A DNA stretch of 64,000 bases from positions 68,696,001 to 68,760,000 of the forward strand of contig OX597830.1 in the NCBI GenBank assembly GCA_951406725.2, read 5' to 3'. Both the position numbers and the translations under genes were made by a program. Of the stretch, positions 1-64,000 are shown piece after piece. This DNA is from Octopus vulgaris. Lineage: Eukaryota. Positions within the stretch are counted from its first letter, which is position 1; every line of letters starts with the position of its first letter. The notes under the pieces were generated by a model. That model was not told the origin of the DNA. It saw nothing but the letters and a program-made list of their open reading frames with translations, and ran no database searches.

Positions 1-80
1 ACATACATGCATACATACACATACATACATACATACATACATACATACATACATACATACATACATACATACATACATGC

Positions 81-192
81 ACACATCCATTCCATCAATG
101 GAACTGTAAAAATCGGTAAAATTTTCCAGCAGTTTATCATTGAAATATATATGAGCATGTCTAGATATGCAACTATATGCCTGGGGATGCAC

Positions 193-225
<33 letters not shown>

Positions 226-239
226 CATACATACATACA

Positions 240-273
<34 letters not shown>

Positions 274-340
274 CATACATATCGAAAAACGAAAATACCC
301 TGTTGTTGATGTTGAAATTTCAATGAAGGAGCCTTGAATG
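81..340 (+). mobile_element. 3' end fragment of an RLE-type LINE with internal (TACA)n; copy 1
   Basis: CATTCCATCAATGGAACTGTAAAAATC...GCAACTATATGC...(TACA)n...ATACCCTGTTGTTGATGTTGAAATTTCAATGAAGGAG matches the end of the LINE at 32555-32840 (SITGTVKICKTFQKF). Recurs at about 2495-2760 and 7325-7610. Confidence 0.75.
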
Positions 341-354
341 TGTGTGCCTGTGAA

Positions 355-610
355 GATACGTGGAATAGTGGTTAGGGTGCTTGGTCACAGGATCGTTAGA
401 TAATGAGTTCGATTCCCAGACCTAGCAGCGCATTGTCTCCTTGAGCACAACATTACATTTTACGTTATTCCAGATCATTCAACTGTAAATGAGTAACTCT
501 GTGGCGGAACAACAACTCAGAGTGTCGTCATTCGAAAGCTAAAACAATGCAAAGCGCATTGTGACCAGCGATGTATAACAACATTCAATAGTCTGGTCGG
601 TTCTATGATG
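355..610 (+). mobile_element. tRNA-derived SINE (copies at about 2868-3115 and 7643-7895)
   Basis: A-box-like TAGTGGTTAGG and B-box-like GAGTTCGATTCC, followed by a SINE body (TTGTCTCCTTGAGCACAAC...GTAAATGAGTAAC). Confidence 0.6.
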
Positions 611-1634
611 TGCGTGTGCGTATGTGTGTGTGAGAGTCTATCATTTAATCTTCTTCCGCCAAGCTAAGGAGAGTGTACGTCAATACGTCAATACCTTTAA
701 TATAAATATAAATAAATTAGTAAATTATATCTGGGTCATCTGATATTCATTAATCGATACGAAGTTCTTATAATGATTATACTTCGTTAAGAAGTTAGAT
801 TTAAACTAGTAACATCTAACTGACAGTCATTTCTACTTAGAAGACAGACAAGATGTTGCAGAGGAATTCTCTTCAAGTTATTTTACTCTTACTCTTTACT
901 CTTTTACTTGTTTCAGTCATTTGACTGCGACCATGCTGGAGCAACGCCTTTAGTCGAGGAAATCGACCCCCAGGACTTATTCTTTGTAAGCCTAGTACTA
1001 TTTTGTATATAAACTTTTTTTGTTTTTTTGTATAATTAATTTCTTTTTCCTAAAGGCACAAGGCCTGAAATTGGCCAAGGGGGCTAGTCGATCACATCTA
1101 CACCTGTGTTTGACTGCTACTTAATTTATCAACGCCGAGAGGATGGAAGGCAAAGTCGACCACGGCGATATTTGAACTGAGAAAGTAGCAATGGGTGAAA
1201 TACCGCTAAGCGTTTTGACCGGCGTACTCACGGTCCTTCCAACTCGCCGACTTTTTTGTTACATCTTTATATATAAAACACCGTTTGCACATACGAGCGT
1301 TTGTGCGTGTATTTCGTTGTGTGTGTGTGTGTGTGTGTGTGTGAACTTCCATGGTGTATTTACGTATTTCATTTAGAACTTTTTTTCCCGTTTGTTTGCT
1401 TGCAATTATATTTCCAGCAAATTTTCTAACGGAAGTCTGCAGTTTTACTTGTATCAAAGCACCAGTTATTCTACCCATTGAAAACCCTTCTCTGCCGCTC
1501 AGTCGGTCTATTTGTATACCCATCCTTGCCCCTCATTCATCCCTATTCCATTTATTGTTACACACATACACTCTACACACACACAGACTCTTTCACACAC
1601 ACACATGCACACACACGCACATGGACGATAATAT

Positions 1635-2060
1635 TTTCAAAGAGTAGGGGTTGCGTTCCGGCCTCATAAACTGAATTTAGAATGGGAAAGGAGAGTCTAG
1701 AAGAGACCCCAAAACCTGGACGACCTGCAGCTTCGACGCCGGAGGAAAATATTGGTCGTGTTTTGCTGAAGGGTGACAGGCGAATGTCTTTAAATCAAAT
1801 ATCCAATGCTGTTAGCATATACCGTGTGAGAGTTGCGAATATTCTACACAATGAGATTGGCATGACGATGGTTTCCGCTCATTGCTGCCTCTATCGCTGT
1901 GACGATGACACCATATCTGGTGCTGATGGAGTTCTTTGAACAACACAGCATAAAAGCAACACCAGTGAAAGAAGTGTGGGGGCTTCAAGGGGTTCCATGT
2001 TGGGAAATAAAATTCATTTGGTTATATTCCATGAAAATAAACTTATCAGCCTATGAACTT
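1635..2060 (+). mobile_element. Internally deleted mariner (Tc1/mariner) remnant; second copy at about 6340-6785
   Basis: Translation GKESLEETPKPGRP...DRRMSLNQISNAVSI...ILHNEIGMTMVSA resembles the mariner HTH and linker. No catalytic domain remains. Confidence 0.65.
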
Positions 2061-3818
2061 TTCAGCCGATCCTGGTATCATTGGTTTCTACAATTATTTT
2101 GCTATAAAACTATCGGTATTCTTGACAGCTTGTGTATGGTATATACATACATACATACATACATACATACATACATACATGCATATGCATACATACAAAC
2201 ATACATACACCATACATACATACATACATACATACATACATACATACATACATACATACATACATACATACATACAGATATGAATACATACATACAGATA
2301 TATATACATACATAAATACATACAAACATACATATGCATACATACATATGCATACATACAAACATACATACATACATACATACATACATACATACACACA
2401 CCTTACATACTTACATACATATATACATACATACCTAAATGCATACATAAACACACCTTACATGCATAGAAATCTGCATATATACATACATGCACGTATC
2501 CATTCCATCAATGGAACTGTAAAAATCTGTAAAATTTTCCAGAATTTATCATTTAAATATATGTGAGCGTGTCTAGATATGCAACTATATGCCTGGGAAT
2601 ACACACATACAACACATACAAATCTGCACATATACATACACACATACATACATACATACATACATACATACATACATACATACATACATACATACAGACA
2701 GACATACATACTTAGACACCCTGTTGTTGGTGTCGAAATTTCAATGAATGACCCTTGAATCTGTAAGTGTGTGTGTGTGTGTGTGTGTTTGTGTGTGTGC
2801 GTGTGTGTGTGTGCGTGTGTGTGTGTTTGTGTGTGTGCGTGTGTGTGTGTGCGTGTGTGTGTGTGAAGGTACGTGGAGTAGTGGTTAGCGTGCTTGTACA
2901 GGATCGTTAGATAATGAGTTCAATTCCCAGACCTAGCAGCGCATTGTCTCCTTGAGCACAACATTTTAGGTTATTCTAGTTCATTCAACTGTAAATGAGT
3001 AACTCTGTGGCGAAACAACCACTCAGAGTGTCGTCATTCGAAAGCAGAAAACAATGGAATGTTCATTGTGACCAGCGATGTATAACAACATTCAATAGTC
3101 TGGTCGATTCTGTGATGTGCGCCCGTGCGTATGTGTGTGTGAGAGTCTATCATTTAATCTTCTTCCGCCAAGCTAAGTGGATTATACATCAATACGTCAA
3201 TACCTTTTAATATAAATATAAATAAATTAGTAAATTATATCTGGGTCATCTGATAATGATTAATCGATACGAAGTTCATATAATGATTATACTTCGTTAA
3301 GAAGATAGATTTATACTAGTAACATCTCCAAATTGACAGTCATTTCTACTTAGAAAACAGACAAGATGTTACAGTGGAATTATTTTGAATATAAACTTTT
3401 TTGTTTAATTACTCATTTCTACTAATGGCACAAGGCCTGAAATTGGCTAAGGGGACTAGTCGATCACATCTACACCTGTGTTTGACTGGTTCTTAATTTA
3501 TCAACGCCGAGAGGATGGAAGACAAAGTCGACCTCGGATACATTTGATCTCAGAAAGTAGCAATGGGTGAAATACCTATTTCTTTACTACCCACAAGGGA
3601 CTAACACAGAGGAGACAAACAATACAGACAGACGTATCAAGTCGATTATTTCGACCCCAGTGCGTAACTGGTACTTAATTTTTAGTCCCCGAAAGGATGA
3701 AAGGCAAAGTCGACCTCGGTGGAATTTGAACTCATAACGTAACGGCAGACGAAATACCGCTAAGCATTTCGTCCGTCGTGCTCACGGTTCTACCAACTCG
3801 CCGCCTTTTTTTGTTACA

Positions 3819-5895
3819 TCAATATCTATAAAGCTGAAATGCGAAAAAGTTATTTGTCTCATTTTGGGATGGGAACAGTAGATGGAGTTGGATTGGCGCC
3901 AACATTTACTGGGACGTGTAAAAAGAGGCGAGGAAACGACTGGACTAGGTTAGACACCCCTATCTCAAAAGCTGTGGTTCTTAGGGCAACAAAACCCAAA
4001 GTTTTACAAGTGTTTGTCGTTTTTCTCTTTCGGATATGACTCTGTCTTCCTCGATCTCTTTCTTTCCTTCCTTTAAACTGCCAGCAAGTTGCTGTACGCC
4101 GTTAAGAAGTTTTGAATGTCAGCCATGGTGAGTCTACTATCCTCAGGTTCTATCCCTTCAAACTTTGGTTTCCAATATCTTTTTTATTTTTATTCAGCTC
4201 GCATGTTCGTCTGCCCCTTTTAAATGTTAGTGTTTTGCTGTCCGCCTTGAAGCAGACCTTTCCGTTGTCACTGCCTGATATTTATGATGGATCTTTCAAC
4301 ATATTTTCTTTCTCAACTTACTCAAAATCTTTTGTTCTTTATAAATGGCAGAGAGAGAGAGAGATAGATAGAGAAAGATAGAGAGTAAGAGAAAGCGAGG
4401 GAGATTCCGAGAGAAAGGAAGAGTAAGAGAGGGGGAAAGTGAGAGAGAAAGGAGAGAGAAACAAAGAGGGAGAATGTGGCGATAAGAAACAGAAAGGAAG
4501 CAACAGAAAGTAAAAACTAAAAAACTGAAATGCGAAAAGTTTGTTTGTCTCATTTTGCGATTGGAACGGTTTAAAGGGCACTCGATGGGGTCGGATTGGC
4601 TCCAAAATTTACAGGGACATGTAAAAAGAGGCGAGGAAGTGAGTGGACTAGGTTAGAAATCCCTATCTCAAAAGCTGTGGTTATTAGGACAACAACACCC
4701 ACACTTTGACAAGTGTTTGTCGTTTCCCTTTCACATATCACCCTGTCTTCCTCCGTCTCTCTCTTTCCTTCCTTTCTTCCACATTCTCTCTATAATGACG
4801 TTTGACAGCTTCGCCATCTCTCTGTCAATCTGTCTCCCACCACCTCTCTCATTGCACGTCTGTCTGTATAGAGAGAAAGTATTGACAGCCTCAAAAGTTT
4901 AAATATTTCCGTCACAGGTCTTTTAGAACTGTGAATTATTACGTTGATACAAATTGGATTTTTATGTGAAGCGGGGATGGAAGGGGATTAAAATTTACAG
5001 AAGGGGGTGTTTAGGAATTCTCTGTTACATCAAACTAAAAATTTTGCGCCAGCCTTCAAATCGTCAATGTGTTGCCATCCGTCATGAAGAAGTTTTGAAT
5101 GCCTGCCATGGTGAGTCTACTGTCGTGAGAAAGAATCGCTTCAAAACTTGGTGTTTAGGGATTTTCTTTTACATCAAGTTCAAAATTTTGCGCCAGCCGT
5201 TAAACTGCCAGTACGTTGATGTACGTCGTTAAGAAGTTTTGAATGCGAAAAAGTTGTTTGATTTCTTGGTTATTTGTCTCATTTTGGGATGGGAACGGTA
5301 GATGGGGTCGGATTGGCGCCATAATTTACACTTGGGGGGGGGGTTAAAATGGTGTGGGCAATGGTGTGAGGAGGGTTGTAAGTCGCTCGGGGTTACCGTT
5401 TGGGGAAAATTGAGTTTTATGGGATAGACATGTTGTGCTGTTTGAATAATGGTGGCTTTTCGTGTTGCTGCAGGGGCTAGAGGCTGTTATCTTTAATCTA
5501 ATCTATAAAATGAAGAAGGCGAACGTTGATACAAATTGGATTTTTATGTAAAAAGGGGTCTAAATGGGGCTGGAAGGGGATCCAAATTTACAGGAGCGGG
5601 TAACTTGAGGTGAGAAATTGATTGGGAGACGTTTTGGGGCGCTACAGTGGTTGCTTTGCTGTGAAAACGGGGATTTTATTGATTTTTGGGAACACTTGGG
5701 GATCTAGACTGGACACCTTTTGCCCGATTTCAATCAAATTTTCAACATGGTAAAGTGGAAGCGGATTTCTAATTTAAGCGCAGAAAAAGGGTTCGAAATT
5801 TTGAAAATTAAGGTAAGATTTAAGAAACAGAAAGGAAGCTACAGAAAGTAACAACCACACCCTCACCCGCGCGTAGAGCGGGTCACCTTAAGCTA

Positions 5896-5896
<1 letters not shown>
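3819..5896 (+). mobile_element. Non-autonomous Helitron
   Basis: Starts with TC after A3818 and ends with CTAG (5893-5896) before T. Subterminal hairpin ACCCGC-GCGTAGA-GCGGGT at 5865-5883; no TSD. Absent from the homologous site in unit 1 (about 1262). Internal repeats at about 3838, 4527 and 5243. Confidence 0.8.
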
Positions 5897-5950
<54 letters not shown>

Positions 5951-7150
5951 AGCGTTTACATGTATGTGTGTTTGTTATTGTGTTTCGTTGTGAGTGTGCG
6001 TGTGTATGTGTGAGTGGGGGGGGTCAACTTCCATTGTGCATTTACGTATTTCATTTAGAAGTTTTTCTGTTTTGTTTGCTTGCAATTATATTTCCCACAA
6101 ATGTTGTGACGGAAGTCTGCAGTTTTACTTGTATCAAAGCACCAGTTATTCTACCCATTTAAAACTCTTCTCTGCCGCTCAGCCGGTCTATTTTTATACC
6201 CATCCCTGCCCCTCATTCATCCCTATTCTATTTATTGTTACACACATATACACTACACACACACATAAACTCACACAAGTACACACAAACACACTCTGTT
6301 TCACATACACGCACACCCACATAGACAATGATATTCTCAAAGAGTAGGGGTTGCGTTCCAGCCTCATCAACGGTGCAAAAGTACGCAACTGAATTTAGGA
6401 TAGGAAAGGAGAGGCTTGAAGAGACCCCAAAACCTGGACGACCTGCAGCTTCGAAGCCGGATGAAAATTTTGGTTGTATTCTGCTGATGGGTGACAGGCG
6501 ATTGTCTTTAAATCAAATATCCAATGCTGTTAGCATATCCCGTGTGTGAGTTGAGAATATTCCACACAATTAGATTGGCATGACGATGGTTTCCGCTCAC
6601 TGGTGCCCGTATCGCTGTGACGATGACACCATATCTAGTGCTGATGGAGTTTTTTCACCAACAGCATGAAAGCTACCAAACACTGCAACATCAATGAAAG
6701 AAGTGTGTGGGCTTCAAGGGGTCCCATGTTGGAAAATAAAACTCATTTATATATATTCCTCAAAATTAAACTTTTCAGCCGATCCTGGTATCATTGGTTT
6801 TTACCAATATTTTGCTAAAACTATCGGTATACTTGACAACTTGTGTGTGGTACATGCATACATACATACATACATACATACATACATACATACATACATA
6901 CATACATACAAGCATACATATATACATACATGCATACACCTCACATATATACTTATATACATACATACATACACCTTACATATATATATCCATACATACA
7001 CCTTACATATATAACGGGAAGCTTTATGAAAATAGACAAAAGACGAAGGCAGGTGGAAAACAAACAATTGTATTAGTATGGCGCTCAGGAAATATAAATA
7101 AAACAAGTCTTTAACGTTACACCTTACATATATACATGCATATACCTTAC

Positions 7151-7195
<45 letters not shown>

Positions 7196-7513
7196 GTACA
7201 TATATGTATATATACATACATACATACATACACACACCTTACATACTTACGTACATATATACATACCTAAATGCATGCATAAACACACCTTACATGCATA
7301 CATATGCATATATACATACATGCACGTATCCATTCCATCAATGGAACTGTAAAGATCTGTAAAATTTTCCAGAATTTATCATTTAAATATATGTGAGCGT
7401 GTCTAGATATGCAACTATATGCCTGGGAATACACACATACAACACATACAAATCTGCACATATACATACACACATACATACATACATACATACATACATA
7501 CATACACATACAT

Positions 7514-7552
<39 letters not shown>

Positions 7553-8515
7553 TACCAAAAAACGAATATACCCTGTTGTTGATGTTGAAATTTCAATAAA
7601 GGAGCCTTGAATGTGTGTGTGTGCGCGCGCGCGTGTGTGAAGGAACGTGGAGTAGTGGTTAGGGTGCTTGCTCACAAGATGGTTAGATAATGAGTTCGAT
7701 TCCCAGACCTAGCAGCGCATTGTCTCCTTGAGCACAACATTACATTTTACGTTATTCTAGTTCATTCAACTGTAAATGAATAACTCTGTGGCGGAAAAAC
7801 CACTCAGAGTTTCGTCATTCGAAAGCTAAAACAATGCAAAGCGCATTGTAACCAGCGATGTATAACAACATTCAATAGTCTTGTCGATTCTGTGATGTGC
7901 GCGCGTGTGTGTATGTTTGAGAGTCTATCATTTAATCTTCTTACGCAATGCTAAGTGGATCGTACGTCAATACGTCAATACCTTTAATATGAATATAAAT
8001 AAATTAGTAAATAATGTCTGCATCATCTGATATTGATTAATCAATACGCAGTTCTTATAATGATTATACTTCGTTAAGAAGATAGATTTAAACAAGTAAC
8101 ATCTAACTGACAGTCATTTCTACTTAGAAGACAGACAAGATGTTGCAGAGGAATTCTCTTCAAGTTATTTTGTATATAAACTGGGGGTTTTTTGTATAAT
8201 GAATCCTTTCTACTGAAGGCACAAGGCCTGAAATTGGCGGAGGGTGCTTGTGTATCACATCGACACCAGTGTTTTACTGGTACGTAATTTATCGACCCCG
8301 AGAGGATGAAAGTCGACCTCAGCGGTATTTGAACTCAGAATGTAGCGATGGGCGAAATATTGCTAAGCATTTTGACTGGCGTGCTCACGATTCTACCAAC
8401 TCGCCAACTCGCCAACTTGTTTTGTTATACTTTTATATATAAAAGAGCGTTTGTACGTGTGTGTGTGTGTGCGCGCGTGTGTTTCGTTGCGCGTGTGTGT
8501 GTGTGTGTGTGTGCA

Positions 8516-9563
8516 TCTGTGAGTGTGTATGTTCCTCGTGCATTCAAAAACTGACTTCCCATTTTGATGTATGTGGTATCAAAAGATTCAGTAATCTTTC
8601 GGCTACCAAATAAACTTTATTTTCATTTACATATTCGCATGACAAAAATTTATCATTATAATTTTTTTTTGTCGCCTATCTTAAACTGTATTTTGTACCA
8701 CCTCGCAACGGCGACGACGTTACATTTTCTGTATACTTTTGTTTACGCTTTAGTTACGTTCGTTAGGCCGATGACCGAGAAATATATGTGTATGACGGTG
8801 TATGGGTCTGTCAATACACGTACATTTTTGTTACGACTAACACACACATTCTTTCTTAAAGGAACACTAAAATCTTCTCGAACAGCCATCCATCACCTCA
8901 CCACTTTCAAAATTCTACAAACTCCCTATGTTTCACTTTTAGCTTTTTGGAAAGCGAGGAATATTCTTCAGAAATAATGTCGTTTACCTGTTGTTTCTAG
9001 CATGCTGGGTTTTCTGGTGGTGTCTGGTATATTTTATGTCTGCTGTTTCAGTGCATTTCTACGCATGCGTGAAACATCAGATGAAAGTGAAACATTGGGT
9101 AATTTCAGCTTTTTGAAAGCGGGTAGGTGATGGGTGGGCGAGATGGGGGGAAGAGCACTGAGTGTTTCTTTATGAAAATTAAACTTTAAAAATATATTTC
9201 CCAGATTAGTAATCTCTGTATTTTACTACGTGGATAAAAAAGCAAAAACTTCGAAAGAAAGTTACGAATTAAGAAATTGCAATGGGGTGTGCGGATTCAA
9301 ATTTTACAAACATGATTTCTGGCCAAAATCATATTAACCCTCTTTTATACGTAGAAACAATATATAGTTTGTGATCCTTCTTAAGGATAGAAAGCACTTT
9401 CATACACCCTCCCCCTTCACTTTAAACAAAAAATAACTTTCATTACGCTAGTCATCCAGTTCACTGTATATCAGCTGTACCGATTCTGCCTATAAGAAAG
9501 GAACCAATAATACAATGTGACTATCGTTCATAGCAGCCGTGCAACGCCGGGATGCATTGGTAG
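8516..9563 (+). mobile_element. Possible non-autonomous Helitron
   Basis: A|TC start. Degenerate 3' hairpin GCCGTGCAACGCCGGG (about 9537-9551) followed by GGTAG|T instead of CTAG|T. Confidence 0.35.
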
Positions 9564-9630
9564 TGATTAATATATTGTTTTTAGTTATTTAAGAATTTAG
9601 CCAGCACGACTACACAGAGACACACATTCT

Positions 9631-9739
9631 ATACATACATACATACATACATACATACATACATACATAAATTCATACATACATACATTCATACATACAT
9701 ACATACATTCATACATTCATACATACATACATACATACA

Positions 9740-9770
<31 letters not shown>

Positions 9771-9859
9771 GTACATATGTACATACATACGTACATACAT
9801 ACATACATACATACATACATACATACATACATACGTACATACATACATACATACATACA

Positions 9860-9891
<32 letters not shown>

Positions 9892-9913
9892 CATACATAT
9901 GTACATACATACG

Positions 9914-9944
<31 letters not shown>

Positions 9945-10064
9945 GTACATACATACATACATACATACATACATACATACATACATACATACGTACATAC
10001 ATACGTACATACATACATATGTACATATGTACATACATACATACGTACATACATACATACATAC
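9631..10064. repeat. (TACA)n microsatellite with variants
   Basis: Directly visible; source of the YIHT/MYVC pseudo-ORFs. Confidence 0.95.
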
Positions 10065-10067
10065 GTG

Positions 10068-11551
10068 AGAGGGGATCCCCAAAAGTAACCAGAAACGGTC
10101 TCTGTGGGGCAAGCCAGTTGTAGTTCAGTCTTTCGCTGCTAGAAGGCACTTGATGCGACGCTTAGGCACCAGTCTGCGACCAGCGGCGTTGGATTAAGTA
10201 GTAATGTCACGTGGTCTGTCTTTGTTTTGCAGTGTTTCTTCCCTGTTCGTCGATATTTGCGATGGCTGAAACGAAGGAACAACGTGTTTCTGTGAAATTT
10301 TGTTCTTTATTGGGGAAAGCGGCGAGCGAAAGAGTTGTCATGCTGCAAACAGTTTACAAGGACGCTGTCATGAGCAAATCACAAGTTTACGAGTTGTTTT
10401 CACGCTTTAGGAGTGGTCACTTGTCGCTTGAAAATCAACCTCGTTCGTGGCGACCATCGACCACCCGAACGAATGAAAACGTCACGAAAATACATGAACT
10501 GATCTTAGGGGACCGTCACTGAATGATTGATGAACTTGTTGATATGACTGATGTTTCTTGGAGATCTTGCCAACGAATTTTGAGCGAGGAATTGCGAATG
10601 AAAAGAGTTGCAGCCAAATGTGTGCCTCACTTGCTCACGTAAGAATAAAAGTAGTCACGACTAAATGGGTATCGTGAACTGAAACAACTGTTGGATGGTG
10701 ATCCGGACCTTTTTTCGAAGGTCATTACTGGTGGTGAAAGCTGGTGCTACGAATACAACCCGGATACGAAGCAGCAATCAAGTCAATTGAAGCATTCAAT
10801 GTCACCACGCTCCCCAAAGTGCATCAAGTGAAGTCCAGTGTCAAGATGATGCTGACTTGTTTCTTCGATGAGAAAGGAATTGTCCACACAGAATTTGTTC
10901 CTCCAGGTCAAACTATTAACCTAGCATTTTACTTGGAAGTTCTGAAACGTTTGCGAGATGTGGTGAGACGAAAACGCCCCAACTTGTGGAAAAGAATGAT
11001 GGTTTCATCACGACGATGCGCCTGCGCACAAAACCTTAAGTGTAAGACAGTTTTTGACCGAATTGACGTGGTGATATTGAATGCTTCATTTGACTTGATT
11101 GTTGTTTTGTATCCGTGTCGTAGTCGTAGCATTAGCTTTCATCACCAGTGATGGCCTCCGAAAAAAGTCCGGATCACCAGCCAACAGTTGTTTCTGTTCA
11201 GGATACGCTTTCAGTCGTGACTGCTTTTATTCTTCCGTGAGCAAGTGAGACACAAATTTTGCTACAACGCTATTCATTCGCAATTCCTCACTCAAAATTC
11301 TTGTCCTGTCCACCCCGAATGCAAAGCGTCCTTAGAGGAAAACGTTTTACAGATGTGAAAGAGATGAAGAAAAGAAAAACGACGGAGGCGTTAAAAGGAG
11401 TTTAAAGATTGCTTTGAACAGTGGAAAACGCGTCTGGACCGATGCATTGCTTCAAATGGAGAATACTTTGAAGGCGATAAAAGTGTAAACATGTAAATCG
11501 AAGTGAATAAAATAATATTGCAAAATTCCGGTTTCTTTTGGGTACCCCTGG
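10068..11551 (+). mobile_element. Mariner DNA transposon, degenerate, with internal inverted duplication
   Basis: TIRs GAGGGGATCCCCAAAAGTAACCAGAA / ATTCCGGTTTCTTTTGGGTACCCCTG. Transposase pieces EQRVSVKFC..., KVITGGESWCYEYNP and MMLTCFFDEKGIVHTEFVPPGQTIN, with stops and frameshifts. Confidence 0.9.
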
Positions 11552-11589
11552 GAAGGCATACATACATACATACACACACATGTATGTAT

Positions 11590-11629
<40 letters not shown>

Positions 11630-11635
<6 letters not shown>

Positions 11636-12060
11636 TTAGAGATAAAACCACCATTAGGCAAATCTAATTTAATATAAATATATATATTGTTATATTTCGG
11701 AATGGTCATTTCACTAAATAAACATAGACTCATATAGAGATATAAGCATACGCAAATGAAGACACATACAATAGAAATACAAAATGGCGGACGGTTAGTA
11801 AGGAGAGACACAATTAAGAAAGAAAAAAGCAAAGGACCACTGATGCAGTCACAGGAGTGTGACGAAAGAACTCTGGCCGAAATAAGATTAAAATTAATGT
11901 AAAAAATAAATAACACTGAAGCAAAATAACACCAAATATATAGTGCGTGTGTTTTTATTGGCTAAACTGGCAGAATGACCATTCCGAAATATAACAATAT
12001 ATGTTTCAACACACGACTTCACATAAAAAATCTTGCACAACAAATATAAATATATATATT
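11630..12060. mobile_element. (TA)n-flanked non-coding element with inverted repeats and a hammerhead-like motif (Penelope pLTR-like)
   Basis: Inverted repeat TATATTGTTATATTTCGGAATGGTCATT at about 11683-11709 / 11976-12002; hammerhead-like motif at 11834-11878. Confidence 0.5.
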
Positions 12061-12127
12061 TATACTGTAAAATTGGATTTAATCCTAGATCTAATTTTTC
12101 CCTGTAAGTTTGGATTTACTCCCTAAT

Positions 12128-12158
<31 letters not shown>

Positions 12159-12161
12159 TTT

Positions 12162-12217
<56 letters not shown>

Positions 12218-12254
12218 ATGTATATGTATATATGTATGTATGTATATATATATA

Positions 12255-12980
12255 ATGAGGGTGATAAATTGAATATTAATTTAATTAATATTAATTTAAA
12301 ACCAGTAACCTAGCATATAGAAAAATCTGAAAATTCAGAAAAATTGTAATACATGCGCATAATAAGGATGACCACTAAGTGGGCATCCAATATGCTAGAA
12401 GAAGATCACCTACGATCTAACTACAAAGAAAAGAATGTTCTCTAGAGAAATTCAGCAAACACCAGAACATTAGCGGGTAAGACAGATGAAAATATACAAA
12501 ATACAGAATTAATCGTTGACCGATTTCGTCATCAACGATTTTACTTATGTAATCATCGTTCGTGGACTCTTCAGTACGATCGTTCCAATTCAATATAATT
12601 TGTAGAACTATACACTAGTTGTCCTTATAAAATTATACGTTGTCCTTATAAAATTAAACATTACAAATCGTATACAATATTATTATTGGGAAAAATTCGA
12701 AGTCTTACAGCTGTTTCTGGGATATCTCCGAGTATGGGATATTCTATCATCAGAGACAAATAGGGAAAAATAGGGAAAATGAAAATGGAATATATTAATG
12801 AGATGAAGTCATAGAGGAAGGGAGTAAAGGAATAAGGAGATGGAGAGGGAAAAGAAGAAAGAAGCATAAAAGTTCATTGTTCAACTTTCTGATGTTATAG
12901 AAAAAGAGCATACTCGGGGATATCCCAGAAACAGCTGTAAGACTGAATTTTTTCCAATAATAATATTGTATACGACTTGA
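12255..12980. mobile_element. Penelope pLTR-like non-coding element with inverted repeat and degenerate hammerhead motifs
   Basis: Inverted repeat at about 12669-12737 / 12909-12975; hammerhead-like motifs at 12511-12581 (-) and about 12880-12948 (+). Confidence 0.5.
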
Positions 12981-13039
12981 AATTTTTGCCTTGCCTTAAT
13001 GTTTGTTGTCCGCTTTAACAAGCGCGTTGTTTATTTGTG

Positions 13040-13218
13040 TGTGTTTGAGTATGTGTGTGTGTGTCTTTATGTATCTTTCCCCCACCCCATCACCGCTTGA
13101 AACCAATGTTGATGCGTCATCGTAACTTAGCAGTTCGACAAAAGCGACCCGATAGAATAAGCTCTAGACTTACTAATGATAAGTCCTGGGGTCGATTGCT
13201 TAGACTAAAATCCTTTAA
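13040..13218 (+). mobile_element. SINE 3' part, cut by the piggyBac end
   Basis: CGTAACTTAGCAGTTCGACAAAAG...GATAAGTCCTGGGGTCGATTG is homologous to the SINE tail at 28680-28800. Confidence 0.7.
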
Positions 13219-14522
13219 CCCTTGGTCTACCCAATATTTTTCTTTTAGTTAAATTTTATTTAAATTACCTCTATTTCTTAGCTATATTATATATGCCATC
13301 AGGCGAATAAAGAATTACTGTTTCACACAAATTTTAATTAAAAAAATACAGCTTACAGAATATATTATAAATTTTTAAGAATTACAAAAATACAGAATTA
13401 CAGCTCTTCATGGCAGTGAATGCAGACAACATTTGAATGTTCTTGACAAACATGGATATTACAATTCTTACATGTAATACGAAACTTCCCGTCTTTTGTG
13501 GGGACCACACAAAGAACATCTTCCTTTTTTCTTTGGTTGAGAAATCTCAAATGAGGTTGAATATCATCTTCTTTTTCTGTTTGGTTGAGAAACAGAACTA
13601 GAAGATTGTTTGTCGTGTTCTTGTTGAGCATTAACTCCAGCAAGTTCCTTTCCTAACTGAATTAGGCACTGTCTTCTTCTATCCTCGAAACTTTGCAAGT
13701 GAAGCTGTTTAACAATAATGTAAGCATTCACTGCCCTTATATCAATCATATTGTAGAATATAACCATAGGCCATCTTTGACTCTTTCTTTTGCAAGTGAA
13801 TATCATTACCATCTTATCTAGGGTATTTGCTCCTCCTTTTGTTTTGTTGTAACGTGTAATAACTTCAAGTTTCTTCTCAGCACTTTTTGAATCAATTGAA
13901 TGCTGGGAGTCATTGTACTCATAAGTGTGACAACATAATTTTTCTTGGGACAATAAGATAGAATCATAGAATCCTTTTGAAATCCAAATACTGTGCTGTT
14001 GATTTCTCTTTCTTTGCCATTTGTGAAACCACTTGGAAGTTCAACCCTGTTCTTTCTAATTGTTCCAGCTAAAGTAGTTTTCTTGCTAAGCAGCTTTCAA
14101 GCCAATCCTAGACTTGTAAAAAAATTATCACAAGTTATATTGCGACCAGTATGTTCAAGTTCCTAGGTCTTCAACAACTCTTGAACCTTGATTTGTCTCT
14201 CTACTTTTTACTGGGTCTTTTCCAGTGTAGATTTGCATTTTCCAGGCATAAGACGTTTCACTGTCGCATATTGCCCAAATTTTAATTCCATATTTCCCTG
14301 GTGTTGAAATAATATATACCCGGAATGGGCAGCGCCTTCTGAATGAAACTAATTGTTCATCAACTGTCATGCATGAACTTGGAGTATATCTATCTTGCAA
14401 ATTCTGATTCCACATTTCAAATACTTCTCTTATGGGTTCCAATTTATCATCACTTCTCTTTTATCTTCTTTGCACTAGCATCCTCAAAACGCAATACTTG
14501 TAAAATCTGGTTTGTTCTTAGT
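13219..14522 (-). mobile_element. piggyBac transposase pseudogene (5'-truncated)
   Basis: TTAA|CCC terminus at 13215-13221. Motifs MTVDEQLVSFRRRCPFRVYI..PGKYGIKIW, NITCDNFFTS, YNKTKGGANTLDKM and RWPMVIFYNMID, plus a C-terminal Cys-rich domain. Confidence 0.9.
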
Positions 14523-14535
14523 AAATAATGCAAAA

Positions 14536-14820
14536 ATAGAAGACGCCGGTTGCATATTGATATTCCTTATCATTATGTGTGTGATAAAGGGATGACTGTT
14601 TGGAAACTACACGAGAGATGAGAAGAGAAAATTACTTCAAGACTTTAGTTTCTAAGTCCAAAGAAAGAAGAAATATTTTATCTGAGATTGTTATTGTTAC
14701 ATGTTGAAGAAGCTCGTATTTTGTTTGTTTTTTTTGGTGGTCTTAAAATAGTTAATTGTGTGCGATGATCTTGAAACAGTTGACGGTGTACGATGTAAGT
14801 TATGATGAGAAAGCTGTTAA
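14536..14820 (+). pseudogene. Helitron RepHel fragment (paralogous to 35286-35520)
   Basis: RRLHIDIPYHYVCDKGMTVWKL...YLRLLL...DLETVDGV. Confidence 0.65.
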
Positions 14821-15440
14821 TTTTCATTTAGCACAAATTACAATAAACTTTATATAAGGCTGGGACCCTAATTATTCGGAATATTTTTGATTGTTTTTAA
14901 ATGAAAAACTGCCAAGCCTTTACATAAGAAATTTATCAATGGTCTTTTTCCGTTGTTTTGATAAAATTATTTTTCACAACTTGTGTATAGTAATCCATAC
15001 ATGCATACAACAACACACACATACACGCACAGACACGCGCACATAGACACACATAGACACGCACGCACGCACACACACACAACTATACATATGTATATGT
15101 ATATATAAATGTATCATTTAGCGTTCTTCTGCCATTTCAAGTTGTAAGACAATACCTTTTCATCCAGAGTACCTTCGTAAGGTGTATTGAATAGATAAAC
15201 ACTTCAGTTGAGCTATACAATACCAGGTAATAATGATAAATCGATACGAAGATCATATAATGATTATACTTCATTAAGAGGATAAATGCAAACAAGTAAC
15301 ATCTCGTTCTTGACAGACATTTCTACCTAGAAAACAGACAGGATGCTGCAGAGGAATTGTTTTCAAATTATTTGTATGTAAACGATTTATTGTATAATTA
15401 ATATATGTTTTTAATTACTTAAGGGCTTAGCCATCACCAC

Positions 15441-15498
<58 letters not shown>

Positions 15499-16829
15499 CA
15501 TACATACATACATACATACATACATACATACATACATACATACATACATACATACATACATACATACATACGTATATGCCTTATTTATGCATGAATAAAT
15601 ATATCCTTGGATGTATTTCCTTTGAGAGTTTTAATGCAAATTTCATTTTCTCACATATATATGAATATATTTTGTTTATTTTATTGCATAAGTTAATGTT
15701 TAAAGAATGTGTTGTTACATTGTTTCGCTGTTATTCTTTACAGTATGTAGTGTAAAATATAAACATTTTTCTGGCTGGTGATTATATATGGAATTTTTGC
15801 ATGCATGGAATGGAACTATTTGAGATGTACGACTAAATTGAAAGTGTCTTGCGTACGATAAGGGCCGAGTTTATCTGGATCATATTTTGGACTGACAATA
15901 ACGTCGATATGGCTTTTATGATTTTGTTTATTTTTTTATCATACATTGTTCTTCAATTACTATTGATATTGTTTTCAAATTCATACCTGCTTCCTATTTA
16001 TTTTCATTTCAAGACTTGAACATTGAGTTTCCACATCTCTCACCGGGAAATGTTTGGACAAAAAGAAATTGAGATATCAATAAGAGTACAAATATTGTTC
16101 TTTCACTTTTTAATAAATTATATTTGTACGTTTTTCTTTTATATCTTTGTCAGTCATTCTCCAGTTGTAAATAACTGGACTTAGCAAGGAATGGATCGCC
16201 GGAAAGGATGTGGTCAACTCTTTCATTATATTTTTCGTTGTATAGTCTATGTTCCGCATACAGAAGTCAGTCCTAAAAAGTTCTCCAATGTTTTATTTTA
16301 AATCGGTGAGTGATTTTTGCACCAAAATTATATTCTATGATCTGGTTAAGTACATATTAGGCTATATTTCTCCGCGAGTAGTTGGTAAGACTAAAGCATG
16401 TCTGGAATTAACCCTATCCCAAATTTCAAAAATTAAAAATTCTTTTTGGTTCACTACATTCACTCTTTATCCCGCTCTTAATGTACGTAATACTTTCACT
16501 AAAGTTTCTGAAGTGTCTAGAATTTTCTATTCCAAGAAATATTCATGTTTCTTATCTCGTTTGAAACTGATAACATTTCTTTTTCTTTCTTCATCTTCTC
16601 CCTTTTCTATTTTTGTTACTATCTTTCATCTCACCCTCACTCCTCCACTCTCTCTTCCTTATTTTTTCTATCTTTCTATCCCTCTCTCTATCACTCCCTC
16701 TCTCTATCACTCCCTCTCTCTATCACTCCCTCTCTCTCACTCTCTCTCTCTCTCTCTCCCTCTCTCATTATTTCAATGAATAACTTTATGATTGTCCAAG
16801 TAATGTAAGCAAAAAGTTTTTAAATTTAG

Positions 16830-17520
16830 TCTCAAGGCATTTTCCGGCCAACCATAAATAGCATAGAATATTTGATAGAAGAACGCTTAACGTCATATAT
16901 TCTTATTGCAAGCACTTCGGCTCTCTAACAAGCCAGCAAAGCACGAAAATACTAAGCGAAACTAACGGCACCACTGAAGGAAACAACCGAAAATGTAACT
17001 TCAAAGACCAAAGCTGCTGTCCTTTAGGGGGAGATTGTCTACTTAAAGGCGTAGTAAACAGAGCCAAAGTCCAGATGGACAACACGGATGAATACAAGAT
17101 GTACACAGGCTAGGCAGAGAATTCCTTTAAAACGAGACCTTAGCAACTTATGAATTGATTTAAACATCTAGGAAACAGATCTACGACGAGCCTAGCTAAA
17201 CATATATAGCATTTAAAAGGAACAAAGTTTTCATCGTTTGAAATCCATTGGGCTGTCTTGGAAATGATGATGCCCATAACAACAGCAGCAACATTACCAA
17301 CGTGACAACGGAATTCCATACGTAATATCATGGAGAATCCTAGAACACCCAGGCCCCCTCCATAAACGGGACCAAGCGTTGTAAACTGTGCATAGCTGAA
17401 CCGGTGAGGATACTAAAGGTCTTCCTCGACCCGGGGAACATTCTTTACTCCAGAACAGCGGTCTTCGGAACATGTTAACACTTCAGGATATTCCTGCTGG
17501 CCTATTGCGATCCACATGAC
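16830..17520 (+). mobile_element. Penelope-like element GIY-YIG endonuclease fragment (degenerate)
   Basis: CNFKDQSCCPLGGDCLLKGVVNRAKV...YTG.AENSFKTR...TTSLAKHI.HLK...IHWAVLE...CKLCIAE fits the PLE GIY-YIG pattern. Confidence 0.75.
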
Positions 17521-17800
17521 AACAGTCATTTACAATTGAGAGCCAAAGGGAGACAGCCCCTATTGTTGACAGAGTAACGATGTATTTTCCTCTTTCAATT
17601 TGTAGAAAGGCATCTTGCTATGAACCAATAGGTTTGGGTTTCACGTCCATAAAGCTAAGCGCTTTATGGACGTGAAACCCAAGGTAATCCCATAAACCGG
17701 CCTTATCTAACTTTAAATAATATGCTGCTCTATAACTTAGAGAGTTTTTATTTCTGATTTATGTGTTACCTACGATATACATACATGCATGCATACATAC

Positions 17801-17879
<79 letters not shown>

Positions 17880-17989
17880 TTTATATACATATATATACAC
17901 ACACATATATATCTACATATATGGTATTTTTATGTAAGCTTAAAGCTTATGGTGATCACCGTGCAATGACTAAGGAAAATAGTCTACTC

Positions 17990-18090
17990 AAGCGACAGAC
18001 AAAAGAAGGCTTTCTTATCCGCACGGGATTCGAATCCACATCCCTTTGTAAACACGACCAAATGTGTTACCTTTACACTAGCTAATCAGC
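17990..18090 (-). mobile_element. tRNA-like SINE head
   Basis: Reverse strand reads GCTAGTGTAAAGG (A box) ... GGATTCGAATCCC (B box). No clean cloverleaf. Confidence 0.4.
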
Positions 18091-18215
18091 CTCCCTCTTT
18101 CTGTCAAGTTTAAGTTCGTATTTGTTTTAAGTAATCAAACTTTCTGTATGATTTCGGGGCGAATGTTTTTTTTTATTACGGCGCCATAATAAAACAAAAC
18201 ATTCGCTCCGAAAGC

Positions 18216-18250
<35 letters not shown>

Positions 18251-18292
18251 AGTGTGTGTATGTGTGTGTGTTTGTGTGTGTGTATGTATCTA

Positions 18293-18349
<57 letters not shown>

Positions 18350-19860
18350 TAGATTCTGTTACGAACGTCGTAGACACGCAACGTAGTTCTCCAGGCTTGC
18401 AGGTATTTGTTTATGTAACCGTTTCCCTGCATTATACGATCTAGTTGTGCTTCAAGGGCATCCTATTCGTTCGTCGTCGCCTGCGAGCTTGAAGCAGCCA
18501 CTGAGTGTATCAAGAGATGTATCTCTTGATATAGTGAGATGTATCAAGAGATGTATCTCTTGATACAGTCAGATGTATCTGTTGATACTCTAAGAATAAC
18601 GCAGATTATATCGGCAGACAAAATGTCGTCAAAATTTTAAGAAATGATATATAAACCACAAAGCTAATCCATTAATGTATGTCGTATTGTTGCTATGTGT
18701 AGGTGCTTTCCATGGGTGGCTGTGTTGAGTATAGTATGATGTGGGCGAATTAGTTCTCAACTGTTTAATACCCAATATTGCAGAGAAAAACTTACAAATT
18801 GCATGGGTATATATTAAATTTATACAAGAGAATATAGAATGGAAATATATATATAACAATTGCCAATCCAAAACTTAAAATTTAAAATATATTAGCATAA
18901 CAGCTGCCATATGCGTATCTTCCATTGCTATTATACTTACTCACTAATCTTCTTCAACCATTAGCTGTTTTTCTACTTCCTACACTATTAATACTACAGC
19001 GATCTCTAACTGGATTTCTGCACATATCCACTACTCCACTAATCAGGCCCACTTAAGACATCAAACTCTCCTACTCTCATCGCACTTATTCCACGTGATC
19101 TCTTTGATCGTGCATTAAACTGTCTGTCTGCTTACTCCTCCAAGAGCAACGGTCTTATAATTCTCTCACCAGTCATTTTATTTCTTATTGAAACCAACCT
19201 AAACACGTTTAAACTAAAAATCCACTGGATTCATCTGTAACAGTATAGATTTTTAAAAATTGGTAACACTAGGCAACAAAATTTTTGCTACTACTAGACG
19301 AAACGGTGCTCATAGGTAATTTGGGAGCGCTGATTCCGAATCTGGAATCATTTTTGTTCTAGCACGTCACATTTTTGCGCTATCATTATTATGCTGCTAT
19401 CAAAATTATAATAATATGAAAATTCATGACAAATCAAATGTATATTATGTTAAGCGTAAATTACTGTTATTTGATATAATAACAATAGCAACTAGGTGAA
19501 CAAGTGGCTCTAAAACCAATGAAACACAAGACAAAAGTGTAAGTGAATATTATTAATTTTATGTTTTTCAAAAATAGCTTTGGCGTCTTCTTTTACGCTT
19601 CTGCTGCATATCCGTTTCTCGTTTTAAAAACCAGCAGTAGTCCGTCAGCATGTTTGCTGTAAGCCTGCCACTGTAGCGCCTTTCTAGCTCTTTGATTTCG
19701 TGATGATGTCGTTCACCCTGCTCATCGCTTACATCACTCATACTGAGTGGAAAAAAAGTCAAGATGACAGTGGACGAAATGAATTTTTAGAGACATTCTT
19801 GTCCCAAGTTGCTCATGAGCTTTCGAAAAATCTTTCACAATTGCAACATAGTTAGATGAA

Positions 19861-19885
19861 GTGGCGGTGTGGTAAGTAGCTTGCT
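19861..19885 (+). mobile_element. 5' stub of a tRNA-derived SINE (target site of the array)
   Basis: GTGGCGGTGTGGTAAGTAGCTTGCT continues seamlessly into the SINE at 28453. Confidence 0.75.
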
Positions 19886-22076
19886 TTCTTCATTGCGCAT
19901 GTGTGAATCAGAGTTGTGTTTGATACTGAAGCTGTAAGATGTGTTTTTGAAGCTGTCTTAAATGGAAGATTTTTGAAACTCAGCTGTAAGGTAAGATTTT
20001 TGGTGTCCAGTGGGGACCTGTTGTTTGCCGCAACTATTTTTTACAAACAAGAAGTCCTCACTGGATTCTAGTCTACCTGGAGCTGAGTGAATTTTTTTTT
20101 TTCACTTAATTGTGAAAGTTTTTGTATAGGTGGGCGCTTGAAAATAGTATTTGTCCAGGAATAACTCCGTGGGAATTTTTAGAAAAATTTCAACAATATT
20201 GTTCCTGTCAAGGTGTACCTATTAGAAGAAAATTGGAATGATTTTTTTAACTGTTTAACATTTGCGTTAAAATTTTGGCATTCAGTGCCGAGTGGCCTTT
20301 GCTGTATTTTGAACTGTTGCTCTCTCTTCATCTATCTTTTATTTTAAAAAAACTCTTTATTGAGCTGTTATTTTTCTCCTTCCTTTTTGTTTGAACTTTT
20401 TTCTCTTCCTTCATTTTCCTTAGTTATTTTGTATTTTAAAACTGTATTTTTGGACTTTTTTAAAAAACATGGCAAATAACAATGGAAAGTTGGTGGAGTG
20501 GGAAATTACGCCACCCAAAAGTTGGTTAAAAGAACTTGAAAGTAAGACGGTGGTTTTGAAGACCTACTCTAGGACCTTCAACGCCATTGCCGTTTTCATA
20601 AAGGATATAATCGAAAGAGAGCTGGCAGAATTTAAGCCAGCGATTAAGTTTATCTCTCGGGAGTCAAATACGCAACCATGTGGTTGCTGTTTGAATCCCC
20701 AGAAGTGGCTTGTGAATTTGCGAGCCAGCCCTGGAGGGCAATGAAATTTTGTTTCTTCCAACTTATTGTGGGAAGAAGTTGACGAGAGCCTGGGTATGCG
20801 GCTTGCCACCCGGAGTTGAGCACGAAGGGATAGGAGATGCTATCCGCCGGGGTATGGGTGGCAGTAGCACCAAGCTCCTCAACGTAAATATTCTGCCTCC
20901 GGCTTACTGGGGGGAGTCAAAAATTGTTTTGACCCTATGGACCCAGTCAGCCGAAGGTCTGGTATTTCGAGACTTTTTGAGAATGGCCGGGTCTAGGTAT
21001 CCGGTAATGCTTGAGGGACGCCCCCGCCCCAATTGTTATCTGTACCTGGAGCCTGGCCAAATAAATAAGAACTCTCCTCAAGGGCAAAGCAAAGTCCTGG
21101 AGCGGTTGACGGAGACCTCTGTAGAGGAAGGAATGAAGGCGGCCGAAGAGACGAAGGACTCCTCAAAGAAGAGCCGCAAAAGGAAGAAGGTGAGCAATAA
21201 TGGGTGCCCACCGAAGGATCCTAAGGATGAGGGAGGAGAGGCGAATCTCCCGGTCACGGAAGAGACGCACCCTCCCAGTCGAGAAGAAAAAAAGAGGAAG
21301 AGGAGGAGAAACGGGACATTGCCGGCAGTCGGAAACATGGCGCCGGAGTGTCCCCGAGCCTCATCGGTTGTGTCACCGGCGGGGCGGAAATTGTGCCGCC
21401 AACGGTAGAATTGACCCCCTCGGACCCGGAGGACGAAGAACAGTTGGTCTTCTTTTATAGAGGTGGAGAGGTGGAAAAGGTGGTGGCAGAACACTACGAG
21501 GGAGTACCTTTGGCCTTCACACGGGATCCCGAATGGCCTCCACAGATAGCTGTGGAAGTGATAACGTTGCGCGTGTTACATAGGCTGGAGGGAATAAAAG
21601 AGAAATATCGTTCGTGGCCGGGTGACGCCAACTCGGAGCCCGTCTTGATTTTAAAGCAAGCATGGGTGAATGTGGAGTACATGGACACAAGCGATGATGA
21701 GGTGGAAAATTGACAAGAGGTTGAAAAGCCTCAGTATTATAAAGTGCAAGAGGCTCAGCGCCTCATTTGTAAATGGACTAGTGTTGATTGTATATTGAAT
21801 ATTTTATTGTATGTTATTGCATGTTATTATTTGTAATGGACTATTAAGTCCAATAATTGTAAAAACTGTCGTGAGAGGTTCAATACCGCATTTTGTTTTT
21901 GTTTTTTCTGTTGGAAAAAAAGAAGAATGATGTTTTAGAGAAGCAGAAAATCGGCGGACGTTTTTTTGTCTTCTCCCATCAATATCATCCTTGTTTCATC
22001 ATTCACCTTATCAATGTATGTGTCCAGCCCGCAAGCCTCTCTTTCTAATGCCTTTATGGCAAACCTTAATGAAATA
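19886..22076 (+). mobile_element. ORF1-only L1/Tx1-like retroelement, family A copy 1
   Basis: Frameshifted ORF of about 415 codons (20469-21713) with a degenerate Zn knuckle (CYLYLEPGQINKNS), basic and acidic tails. 3' end ...GCCTTTATGGCAAA...AATA; flanked by AAGTAGCTTGCT repeats. No RT or endonuclease. Confidence 0.65.
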
Positions 22077-22100
22077 AAGTAGCTTGCTTACCAACCCATG

Positions 22101-23909
22101 AGTCTTTGAGACTTCCCATAAGTCTTTGTTGTCAGTGTACGCATGCGTCATTTTGATGTGCACTGAAAAAGACAGTCGGCAGTGTTTAACCTGCCAAAAA
22201 GAAGCTGCTGCAAGGTAAGACTTTTGTCTCTTGAGTCCAGTGGGGGTTGTTGTCTGTGGTTATATTTTTTACAAACAAGTAGTCCTCAGTGGATTCAGGA
22301 TGTTGGTCTGCTTGCGGTTCAGCAATATTGGGAGCGTATCCTTCAACCAAAAGTTGTTCACTTTTTAATAGTGCATGTTTTTACAACAACATTTACCATT
22401 TATTGGAAAGCTGTATTTCAAGTGTCCACATTAAGTGAAAATTTTTTCTCGTTGTGAGAAGTATAGTTTGGTGGCGTATCCTGCCACCAAAAGTTGTTCG
22501 CTGTTTGTGAATAGTGTGCATTTTTACAACTACGTTTACCAATAATTGGAAAGCTGTATTTCAAGTGAATCAGTCCAGGTTCTAATTGGAATACCATAGG
22601 GTTTGGAGTACCTGAACGCCCAGGAGATTTTTTGCTGTGTTTTGTTGAACTATTGTTTTCTTCTTCTATTGTGACTTTCTTATTGAACTGTTTGCTTTTT
22701 ATCTTCTTCCCTTTTGCTTCCTTTTGATTTCTCACTTTTCTTTTTGAAATTTGTGAACTATTTTGGGGACTTTTTACTTTTTATTTTAAAACATGGCAAA
22801 AAATACGGATAAGATTGTAGAGTGGGAGATTGTCCCACCTAAGGAGTGGTTCAGACAGCAAGAGGGAAGGACGGTGGTGTTGAGAACGTATTCGAAGGTT
22901 CTCGACACCATTACCGTCATCTCCAAGCAGATGAATGAGCAGGAGTTGGTGGAACATATGCTATCCATTAAGTATATCTCAAATATGCAACGGTGTGGTT
23001 GCTGTTTGACACTCCAGAGAAAACTCGCAGTTTTGCGAGCCAGCCCTTTGAGGGTAAAGAAATTTTGTTTCTTCCCACTTATTGTGGGAAAAAATTGATG
23101 AAGGCTTGGGTTTGTGGTTTGCCACCCTGAATTGAACCTCAATGGATAGAGGATACTATCCGTCGGGGTCTGGGTAGCAGCGGAGCCAGGCTCCTCAATG
23201 TGAAAATTCTTCCTACGTATGATTGGGTTGGGTCAAAAGCTGTTTTGACCCTGTGGGCCCAATCAGCCATGAATCTGGTTATGCCAGATTTTTTGAAAAT
23301 GGCCGGGTGCAGGTACCTGGTGATTCTTGGGGTCGCCCCTTTCCCAGGTGTCATCGGTGCCTGGAGCCAAGCCATATAAAGAAAAGCTGTCCTCGGGAAT
23401 AAAGCAAAGTCCTGGAGATCTCTGTAGAAGGAACGAAGACAGCCGAGGAGACGGAGGACTCCTCAAAGAAGGGCCGCTAGAGGAAGAAGGTGAGCAACAA
23501 TGGGTGCTCAACAAAGGATCCTAGAGATGAGGGAGGCGAGGCGAATCTCTCGGTCACGGAGGAGACGCACCCTCCCTTAGTTGAGAGGAAAAAATAGGAA
23601 GAGGAAGAGAAATGGGACATTGCTGGCAGTCGGTGACATAGAACCAAAATGTCCCGGAACCTTGCCGGTAGGGGTTGTGCCTCCGGCAGGGTAAGAGACG
23701 CCGTTGGGAGCAATTGTGCCCCCAGCGGTAGAATTGACTACCTCGAACTCAGAGGAAGAGGAACTATTGGTCTTCTTCTACAGAGGAGGAGAGATTGAAG
23801 AGGTGTTGGAAAAGCACCATAAGGGAGTACCTTTAACCTTCACACAGGATCCCGAATGCCCTCCGTAGATAGCTGTGGAGCTCATAACGTTGCCCGTGAC
23901 GTATATGCT
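22101..23909 (+). mobile_element. ORF1-only retroelement, family B copy 1 (runs into the gap)
   Basis: Homologous ORF from ATG 22793 (MAKNTDKIVEWEIVPP...), with CX2CX4HX4C knuckle CHRCLEPSHIKKSC at about 23349-23390; frameshifted. Confidence 0.65.
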
Positions 23910-24009
23910 NNNNNNNNNNNNNNNNNNNNNNNNNNNNNNNNNNNNNNNNNNNNNNNNNNNNNNNNNNNNNNNNNNNNNNNNNNNNNNNNNNNNNNNNNNN
24001 NNNNNNNNN
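23910..24009. other. Assembly gap (100 N placeholder)
   Basis: Run of N. Confidence 1.
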
Positions 24010-26161
24010 GAAGCTGTAAGATGTGTTTTTGAAGCTGTCTTAAATGGAAGATTTTTGAAACTCAGCTGTAAGGTAAGATTTTTGGTGTCCAGTGGGGACC
24101 TGTTGTTTGCCGCAACTATTTTTTACAAACAAGAAATCGTCACTGGATTCTAGTCTATCTGGGCCTGAGTGAATTTTTTTTTTTTTCACTTAATTGTGAA
24201 AATTTTTGTTTTGGTGGGCGCTTAAAAATAGTATTTGTCCAGGAATAACTCCGTGGGAATTTTTAGAAAAATTTCAACAATATTGTTCCTGTCAAGGTGT
24301 ACCTATTAGAAGAAAATTGGAATGATTTTTTTAACTGTTTAACATTTGCGTTAAAATTTTGGCATGCAGTGCCGAGTGGCCTTTGCTGTATTTTGAACTG
24401 TTGCTCTCTCTTCATCTATCTTTTATTAAAAAAAAACTCTTTATTGAGCTGTTATTTTTTCTCCTTCCTTTTTGTTTGAACTTTTTCTCTTCCTTCATTT
24501 TCCTTAATTATTTTGTATTTTAAAACTGTATTTTTGGACTTTTTTAAAAAAACATGGCAAATAACAATGGAAAGTTGGTGGAGTGGGAAATTACGCCACC
24601 CAAAAGTTGGTTAAAAGAACTTGAAAGCAAGACGGTGGTTTTGAGGACCTACTCTAGGACCTTCGACGCCATTGCCGTTTTCATAAAGGATATAATCGAA
24701 AGAGAGCTGGCAGAATTTAAGCCAGCGATTAAGTTTATCTCTCGGGAGTCAAATACGCAACCATGTGGTTGCTGTTTGAATCCCCAGAAGTGGCTTGTGA
24801 ATTTGCGAGCCAGCCCTGGAGGGCAATGAAATTTTGTTTCTTCCAACTTATTGTGGGAAGAAGTTGACGAGAGCCTGGGTATGCGGCTTGCCACCCGGAG
24901 TTGAGCACGAAGGGATAGGAGATGCTATCCGCCGGGGTATGGGTGGCAGGTAGCACCAAGCTCCTCAACGTAAATATTCTGCCTCCGGCTTACTGGGGGA
25001 GTCAAAAATTGTTTTGACCCTATGGACCCAGTCAGCCGAAAGTCTGGTATTTCGAGACTTTTTGAGAATGGCCGGGTCTAGGTATCCGGTAATGCTTGAG
25101 GGACGCCCCCGCCCCAATTGTTATCTGTACCTGGAGCCTGGCCAAATAAATAAGAACTCTCCTCAAGGGCAAAGCAAAGTCCTGGAGCGGTTGACGGAGA
25201 CCTCTGTAGAGGAAGGAATGAAGGCGGCCGAAGAGACGAAGGACTCCTCAAAGAAGAGCCGCAAAAGGAAGAAGGTGAGCAATAATGGGTGCCCACCGAA
25301 GGATCCTAAGGATGAGGGAGGAGAGGCGAATCTCCCGGTCACGGAAGAGACGCACCCTCCCCCAGTCGAGAAGAAAAAAGAGGAAGAGGAGGAGAAACGG
25401 GACATTGCCGGCAGTCGGAAACAAGGCGCCGGAGTGTCCCCGAGCCTCATCGGTTGTTCACCGGCGGAGCGGAAATTGTGCCGCCAACGGTAGAATTGAC
25501 CCCCTCGGACCCGGAGGACGAAGAACAGTTGGTCTTCTTTTATAGAGGTGGAGAGGTGGAAAAGGTGGTGGCAGAACACTACGAGGGAGTACCTTTGGCC
25601 TTCACACGGGATCCCGAATGGCCTCCACAGATAGCTGTGGAAGTGATAACGTTGCGCGTGTTACATAGGCTGGAGGGAATAAAAGAGAAATATCGCTCGT
25701 GGCCGGGTGACGCCAACTCGGAGCCCGTCTTGATTTTAAAGCAAGCATGGGTGATGGTGGAGTACATGGACACAAGCGATGATGAGGTGGAAAATTGACA
25801 AGAGGTTGAAAAGCCTCAGTATTATAAAGTGCAAGAGGCTCAGCGCCTCATTTGTAAATGGACTAGTGTTGATTGTATATTGAATATTTTATTGTATGTT
25901 ATTGCATGTTATTATTTGTAATGGACTATTAAGTCCAATAATTGTAAAAACTGTCGTGAGAGGTTCAATACCGCATTTTGTTTTTGTTTTTTCTGTTGGA
26001 AAAAAAGAAGAATGATGTTTTAGAGAAGCAGAAAATCGGCGGACGTTTTTTTGTCTTCTCCCATCAATATCATCCTTGTTTCATCATTCACCTTATCAAT
26101 GTATGTGTCCAGCCCGCAAGCCTCTCTTTCTAATGCCTTTATGGCAAACCTTAATGAAATA
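24010..26161 (+). mobile_element. ORF1-only retroelement, family A copy 2
   Basis: Nearly identical to 19930-22076 and shares the same early frameshifts. Confidence 0.65.
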
Positions 26162-26185
26162 AAGTAGCTTGCTTACCAACCCATG

Positions 26186-28452
26186 AGTCTTTGAGACTTC
26201 CCATAAGTCTTTGTTGTCAGTGTACGCATGCGTCATTTTGATGTGCACTGAAAAAGACAGTCGGCAGTGTTTAACCTGCCAAAAAGAAGCTGCTGCAAGG
26301 TAAGACTTTTGTCTCTTGAGTCCAGTGGGGGTTGTTGTCTGTGGTTATATTTTTTACAAACAAGTAGTCCTCAGTGGATTCAGGATGTTGGTCTGCTTGC
26401 GGTTCAGCAATATTGGGAGCGTATCCTTCAACCAAAAGTTGTTCACTTTTTAATAGTGCATGTTTTTACAACAACATTTACCATTTATTGGAAAGCTGTA
26501 TTTCAAGTGTCCACATTAAGTGAAAATTTTTTTCTCGTTGTGAGAAGTATAGTTTGGTGGCGTATCCTGCCACCAAAAGTTGTTCGCTGTTTGTGAATAG
26601 TGTGCATTTTTACAACTACGTTTACCAATAATTGGAAAGCTGTATTTCAAGTGAATCAGTCCAGGTTCTAATTGGAATACCATAGGGTTTGGAGTACCTG
26701 AACGCCCAGGAGATTTTTTGCTGTGTTTTGTTGAACTATTGTTTTCTTCTTCTATTGTGACTTTCTTATTGAACTGTTTGCTTTTTATCTTCTTCCCTTT
26801 TGCTTCCTTTTGATTTCTCACTTTTCTTTTTGAAATTTGTGAACTATTGTCTTTTGTTTTGGACATTTTACTTTTTAATTTAAAACATAGCAAAAATACG
26901 GATAAGATTGTAGAGTGGGAGATTGTCCCACCTAAGGAGTGGTTCAGACAGCAAGAGGGAAGAACGGTGGTGTTGAGAACGTATTCGAAGGTTCTCGACA
27001 ACATTGCCGTCATCTCCAAGCAGATGAATGAGCAGGAGTTGGTGGAACATATGCTATCCATTAAGTATATCTCTAGGGGCGTCAAATATGCAACGGTGTG
27101 GTTGCTGTTTGACACTCCAGAGAAAACTCGCAGTTTTGCGAGCCAGCCCTTTGAGGGTAAAGAAATTTTGTTTCTTCCCACTTATTGTGGGAAAAAATTG
27201 ACGAAGGCTTGGGTTTGTGGTTTGCCACCCGGAATTGAACCTCAGTGGATAGAGGATACTATCCGTCGGGGTCTGGGTGGCAGCGGAGCCAGGCTTCTCA
27301 ATGTGAAAATTCTTCCTGTGGATGATTGGGTTGGGTCAAAAGCTGTTTTGACCCTGTGAGCCCAATCAGCCATGAAGCTGGTTATGCCAGATTTTTTTTA
27401 AATGGCCGGATGCAGGTACCCGGTGATTCTTGGGGTCGCCCCCTCCCCAGGTGTCATCGGTGCCTGGAGCCAGGCCATATAAAGAAAAACTGTCCTCAGG
27501 AATAAAGCAAAGTCCTGGAGATCTCTGTAGAAGGAACGAAGACAGCCGAGGAGACGGAGGACTCCTCAAAGAAGGGCCGCTAGAGGAAGAAGGTGAGCAA
27601 CAATGGGTGCTCAACGAAGGATCCTAGAGATGAGGGAGGCGAGGCGAATCTCCCGGTCACGGAGGAGACGCGCCCTCCCTCAGTTGAGAGGAAAAAAGAG
27701 GAAGAGAAATGGGACATTGCCGGCAGTCGGTGACATAGAACCGGAATGTCCTGGAACCTTGCCGGTAGGGGTTGTGCCTCCGGCAGGGTAAGAGACGCCG
27801 TTGGGAGGAATTGTGCCCCCAGCGGTAGAATTGACTACCTCGAACCCAGAGGAAGAGGAACTATTGGTCTTCTTCTGCAGAGGAGGAGAGGTTGAAGAGG
27901 TGTTGGAAAAGTACCATAAGGGAGTAGCTTTAACCTTCACACAGGATCCCGAATGCCCTCCGTAGATAGCTGTGGAGGTCATAACGTTGCCCGTGACGTA
28001 TATGCTGCAGGGACTGAATGAGGAATAACGCTTGTGGCCGGGCGGATCCCGCCTTGGTCTTGAATGAGGCGTGGGGGATGGCGGAGTATATGGGCACAAG
28101 CGATGTTGGTGAGGAATAGTGACATGTGGTTGAAAAGACTCAGTGTTATAATGTTTATTGTATAATGTTTAATGATTATTGCATGTTATTGTGTTTAAGA
28201 GGCTTAACGCCCCAATTCTTAAATGGACTATTAGTCCAAAAATTGTAAAACTGAAGTAAGAGGTTCATTACCTCGTTTTGTCTTTTTCTGTTAAAAAAAA
28301 CGAGAGAATTATGTTTTAGAGAAGCAAAAACAGGCGGGCGTTTTTTGTCTTCTCCTATTAATATCATCCTTTTCATCATTCACCTCGTCAATGTCTTTGT
28401 CCAGCCCGCAAGCTACTCTATATCATGCCTTTATGGCAAAATTTTTTAAATA
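26186..28452 (+). mobile_element. ORF1-only retroelement, family B copy 2
   Basis: ORF frame 26847-27359 continues past a TGA to an intact knuckle CHRCLEPGHIKKNC. The 3' UTR is homologous to family A and ends at AATA|AAGTAGCTTGCT. Confidence 0.65.
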
Positions 28453-28846
28453 AAGTAGCTTGCTCACCAAACACATGGTTCCGGATTCAGTCCCACCGCA
28501 TGGCACCTTGGGCAAGTATCTTCTACTATAGCCTCGGGCCGAACAAAGCCTTGTGAGTGGATTTGGTAGACGGAAACGGAAAGAAAGCACGTCGTATATA
28601 TGTATATATATATATATGTGTGTGTATTTGTGTGTGTGTGTATATGTTTGTGTGTCTGTGTTTGTCCCACCAACCTCGCTTGACAACCGATGCTGGTGTG
28701 TTTACGTCTCCGTAACTTAGCGGTTCGGCAAAAGACTGATAGAATAATTATTAGGCGTACAAAGAATAAGTCCTGGGGTCGATTTGCTCGACTAAAGGCG
28801 GTCCTCCAGCATGGCCGCAGTCAAATTACTGAATCAAGTAAAAGAG
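28453..28846 (+). mobile_element. tRNA-derived SINE (octopus-type), remainder after the insertions
   Basis: GGTTCCGGATTCAGTCCC (B box), CACCTTGGGCAAGT (CORE-like), internal (TA)/(TG) repeat, LINE-like tail ending GTAAAAGAG. Confidence 0.85.
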
Positions 28847-31039
28847 ACAATTTTTTTAAAAATGCGAAGAGAAACATTTTCCCAAGCAGCTTTCTCTACT
28901 GGGTTTAATTTTTCTTGAAAAAGTTCATCACAGATTAGTGTGCGAATTTCTGGTCCATTAAAAACACTAGCTTTGATCTTAGCTTCACTCTTACTAGAAA
29001 CAAATTTTTCCCTGAGATATTTGAATCCTACACCGCCTTCATTTATGGCCTTAACAAAATTCTTAAATAAGCCAACTTTAATGTGTAAAGGGGGAAGATA
29101 AATTTTCTGCGAGTCAACTAAAGAGATATATTTAACGTTGTATTTCCCTGGAGTGAAATCACTTCTCTTTGGCCACTCTTTTTGATCAAAGCGATGCTTG
29201 TCATCTCTGCTTGTCCAAAAGCACAAAAAACACTGATGCGTTGTATACTCCATTTGCAACCCAAGAAGCAAACCAATAACTTTCGAGTCCCCGCATATTT
29301 TCCACTTGTGTTCAGAATGCTTAATCAAGTGCAAAATTTTATCCCTTGATTCATAAGTTTCCTTTAATCCTACAGTATGTGCTAGTGGTATTGAAAGTTT
29401 TTGATTGCTATTATGCAGCAAAGCAGCTTTTAAGCTTGCTTTTCTGGAATCTTTGAAGAGTTTCCATTCTTCAGGATTATGGCTGTACCCCACCTCACGC
29501 AGGAGTCCTTCAACATCAAAGCAAAAACAAATACCGTCTTTCTCCGTAAAAAATCCATGTAATTCTGTATGCAGTTTTCGAAAATACGAGCATTATACAT
29601 CATCGTGTTAAAGATCCCATTGTTTCAACCTGGAGCTAAGTAGTTCTGACTTTTCTTTTGTTAAACCCAAGTCTTTAACTAAATCATTTAACTCAAGTTG
29701 ACTTAATAAATAAGGAACATTTTTGAAGATCCTGGTTCATCACAGGGATGTGCTGCATCACTAGGCACGACTTCAATTGAAGTAGATGCAGTGCTTTCTT
29801 CACTTAAACTATCTTTGTCAAAAGATGAAAGAGGTTCTGGAATTTAAATATTTTCAGCACTATGAGCAACTGATATTAAAGCTGAAGGGCAATCTGGATA
29901 AATAATCTTGGATTTGTTCTTCTTTGAGAAACCTGTGATGTTAGTTAAGCAGAAATAACAATCGGTATAGTGGTTTGTTGGTTCGCGCCATATCATTGGT
30001 AATGCAAATGGCATACTTTTCCATTTACCATTCAGCCATTGGGTTAGTGCTATAGAGCAGATTTTGTAACAAACATGAGGCCCCCACAGTTTACCTTGAT
30101 ACCCAACTTTGCACCCAAAGCAAAACTTGTAAGCATTTAAAAATTTCTTTGTAAGCATATTTCTCTGATCTTTTGGTGCAAATTTTCCACACACTTAACA
30201 AAAGCTGTTCGGGTGATTAACACAAATGTTTCTGCTCATCATAAGTACATACAGTAATAACCTAAATCAACACTCAAAGAAGCCTATCAGTTAACTAAAA
30301 TATAAAATATAAAATGTAAATCATCAAAATATATTTCTCAAAAAAAAAAAAAAAAAAATTAAAATTATAGAATGTACTGAAAGTATGGCTATCATGGAAC
30401 ATTGATCACTTTAATAAATAACAAAACTACTTTTCATATAACCTGGCTCCCTATTTGATGTCCTTTGTTATGTCCTGCAGTTATCAAGAAAAGTGAGTGT
30501 GTGTGGTTTACTATAACCTAATATCAATAGCCTACCGTTAGGAGAACTTTACTATAATTACAGCGATAACGAAGTAAAATAAATTCTCATCTTTTGTAGC
30601 AATTTAACAGGTATCCTACATTTTCTTCTGATAGCACTTAACTTTGTTTCACTGATAAGTTTATGAATGAAAATCGAAAGCAAATAGCCTACTACTTTGT
30701 CAATATTATCAATTGGTTGGAAAATCTGATGCTTTGAATAAGTAAAAATTCTACACGTGCTGTCTGAAAACTGATGTCACATTGGGATTCAGCACCTTCA
30801 AGTTACTCTAAATCAGCTCAAAATGTTTAAATAGCATGACAATTTTTCTTTCTTTTTAGCCCAGGGTAATTTAACTCAAGTAAACACTGGACAGAAAATG
30901 AACACGTATCTTTTTCTTTTCTTTTTTTTTTTCAATTATTTTTTTAATAATTATTATTTAAAAAATTAACAAAGAATTCGCAAAGATATATTTACTCAAG
31001 CATCTATATGACATTTAGTGAAGCATCTGTACAAGGTAT

Positions 31040-31228
31040 CAAATTTGGGGGAAGGGTTTAAGCCGATTACATCGACCCGAGCGCGTAAGTGATACTTATT
31101 TAATCAACCCCGAGAAGATGAAAGGCAAAGTCGACCGCGGCAGAATTTGAACTCAGAATATGAAGACAAATGAAATACCGCAAAGTATTTTGCCCGGCGT
31201 GCTAACGATTTTGCTAGCTCACCGCCCT
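31040..31228. mobile_element. SINE fragment (family also at about 1050-1250, 3430-3805, 8215-8410, 57610-57750, 63190-63315)
   Basis: Recurrent GATTACATCGACCC...GATGAAAGGCAAAGTCGACC..GGCAGAATTTGAACTCAGAA motif. Confidence 0.7.
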
Positions 31229-31544
31229 TAGTCAAGCATATACATATGAACGCAATAGAAACGTTTTCGGAAAACTTTTAATTACCTTTAGTTATCTCCC
31301 TTAGGAAATCTAACTTCCTCTGCAAGGGAAATAACTCCGACTTCAATATAAAGGGGGGTAATTCAGGTTTTAAATACAATATTGATTTAAAATTTACACC
31401 GTTAAACTAACAAGGAGGTTTTTGTACAACTCGTGAAACAAAAAGAAAAAAGGCATAAGTTACTTTTGTTCAACTCACAGGTTATTAACAATTTTCTGAC
31501 TGATGCGTATATTTTTTTACGGATTCATACATACAGTCATACCA

Positions 31545-32855
31545 TACGCGGCTAAACATCGATCCAAAATGCCTTTGACTGTCGCATCATTTCCCTTCGG
31601 CAACATTTTCTAGCTATCAAGTATCGAAGTGCATCCCTTGACCAAGTTTGCATACATGAGGCTGATAGCCTTATAAGACTTGGAAGGCAGCTCCTCGAGC
31701 AACACTCTTTGTCTGATAACCTAGAATACATGCCCAAAGAAGTCGCACGACTCTACCGCAGCATATCATCAGATGAAAGGAAGAACCTATATGAACAGAA
31801 GACTTTGCATGGATATGTCAGCAGAAATCGCCGTGATGATAGTAACCTCGATCACCGAAACAGTTTATCATGGATTTATAGCCGGATTACTACCTCTCAC
31901 TTTCAAGGATATGCGTTTGCAATCCAGGAATAGGAAATATCAACCGAGTACCTGATGCATAAAGGGATAGAGATGCAAGAAAAACTGAAAGTTGTGACAA
32001 CCGATGCAGACTTTGTGGAGTTCATACTGAAGATGCCACGCATATCATAAGCAATTGTCCGAAAATGTCATCACGATATTATCTATCGATGAGACATGAT
32101 GTTGTAGCTAGAACACTCTACAATGAAATCCGTCGGAAGGATAATCCCGAGGACAAAGAAATAAGAACCGTAAGCCATGGTAGAAGCCATAGCCACTAAC
32201 AATAAAAATGTAAAGGAATACTGGTGAAATGTACCAGGGAAGACCTCAATAAAATGTAAGCACACCAGACCTGATATAAAGGCTTGGATAGAGAAGAGAA
32301 ACTGCACAATTGTGGAAATTAGCTGCCCAGTAGATGTTAACATAAAGCTGAAGATAAGTAAAAAAGAGAATACCTACGTTGAACTATTGAGAAATCTGCG
32401 TTGAACTATTGAGATCTATTGAGAATCCAGATTACAAGTTCAAGTTTATATCTGTAATTACTGGGAAACCGGTATATGTATTACACTGCCTAAATACCAT
32501 TCTTGAGAAATTAGGCTTCTCAAAACCAGAAAAGAGAAAGCTAATTCGAAGGCTACAGATCCAATCCATCACTGGAACTGTAAAAATTTGTAAAACTTTC
32601 CAGAAGTTTATCATTTAAATATATATGAGCATGTCCAGAAGTGCAACTATATGCATAAGATTACATACATAAAACATACAAATCTGCACATCCATACATG
32701 CATACATACATGCATACATACATACATACATACATACATACATACATACATACATACATACATACATACATACATACATACATACATACATACAAAAATA
32801 CCCTGCTGATGATGTTGAAATTTCAATGAAGGAGTCTTGGATCGAGGTTAGAAAG
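31545..32855 (+). mobile_element. RLE-type (R4/Dong-like) LINE, 3' portion, degenerate
   Basis: EQKTLHGY, FAIQE, CCHC finger CRLCGVHTEDATHIISNC, RPDI..W.....CTIVEISCP, and a 3' UTR containing (TACA)n. Confidence 0.8.
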
Positions 32856-32856
32856 A

Positions 32857-34548
32857 GTGAAGTGTGTGCGAATGGGACTTGCGCGCCCCCATTATCACCC
32901 TAATCAACGCCGCCGCGCAAGTTTTGTTCTCACACCACTTATCTCAACTTCTCCCCAATTAAGTCCCACGGCAATGAGCAACAGATGACGGGAGCAGGAA
33001 CTGTATGATGTTATAAGCCCTTAGTCTGGATCCTGCACATAGGTGACTCAGGCAAGACGGCCGGCTCGATCTTACCCTGGGACTGCACATCGATTCGTGT
33101 TCTACCTGCCTGACCAGGTGGACCTTTTTAGAATTCGCACCGCCTGCCTCAGCTAAAAGACGCCAATCCTTTTTCGCCTGGCCAGGAAATTACACCTGGC
33201 AGGCCATTCCATACTGTACTGGATGATTAAAAGGAAAATCCTCAAGGCCTCTCATTTTTGCAACTTGCAACATACGAACCTTGCCTCTGAACTCAAACGA
33301 TAAATGTGGATATCGCTGCACTCAGAGAAACAAGATTTCCTGATGAATGCTTTCTCACTGGGATACATATACTTCTGGAATGGAAAGGCCTTCCACAAGG
33401 CAATAATAGAATTCATGGTGTTGGATTTACTGTCCGTTCGTCATTACTGGAGAACATCTCTTCGGTTGCAACCGATATAAGTGAAAGGCTGATGACTTTC
33501 TGAATTCTCCTCAGTAACAAAGTGCAAGCCACTATCTTCAGTGTCTATTCCCCAACATTAGACACTATTAAAGACACGAAAGACACCTTCTACAAGGCTC
33601 TTAACTCGGTTTAGAGAAGGTTACGTCGCACAGACAAAGGTATTCTTGGAGATTTCAGTGCTAGAGTCGGTTCCAATGTAAACATCTGGCCCAGAGTTCT
33701 CGGTGCTCATGGGATAGGCAAATGAATACCAATGGTCTTCACCTTTTGCGCCTGTGTGCCGAGCACATTCTCGTGATTACGAAGACCATTTTTCACCAGC
33801 CCAATAAATACAAGTTCTACTGGAGACATCTTCGCTCCAAGATGTGGCATCTCCTCAATTACGTGAGCGTTCGTGAACAAGATCAGAAAGTTGTCCTCCA
33901 TATCAAATATATGCGTGATGCAGAATGTTGGACCGATCACCGCATGTATGTGTCCTTAGATCCGCCCTCCGGCCACGAAAAGCAAAGTGTTTCCCATACT
34001 CAATGTGGCCTGTTTTTCCAGCACAACGAAACAAGATAAGCTTCAAGAAAACCTCGCTACTGCCTTCCCACTTCTTCCAGCTCTTCCAGTTCCAAAAGAG
34101 CTCCATCGCAATATGGAAAAAAACATTGAGAATTATATTGAACAAATCAAGGTCGAACAGAATGAATTCAATTCACTCTGGGACTCTGCCATGTCCATCA
34201 TTCGACAAACTACTGAATCCACTCTTGGAAAAACCCACATGAAGAACCTTGATTTGTTTAATGAATCTGCAGACATCATCCAAACCCTTTTTCAGACGAA
34301 GAACCATGCTCATAACGCCCACCTCACAAATTCTTGTACCTTAGCCCCAAAGTGGTTTCTGAAGCACAAAATGTCTGGTGGCTCCGCAACTCCGAAGAGA
34401 TCCAACGGATGGCTGACGAAAATAAATCTTGCGAATTCTACAACTCGATTAAACATATATTCGGTCCTTCGCACTGCCCGATTGCACCTGCCCGTGCCTC
34501 TGACGGCAATACTTTAATTAAAGAAGAAGAAAAGATCTTTGCGCAATA
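32857..34548 (+). mobile_element. RTE-clade LINE 5' part (5' UTR plus APE endonuclease), truncated
   Basis: ATCNIRTL, VDIAALRETRF, HGVGF, SVYSPTL, GDFSARVG, HLRSKMWHLLNYV and CWTDHR; many frameshifts. Confidence 0.85.
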
Positions 34549-34549
34549 G

Positions 34550-35520
34550 ACTTCTGCTTACAAATTCAGAAACCAACAACAAATATTGAACGTGAAACTT
34601 TACAGAAGCTCAGCTGTTCATTTAAATAACGGTGCGCATGATTCTGGTTTTCAGGCTGGACACACGCTCTTATTCTCCTCGCTTGATTCCAAGAATTTCC
34701 AAGAAACATGCGAGAACGGTATTACGAGACAATGGCTTTAGTAAGTTAACATGGCTCGTCTGATATTTTCATTTTATAACATTTAATTCAAATTGACCAG
34801 AAATTAAGGATAACTTATTTCATGATCTGGGAGCAAGGTATTTCAAACTGAAACTAAAATAACTTTTGAATGATGTTAAAACGAGACACGTTTTCGATGG
34901 AGTTGCTTACTCATTTGCCCATCCATGAGTATGAGAAGAAACGATCACCATGTGGCCATATCTTGATAATATTACATGCAGATGACCCGTTGAGAATAGA
35001 TCAGATTGTTTGCGATGAAGGAAGATGGACAGTGAAGTTGTACAGGATGAAGTAAAACGGCATTTTCATGGGAGACATGTGAGTGCACCTGGAGTGATGT
35101 CGCGCTTGCACGAAAACAGAATACATAACAAATCCCATGCTATTATACTGGCTGCCAGTGCATTTGCAACAAGAATCCGTCTTTTTCAGAGAAGGTAATG
35201 AGAACGAAGCGTTAGAGAGAGACAGAGCTGCCCGTCGTAACACACCGCTGCCATCATGGTTTGTCCTTACTAAATGATACAGAAATACAAGACGCCGGTT
35301 GCATATTGATATTCCTTATCATTATGTGTGTGACAAAGGGATGACTGTTTGGAAACTACACGAGAGATGAGTAGAGAGAATTATTTCAAGACTTTAGTTT
35401 CCAAGTCCAAAGCAAGAAGAAATATTTTATCTGAGATTGTTATTGTCATATTTTGAAGAAGCTCGCACTTTTTGATGATCTTAAAACAGCTGATGGTGTA
35501 CGATATAAGTTATGATGAAA
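34550..35520 (+). pseudogene. Helitron RepHel (Rep domain) remnant
   Basis: PRNMRERYYETMA (cf. PRNMQERYQDAMA), EYEKKRSPCGHILIIL (cf. EFQKRGLPHAHIL, HUH motif), RHVSAP, LPVHLQQESVFF, SWF, DIPYHYV, YLRLLL and DLKTADGV. Confidence 0.8.
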
Positions 35521-35797
35521 TAGCTGTCATTGTTTTAAAAAAACACAAGTGGAAATATACTTTATAAATGAGTGCGACCCATTTTTTCAACTCACAGCGG
35601 GAAATGTTACATTTAAGAATTATTGGAATTAAAAAAAAAAAATTTTAACTCCAAAGTCTTTAGATACGAAATTTATCAATGGTTGCTTTAATTGTTTTGA
35701 CAAAATTTTTGGTATTTTTCGCTTGTGTGTAGTACGTACGTGTAAGCAAACACACATACATTCACATGCACGCACGCACATAGACACACAACCATAC

Positions 35798-35843
<46 letters not shown>

Positions 35844-35860
35844 GTGTATGTATGTATGTA

Positions 35861-35896
<36 letters not shown>

Positions 35897-36157
35897 CGAA
35901 TTGCCTCACCACACACCGAATTTAGAAATAGCAGTCAAAGAGTTATAGCTATTCTTTCTACTAAAAGGGAGATCTCAGTAAAAACACAGCACTTGAAAGG
36001 CAAACACAGACAGGTAAGAGAGAATGAAATAACGGCAATCTATCATACAATTTTAAGTCACCTACGGACGTACGTTTCGAAATTAAGTTTTAGGAAAGCA
36101 TAAGAATTAGATAATTATATCTTACCCAACTTCTTTTCTGTGAATGAAAGTTTGTGT

Positions 36158-36248
36158 CCTACGCTGATGAGAAAAGAAGTTGGGTAAGATATAATTATCT
36201 AATTCTTATGCTTTCCTAAAACGTAACTTCGAAACGTACGTCCGTAGG
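36158..36248 (+). ncRNA. Type I hammerhead ribozyme
   Basis: Stem I CCTACG/CGTAGG, core CTGATGA (36164-36170), GAAA (36231-36234), palindromic stem III ACGTACGT, GUC cleavage after 36242. Confidence 0.8.
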
Positions 36249-36740
36249 TGACTTAAAATTGGATGATAGATTGCCGTCATTTCATTCTCTCTTACCTGTC
36301 TGTGTTTGCCTTTCAAGTGCTGTGTTTTTACTGAGATCTCCCTTTTAGTAGAAAGAATAGCTATAACTCTTTGACTGCTATTTCTAAATTCGGTGTGTGG
36401 TGAGGCAATTTGTTGCTAAACCCTTAATTGCTTAGTATTACTTAAACTTTCCTCGAATGAGGCTTTTACATGCCGAAATCTACTTGGTTTAATTAATAAT
36501 TATTCCAAATTAATTAATTTCACCCTATATTGTTACTGATAACCATATTTCATCTCAGTAAATGACCACAGCATCTTGTCTTGGCTACACGCGGGTGGGA
36601 AGGGGCTGGTGACACAAACTTTCATTCACACTTTGAATTTGGTGGTACTGGTAACGGCTTTAGCTCGCTCTGATACTGAGTTGAGATGATGCCTTCTAGT
36701 ATCTCGAAATTTAATATACAATTATTCATAATTGTAGTGT

Positions 36741-36831
36741 CCTACGCTGATGAGAAAAGAAGTTGGGTAAGATATAATTATCTAATTCTTATGCTTTCCT
36801 AAAATTTAATTTCGAAACGTACGTCCGTAGG
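36741..36831 (+). ncRNA. Type I hammerhead ribozyme
   Basis: Same architecture; stem II GAAA/TTTC; GUC cleavage after 36825. Confidence 0.85.
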
Positions 36832-37119
36832 TGACTTAAAATTATATGATAGATTGCCGTCATTTCATTCTCTCTTACCTGTCTGTGTTTGCCTTTCAAG
36901 TGCTGTGTTTTTACTGAGATCTCCCTTTTTAGTAGAAAGAATAGCTATAACTCTTTGACTGCTATTTCTAAATTCGGTGTGTGGTGAGGCAATTCGTTGC
37001 TAAACCCTTAATTGCTTAGTATTACTTAAACTTTCCTCGAATGAGGCTTTTACATGCCGAAATCTACTTGGTGTAATTAATAATTATTCCAAATTAATTA
37101 ATTTCACCCTATATTTTTA

Positions 37120-37186
<67 letters not shown>

Positions 37187-37554
37187 GTATGTATGTATGT
37201 ATCATCTGGTGATCTTATGCCATCTCAAGCGTTAAGTCAATACCTTTTCATCCGGAATATCTTTATAAGGTGTATTGAATAGATACAAACACTTCACTTG
37301 AGGAATAAAATGCCAGCTAATAGCGATAAATCGATACGAAGTTCTTATAATGATTATCCTTCATCAAGAAGATAGATTTGAAGTAGTAACATCTCGTTCT
37401 TGACAGCCATTTCTACCTAGAAAACAGACGGGATGTTGAGGAGGAATAGTTTTTTCAAATTATTTGTATGTAAGCGTCTCATTTTATCTTTAATATATCA
37501 TGTTTTTGATTATATAATATTTTAGCCATCACAACTGAGACTCCACTTATATAA

Positions 37555-37585
<31 letters not shown>

Positions 37586-37619
37586 TGTATGTATGTATGT
37601 ATGTATGTATGTATGTATG

Positions 37620-37720
37620 ATTTTAGAGTTGTTGCTCATTTATTCACCACTGAGTATCACAAGGAACGATTGTCATGTGGCCATATCTTAATAATGTTAC
37701 ATGCAGACGACCCGTTGACA
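37620..37720 (+). pseudogene. Helitron Rep motif fragment
   Basis: EYHKERLSCGHILIMLHADDP is homologous to 34925-34990. Confidence 0.55.
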
Positions 37721-37872
37721 CAACAAGATCTCTCAATGCAGAGCAACGTTTGCATAACCAAATACCTGCCAACATGGACGACTACGTTTCGTGGAAACAA
37801 TTGTAGGGTTTACAAATAAATGTTCTTCTATACTCCTTCCTCTTGACTCCGACTTATTCAATTATACATCTA

Positions 37873-39099
37873 CACAGACATGAGAGAAGTAAATAGACGT
37901 CCCATATAAAATATTGCTCTATGTTTATCCTAACTAGGAAATGTTTATATTTTTTATTAATTGACATTTTTGTGTCATGTTTTATACGAGACCGTTTAAT
38001 CATGTCATGTACAAAAAATGCCTTGGAACTGTCTGAATTTCAAAGAGGCCTATTGAGGGTCATTCCGAAGGTAGACATAGCGTAAAATCACAGAAGAACT
38101 TGGGCTCCCGCTTTCTACGGTTGATATAGTGAATATGCAATTCACCAGATAGAGGAAGGAATCCACTTCACTTCGCGAAGATTAACCAGAGCCTTCTGAC
38201 AAGACCCTTCTCTTTGCTAAGAGAATTGTGGGGGATAATTCTCGTTGCTAGGCCTCTACCATAGCAGAATAAGTTATGTTAGTCCCAGAACAGCTATCAG
38301 GTATCTCCACAAACTTGGTTACTATGGCAGAGCAACAAGAAGGAAACCACTTCTTCGAGCAGCCAACACCAAGCGGATAAAAGATTGGGCCAGTGAGATG
38401 GTAGAGAGGCCACTAGAATTTTGGGACACTGCAATAGTCTCTGATGAGTCTAGATTGCTGTATTTCCTGACAGTGGTCGAGTGTCGGTCTGGAGACTCTG
38501 TGATCAAAACTTTAATGTGAAAAGATTCCGGCCAAGAAACACGGCAGCTATTCTGTGATGATCTGGGGAGCAATTTGGAGCAATGATTGATCAGAGTTGG
38601 TGGAGTGTGAGAGAAAGATAAACTCAGAAAAATTTATGTTCACATTGCAGAAAGGACACCTTCCAATCTTCTTCAGTTGTGAAATGATCAAAGAAGACTA
38701 TTTATGAAAGATAGGGCTCCTTGTCACACAGCTAAAATGAGATGAGAATGGCATTAAAAAGCTTCCATGACCAAGCCAGTCACCAGATATGAACTCTAAT
38801 GAACATTTCTGGGACATAATGGACAAGACACTTCATAAAAATAACAAGAAAGCATCATCAAAGCCAGAACTTTTGAGATTACTGCATGAAACTTGGCAAG
38901 AAATTTTGCAAGAGAATATTCGTCATCTAATCAGTAAGATGCCTAATAGGGGCTTTGCATTGAAAAATGCATAGGGCACGTCTACTAAGTGTTAGATATT
39001 CACAGTATGACAATTATTAAATAATTTGAATGTATTATTTCAGATTTGAATAAATTTCAATGATTATAAAGGTGTCTATTTACTTCTGTTATGTCTGTG
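37873..39099 (+). mobile_element. Tc1-like DNA transposon, degenerate
   Basis: TA-flanked TIRs CACAGACATGAGAGAAGTAAATAGAC / GTCTATTTACTTCTGTTATGTCTGTG. Motifs RRKPLL, IVSDESR, DRAPCHTA and PSQSPDMNSNEHFW. Confidence 0.9.
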
Positions 39100-39619
39100 T
39101 ATGTATGTAAGTATGTATATATGTATCTATGTATATACATTTAGGTAGCCATATAATATGTAAGTACATATGTATATACATATTTATGTGTAAAAAAAAC
39201 AAAGTTAGTGGTTAAAAATAAACAACATAATTGGTCACACAACTTCAAATCATCCCCATAAATTCATACCGTAGAATGATGGATTCTCAGAACGGGAAAC
39301 TTATCTGATGAAGATTTTTTTCCTGATGAAGGGGCCGCTGCTGGTTTGGTGTTTTAACGTGTAATTGATCGTGGTAGTAGCTCTTGAAACGGCCGTAGAC
39401 GTGGATTTATTCTTACATTATTTTGGATTCCTTTTTCTTTGGGAATTGACGCTGGATGTATCCCGGATTCACTTTAAATTTAACAGTCTACCTAGTATAT
39501 TATTTTCAATCGCCTCGCTATATACATTTATATTTTCTTCATATGTTTTTCTTCATACGCTTTTTACAGTTTTTCACACGTTTTTTTATATGTACATATA
39601 GATGTATATTCTTATAAAT

Positions 39620-40195
39620 TCGGGCTTGGTGTTACAAGAAGTTTTGTTCGTCTCTCGCTCAACTGCACCCCACACTTAATAATCAAGGGGGTTGCAGTCT
39701 GGAGAGTTAGGTGGCCAGACGTTAGCGATGATGTGGTTGCAGAAATTGTCTGACAGGCATAGGGGTCTCTCGGCAGTCAACCTCTTGACCCAGGACAGCA
39801 CTACCTCCTCCAGGCCTCCGTGTTGAATCAGATGCCGTGTGAGAAGATGATTAGAGGTATAACTTCGCAATCACTAATGATTACTCCAAAAACCATGATG
39901 TTCACAGTATGTTCGATTTTTATCTCTCTCGGTACATGTCCTCAAATTGCACTGTCCTCAGATTGACACCCAAACATTCTTAAATGTTCGTATTGGAACT
40001 TCCGGCGCGAATGCCAAGCAGTACGGTATGTCATTTCCAAATTTCTGGCAGCGTGAATCGCGTCATTGTGTTGTTTTTCTTACAGACGGTGCCCAACTGT
40101 CTCTACTATACTGTGTAGTCGACAAAATACAAAAACAAAGAATGCAAGTACGCGAAATCTGAAATAATAAAATGGCAACAATTTACATATTGCAA
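39620..40195 (-). mobile_element. Deleted Tc1/mariner-family element (DD37D/maT-like)
   Basis: WPPNSPDCNPLDY motif on the - strand. Confidence 0.55.
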
Positions 40196-40279
40196 CCTCT
40201 CTCTCTCTCTCTCTCTCTCTGTCGCTGTCTCTCTCTGTACTCTCTCTCTCTCTGTCGCTGTCTCTCTCTGTACTCTCTC

Positions 40280-40410
<131 letters not shown>

Positions 40411-42061
40411 TGAATATATCCTTGGGTCTATTTCATTTGAGAGGTTTTTATTCAGATTTTATTCTCTCGGATATAGATGAATATTGGATCAGTTAATGTC
40501 TAGAGCATGTGTTGTGATACATTGCTTCGTTGTGATTCTTTACAGTATGGGTTGTGTAAAATGTAAATATTTTATTGTCTGGTGATTATACAAGGAATGT
40601 TTTGTATGCAGAGAATAGGATTATTTGAGATGTAGGATTAAATTGAAAGACAAAAAGATCTTGATATTATTGTTCTATTCTTTTCCTTGATATCTTTATC
40701 TGCCATTCCCAAGTTTATTGTGGTCAGGTCGCTGTAATGTCTCATGTTTCATGCATACTATTATTACTTCTTATCCATTCTTGTCCTCAAATGATGGTAC
40801 ATGTTCCAGTGAAGATAGATTCCTTTCCAGGAAAAAAATTGCTCTTGGCAAGGAATGGATCACAAGAAACGATGTTGTCAACTATCTCATTATATTTTTA
40901 CTTGTATAGTCTACGTTCCGCATACAGAAGGAAGTCTTACGAAATATTCCATCGTATTATTTTAAACCAATGCCTATTCAGTGAGTAATTTTCACACAAA
41001 AATTATTTTCTATGATCTGGTTAAATACATATTGGGGTATATTTTCTAACGAATATCTGATAAGACTAAAACATGTCCGGAGTTATCCCCAGACTTACTA
41101 AAATTTAGTAATCAATTTCAATTTCGGAATTCTCTCCCTTCCATCTCTTGACAATGGTTATTATTCATTCAGGTGGGGTTTTTCTCTTCAATACCTGCGT
41201 AATTTCGATCAATTAAAAAACTTTTTGGTTCACTACTCTTTGCCCTGCTCCTTATATACGTAATACTTTCACAATCTTTTCTGAAGTGTCCAGAATTTTC
41301 TCTTCCAAGAAATACTGATGCTTCTTGTCTCAATTGAAATAGCATTTCCTTTTCTTTCTTCGTCTTCTCCTTTTTCCATTTCTGTTCCTCTCTCTTTATC
41401 TCACTCTCACTCCTCCTCTCCATCTCCTTTTGTTTATCTTTCTATCCCTCTCCAATTTATCGCTCTCCCTCATTATTTCAATGGATAATTTTATGGTGAT
41501 GTAGTGGTGGTCATCGTCGTATTTGATATCGAATTATGCTTGTAGCACTTCTCTTTCCTATTCATTTCATCTTTATTCTTTGTTAAACGTGAATATGAAA
41601 TATGAAATATTTTACAAAATAAATTTTCGTTGCAGTTCTCTTCTACATCTCATTGACACTTGGAAATGGACGTGAGTAGATTTATATCAATAAATATACC
41701 TATATGTGTGAAAATTATGAAAATCGCTACACAAACATTTAATTTATAAGTTCAGTGTAGGAAAATATTTTCCTTCTCAAAGTAAATTAGTTGAAAAGAA
41801 AATTTTAAAAACTGAGTTCAATAAAAAAACAGCCGCATGATGACGAATTCAATTCTTAACATAATTTCTACTGGTTAAAATTCAATTTTTCGTCAGTTAG
41901 CAGGCATTTTGTTAAATTTGACCAAGTGCTGACATTGGGGCAAACTTTACAACAGACAACCTTTAAACATTATAGAACATAGCATATGAATCATTTAAAT
42001 AATAGAATTAATTAAACAACTTTAAAAACTCATTTTGATTAAACAGATAATATATTCCAAG

Positions 42062-42110
42062 ATGCTTTGTACCTACACTATGGTAGTAACAACTTTATCC
42101 CTTCTTCCTG
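42062..42110 (+). CDS. PAN/Apple-domain protein, putative exon 1 (signal-peptide-like MLCTYTMVVTTLSLLP)
   Basis: AAGATG start with A at -3; donor G|GTAAAG in phase 1, compatible with the next exon. Confidence 0.5.
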
Positions 42111-42233
42111 GTAAAGATATCAATGTTGATCGTCAAACATTTAATATTTAATTTTTTTATTATTATCTATATTCACAATCTTTTATTTTTGTCTTTGTAT
42201 TTTGGTTGTTTAATTTTCCTGGCTTTGTTACAG

Positions 42234-42491
42234 TTGAATATCTGAAGTATTTTTTGAAAGTAGAAAACTGCCTTCTCAAGGAAGGTAAAACATTGATGAC
42301 ACTTGACGTGGATGACTCCAGCTGTTCGAAGAGGTGTTTTGAAATTTCTACATGTAAATCCTTCGTGAGCAGAGCGATAAGTCCAAGCTGTATTTTATAC
42401 GAAGATGACGCAACAGAGAAGGCACTAATACAAACAACTAATACATATTTTTATCAGTTGAGAAGATCTGTGCCGACCAAGTATACAGACG
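42234..42491 (+). CDS. PAN/Apple-domain protein exon (domain 1)
   Basis: Pyrimidine tract plus TTACAG acceptor; CSKRCFEISTCKSF...CILY..D PAN-like Cys pattern; donor G|GTAAAC; phase 1-1. Confidence 0.8.
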
Positions 42492-42702
42492 GTAAACAAA
42501 TTTGAATCTTTTTGTGTCTATTTCATTCCTTGACTCGTATTCTATGGTTTATTCCAAAGAGAGACAATACTGTCGGCATTTGAAAAGTCTCAACGATTTC
42601 TCTGGTCAATGTAGAATGGTGTCTGTAGATAAAAATAATTTGTAGAGATTTCGTTTCAGAGAGTGAAAATTTTAATTGTGGATTGGGACACAAAATCACC
42701 AA

Positions 42703-42733
<31 letters not shown>

Positions 42734-42861
42734 TGTTGTTGTTGTAGTTAAGTAGAGGGGAACGGTTTTATAAGTCATCATTGACAGCTAGAAACCCAGA
42801 ACAGATAGATTGAAAGATAGATAGATAGATAGAGAGAGAGGGGGGAGATAGAGAGATAGGG

Positions 42862-42916
<55 letters not shown>

Positions 42917-42921
42917 GTAGG

Positions 42922-43006
<85 letters not shown>

Positions 43007-43022
43007 TAGTTGGTTGATAAAT

Positions 43023-43069
<47 letters not shown>

Positions 43070-43109
43070 ATCATCCACATCATATAATTCAGTCAAATCC
43101 GAATATCCA

Positions 43110-43960
43110 ATTTTTGCGGATAAAATAGATTTGTACAGACATAGGGAATTTCTGGAAACATGCAAATGCTCTTGTACACCATTATGTCAAACGCGGTCAC
43201 AGTGAATCACGATAAAAGCAAATAGCAAATGAGATAGCTAAGATTAGCAAAGAAAGTCTAACTTTCAGGAATAATTTTAGCAAACAACTTTAGTACAATA
43301 TGTGATATAATTCCTTTAGTAATTAACTGACACCGAAATTTCGCCGGCATTTCAAAAGTATTGCATGAAAGTTACCAGCATGTTGCGGAAACTTATCCTC
43401 GTTTCGAAAAAATATTTCCTCAGCCACCTATTGTAGTCTTTAGATGAGATAAGAATATAAGAGAACTATTAACCTCTTCTTCTGCACGCTGTTCCTTAAA
43501 AAACAGCCACAAGAGAGGTAAAGCTTGTTCATTGTGCAACATGTGTCAAGTGAATTCCATCAGGAATCACAGCAGAAATGCTATAATTTATACACAAGGT
43601 GGGACATGTAGAGATTCCCATTTGGTGTATGCGGCAGAATGCACGAAAGACAACTTGATTTATGTTGGTTGTACAACAGAACAATTAAACAAAATATTTA
43701 ATGGGCACAGATATGACGTCAGGCACAATGACAGTAGTTCGACAGAACTTGCCGAACATTTTGCTGCAAACGGATGCAATTTTGAAAAAGACTTGAAAGT
43801 GCGTATTCTCAGAAAATATTCTGAATTTGCTACACTTTCAGTACTCAAAAGGCATGAGAAGAAATATGTTTTGTTTGCGTGTTATTAACATCGCGCCCTG
43901 GAGGAATGACTAAAATGACAGGAGAATTCCATCATAGTTACACAAAATTGTTTGATTCTT
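43110..43960 (+). mobile_element. Penelope-like element fragment (linker plus GIY-YIG), intronic
   Basis: PQPPIVVFR.DKNIRELL, CSLC, TCRDSHLVYAAEC..DNLIYVGCTT..L..IFNGH and LAEHF. Confidence 0.8.
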
Positions 43961-44009
43961 CTCTATTCTTTTCTCTTTTCTTTTCTTTTTCCTCCTTTTT
44001 CTTTCTTTT

Positions 44010-44330
44010 TCTTTTTACCAGTTGTAGACAGATTCAGATCGTTCATATAAAACAGATGATTTACTATAATATTATACATTTCGAACCCATACCTGGTGTT
44101 ACACAGTTCGTTTGAGAGTGGGATCAATGGCATGCAAAAGAGTAATGGGTTGAAGGAGTCACCTTTGAGAGATGTCTCGTTCAATGTTGATGTTGTTAGA
44201 TTGGCTCATCCCATTACTGTGGTTTAGAAAGAGACGTGAATTCCACTTCGCCATGGTACCCTGTAATAATTTGGAAACTACGACATTTATTTATGCCACC
44301 GTAAGCTGTTTTCTTCTGCTTCGGTACAGT
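44010..44330 (-). mobile_element. R4/Dong-like RT fragment
   Basis: KGDSFNPLLFC..LIPLS...NHLFYMNDL. Confidence 0.65.
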
Positions 44331-44434
44331 CCAGGCAACTGATCAAAACTCTCCCACCCTTTCGTTTGGACAAGTACAGCCTATCGGTATCGCTCAATAT
44401 TTTTCTGGCCTAGGTATCCATTCTCATTTTTTGC

Positions 44435-44469
<35 letters not shown>

Positions 44470-44474
44470 ACATC

Positions 44475-44562
<88 letters not shown>

Positions 44563-44567
<5 letters not shown>

Positions 44568-47500
44568 TAGTTTTATTTTTATAGCGTGCTTTCACTTCAC
44601 TACCGAGCGCAGCTCTCTGTGCCTTGGGTATGTGCTGTGATTTGTTGTGATGCTCTGATTGTTATTGTATGGAAAGTGTTCTGCGTAGGATGTGTGCAGT
44701 GCCTAGTAGTGCAATTTTCTGCATCTTATATGTGTTTGTAAGTCCTGGTGTTTTTGTTATGTATTTGTCTGAATATTTTTTTATCATGCCTAATGCACCT
44801 ACTATGATAGGAATTGTTTCTGTTTTCAGATTCCACATTCTAGTTACCTCTATTTCCAGGTCTTTGTAATTTGAGAGTTTCTCCATTTCTTTTAGAGACA
44901 CGTTGTCATCTGCCGGTATTGATACATCAATTAGAAAGCATTTTTTTCTTCATGATCTCTGACAACTATATCTGGTCTGTTGGCCCTAATTTTTCTATCT
45001 GTGTATATCGGCATATCCCAGAGTATGGTTGCTTTCTCGTTTTCTGTGACCTTTTCTGGTATGTGCCCATACCATCTTTTTTCTGTTGTTATTCCATAAT
45101 GTTGGCATAGCTTCCAATGTATGTAGGTTCCAACTCAGTCATGTCTGTGAATATATTCCTTCTTAGCCAGGACTGGGCAGCTAGAGATAATATGATTTAT
45201 TGTTTCTTGTCCATCTCCACATATTCTGCAGTTACTTGTTATATTTCTTTTCATTACATGTTTTTGGTAATTTCTGGTGGGAGGCTTTGGTCTTGTGCTG
45301 CAATTAAAAGTCCCTCTGTTTCTGCTTTGAGTCCTGAGCTTCTCAACCATTGCTGGGATTTTTCTTTGTCTATTTCTTTTGCGTATAGTTTAGTCCAGTA
45401 TTTACCATGAAGGGGCTTTTCTTGCCATCGTTTTAGCATGGTTCGTTGCTGTTCTATTTTTAGTTTGGATTTCATTTGTTTTATAGCTTTTGTTGTTTCT
45501 TCCTCTTCTTCTTCTTCTTCTTCATGTTTATTAGGTGTTATGATTTCTTGTTTGTATTTGTCAGCTTCCTTAAATACTGAGAACAGTTTTTTGTTTTGTT
45601 TGTGTTTTGCCGCTATCTGAAGTAGATATTTTTGCAGTCCTATGGTGGTTATTTTATAGTAGTTTTCCAGCTGTATAAGGCCTCTACCACCTTCTATACG
45701 TTGTATATATAGTCTTTCTATGTCAGATTTTGGGTGATGCATCCTAGATCCTGTCATTATTTTTCTTGTTTTCCTATCTATTTTGGTCAGTTCATTTCGT
45801 GTCCAGTTAAGGATATTGTAGCTGTAACTTATAATTGGGACAGCCAAAGTGTTGATACCTTTTATCTTGTTTTTAGCATTGAGCTCTGTTTTTAGTATTG
45901 ATCTAACTCGTCTATAATATTCTTTTTTATTTTCTCTTTCATTTGTGTGTGTTGTGTCTTATCTAGTTCATGGATTCCTAAGTATTTGTAAGTTTGGATT
46001 TGGTCTAATTCTTTTATTTCATTGGTTTTATCTAGTGTGATGTTATTACTCTTAACTAGTTTTCCTCTTTTCATGGTTACTTTGGCGCATTTTTCTAATC
46101 CAAATTTCATATCCATTTCTTTGGTAAATCCATGAACTGTCTTTAATAGTGTTTCCAGCTGTTTGTCATTTGCAGCGTATAGTTTTAGGTCATCCATATA
46201 TAAAAGGTGGCTGATCGTTTTGCCGTAACATTTATATCCGCATCCAGTTCTATTTAGTATATTAGATAGAGGTGACAGTGCCAAGCAGAAAAGGAGTGGA
46301 GAGAGCGTGTCTCCCTGGAATATTCCTCTTCTAATGGGGATGGCTTTGGTTTTCATGAGTCCCTCTTTTGTTTGGAGGTGTAGGACTGTTTGCCATTTAT
46401 TCATAGAGTGCTCTATGAATTTTATGATTGTTGGTGCTACTTTGTTAATGGCTAGTGTTTCGAGGATCCATGTGTGGGGGTGCTATCAAACGCCTTTTTG
46501 TAGTCAATCCAGGCCATACTGAGGCCTTTCTTCTTTCTGTGGTTGTCTTCAGTTATGGCTTTATTAATCATTAGTTGATCTTTACAGCCATATGAGCCTT
46601 TGCGGCATCCTTTCTGCTCTTCTGGAAACAGTTTGTTTTCGTCCAGGTGCTTGTTCAGCCTTTGCAATATCACTGCAGTAAATGCCTTGAACATAGTAGG
46701 GAGGCAGGTTATTGGTCTGTAGTTTTCTGGTTTTGCTGTTTCATTTGATTTGGGAATTAAGATGGTTTTCCCCTTCGTGAGCCATTCAGGCATTGTCTCT
46801 GGCTCTGCTAGTATGTTGTTAAAGTTTTCAGCCAGCTTTTTGTGCATTCCTGTTAGATATTTCAACCAGAAGTTGGGGATCTTGTTATGTCCAGGTGCCT
46901 TCCAGTTGCTTAGTCTTTGCAGTGCCTGGGTGACCTCTTCAGTTGTTATGGGGGTCCAAAGTTCTTTAGATGCCGAGTTTGTTATTTTGATACTCCTTTT
47001 TTTGGTTGTTCGTTCGCCGACCATATTTCTCTCCAGAATTCTTCCAATTCTTCTGCCGTTGGTGCTGCAGTGACTTCTATTTTATTTTTGCCCAGTTCTT
47101 GTTAGAACTTTTTGGGGTTGGAGTTGAACTTTTTGTTTTGTTCAAAGAAGCGCTGGCGTTTCTCGTACCGGCGGATCCTTTGTGCTTTGGCAAGGATATC
47201 TTGCTTCAGCTTTTCTTTTATCTCAGGCAAATCTTTCTCTGTGATGTTATATTTGCGGAGTATTTTTGTTCTCTTTTTGTTGCTCAGTAGCGTTGATTGT
47301 TTGCTGATTTCATTAAGAATCGACAGGTCTTTTCTAATTTTTTTTATTTTGTTTTGGATGTTATTTATCCACAGGGTTTGTTTGGGTGGTGGTACTCCTG
47401 TTTGGGCGGGTTTGGGTGAGTATCCAGCTTCTTTTGTGGCTGCAGTGGCTGCTGCGTATATTAAGTCATTTAGCTGAGTGATATCACTTTTTTTTTTGTT

Positions 47501-48121
47501 TCAGTGGCTATTAGTTCTGTGACGGCTAGGTTTATGCTGTTTATAATTGGTGTTGTTATTTCGTTTATTTTGATTCTTGGGAGGTATGGTCGGTGGTCCA
47601 TTTTGAGCTCTGTGGTTTTCAGTTCTTTGATTATTTTATTTTTTATATTATCATAAACATTAGGCTCCCCTTCGTTGTTTACATCGTGTTTCTTGGGAAT
47701 GTTGTGTTTGTCTTCGTGTTTTACAGTTTCAGTGTTTATATTATTGGGCATTGTTGTGTGGCTTCTATCTACATTTTCCTGGTGTATTTTTTCTTTTAGA
47801 TGTTCTATTTCTATTTCTGATATTTTTTTTTTGTGTTGAGAATGTATCTTCGTACGTTAGCTAATTTATTAGGGTTCATTGCTGTATCCACATCTATATC
47901 TCTATTATTTTCCTTCCATATTTTATATGTATGTGTTGTTGTATTTTCATTTTTTGGGTAGAGCACTGCTGTGAAGTATGCGTGTAAGATAGAAATGTAT
48001 TCCTCACGTGTCCATTTACGTCTTTTGGGTTTTATTTGCGGGACATGAGGTACAACGTCCGGCCCATTATTTTGACGGTCGTCATTTTCGTAGGGTACCG
48101 GTCCGTTTATTTCTGTTGTCA

Positions 48122-48123
<2 letters not shown>
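44563..48123 (-). mobile_element. Near full-length Dong/R4-clade LINE in (TAA)n, frameshifted
   Basis: RT motifs NYRPITCL, GIFQGDTLSPLLF and HLLYMDDLKLY; CCHC CRICG...HIISSC; RLE tail with KYKDLE-like motif. Both ends abut (ATT)n/(ATC)n repeats. Confidence 0.92.
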
Positions 48124-48187
<64 letters not shown>

Positions 48188-48188
48188 C

Positions 48189-48262
<74 letters not shown>

Positions 48263-48320
48263 TATTATTATTATTATTATTATTACCATCGTCATCATTA
48301 TTATTATTATTATTATTATT

Positions 48321-48406
<86 letters not shown>

Positions 48407-48407
48407 T

Positions 48408-48476
<69 letters not shown>
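48123..48476. repeat. Compound (ATT)n/(ATC)n microsatellite
   Basis: Directly visible; source of the poly-I/H/Y/M pseudo-ORFs. Confidence 0.95.
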
Positions 48477-48477
<1 letters not shown>

Positions 48478-48519
48478 GAAAACTAACAGATTATTTTGCT
48501 GGGTATAATGGAAAGTCCC

Positions 48520-48845
48520 AGCAGACTAAGGTGACACTTGTTTACTTGTCATGCTTCAAGAACCCCGCGAAGAATTCTTGCAGTTCGAAGCAATGCTGAT
48601 TTTTTAATGTATTTTACCTGGACACTTGTACCGATCTTTTTCAGCCATCAGCCATGTTGGTAGTGCTCATACTTCCAAGTGCACCAATTACTATTGGTAT
48701 CATGTCTACTCTCTTCATTGACCACAACCTTCGTATTTTTCGCGTTAAATCGTCATAGTGTATTTTTTCTTCTTCTTTCACATTGATTCTGTTGTCACCG
48801 TGGCATACTATGTGAATTATCATTTATGTTCTTTCTTTTTTATTC
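48520..48845 (-). mobile_element. Dong/R4-like LINE 3' fragment
   Basis: DNRINVKEEEKIHYDDL...LWSMKRVDMIPIVIGALG; adjacent to (ATT)n. Confidence 0.7.
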
Positions 48846-48850
48846 ACCAC

Positions 48851-48922
<72 letters not shown>

Positions 48923-48992
48923 ATGTACTTTTTTATATTTTACATTAACTATGGAGATGAACTACAGGTGTTAGCAGTTCATTACATTGAAC

Positions 48993-49056
<64 letters not shown>

Positions 49057-49114
49057 GGATATTTGAGCGGTTATAGCAGTGCTGTTTCCTGCAAATTATT
49101 ACTACTATTATTAT

Positions 49115-50065
49115 TATTTTTTTTTTTTTCTTCTTTCAAATTTGCTTCCATTTCTTGCCGAGTGTCTTCCCGACTCCTAGGGCAAAGAAACTCATAGTAT
49201 AACATTGGTAGGCCATTAAACCAAACTCAATAGTTCGTTCATTTTTTTTTTAAGTTAAATTAAAATACATGAGCAGCAACAGTTCTCACATCGACAATGC
49301 TCTTCTCAATACGTGTGATGTACCAGTTAAGACAATCTTTTGCACTTCTTGCAGGGATGGTAAGCCAGGGATCATTCTCATATAATTTTCGGTTCCCTTC
49401 TTGATCATTCCTAGTGCTCCTACGATCACTGGTATTGTAACCGCCTTGAGATGCCACATTTTCTCAATTTCAATGAGTAGGTCTTTATATTTTCTGTGCT
49501 TGTCAAACTCTTTCGCTGAGATATTATGATCACAGGAGATGCTCATGTCGATCAATAAGCAAACTTTATTGTTTTGGTCTTTCACAACAATATCTGGTTT
49601 ATTGGCCTTGATGGTTCGGTCTGTATGTACTGGAAAGTCCCACAGAATGGTTACATTTTCTCCTTCAGTTACAGCCTCAGGGTGGTGATTATACCACTTG
49701 TCGGCAGTTTTGATATTGTAATGCCGACTTATTAGCCAGTGGAGATATTGGCCAACTCTGTCATGTCTTAATTTATACTCCACTGGTGCTAAGACTTTAC
49801 ATCCAGAGATTAGGTGGTCCATTGTTTCAATCATGTCGTTGCAGAATCGGCATTTTGGGTCTGCTCCATTTTTCATCACATTGGCCTGGTAGTTCCGGGT
49901 TAATAGGCTTTGATCTTGAGCAGCCAGGATGAAACCTTCGCTCTCTGCTTTTAGCCCTGAGCTCCGTATCCACTGATGGGTTTGCTTCTGGTCAACATCA
50001 GTTTGTTTGCTGCGGGTCACATATTTGCCGTGCAGAGGTTTCTCCTCCCACCTATCAGCCTTATT
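49115..50065 (-). mobile_element. 5'-truncated Dong/R4 LINE, copy 1
   Basis: Open frame 49286-50020 with CRFC...HLISGC, KPDIV and LIDMSI RLE motifs; bounded by (ATT)n. Confidence 0.9.
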
Positions 50066-50085
50066 ATTAATATTATTATTATTAA

Positions 50086-50155
<70 letters not shown>

Positions 50156-50169
50156 ATTATTATTATTAA

Positions 50170-50242
<73 letters not shown>

Positions 50243-50412
50243 GTTGTTGTTGTTGTTATCTTTGCACAGCTAACACTGGAGATGAACTACGGTGTTAGCA
50301 GTTCACTACCAGTGAACTAAGGTAACACCTCTTATTTTTCGAGCACCATCCGGAGTATTTGAGCGGTTCCTAGCAGTGCTGTTTCCTGCAAATTATTACT
50401 ACTATTATTATT

Positions 50413-51365
50413 ATTTTTTTTTTTTTCTTCTTTCAAATTTGCTTCCATTTCTTGCCGAGTGTCTTCCCGACTCCTAGGGCAAAGAAACTCATAGTATAAC
50501 ATTGGTAGGCCATTAAACCAAACTCAATAGTTCGTTCATTTTTTTTTTTAAGTTAAATTAAAATACATGAGCAGCAACAGTTCTCACATCGACAATGCTC
50601 TTCTCAATACGTGTGATGTACCAGTTAAGACAATCTTTTGCACTTCTTGCAGGGATGGTAAGCCAGGGATCATTCTCATATAATTTTCGGTTCCCTTCTT
50701 GATCATTCCTAGTGCTCCTACGATCACTGGTATTGTAACCGCCTTGAGATGCCACATTTTCTCAATTTCAATGAGTAGGTCTTTATATTTTCTGAGCTTG
50801 TCAAACTCTTTCGCTGAGATATTATGATCACAGGAGATGCTCATGTCGATCAATAAGCAAACTTTATTGTTTTGGTCTTTCACAACAATATCTGGTTTAT
50901 TGGCCTTGATGGTTCGGTCTGTATGTACTGGAAAGTCCCACAGAATGGTTACATTTTCTCCTTCAGTTACAGCCTCAGGGTGGTGATTATACCACTTGTC
51001 GGCAGTTTTGATATTGTAATGCCGACTTATTAGCCAGTGGAGATATTGGCCAACTCTGTCATGTCTTAATTTATACTCCACTGGTGCTAAGACTTTACAT
51101 CCAGAGATTAGGTGGTCCATTGTTTCAATCATGTCGTTGCAGAATCGGCATTTTGGGTCTGCTCCATTTTTCATCACATTGGCCTGGTAGTTCCGGGTTA
51201 ATAGGCTTTGATCTTGAGCAGCCAGGATGAAACCTTCGCTCTCTGCTTTTAGCCCTGAGCTCCGTATCCACTGATGGGTTTGCTTCTGGTCAACATCAGT
51301 TTGTTTGCTGAGGGTCACATATTTGCCGTGCAGAGGTTTCTCCTCCCACCTATCAGCCTTATTAT
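50413..51365 (-). mobile_element. 5'-truncated Dong/R4 LINE, copy 2 (tandem duplicate, period 1298)
   Basis: Almost identical to copy 1 with the same truncation point (ADRWEEKPLHG). Confidence 0.9.
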
Positions 51366-51368
51366 TAA

Positions 51369-51471
<103 letters not shown>

Positions 51472-51485
51472 ATTATTATTATTAA

Positions 51486-51528
<43 letters not shown>

Positions 51529-51557
51529 ATTATTATTATTAATATTATTATTATTCA

Positions 51558-51693
<136 letters not shown>

Positions 51694-51827
51694 TCTTTAC
51701 CCAGTATTTTTTATCTATTCATTATTTTTCATTGAACTAAAACAATAAAACTCTTCACCATAAAAGCAGCCCGCCACAATTAAGAAAACCGAACCAAAAC
51801 GTTCATTTACCTTTTCTATTCTTTCAG

Positions 51828-52058
51828 GAAGATGTCCTGTGGATTTCATTTACAACAGTTATCTTGCTAGTAACAATGATTTGGGTGTCACGTCTGATAT
51901 TAATTATAGGCAGTGTTTCTACAAATGTGAAGCAGAACCAACCTGTCAATCATTTGACTACAACTTTAATACGAATGTTTGCTACATGTCAACTTATAAC
52001 CATACTAACGGAGTTTTGCGTTGCATCAGAAATGACGTTTACATTGAAATAAACAGAA
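51828..52058 (+). CDS. PAN/Apple-domain protein exon (domain 2)
   Basis: Acceptor TTTTCTATTCTTTCAG; QCFYKCEAEPTCQSFDYN...VCYMS; donor A|GTAAGT; phase 1-1. Confidence 0.88.
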
Positions 52059-52602
52059 GTAAGTGTAAATTCGCTTTACATTTCCTTATACTTTTCTTCT
52101 ATCTAGACCTCTTCATCCAAGTGCTTCCTCCTGTTTTGTTTAGTCCGTGCTTATGGACTATATATATTTATATGTGTGTGTGTTTGTGTGTGTTTGTGTG
52201 CGTGTGTGTGTGCACGTGTATAAATGCAGGTGTGTGTGTCCGTGCATGTGTGTTGTGTGTGTGTGTGCGCGTGTGTGTGTGTGTGTGTATGTGTGTGTTT
52301 CAACGCGTGTTATTGTGTATGTGTTTGTCGCCCATTACCTCTTGACAATGGTGTTACTGAGTTTACGTTCACGTAACTTAGCGGTTTGGCAAAAGGAACC
52401 GAAAAAAGAATTAAAGACTTGGGTCAATTGGTTCGACTAAAATTATTCGAGGCGGTTAATGATGTCGAACAATTCGACCCTAGCCCTTAATGATGTTATC
52501 ATTAAAGGCATGGAACTGTGTATTAATGTCCCGGTTGCTAACTGAGGAAGAAATAGGGACCTTCTCTGTCTCTCCTATGCGTACGTTTTTTAGTATTTAA
52601 TG

Positions 52603-52648
<46 letters not shown>

Positions 52649-52933
52649 AATAATGAAGGGTGAAATTAATTAATTTGGAATAATTATCAATTACACCAAG
52701 TAGTCTTCGGCATGTAAAAGCCTCATTCGAGGAAAATTTAAGTAATACTAAACAATAAAGGGTATAGCAACGAATTGCCTTACCACATACCGAATTTAGA
52801 AATAGCAGTCAAAGGGTTATAGCTATTTCTTCTACTAAAAAGGGAGATCTCAGTAAAAACAGCATTTGGAAGGCAGACACAAACAGGTAAGAGAGAATGA
52901 ATTGACTGCAATCTATCATACATTTTTAGGTTA

Positions 52934-53040
52934 TCTACGGACGTACGTTTCGAAATCAAGTTTTTAGGAAAGCATAAGAATTAAATATTAAATATTAAAT
53001 AATTCTATCTTACCGAAACTTCTTTTCTCTTCAGCGTAGA
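52934..53040 (-). ncRNA. Type I hammerhead ribozyme (inverted copy)
   Basis: Reverse complement of 53624-53730. Confidence 0.8.
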
Positions 53041-53623
53041 ATACTATAATCATAAATGATTATATATTGAATTTTGAGATACCAGAAGGCACCAACTCAA
53101 CTCAGTATCAGAGCGAGCTAGAATCCGCAACTGGTATCACCGAATTCAATTTGTGAATGAAACGATTGTGTCAACAGCCCCTTCCCACCCGCGTGTAGCC
53201 AAAACAAGATGCTGTGGTCATCTACTGAGATAAAATATGGTTATCCGTAATAATGAAGGGTGAAATTAATTAATTTGGAATAATTATCAATTATTGCTAT
53301 ACCCTTTATTGCTTAGTATTACTTAAATTTTCCTCGAATGAGGCTTTTACATGCCGAAGACTACTTGGTGTAATTGATAATTATTCCAAATTAATTAATT
53401 TCACCCTTCATTATTACGGATAACCATATTTTATCTCAGTAGATGACCACAGCATCTTGTTTTGGCTACACGCGGGTGGGAAGGGGCTGTTGACACAATC
53501 GTTTCATTCACAAATTGAATTCGGTGATACCAGTTGCGGATTCTAGCTCGCTCTGATACTGAGTTGAGTTGGTGCCTTCTGGTATCTCAAAATTCAATAT
53601 ATAATCATTTATGATTATAGTAT

Positions 53624-53730
53624 TCTACGCTGAAGAGAAAAGAAGTTTCGGTAAGATAGAATTATTTAATATTTAATATTTAATTCTTATGCTTTCCTAA
53701 AAACTTGATTTCGAAACGTACGTCCGTAGA
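53624..53730 (+). ncRNA. Type I hammerhead ribozyme
   Basis: Stem I TCTACG/CGTAGA, core CTGAAGA, stem II GAAA/TTTC, GAAA-CGTACG-TC; cleavage after 53724. Confidence 0.85.
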
Positions 53731-54223
53731 TAACTTAAAAATGTATGATAGATTGCAGTCAATTCATTCTCTCTTACCTGTTTGTGTCTGCCTTCCAAAT
53801 GCTGTTTTTACTGAGATCTCCTTTTTTAGTAGAAGAAATAGCTATAACCCTTTGACTGCTATTTCTAAATTCGGTATGTGGTAAGGCAATTCGTTGCTAT
53901 ACCCTTTATTGCTTAGTATTACTTAAATTTTCCTCGAATGAGGCTTTTACATGCCGAAGACTACTTGGTGTAATTGATAATTATTCCAAATTAATTAATT
54001 TCACCCTTCATTATTACGGATAACCATATTTTATCTCAGTAGATGACCACAGCATCTTGTTTTGGCTACACGCGGGTGGGAAGGGGCTGTTGACACAATC
54101 GTTTCATTCACAAATTGAATTCGGTGATACCAGTTGCGGATTCTAGCTCGCTCTGATACTGAGTTGAGTTGGTGCCTTCTGGTATCTCAAAATTCAATAT
54201 ATAATCATTTATGATTATAGTAT

Positions 54224-54330
54224 TCTACGCTGAAGAGAAAAGAAGTTTCGGTAAGATAGAATTATTTAATATTTAATATTTAATTCTTATGCTTTCCTAA
54301 AAACTTGATTTCGAAACGTACGTCCGTAGA
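54224..54330 (+). ncRNA. Type I hammerhead ribozyme
   Basis: Identical to 53624-53730, 600 nt downstream. Confidence 0.85.
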
Positions 54331-54514
54331 TAACTTAAAAATGTATGATAGATTGCAGTCAATTCATTCTCTCTTACCTGTTTGTGTCTGCCTTCCAAAT
54401 GCTGTTTTTACTGAGATCTCCTTTTTAGTAGAAGAAATAGCTATAACCCTTTGACTGCTATTTCTAAATTCGGTATGTGGTAAGGCAATTCGTTGCTATA
54501 CCCTTTATTGCTTA

Positions 54515-54551
<37 letters not shown>

Positions 54552-54556
<5 letters not shown>

Positions 54557-54860
54557 TCTTACTGGTCTCAACAGAATCCACGTCGTGGTGTTTTGTCGGT
54601 AGTAAGCATAATAGCTGTAAGTTTAAAGTTGAGTGTAATAAAAAAAAGTTCATAATTGTTTCTTACTGGTCTCAACAGAATCCACGTAGTTGTTTTTAGC
54701 TGTGATATGTGTCCGAATGACCAGTGGCTGAAATGGCAGTAGCAGCAGTGACTGTTGGTCGTAGTAGTAGTAACCGTTACCGACAAAACACCACCACGTG
54801 GATTCTGTTGAGACCAGTAAGAAACAATTATGAACTTTTTTATTACACTTAACTTTTAAA
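54552..54860. repeat. (TA)n-adjacent direct plus inverted repeat element (pLTR-like)
   Basis: TTGTTTCTTACTGGTCTCAACAGAATCCACG occurs at 54552 and 54656, and inverted at about 54796-54828. Confidence 0.6.
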
Positions 54861-55033
54861 AATATTTTTGATAAGGTTCGTTTTTTCAAGAAGAACCGAA
54901 ACATGTAAAATTTCTTAGAAAATAAAACTTATCTTATATAGTGGCGTTTTCAAACTTCTTTTTTATAAATATATACCCACTCGCATACGATCTACACTTA
55001 TTATAAATATATATATATACACACACACATATA

Positions 55034-55067
<34 letters not shown>

Positions 55068-55149
55068 GGATTTTAGTATTAAAGAAATCATTAATGTTAT
55101 CATATCCACGAGAGAAATAGGAGACTATTTTATTTTTATTCCATTTCAG

Positions 55150-55245
55150 AACTTTGGAATGACCTTAACCAGCCCCTTACACTGGAGAAGATTAACTCCG
55201 TGGGATGTGATATAAGTGTTTTCGACTCTTATTATTTCGTTGACA
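55150..55245 (+). CDS. Candidate 96-nt linker exon of the PAN gene
   Basis: Acceptor TTTTATTCCATTTCAG; open frame (K)LWNDLNQPLTLEKINSVGCDISVFDSYYFVD; donor A|GTAAAA; phase 1-1, so it is skippable in frame. Confidence 0.4.
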
Positions 55246-55484
55246 GTAAAACCATTTTTTATTGTTTACTTATTGTGTTCTTTGTTTCTGTTCCTTGTTC
55301 CTCATCTTTAATTCATTGATCTTTCTCCGGTTCTTGCCGAAAGAACTGAAATTAATAAATATCCATTTCTTTCACATTGCATTATTATTTCTACTTAGAG
55401 TCTTGATTCTTAGTTAAATAAATTAGCAGTAAATTAATAATTAACATCCTTTCAAAAGGATGTCGTAAAACTAATCCACAAGTA

Positions 55485-56746
55485 CGCGGTGGTATCAAAA
55501 ACTTCCCGGACTTGATACGTTTTGAAAAATAACTTGTTTACCTAAGTTTTCGCATCAAATCCTTTGAAATAGTCACCTTGCGCAACAATACTCTAGCCTC
55601 AGCATTCCCACCACTTTTAGCTTGGAAGTAGTTTTCCTTAAGCGAGTTGGAAACCTTCTGCGTTTCGATCTGGATTTTGACAATGGTGTTCAGACGGTGG
55701 CCTTTAAGCTGCCTTTTTATCTTGGGGAAGAGATGGAAATTCGCAGGTACTAAATCTGGCGAATAGGACAGGTGCGGAAGCGTAACCATGTTGTTTTTGG
55801 CGAGAAACTCACGAGTAAGAATGCATTGTCGTCACAAATCCGGTCGCTTTTTGCCGAATGTCCTCTCTAAAACACTTCAAAATATCACAGTAGAACTCTC
55901 GACTGATGGTCTGACCCTGGCGGTCGAAATCTAAATGGTCAATACCTCAGATGTCGAAAAAAAGATGAGCATGCTTTTCATTGAGCTGCGGATCTGTCGG
56001 GTTGAGTTCGGTCGTGGAGATGAAAGACTTCTCCATTTTGACAATTGCTGCTTCACCTCAGAATCGTACTCGTAGACTCAACTTTCGTCACCAGCGATGA
56101 TCCTCAACATGAAGTATGGGTCATCAAGGCTGACGGAGAACATGACAAATTCGGAGCGATGTTTTTTCTGCTCAGTGATCAACAGTGGGGAGAACTTGGT
56201 AGAGACATGCCGCATGTTCAATTCAGACGTTAAGATTGTCTGCATAAATCCATACGACAGACCAACAACATCAGCAATGTCGTTGATTATCTACCTACGA
56301 TCCTCATTCAGAAGCTGATGGATTTTTTTCCACATCTCCGAGGAGTGACGCCCGTCGCAGATCTTCCAAATCGCTCATCGTCTTCCAGGGATGTTCTGCT
56401 TTTGAAAAGCCCGTGCCACTCTACATATTGCGTACAACCAATTGCCTCGTTAACTTTAGCTTGCAGAAGCATGTTCAATGTCTCTGTAACAGACGTCCCA
56501 AGGTTAATGCAAAATTTCACGTTGGCTTTTTGTTCTACCTTCTTGTCCATGACGAAATCGCAGACTACAGCGTACACGTGATGACAAAATCACAAATTTC
56601 ACAACTTGCAATAAGTAAATACAGCGGTGTCACTCAGCACACTGTCTCATAACTATCGTTGGTAGCTCTCACTGCGCACTTAACCGTGTGCTGCCATCTG
56701 TGAGCGCGTTATAGAACTAGTCCGGGGATTGTTTGATACCACTTTG
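55485..56746 (-). mobile_element. Mariner DNA transposon, degenerate, intronic
   Basis: TA-flanked TIRs CGCGGTGGTATCAAAAACTTCCCGGACT / AGTCCGGGGATTGTTTGATACCACTTTG. Motifs EQKANVKFC, SLEDDERFGR and HLSYSPDLVPANFHLFP. Confidence 0.88.
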
Positions 56747-57173
56747 TACATTTAAAATCTGGAAGATGAATTATTATTAATCGACGTTTTCATTAAAAAA
56801 CACAACACGCTTCGTTACTAACTTGCACAGAAATACCTCAATAAATCTCGCTGGTAATACGAGAACCACTCTACCTCCGAGATAACCAGCTACATACCCC
56901 TTCTCATTCTTCCGTCATACATGCTATTTCACCAGCCAGATCCCGCATCAATTATTATCCCAAATCCCTCCTTTCTAGATTATGCAACACCCAAGAACTC
57001 ACTCCATACTTACACTAACCTAAAGATGTCCAAACGGAATATTAGTAACATCAATCTATCGAATCAATAGACCATATCTATTCGTTTCCTTTGTACTTTG
57101 TCAGGCTAGAGCAATAATTTAATTTATGCTCTTATATTTATTGTGTTTCCTCTTTCCATTTTTTCTATTGCAG

Positions 57174-57370
57174 AAAAAGAAATTAATGGCCAGACAGCTT
57201 ATTCAACTTTTTCCTTCAAACCAAATCCATATCACAACCTTGTAACCGAGGCCCAAATGGATGCCCGATCGGTCTTGGATTGTTCACGTTTATGTATGGT
57301 ATCTTCTACATGTACCGCCTTTTCATATACTAACACTAAGTGCCAACTAAAGAAACTTGTTGACCTTTAA
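57174..57370 (+). CDS. PAN/Apple-domain protein terminal exon (domain 3)
   Basis: Acceptor TTTTTCTATTGCAG, phase 1; RSVLDCSRLCMVSSTCTAFSY..TKCQL; stop TAA at 57368-57370. Confidence 0.85.
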
Positions 57371-57478
57371 TGGAATTCACCCAAAAATGATTTACTTCTC
57401 AATGAAATGTGAGCAAGACTTCAACGGATCACGTTTGCTAATAATAATTATATCAGATAAAATGTGTGTTTCTTTATC

Positions 57479-57484
57479 AATAAA
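57479..57484 (+). terminator. Candidate polyadenylation signal of the PAN gene
   Basis: AATAAA about 110 nt after the stop, followed by T-rich sequence. Confidence 0.55.
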
Positions 57485-60400
57485 ATCAACTTAATTATGA
57501 TAATTCTTTTGTTAATTTATTTTTATTTCTAATGTTTTTCGTCTTAAATTAGTCTTCTCTTATAAATCCATTCACACATTTGAAGGTTTATAAGATTTTT
57601 AAATTTACCCTTGTACCAATGAAACACTTGGTTATTATTTTATCGACCTTTGAAGAATGAAACATTAAGTTAACCTGGACATCATTTAATCTCAAAACGT
57701 AACGGGTCTAAACTAAATACTACAAACAGTTAAACCGAATCTTCAACACATTTTATCCATCATCTAAATAATATAGCAAATAAAAGACTTGCGCTTGGCT
57801 GATTTCTTTTGAGAAATGATAGGATTTGCAATTCAAACGAAACAAAAAAATTGCATTAAAGGTGTGTGAGAGTGGCGCCAGACGTGGCATGCAGACCATC
57901 ATATAACTTGATTGATATTTGCATTGCGTTTTTATTCTACTCATCTGTTCTTCGAATTCAATGTGCACATACGCATCTTTTTTCCGGCTCCGACTCAAAA
58001 CTGTTTATAGATCATAACCATCTCACCAACTGCATTCGTGAGGAGCACTTCACGCTCCGATGGTGTGAAATAAAAACTGATGAAGGTAATACCGAAAACT
58101 TTTCTGAGGAATATGGTAAACAATTTATAGGAATCAATGTCTGTTCATTCGAACGTAGGGAAGCACCAAAAATTCTAGACACCATGATTGTTAATTTGAG
58201 TTTAGCTCTGGTCTCTCATAAACTATTTAAGCTGACTGATCTAAACTATCTTTATCAAGGATTACAAAACCAAATTGAAGTTTTGCGTTTCAGCACCTTC
58301 TTGGCATATAACGTCGGTACAGGTTAAACAAAAATCCGAAATCAGTAACAGGAAAAACGTAATTCATTAGCGGTTCGTTTACAAATACAACAGCTCCGTG
58401 AGATCTTTTTGATTACTGGAGGGTTATACATAGCAGTGAAAAAAAATTGCAATACTGCAATTTAGTTTTCATTGGTTAAGTTTCAGATTTTTTTTTCTTT
58501 TTTCATAGTTTAGTGAAGAGGGGAGATGGCGGTGGATATGGCGTTTGTAAGTTTTTATGGATTGGTGTGATCGATACGGTTAATCATTAGTTTGAAGATT
58601 TGTGTGTTGATATCTGTTGGGAAAATGGAATCAAGGATTGAATTTCAGTGGCGACCCAATCCAGGCGGATTTAGTTTTAAAAAAGCTCTAAGCACAGGCA
58701 GATATTTTATGTAAATAATAATTTGAGTTTTAATTTAATAAATCAAATTTAAAGTCAACTTCTGAATGTGATTAAAAAACTAAATAAATAAAAAGTTAGC
58801 TATGAAAATACAAACTACACAAAAGTGATTCTCTTTTCGGTGTTTTGTCGGAAAACGAAAGAGGACGTCTTCAAAATTCAGGTTTTCATCGCATCATCTA
58901 TTCATAATAATTGGGCTAAATTATCCGGTTTATTGTCTACCAGGGAATTCTTCAGATAAGACTTGATTATCCATAGCTTCAGAAAGTATTCAAGTATTCA
59001 TTCATAGCCTACCGTGTGCTTACAGGCAGTGTTACATCTTCTTGCTGCAGTTCGATCTGTTCGAACGAGAAATCCGTATAGAGATTCAAAATCTCAAGTA
59101 AATCGGTTAATGAGATCAAAAGGTGTCACTTCCACCCGATGAGTCGCTTTGCATAGTGGAATTCTGACTTCAGGGTGACCAAGTTCAGTTGAAATGTATA
59201 TGCTATGGCTTTGAGACAAACAGCGTTCAGAAACTCGGAATTTAGTAATTAAGAATATGAGCGGCTCTCATTCTGCCACCATTTTATGCCGAAAATCGGT
59301 GTCAGAGCTCTAAGAAAATCTGGTTCAATATGACGGTCTCACGGAGAAAATTGATGAAAGGTCCTCTATTAATTTCCACCCGGTTTCCAACGCTCTCCCT
59401 GGCCGCCGAGATCTCCAAATGCTATGGAAGTTTAGGTTTCTCTGATCAGGTACTTAATCGATGACAAAACTTTCGTTTCGTTTGACATCAAGATGTTTAA
59501 TGCAAATGGATATCGGTTTCGTTGCTGTAGTCACAGCAGTGAAGATTTTTCATATCTTTACAAAAGATATGATTCGTATTAAAACTTGTTTAGAGAAGAC
59601 GAAGGCGCAATATTTCATAAACAAACGTAATAGAAGTACTTGTCTTTAATTTGCTCTCCCATGACTTGATAACCTTACTGAAATAAAGGAGAAATGTCCA
59701 TAATAAATGAAAGCTCATAGTGGACAGCATAACACGATCCTGCTGTCAGACCCATAGTGTATTGGACAAGATTTTCGGCTCTGCTGGTTATCTTCGTTTT
59801 CATCTTGTAAGTACTTGTTGTACTGATGCACTATGAATCGATCCACAAACAAGTAAAGTTGCTGCTGTATGACGAAAATTCCCCGATAGCCTTTACATTT
59901 TTGTTAAGGTGTTATCCACAGCTAGATTCAATTGGTTCAAATACGCGGTGCAGAACGTCTAAGAACGGTTCTGTTTTCGAAATGACCTTTGTTTCATTCA
60001 AACTTAATGTAAAGTTTAAGACTTAGTCAAGTCTTAAGCGAGTAATTCTTTGATTACTGGTTCCATGATTTAAAGAATAATCATTGCGAGTACAATGATA
60101 TAAGTATTTTGCTTTTCGTGGTCTCATTATTGTCCCCTTCTTGTCAAACGACCGTGAATAGCATCACAAGTTTCTTTCCCAAATGTTTGATATTCCCACC
60201 ATACACAACCGGCTGAGATATAGATTTGGTACATTTTACCCCAATGCATACTTCCGTTCGAGAAAACTTGTTTTAATGAGTGCTTGCTATTACTATTTTG
60301 GGCTTTTTCCTAGAAAATATGGACAACAAAAGGAATATACTCTATTTTGTTGTATGCTGTACTCATTGATGTAATTTAAAAAGCCCTGGATTGGAACTGC

Positions 60401-61029
60401 GGCAACTTGGGTCAAACATTATTTATTTTTTGAATTCTGGTTGAAAAAGATTTATTGATTTGTTTGTGGCTAATGTTTTTAAGATGAAACTGCCGCTCAC
60501 AAAGGCGCCTTTTCAAATGAAATATTTCCTTATCCTCAAGTCCGCTAGTCCTCCTGTATTTATCACAATACGATCACCTTTATTTCATCTTGCACCTTAT
60601 TGAATCAGAATCCTATGAGAATATAACTGTATCATAATGTTCTAATTCTTCAAAAGCTGACTCTTTAAGGTCCTTTGGCTCTGAAGAATATTCATTATCT
60701 TTGGTTACTTCAGCAAGGTTCCTTCTTATGAATTAACGTATATCCATATATTGTACTGGGTCTACAATAAAGAATTAACAGCTTGTATGTAAATATTGTT
60801 GTTATATAAAATAATGACCAAGACGTTTGCCATTTCAGCACCTTGAAACATAAATTTCTCTAACGTTGTTGTATCAACACTAAAGAGAAACGAGCAGTAT
60901 CATCTCAATTATTATTCTTTTCATTTCAAACATTTGGTATCTAAACCTTCCGACAGTTATTTGAATAAAGCTGCTTGTCTTGCAATTCCTCTACCAGCAT
61001 GGTTTGTCCTTAGCCAATGACATAAAAAT

Positions 61030-61170
61030 ACAAGACACCTTTTACATATTGATATTTTTATCATTATGTGTTTGGCAAAGAAGTGACGCTTTGGAAACTA
61101 TACGAGAGACGGGAAAAGGAAATTACTTAAGGATTCTATTTTCAATGACTGTTTGGAAACTACACAAGTA
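61030..61170 (+). pseudogene. Helitron RepHel fragment
   Basis: CATATTGATATTTTTATCATTATGTGTTTGG...TTTGGAAACTATACGAGAG is homologous to 14552-14620 and 35302-35370. Confidence 0.55.
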
Positions 61171-61344
61171 ATTCATTATTTTTAGCTCCTTGCCGAAAAT
61201 GTCACACTTAAGAGATACTGGAAATATTCTGTTCTTTTAAATAAAAACTACATAGTCTTCACGAAACTTATCTTTAGGAAGTTTCTTCCACTGTTTTGAT
61301 AAAGTTGTTAACATTTTTCACATACATACACACATTCACATACC

Positions 61345-62062
<718 letters not shown>

Positions 62063-62394
62063 TTATATATTTATATATATACACATATATGTATATATAT
62101 AGTTTCCTATTTCTCTCGTGGATATGATAACAGACTACGAATAGTCTGCTACTATCATACTCCTCCCGTATTTTTCTCCTTCTTTCTCTTCTTTTCCTAC
62201 ACCTTCTTCTTCTTCTTCTTCTTCTTCTTCTGCTTCTTCTTCTTCGCCGTCTCCTTCTAAAGTTACTACTGCTTAAACAATGCTGCTTAAAACTTCAGTA
62301 CCAACATCCCTCATATTTAGATATTTCTTCAGACCTGCTACTGCCTACCTGCCGAGCCTTCACAGAAGTAAATGAGAGAGAGAGAGAGAGAGAG

Positions 62395-62445
<51 letters not shown>

Positions 62446-62497
62446 CAGAATGTCACACCTATTTGAAACTATGGAAATATTTTTAGAAAACATTTCA

Positions 62498-62553
<56 letters not shown>

Positions 62554-62573
62554 TACATATGTATGAATGTATG

Positions 62574-62605
<32 letters not shown>

Positions 62606-62606
<1 letters not shown>

Positions 62607-63154
62607 GGTGGTTGCCCCCTCGTTATCGAGTATGGTCATTGCGCGAAGCTTAATCATTGTTGTTATCGTGCAATGCCTGTGCAAGAAGATTTTTTTTACG
62701 TGAGGAAAGGCTGTGCACTGAGTCAATCACACTCACTAAGCAACAGAAGCCATAATCCGAAAAGAAAAACAAGTCAACATCATCGGTAACCACTGAGCCG
62801 CAGGTTTTATGTCGGAGTTATCCCAGTTACCTCAGTTACCTTCTCCTAGAAGGATGCCCTAACAAAGGCTAGGAGTCCTTCACTCCCAGTGGTTTAACCG
62901 CGCGATCGGGTATTCAGTCCGATTATTTCTATGTCCCCGCGCATGATACAGCCTTAAGACATTTATTGGATGGCCGTTGACTTTCAAGAGTTCTTCCACC
63001 CTTTGACGGGTTTTGTTTTTCATCCCGCAGAATGTCCAATAAACACCCTCCTCACCAAGCAAGCTTGGTGGGGTTACCGGTTAGTCGCCGACGACCCGAC
63101 CATGCAACAAGTTGTACTGGGTTACATGTTACCAGTAGCACTCGAAAGTGACAT

Positions 63155-63158
<4 letters not shown>
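62606..63158 (-). mobile_element. Probable non-autonomous RTE-derived element (UTR-only) in (TA)n
   Basis: Reverse strand has an RTE-5'UTR-like GGGCATCCTTCTAGGAGAAGGTAAC...AAACC segment; no long ORF; (TA)n flanks. Confidence 0.4.
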
Positions 63159-63194
<36 letters not shown>

Positions 63195-63344
63195 ACTACC
63201 CACAAGGGGCTAAACACAGAGGGGACAAACAAGGACAGACAAAGCGATTAAGTCGATGGGTGAAATATTGCTAAGCACTTCATCCAGCGTGCTAACGATT
63301 CTGCTTGCTCGCCGTCTTCAAATAATAATGATAATTATAATTAT

Positions 63345-64000
63345 AATGCGCAGACTGAGACTGATCCTTAAGTCGAAATTAAATGGGTGGAATAAGATTC
63401 AAGCTATCAAAACCTGGGTGGTTTCACTCCTCAGACATGGAGCAGGGGTAATTGCATGGACAGTAGACGAACTAAACAGCTTAGACAGAATGACAAGGAA
63501 GTTGCTAACTAGATATGGGACACTCCACTCAAAAGGTGACACAGAGAGACTGTATGAAACAAGAAAAAGAGAGGGACTTACTGGATGCGAACACAGCATT
63601 AGATCAGAATAAAACAACATAGCATGGTATGTAAAAAATGCCACAGAAGAGCTATTGTTTGAAGTAAGAAGGTCAGGCTTGTGCAGGATGAAGGATTGCA
63701 ACGATAAAAGTGATTTAAAATAGGAAACGGAGGCTCTAATCTGTGTTGCCCAAGAGCAAGCACTAACAACAAATTACATAAAATACAGAATAGACAATAC
63801 AGCAGAAAGTGATAAGTGCAGAATCTGTGGACAAAACGGTGAAACAGTATGGCATATTATCAGCCAATGTACGCCACTAACCCAGAAGGAATATAAGAGA
63901 CGCCGCGACAATATAGCCAGGCTTGTCCATTGGACACTTTGCAACAAGTATGGACTTGACAGAGCAAAATATGGGTACGACCACAAACCTGAAGGCATCG
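63345..64000 (+). mobile_element. Dong/R4 LINE fragment, internally deleted, runs off the window
   Basis: ILKSKLNGWNKIQAI...LDRMTRK, ETEALICVAQEQAL and CRICG...HIISQC; preceded by a TAA-rich repeat. Confidence 0.85.

What the first reader, a model, noticed from the sequence alone, without database searches (positions are those of the whole stretch)
19861..28477. Site-specific, ORF1-only retroelements stacked at one nucleotide of a SINE head
Seen: a SINE head (GTGGCGGTGTGGTAAGTAGCTTGCT) is split by about 8.6 kb made of two diverged 2.2-kb families in the order A-B-gap-A'-B'. Every visible 3' end joins the same position, ...AATA|AAGTAGCTTGCT (22077, 26162, 28453). The 5' junctions differ: A has a 12-bp duplication (19874-19885) and B a roughly 24-bp one (AAGTAGCTTGCTTACCAACCCATG versus AAGTAGCTTGCTCACCAAACACATG). 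Each element has one gag/ORF1-like frame with a CX2CX4HX4C knuckle (intact in B) and no RT or endonuclease. Known: a fixed first-strand nick with variable second-strand cut is typical of target-primed reverse transcription; Tx1-clade LINEs are often sequence-specific; HAL1 is an ORF1-only L1 derivative. Inference: a non-autonomous 'half-Tx1' family that uses an abundant SINE as a safe-haven target, regenerating the target with each insertion so that arrays grow.
Basis: partly seen in the sequence, partly recalled or inferred. Interest (0 to 1): 0.85.

Follow-up and report, generated by a model that had tools for sequence, protein, structure and literature searches.

The report
SINE-targeting LINE and its ORF1-only hitchhikers
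In this octopus genome, several families of 2.2-kb retroelements that carry only an RNA-binding ORF1 gene sit at one exact base inside an abundant short repeat (SINE) and pile up there, likely borrowing the cutting and copying enzyme of a full-length LINE found at the same base.

Summary
The core observation holds genome-wide. A and B belong to a clade of ~2.2-kb elements with one ORF (two predicted RRMs + CCHC knuckle; dN/dS 0.13-0.29 between families) and no ORF2. Their 3' ends join one nucleotide of a SINE with 56,133 exact empty sites: 25 of 30 A-like copies, 20 of 20 of a young intact family. The predicted partner exists: a 5.45-kb APE-RT LINE of the L1/Tx1 group, 30 of 30 copies at that site, sharing only the first ~16 and last ~35 nt with the hitchhikers. 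Adjacent SINE bodies differ 10-14 times more than the element ends, so the SINE is a target, not part of the element. Stacks of up to at least 4 elements occur; 14 of 109 young copies have another element directly upstream, ~7 times naive expectation. Corrections: A'-B' is a 97.5% copy of A-B (tandem or assembly duplication), so two insertions, not four; the '12' and '24 bp' duplications are misread: in full-length copies ~9-10 bp is target-copied and the next 6-7 nt are element-encoded; all four window ORFs are broken. Each ingredient has precedent (Tx1L, Tx1-Mar/SINEU, HeT-A, HAL1); the combination was not found in my searches.

The parts
19861..19873 (+). 5' remnant of the target SINE head (A-box-like TGGCGGTGTGG by eye), cut after GGT
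   Evidence: sequence; uninterrupted SINEs read ...GGAGTGGCTGTGTGGT-AAGTAGCTTGCTTACC...
19874..19889 (+). 5' junction repeat of A: 16-nt target motif with 2 mismatches; likely ~9-10 nt copied from the target plus 6-7 nt brought by the element
   Evidence: paralogue L061 perfect 16-mer; other A copies; family-fixed positions 11-16 in young families
19890..22076 (+). Element A, ORF1-only non-LTR element, 2187 bp
20469..21713 (+). Broken ORF1 of A (frameshifts; knuckle degenerate)
   Evidence: 4 aligned pieces to intact relative P0001, 54-60% identical
22049..22061 (+). Terminal TGCC-N5-GGCA hairpin shared with the autonomous partner, ~15 nt before the AAATA end
   Evidence: 4 of 4 stem pairs kept in 81 of 90 elements while the loop varies; folding energy alone not significant
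22077..22096 (+). A/B junction: target motif AAGTAGCTTGCTTACCAACC (20 nt)
   Evidence: sequence; same junction in paralogue L061
22097..23909 (+). Element B, cut by the assembly gap; broken ORF1 from 22793, intact knuckle motif at 23349-23390
23910..24009 (.). 100-N assembly gap; it stands where B's last ~450 bp, a junction and A's first ~40 bp would be
24010..26161 (+). A', copy of A from its 39th base on; broken ORF1 24554-25798
26162..26181 (+). A'/B' junction, identical to the A/B junction
26182..28452 (+). B', complete copy of B; broken ORF1 about 26887-28119 (start codon lost, 8 stops), knuckle motif 27452-27493, terminal hairpin 28426-28438
28453..28594 (+). Body of the target SINE (target motif, B-box-like GGATTCAGTCCC by eye, 3' part), followed by a (TA)n/(TG)n tail
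   Evidence: matches SINE copies in other loci at 74-92%; 56,133 exact empty-site matches in G000

Best explanation
A and B are dead copies of a clade of ORF1-only retroelements that sit at one exact base of an abundant octopus SINE and are likely copied there in trans by the endonuclease-reverse transcriptase of an L1/Tx1-type LINE found at the same base. Shown: same insertion base for both; shared last ~35 nt (hairpin + AAATA) and first ~16 nt; no poly(A) tail; ORF1 under purifying selection; intact young copies of both; mixed stacks. Inferred steps: (1) the partner's APE endonuclease nicks the bottom strand opposite GGT|AAG; (2) ORF2p binds the shared 3' hairpin and primes reverse transcription at the nick, the RNA probably running into the first bases of the target, which would explain the precise tail-less junction; (3) the top strand is cut about 9-17 nt downstream, and in full-length copies a 6-7-nt target-derived leader on the RNA pairs with it, so that the 16-nt motif reappears at both ends; (4) both junctions remain targets, so later elements of any family stack there; (5) the hitchhiker's own ORF1p packages its RNA in cis. 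In this window A and B inserted once each; A'-B' is a later tandem duplication or the second haplotype placed across the gap.
For: 3' junction at the site: 25 of 30 loci chosen by A's last 177 nt (22 of 27 without the window and its paralogue), 20 of 20 chosen by ORF1 protein, 30 of 30 partner copies chosen by ORF2 protein (29 exact, one with one A less). 5' junction: 29 of 30 (the 30th is the gap; 18 lie in two amplified clusters). Empty sites 56,133, occupied 478, reversed-pattern controls 0. Element ends versus adjacent SINE bodies 0.5% vs 7.6% (partner, n=30) and 1.1% vs 10.5% (family D, n=17). 5'-truncated copies between head and body: L004, L082, L199, L220, L298, L072. Partner ORF2: Exo_endo_phos, RVT_1, zf-RVT over cut-off, best solved relative L1 ORF2p E 4e-67 against R2 E 8e-20; both ORFs open in 3 of 16 copies checked. 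Of 90 delimited elements 22 hold ORF2 sequence, 61 the ORF1-only clade's ORF and no ORF2, 7 short or other. ORF1: blastp E 3e-30 to ORF1 of an APE-RT LINE of the same genome; model pLDDT 90, Foldseek hits all tandem-RRM proteins; dN/dS 0.13-0.29 at dS 1.1-1.8 between families D, E, F. Positions 11-16 of the 5' junction follow the element family, not the local target, in 14 of 14 informative copies, while private variants at positions 1 and 7 are on both sides. Stacks; 7 of 51 and 7 of 58 young 5' junctions follow another element, against 1.7% naive expectation.
Against: No biochemical or cell test: the trans step rests on shared site and shared ends. The shared tail is short (78-81% over 27-37 nt, blastn E 0.04-0.4), and other Tx1-like families of this genome, which are not at this site, end in a similar hairpin-plus-AATAAAGAAAT style. 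The ORF1 tree does not place the partner as sister of the ORF1-only clade (unresolved, long branch), and another family's ORF1 is closer by blastp (34% vs 28%). 5 of 30 A-like 3' ends lack the full motif (3 begin AAGT, 2 do not). dS between families is near saturation. The stacking excess rests on exact-match counts and could reflect hot or accessible loci rather than a better target; order within stacks shows no single polarity.
Confidence: 0.88

Rival explanations
1. The SINE halves are part of a composite element (SINE head as promoter, ORF, SINE tail) that moves as one unit with the SINE's own partner LINE; the 'target' is internal.
For: Positions 11-16 of the 5' motif are element-encoded in full-length copies; nearly all copies are flanked by both SINE halves.
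Against: Adjacent SINE bodies are 10-14 times more divergent than element ends; copies truncated at different 5' points still follow the head; private target variants appear on both sides; elements follow each other without SINE halves between them; older copies sit in another SINE variant, AAGAAG...TTCC.
Confidence: 0.03
2. The ORF1-only elements are mobilised mainly by another or an extinct enzyme; the partner found here only shares the target.
For: ORF1 only 28% identical to the partner's, not its sister in the tree; several partner-like subfamilies with different tails are at the site; tail likeness is short.
Against: The young hitchhiker family D (nearest copies 0.2-0.5% apart) and the young partner (0.2-1.2%) are of like age, use the same TAACC leader and stack with each other; 7 of the first 30 occupied sites hold this ORF2 type and no other ORF2 type was seen there with the 5 ORF2 queries used.
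Confidence: 0.07
3. Stacks arise by DNA-level duplication or by read-through dimers copied as units, not by re-insertion.
For: True for A'-B' in this window; the E-D order recurs at four loci.
Against: Stacks mix unrelated families and the autonomous element (L283, L288, L291/269/292, L272/273, L301); the D copies of the E-D pairs carry two different 5' variants and their nearest relatives are D copies at other loci rather than consistently each other.
Confidence: 0.1
4. Processed pseudogenes of a host zinc-knuckle gene.
For: Atlas look-alikes include ZCCHC3-like clusters at 0.91; a splice-donor-like motif lies in the 5' UTR.
Against: Homology to LINE ORF1 over both RRMs and the knuckle; many families each with young copies; no poly(A); fixed site; tail shared with a LINE.
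Confidence: 0.01

Closest known systems
Tx1-Mar LINEs and SINEU-3 of crocodilians (Kojima 2015, PMC4494074; passages read)
   Same: A Tx1-type LINE and a non-autonomous rider share a target that is itself a transposon; tandem insertions 'sandwiching a TSD' arise by sequential insertion; 5'-truncated copies show independent insertion.
   Different: There the target is a Mariner DNA transposon and the rider is a short non-coding snRNA-derived SINE; here the target is a SINE, the riders are 2.2-kb protein-coding elements under selection, and the site is fixed to the base in young families.
Tx1L of Xenopus laevis (as described in PMC4494074 and PMC1919474; passages read)
   Same: APE-type LINE inserted into one sequence of another mobile element, specificity ascribed to the endonuclease.
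   Different: Target is the DNA transposon Tx1D; no ORF1-only rider is mentioned in the passages seen.
HeT-A and other ORF1-only telomeric Jockey elements of Drosophila (PMC13534243, PMC5786205; passages read)
   Same: ORF1-only elements that depend on ORF2 of other families, form mixed head-to-tail arrays with them, and give rise to further ORF1-only families.
   Different: Jockey clade, chromosome ends, no sequence target or duplication; here an internal, dispersed sequence target and an L1/Tx1-type ORF1.
HAL1 (L1 clade) and Ag-Sponge (CR1 clade) (listed in PMC5786205, passage read)
   Same: ORF1-present non-autonomous LINE: 5' part, ORF1, 3' tail, no ORF2.
   Different: That list names Jockey-, L1- and CR1-derived cases only; sequence-specific insertion is not stated for HAL1 or Ag-Sponge there. 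HAL1's poly(A) tail and unspecific insertion are recalled, not read.

Membership tests
ORF1-present non-autonomous LINE (HeT-A / HAL1 / Ag-Sponge kind) | One ORF homologous to LINE ORF1p | tested here: met
   blastp E 3e-30 to 3e-4 to 17 ORF1 stretches of APE-RT LINEs of G000; RRM-RRM-knuckle model
ORF1-present non-autonomous LINE | No ORF2 | tested here: met
   61 of 90 delimited elements have the ORF and no tblastn hit to the partner's ORF2; none in window 19800-28600
ORF1-present non-autonomous LINE | Retrotransposition hallmarks (5' truncation, target duplication, many dispersed copies) | tested here: met
ORF1-present non-autonomous LINE | 3' end shared with an autonomous LINE | tested here: met
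   last ~35 nt, 78-81% alike, same hairpin stem; short, so weak taken alone
ORF1-present non-autonomous LINE | Derived from the partner by internal deletion | tested here: not met
   ORF1 28% identical, no DNA likeness but the ends, separate clade 100/100; origin from an older relative is likely
Tx1 clade (partner) | ORF2 with APE endonuclease, RT and C-terminal zinc finger; CCHC-type ORF1 | tested here: met
   PF03372, PF00078, PF13966, PF00098 over cut-off
Tx1 clade (partner) | RT closer to the L1 group than to R2-type | tested here: met
   L1 ORF2p E 4e-67 over residues 6-870, R2 E 8e-20
Tx1 clade (partner) | RT groups with named Tx1 references rather than L1 proper | tested here: inconclusive
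   the 120 best RT relatives listed carried no Tx1 name; no reference set at hand, no RT tree built; the label rests on recalled architecture and on L1-Tx1 families being listed for Octopus vulgaris
Tx1 clade (partner) | Sequence-specific insertion into a repeat | tested here: met
   30 of 30
HeT-A group | Jockey clade, telomeric arrays | tested here: not met
   copies dispersed inside many contigs at a SINE; partner of the L1 group
HAL1 | Poly(A) tail and unspecific sites (recalled) | tested here: not met
   89 of 90 elements end in AAATA joined straight to the target
tRNA-derived SINE (the target) | tRNA-related head with A and B boxes | tested here: inconclusive
   boxes seen by eye only; ARAGORN 0 genes in 6 loci, Rfam no tRNA match; high copy number and microsatellite tail shown
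Processed pseudogene | Poly(A) tail, random site, spliced host parent | tested here: not met
   parent gene not searched exhaustively

The most novel reading that the evidence does not exclude
A three-tier parasite system: an octopus LINE has made a 56,000-copy SINE its single-base landing pad and followed it as SINE variants turned over; a long-lived clade of ORF1-only elements, with its own selected ORF1p only 28% like the partner's, hijacks the LINE's ORF2p through a ~35-nt tail; and both carry a short target-derived 5' leader that guides the second junction and rebuilds a preferred target, so that HeT-A-like mixed arrays grow at internal sites all over the genome.
Probability: 0.45. Interest if true: 0.78.

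Novelty: new variant of a known kind. Interest (0 to 1): 0.64.

Why it matters
It adds a SINE to the targets of sequence-specific LINEs and an L1/Tx1-type, sequence-targeted case to the short list of ORF1-only elements. Young intact copies of rider and partner, with ORF1 proteins only 28% alike, make open questions testable: why a non-autonomous element keeps ORF1 under selection, how ORF2p is captured in trans by a ~35-nt tail, and how the 5' junction of a LINE forms (14 of 14 informative copies point to an RNA-borne target leader). The partner is also a new base-precise APE-type integrase, of interest beside R2-type tools. For octopus genome annotation, these ORFs are repeats that get called as genes (an Octopus sinensis 'uncharacterized protein' falls inside the clade).

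Tried and rejected
Pfam on the window's broken pieces: nothing under E 0.2. Rfam and ARAGORN on region and SINE: no tRNA or other family near cut-off. First hunt for the partner through the 150 best zf-RVT hits: 50 loci read, none ended at the SINE site (one, L137, is followed by a motif-like 16-mer without SINE body); the partner came from the junction pattern instead. C-terminal ~95-aa domain: model pLDDT 67, best VIA Z 5.3 among ferredoxin-like alpha/beta folds, no clear match. Hairpin folding energies not better than shuffles (z +0.2 to -1.8). Order of stacking: youngest upstream in L272/273, apparently downstream in the E-D pairs; no polarity established. Real tandem versus haplotype duplicate at the gap: the paralogue L061 lost the relevant part and no reads were laid on the gap, so undecided. 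Expression: no RNA holder on record for the window; contigs of three runs guessed to be RNA cover a D-plus-partner locus in 30, 27 and 27 of 30 bins, but RNA is a guess and intronic or DNA origin is open; no splice joint among the 15 joints shown (164 not shown); the uncovered D 5' UTR in two runs is no evidence. Earlier scan notes: none. Literature: searches listed no SINE-targeting LINE or ORF1-only Tx1 element; passages of two cephalopod repeat papers (PMC13282606, PMC8967140) mention L1-Tx1 only as counts. Their supplements, Repbase, Dfam and subscription papers were not seen and may already hold these families.
Full report
1. Observation. The 12-mer AAGTAGCTTGCT occurs four times in the window, at 19874, 22077, 26162 and 28453; the first follows a SINE head ending GTGTGGT, the other three follow ...AATA. 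A 100-N gap lies at 23910-24009. A and B are 74% alike over ORF and 3' part. The stretch 19928-23909 matches 24010-28006 at 97.5% over 4008 bases: 64 substitutions and 14 indels. A paralogous locus 24 Mb away on the same contig (L061; flanks 95% alike) has flank, head, A, the same A/B junction and 570 bp of B, then a deletion. Over 2706 shared columns A-B and A'-B' differ at 34 and share 86 differences against the paralogue. So the window records two insertions and one later copy; whether the copy is a real tandem duplication or the second haplotype set across the gap is undecided. All four ORFs are broken; the knuckle motif survives in B and B'.

2. Host. G000 has 2.8 Gb in 227 contigs. The only two protein relatives in the word-indexed search are named from Octopus sinensis, so an octopus is inferred.

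3. The site is a target. A DNA search with A's last 177 nt scored 40 of 1603 candidates; 30 were fetched. 25 of 30 continue into the 16-nt motif, 3 begin AAGT and then diverge, 2 do not. With A's first 215 nt, 29 of 30 follow the motif (28 after a SINE head, 1 after another element's end; the 30th is the gap); 18 of them lie in clusters on C30/C31 with shared flanks and count as about two events. A protein search with B's N-terminus (150 of 9645 candidates scored) showed a young family, here D; 20 loci picked for long open frames all end at the site, most with a near-identical ~414-aa ORF. Exact patterns give 56,133 empty sites and 478 occupied 3' junctions, controls 0. The last 110 nt of 17 D copies differ by 1.1% on average, the next 110 nt of SINE by 10.5%; for 30 partner copies 0.5% and 7.6%. 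Copies truncated at different 5' points lie between head and body (L004, L082, L199, L220, L298, L072). Older D-like copies sit in a SINE variant reading AAGAAG...TTCC. That the repeat is a tRNA-derived SINE is by eye (A- and B-box-like motifs, ~165 bp, microsatellite tail) and recall; ARAGORN and Rfam gave nothing.

4. The protein. P0001 (family D, 414 aa) has only a weak zf-CCHC Pfam hit. Its first 205 residues match ORF1 of APE-RT-zinc-finger LINEs of the same genome at 24-34% (best E 3e-30) and 62 representatives in the 50% library. The model of residues 1-208 has pLDDT 90; Foldseek's matches are tandem-RRM proteins (best E 1e-4, TM 0.2-0.35, as the two domains are hinged differently). Then come a basic low-complexity linker and a ~95-aa alpha/beta domain without a clear match. 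Between unbroken ORFs of families D, E and F, dN/dS over residues 1-205 is 0.13-0.29 at dS 1.1-1.8 (8 copies). In a tree of 23 rows the 8 ORF1-only rows from G000 and the O. sinensis protein form one clade (100/100) on a long branch; its sister is unresolved. Of 90 elements delimited by junctions, 61 hold this ORF and no ORF2 (57 of them 1.9-3.0 kb, median 2.2 kb), 22 hold ORF2 sequence, 7 are short or other.

5. The partner. Of the first 30 occupied sites, 7 carry an ORF2 C-terminus directly upstream. Full-length copies are 5.45 kb between head and body. ORF2 has Exo_endo_phos, RVT_1 and zf-RVT over cut-off and is closest to L1 ORF2p among solved structures (E 4e-67; R2 8e-20). The 30 best copies by ORF2 protein all end at the site. 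Both ORFs are open in 3 of 16 copies checked. Young copies are 0.2-1.2% from their nearest relative, D copies 0.2-0.5%. Partner and riders share the first ~16 and last ~35 nt and nothing else at DNA level; ORF1s are 28% identical. The tail holds a 4-bp stem kept in 81 of 90 elements with a varying loop; 89 of 90 end in AAATA with no poly(A). Other Tx1-like families of the genome, 50 loci read, are not at the site. 'Tx1' is my label from architecture; no named reference came up and no RT tree was built.

6. Junctions. The 3' junction is fixed. At the 5' junction of full-length young copies, positions 11-16 follow the family (CTAACC in the partner and D1, CTTACC in D2) even where the local target differs, 14 of 14 informative cases; private variants at positions 1 (L093) and 7 (L110) are on both sides. 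So about 9-10 nt are copied from the target and 6-7 nt come with the RNA; 5 of 18 partner copies show one extra T at that point. Truncated copies duplicate 10-17 nt. The inference is a fixed first nick, a variable second cut, and a target-derived leader that pairs with the cut end. That co-transcribed target sequence can strengthen specificity is stated for R2 in a passage of PMC4494074.

7. Stacks. Found: E-D (L284, L285, L286), E-E-D (L302), D-partner (L283), partner-E-partner (L272/273), F-partner-D (L291/269/292), at least 3 in L301, at least 4 in L288. In whole-genome counts 7 of 51 D1 and 7 of 58 partner 5' junctions follow another element's end; twice the site occupancy is 1.7%, so the excess is about 7-fold (binomial P 5e-9). 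This rests on exact patterns and treats all sites as equal; hot loci would give the same. No polarity was established.

8. What is known. Tx1L goes into the DNA transposon Tx1D; Tx1-Mar and the non-coding SINEU-3 go into Mariner-N4_AMi, with tandem copies around a duplication (PMC4494074, passages; PMC1919474, passages). ORF1-only LINEs are HeT-A, HAL1 and Ag-Sponge (PMC5786205, passage); among Drosophila telomeric families about 40% are ORF1-only and form small clades (PMC13534243, passages). [quoted passage not shown] Nine searches listed no SINE-targeting LINE and no ORF1-only Tx1; most papers were seen as listings only, and Repbase, Dfam and supplements were not seen.

9. Verdict. Real, and richer than the window shows. 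It works like Tx1-Mar/SINEU in targeting and like HeT-A in coding and array building; it is an ORF1-present non-autonomous LINE but neither HAL1 nor HeT-A. New variant of a known kind; interest 0.64. Shown: site, partner, selection, stacks, junction anatomy. Inferred: trans-mobilisation, nick chemistry, role of leader and of ORF1p.

Noticed in passing
window 19991, 22215, 24073, 26300; and 60-120 nt from the 5' end in L109, L122, L113, L272, L257, L213, L089: A strong splice-donor-like motif (mostly AG|GTAAG) lies near the start of otherwise unrelated 5' UTRs of riders and partner, with a pyrimidine tract before the ATG; in the partner a CTAAT...TTTCAACAG acceptor-like stretch ends 4 nt before the ATG. 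All full-length copies printed keep the stretch.
   Followed up: partly
L109, L122, L113, L272/L284, L221, L288, L301: Families are mosaics: the same ORF with different 5' UTRs (D1, D2, L113), the same 5' UTR on different ORFs (L113 and E; D2 and L301), and an F-type N-terminus with an E-type C-terminus; module swapping between riders.
   Followed up: partly
L181:1399-1505: A 90-nt derivative made of D's first 47 and last 43 nt sits at the target between head and body: a possible seed of a non-coding rider.
   Followed up: no
G000 C30:18.5-21.1 Mb and C31: At least 18 A-like copies in clusters with shared flanks: an old insertion amplified with a segmental array.
   Followed up: no
L157 (G000 C2:73.046-73.068 Mb): Five head-to-tail copies, 5.4 kb apart, of another Tx1-like LINE, several with a 1140-aa ORF2; related copies L158 and L161 share a downstream sequence, hinting at another specific target.
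   Followed up: no
L162, L163, L165; L175, L176; L168, L172: Other Tx1-like families whose copies share downstream flanks within the family: further target-specific families or segmental copies.
   Followed up: no
window 46036-46952 (-): Fragment of an unrelated LINE reverse transcriptase (24-27% to the partner's RT).
   Followed up: no
window 28834-29592 (-): 252-aa open frame just downstream of the SINE, by eye like a DNA-transposon protein remnant.
   Followed up: no
L061 (G000 C17:44.843-44.853 Mb): Segmental paralogue of the window region (95% alike) in which most of B, the SINE body and about 1 kb of flank are deleted.
   Followed up: yes

Follow-up and report, generated by a model that had tools for sequence, protein, structure and literature searches.

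The insertion at positions 52643 to ~54518 of the window (the whole 64,000-nt stretch of Octopus vulgaris DNA that was analyzed) is quite probably a young, non-coding hammerhead retrozyme with a 600-bp unit, located in an intronic (TA)n tract, where a Penelope-type enzyme likely wrote it from both strands of the DNA. In the predicted folds of the host transcript, the antisense arm of the element pairs with the first of two sense ribozymes, so that cleavage of the intron is probably slow or absent and the intron is spliced out, and the host gene is likely little affected. The single locus is of little import, being one of thousands of copies and lying in one member of a multi-copy PAN-domain gene family. 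Together with its empty, 95-96% identical paralog, it makes a natural test pair for two questions, namely, whether splicing suffers from a retrozyme in the intron and whether inversion of one arm shields the host.

Structure of the inserted element

The element is bracketed by two (TA)18 runs and consists of two arms in opposite orientations:

52608..52644, no strand: left flank (TA)18, insertion target (single short (TA) run at the empty site of the paralog)
52643..53293, minus strand: inverted retrozyme arm, 651 nt
52934..53040, minus strand: type I hammerhead, cut after 52940, antisense in the host transcript
53293..53294, no strand: inversion junction, blunt, 0-nt overlap
53294..54518, plus strand: sense arm, 1225 nt, 2.04 units of 600 nt
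53624..53730, plus strand: predicted type I hammerhead 1, cut after 53724 (motif, fold)
53725..54324, plus strand: 600-nt monomer between the two cut sites
54224..54330, plus strand: predicted type I hammerhead 2, cut after 54324 (motif, fold)
54516..54552, no strand: right flank (TA)18

With the ribozyme cut taken as position 0 of the unit, the plus arm comprises positions 170-600, 1-600 and 1-195, starting at 170 and ending at +195, and the minus arm comprises positions 247-600 and 1-298, with the 5' end at position 247 and the 3' end, located at 52643, at +298. Apart from 3 mismatches, the 651-nt segments 52643-53293 and 53371-54021 are perfect reverse complements, separated by a 77-nt loop, and a single deleted base is the sole difference between the sense units 53294-53893 and 53894-54492; thus, the long fold-back and the near-identity of the units described in the initial annotation are both borne out. 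The left arm is also able to pair with the second unit (52838-53293 with 53971-54426). The recent origin proposed in the same annotation gains support as well: with about four internal differences in the element and an empty site in the paralog (see below), the insertion appears to be young. The G+C content of the unit is 34%, and the 600-nt monomer 53725..54324 is more stable than shuffled sequences (z -7.4, 30 shuffles). Six-frame translation of the element reveals no long ORF and, in particular, no RT plus GIY-YIG ORF of the kind found in autonomous Penelope-like elements (PLEs). Judging by these sequence features, i.e., a dispersed, non-coding, low-GC element without LTR organization, in which each of the tandem units contains a hammerhead motif, the insertion is a non-LTR retrozyme.

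A motif search locates the two sense hammerheads exactly where the initial annotation had placed them, with the cores beginning at 53630 and 54230, respectively, and predicted cleavage at GUC after 53724 and 54324, 600 nt apart. These are the two complete sense ribozymes of the element, with the same 600-nt period. In each of them, stem I measures 6 bp, the stem II region spans 76 nt, and helix III amounts to 1 bp closing a palindromic hexamer. In hammerhead 1, these parts are stem I (53624-29/53725-30), the core (53630-36), the long stem II (53637-53712), GAAA (53713-16) and the palindromic hexamer (53717-22); the long stem II of hammerhead 2 is non-canonical. The minus-strand hammerhead (cut after 52940), absent from the initial annotation, is complementary to hammerhead 1 or 2. 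An Rfam search at the gathering score yields no matches within the 64-kb window, so that the ribozyme call is based on the motif, the fold and conservation in the family. The ribozyme core is intact in 118 of the 121 family pieces and GAAA in 128 of 130; the palindrome is kept in 121 of 129 pieces, with 5 more G-U-compatible, and the remainder of the unit is variable. A short palindromic helix III hinders cleavage as a monomer, and two adjacent copies can make an active dimer (PMC4209133); with a 1-bp helix III, the ribozymes of this element are predicted to need a dimer.

Host gene and its empty paralog

The following host exons flank the element:

42234-42491, plus strand: first exon, inferred from splice signals only
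51828..52058, plus strand: PAN-domain exon upstream of the insertion (PF00024; phase 1-1)
55150..55245, plus strand: 96-nt exon downstream of the insertion (phase 1-1)
57174..57372, plus strand: last coding exon, PAN domain, up to the stop codon (PAN-domain match, exon joint)

Exon 51828-52058 matches PF00024 above the cut-off, with an E-value of 2.5e-6. Among four sequencing runs, available as assembled contigs and regarded as RNA-like by a guess as to their nature, 52058 is joined to 55150 at GT..AG in three and 55245 to 57174 in two. The first of these joints puts the element inside intron 52059-55149, in agreement with the initial annotation, which assigned the array to the intron after this PAN exon; moreover, a single 788-nt contig contains all three exons, and their phases are in agreement. 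The three runs with the first joint represent two studies under one organism label and one under another, and their spliced contigs come from other animals, possibly without the insertion. In run X14, the exon joints are not seen, and there is no cover on the PAN exon. The distance from the cut site of hammerhead 2 to the next exon is about 825 nt.

The locus G000:C17:44854356-44872015 is a segmental duplicate of positions 38265-60000 of the window, with 94-96% identity. On both sides of the element the identity is 95-96%, and a short (TA) run replaces the 1.9-kb insertion. This empty (TA)n site implies that the insertion occurred later than the duplication, and the insertion position is accordingly not conserved between the two copies. 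Besides the retrozyme, the paralog lacks part of the retroelement at 44.6-48.4 kb; in addition, 3 nt are deleted from the last PAN exon of the paralog, close to the stop codon. The spliced contigs show 1, 0 and 0 differences from the PAN exon of the locus, as opposed to 13 alignment columns for the paralog, 5 of them in the portion represented in X2, which indicates that they come from the locus or its ortholog; the empty paralog as their source is rejected by these exon differences. In one run, intron contigs share variants with the paralog and not with the window, which means that the alleles differ.

The host appears to be a small gene whose phase-1 exons encode three PAN domains; it belongs to a clustered family of ~25 copies on one contig (25 exon matches), with clusters at 44.8, 47.9-48.4, 57.0-57.2 and 68.7 Mb of G000:C17. 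Several other repeats are present in the window. The upstream intron contains, on the minus strand, a broken non-LTR reverse-transcriptase element (44660-51696), the 3' part of which is tandemly duplicated over 1298 bp, the copies being separated by (TTA)n runs. A MITE-like element with 51-56-nt terminal inverted repeats (54551-54841) adjoins the right TA run and is also found in the paralog. Further upstream, at 20400-28200, there is a tandem duplication with a period of ~4085 bp that involves a G+C-richer element with broken ORFs.

The retrozyme family and its probable route of insertion

A search of the 2.8-Gb genome with the unit identifies 2,026 candidate sites, and 40 of these 2,026, when scored, give 170 matches, mostly with 95-98% identity. 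The family sample analyzed here consists of 41 loci (39 from the matches listed and two in the window) and is biased to query-like copies. In this sample, 20 of the 41 loci have an inverted arm, all with the 3' ends outward, and 59 of 61 3' ends adjoin TA runs. The end points are largely fixed: the end lies at +190-197 in 18 of 21 direct loci, and in 17 of 20 inverted loci one arm ends at +190-204 and the other at +290-305, so that the ends of the present locus, +298 and +195, are typical of inverted loci. The junction overlaps in the inverted loci range from -34 to +22 nt, 14 of the 20 being between -1 and +4. Inversion is routine in this family and nothing special to this locus. Fragments of the family are also present in contigs of the RNA-like runs, a type of data that is blind to RNA ends, strand and circularity. 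A literature search on octopus hammerheads, twin priming by PLEs and intronic retrozymes, judged by titles and abstracts and with most subscription papers outside its coverage, found no paper on this family or question; the 600-bp family is apparently undescribed, within a known class. The second family copy in the window, at 35895-37125, upstream of the inferred exons of the host, is older (85-91% identical) and has a short inverted arm, TA-run flanks and two complete plus-strand hammerheads, with cuts after 36242 and 36825, 583 nt apart.

The inverted 5'-truncated arm, the one-sided extension and the TA target together reproduce the insertion footprint of PLEs, the described features of which include partial tandem copies, a 5'-truncated copy in inverted orientation, a tail on one side and a preference for (TA)n (PMC8557442). 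In vitro, reverse transcription starts internally, and both strands are nicked (PMC11167929). Animal retrozymes have been derived from PLE terminal repeats (10.64898/2026.07.22.740005). The same genome harbors a coding family of recent origin, with numerous frames of 726-727 aa that are still intact and contain YRDD and GIY-YIG-like motifs (e.g., the locus G000:C10:12134500-12141500). Its terminal repeat includes a compact hammerhead, and the family has two fixed 3' ends 69 nt apart: +42 is paired with +105-111 in all 10 loci with both ends visible, and all 28 ends adjoin TA runs, in a sample of 18 hand-picked loci, some of them chosen for opposite-strand pairs, which implies no rate. The 727-aa ORF gives no Pfam match and no significant PDB match; the designation of this family as Penelope-like is suggested by the YRDD/GIY-YIG-like motifs, the layout with a pLTR and a hammerhead, and features of the clade. 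In a blastn comparison, the unit shows 0 matches to 38 loci from two GIY-YIG-type searches, and given this lack of nucleotide similarity to the coding family, the helper can be assigned in kind and not by name. The window itself contains two GIY-YIG-type fragments from different Penelope-like families (16862-17412 and 43448-43888), with 2,750 and 6,488 candidate sites in the genome, respectively; these fragments served as queries in the search for the helper.

The following scenario seems best compatible with these observations. Both ends of the element adjoin (TA)n, and the arms point outward, ending at +298 and +195, like most inverted loci of the family. A Penelope-like endonuclease/reverse transcriptase would nick (TA)n and start cDNA synthesis from two sites inside a retrozyme RNA, either multimeric or circular, after which the resulting pair of cDNAs would be joined 5' to 5'. 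The family footprint, with its two fixed priming points and a counterpart of the same kind in a coding Penelope-like family, lends genomic weight to the Penelope route proposed for animal retrozymes.

Fate of the host transcript and relation to known systems

The minimum-energy fold of 53294-54517, i.e., with the inverted arm absent, is a double hammerhead (cost 0.0 kcal/mol) in which the stems I are swapped and helix III is shared. With the upstream arm present, the double hammerhead costs +274.9 kcal/mol, hammerhead 1 alone +136.2 kcal/mol, and hammerhead 2 alone +1.1 kcal/mol; these values are equilibrium predictions that leave out hnRNP binding, helicases, kinetics and editing. The antisense arm is transcribed before hammerhead 1, and when growing transcripts with ends from 53640 to 54517 are folded, all landmarks of hammerhead 1 are paired to the arm at each of the five lengths that contain it. 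Thus, the view in the initial annotation that the fold-back precludes folding of the first ribozyme is supported, and the hairpin and the dimer ribozyme emerge as unequal alternatives, with the models tilted to the hairpin. The arm has one antisense ribozyme copy and can take either unit, so that one ribozyme is always predicted to be single; in the predicted folds, hammerhead 1 is masked by the left arm, and hammerhead 2 is free but single. Release of the 600-nt monomer requires both cuts and, with the dimer so costly in the presence of the arm, appears unlikely from the host transcript, so that cleavage with monomer release, offered in the initial annotation as a live alternative to the duplex, finds no support in the folds. 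Long dsRNA is likely to form in this transcript. According to the preferred reading, host Pol II would read the antisense arm first, the 651-bp hairpin would zip up and capture hammerhead 1, hammerhead 2, with its 1-bp helix III and no dimer partner, would be a weak cutter, and the hairpin, an ordinary repeat-type ADAR substrate, would leave with the excised intron. A universal role of the inversion as a silencer of the array is rejected: 9 of 20 inverted loci keep at least 2 surplus ribozymes in one direction.

Introns and UTRs of coleoids undergo widespread repeat-directed A-to-I editing (PMC9068888), and ADAR action on the 651-bp duplex is plausible. The initial annotation suggested a search for A-to-G mismatch clusters over the arms, and the only cluster found belongs to another copy of the family. 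It consists of five A>G changes in the sense orientation, located in a stretch of ~50 nt surrounding the cut site in one X1 contig; three of the five are missing from 136-139 genomic pieces, with genomic variants still a possible source. This contig has family-majority bases where the locus differs, which identifies it as a different family copy and led to the rejection of the cluster as editing of the present locus. Among the 40 of 119 rows listed for the RNA-like runs, there are no contigs that combine the diagnostic bases of the locus with A>G changes. Across the family, rare variants common to all units of a locus are enriched in A>G compared to single-piece variants (17/39 vs 6/119, Fisher p 7e-8), and the all-unit variants include 17 A>G vs 9 T>C (p 0.019). 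This excess fits edited templates copied into the genome and might be a trace of RNA edits fixed by retrotransposition.

Three other interpretations of the locus have to be considered. Hammerhead 2 might cut efficiently on its own, ~825 nt before the next exon, and reduce either splicing of the host gene or its output from the allele with the insertion, in a mildly harmful or regulatory manner. Its fold costs +1.1 kcal/mol even with the arm, most invertebrate retrozyme hammerheads self-cleave efficiently (PMC7229834), fast intronic ribozymes lower splicing (slow ones do not; PMC10919898, citing Fong et al. 2009), and Xenopus introns are depleted of retrozymes after normalizing (10.64898/2026.07.22.740005). 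Nevertheless, we consider this unlikely: the 1-bp helix III with the conserved palindrome is of the dimer-requiring type (PMC4209133), 8 of 9 Xenopus dimers showed no cleavage in vitro (10.64898/2026.07.22.740005), the ~825 nt from the cut to the acceptor is a short distance, and the exons are joined in three of the four runs, albeit in animals possibly without the insertion. Still less probable is genuine competition between the folds, in which a real share of host transcripts would form the double hammerhead and release the monomer, so that the intron would act as a source locus, perhaps under the control of A-to-I editing, which would loosen the hairpin. The two intact sense ribozymes 600 nt apart, the dimer as the best fold when the arm is absent, the A>G cluster in a family contig together with the A>G-rich all-unit variants, and the prospect that a transcript starting inside the element past the arm would escape masking all point in this direction, against the +275 kcal/mol cost of the dimer with the arm, transcription of the arm first, and the absence of an A>G contig with the locus diagnostic bases among the rows listed. 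A more elaborate version, in which ADAR hyper-editing of the 651-bp hairpin would free hammerhead 1, the double hammerhead would cut the intron and release a retrozyme circle, and the editing level (depending on tissue or temperature) would set both host output and retrozyme production, is a highly improbable extension.

That the inversion is an assembly or read chimera seems the least probable of all. The junction 53293/53294 is absent among the joints and pieces listed for the three DNA-like runs, in which repeat contigs are ~60 nt; for runs X15-X17 (DNA-like) and X5 (RNA-like) over 52400-54760, the 15 of 19 joints and 32 of 3,817 pieces listed, with the TA flanks skipped, include neither this junction nor an empty-site joint and are uninformative on chimerism and polymorphism. 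By contrast, a fold-back read would mirror the flank, and the left arm is bordered by unique sequence that is present in the paralog as well, which argues against such an artifact. Furthermore, the arm end obeys the family rule (+298 vs +195), there are 3 differences between the arms, and the same architecture recurs at 19 other loci.

The preferred reading, a Penelope-written retrozyme with a masked first ribozyme, can be compared with several known systems. Similarly to metazoan non-LTR retrozymes (PMC7229834; 10.64898/2026.07.22.740005), the element consists of non-coding low-GC tandem units with one type I hammerhead per unit and occurs as dispersed dimers to multimers, with many intronic copies (44% in X. 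tropicalis; 10.64898/2026.07.22.740005). The 600-nt unit compares with 170-400 nt in coral, mussel and axolotl retrozymes and with 51-972 in the preprint 10.64898/2026.07.22.740005; the 76-nt stem II is unlike that of metazoan retrozymes, and the frequent inverted arm with two fixed 3' ends is not seen in the available portions of the accounts of these elements (PMC7229834; 10.64898/2026.07.22.740005). The insertions resemble those of EN+ PLEs (PMC8557442, PMC11167929, PMC4209133) in the partial tandems, the inverted 5'-truncated copy, the extension at one end, the (TA)n or AT-rich targets, the dimer-type hammerheads, and reverse transcription that starts inside the RNA, downstream of the hammerhead. 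Unlike EN+ PLEs, the retrozyme has no ORF and shows no sequence match to the one coding family tested, and its one-sided extension is ~100 nt, compared to 30-40 bp in published PLEs (PMC8557442) and 69 nt in the coding family of this genome. As a sense ribozyme in an intron of a spliced gene, it recalls the CPEB3 ribozyme (PMC10919898), which, however, is single, conserved and HDV-like and exerts a demonstrated effect, whereas the present one is a recent repeat insertion absent from a 95-96% identical paralog. Finally, the long intramolecular repeat duplex in pre-mRNA is a feature shared with intronic ADAR substrates, such as coleoid repeats (PMC9068888) and inverted Alu pairs (PMC526178), from which this locus differs in that the duplex is a near-perfect 651 bp, originates from one insertion event, and covers a ribozyme.
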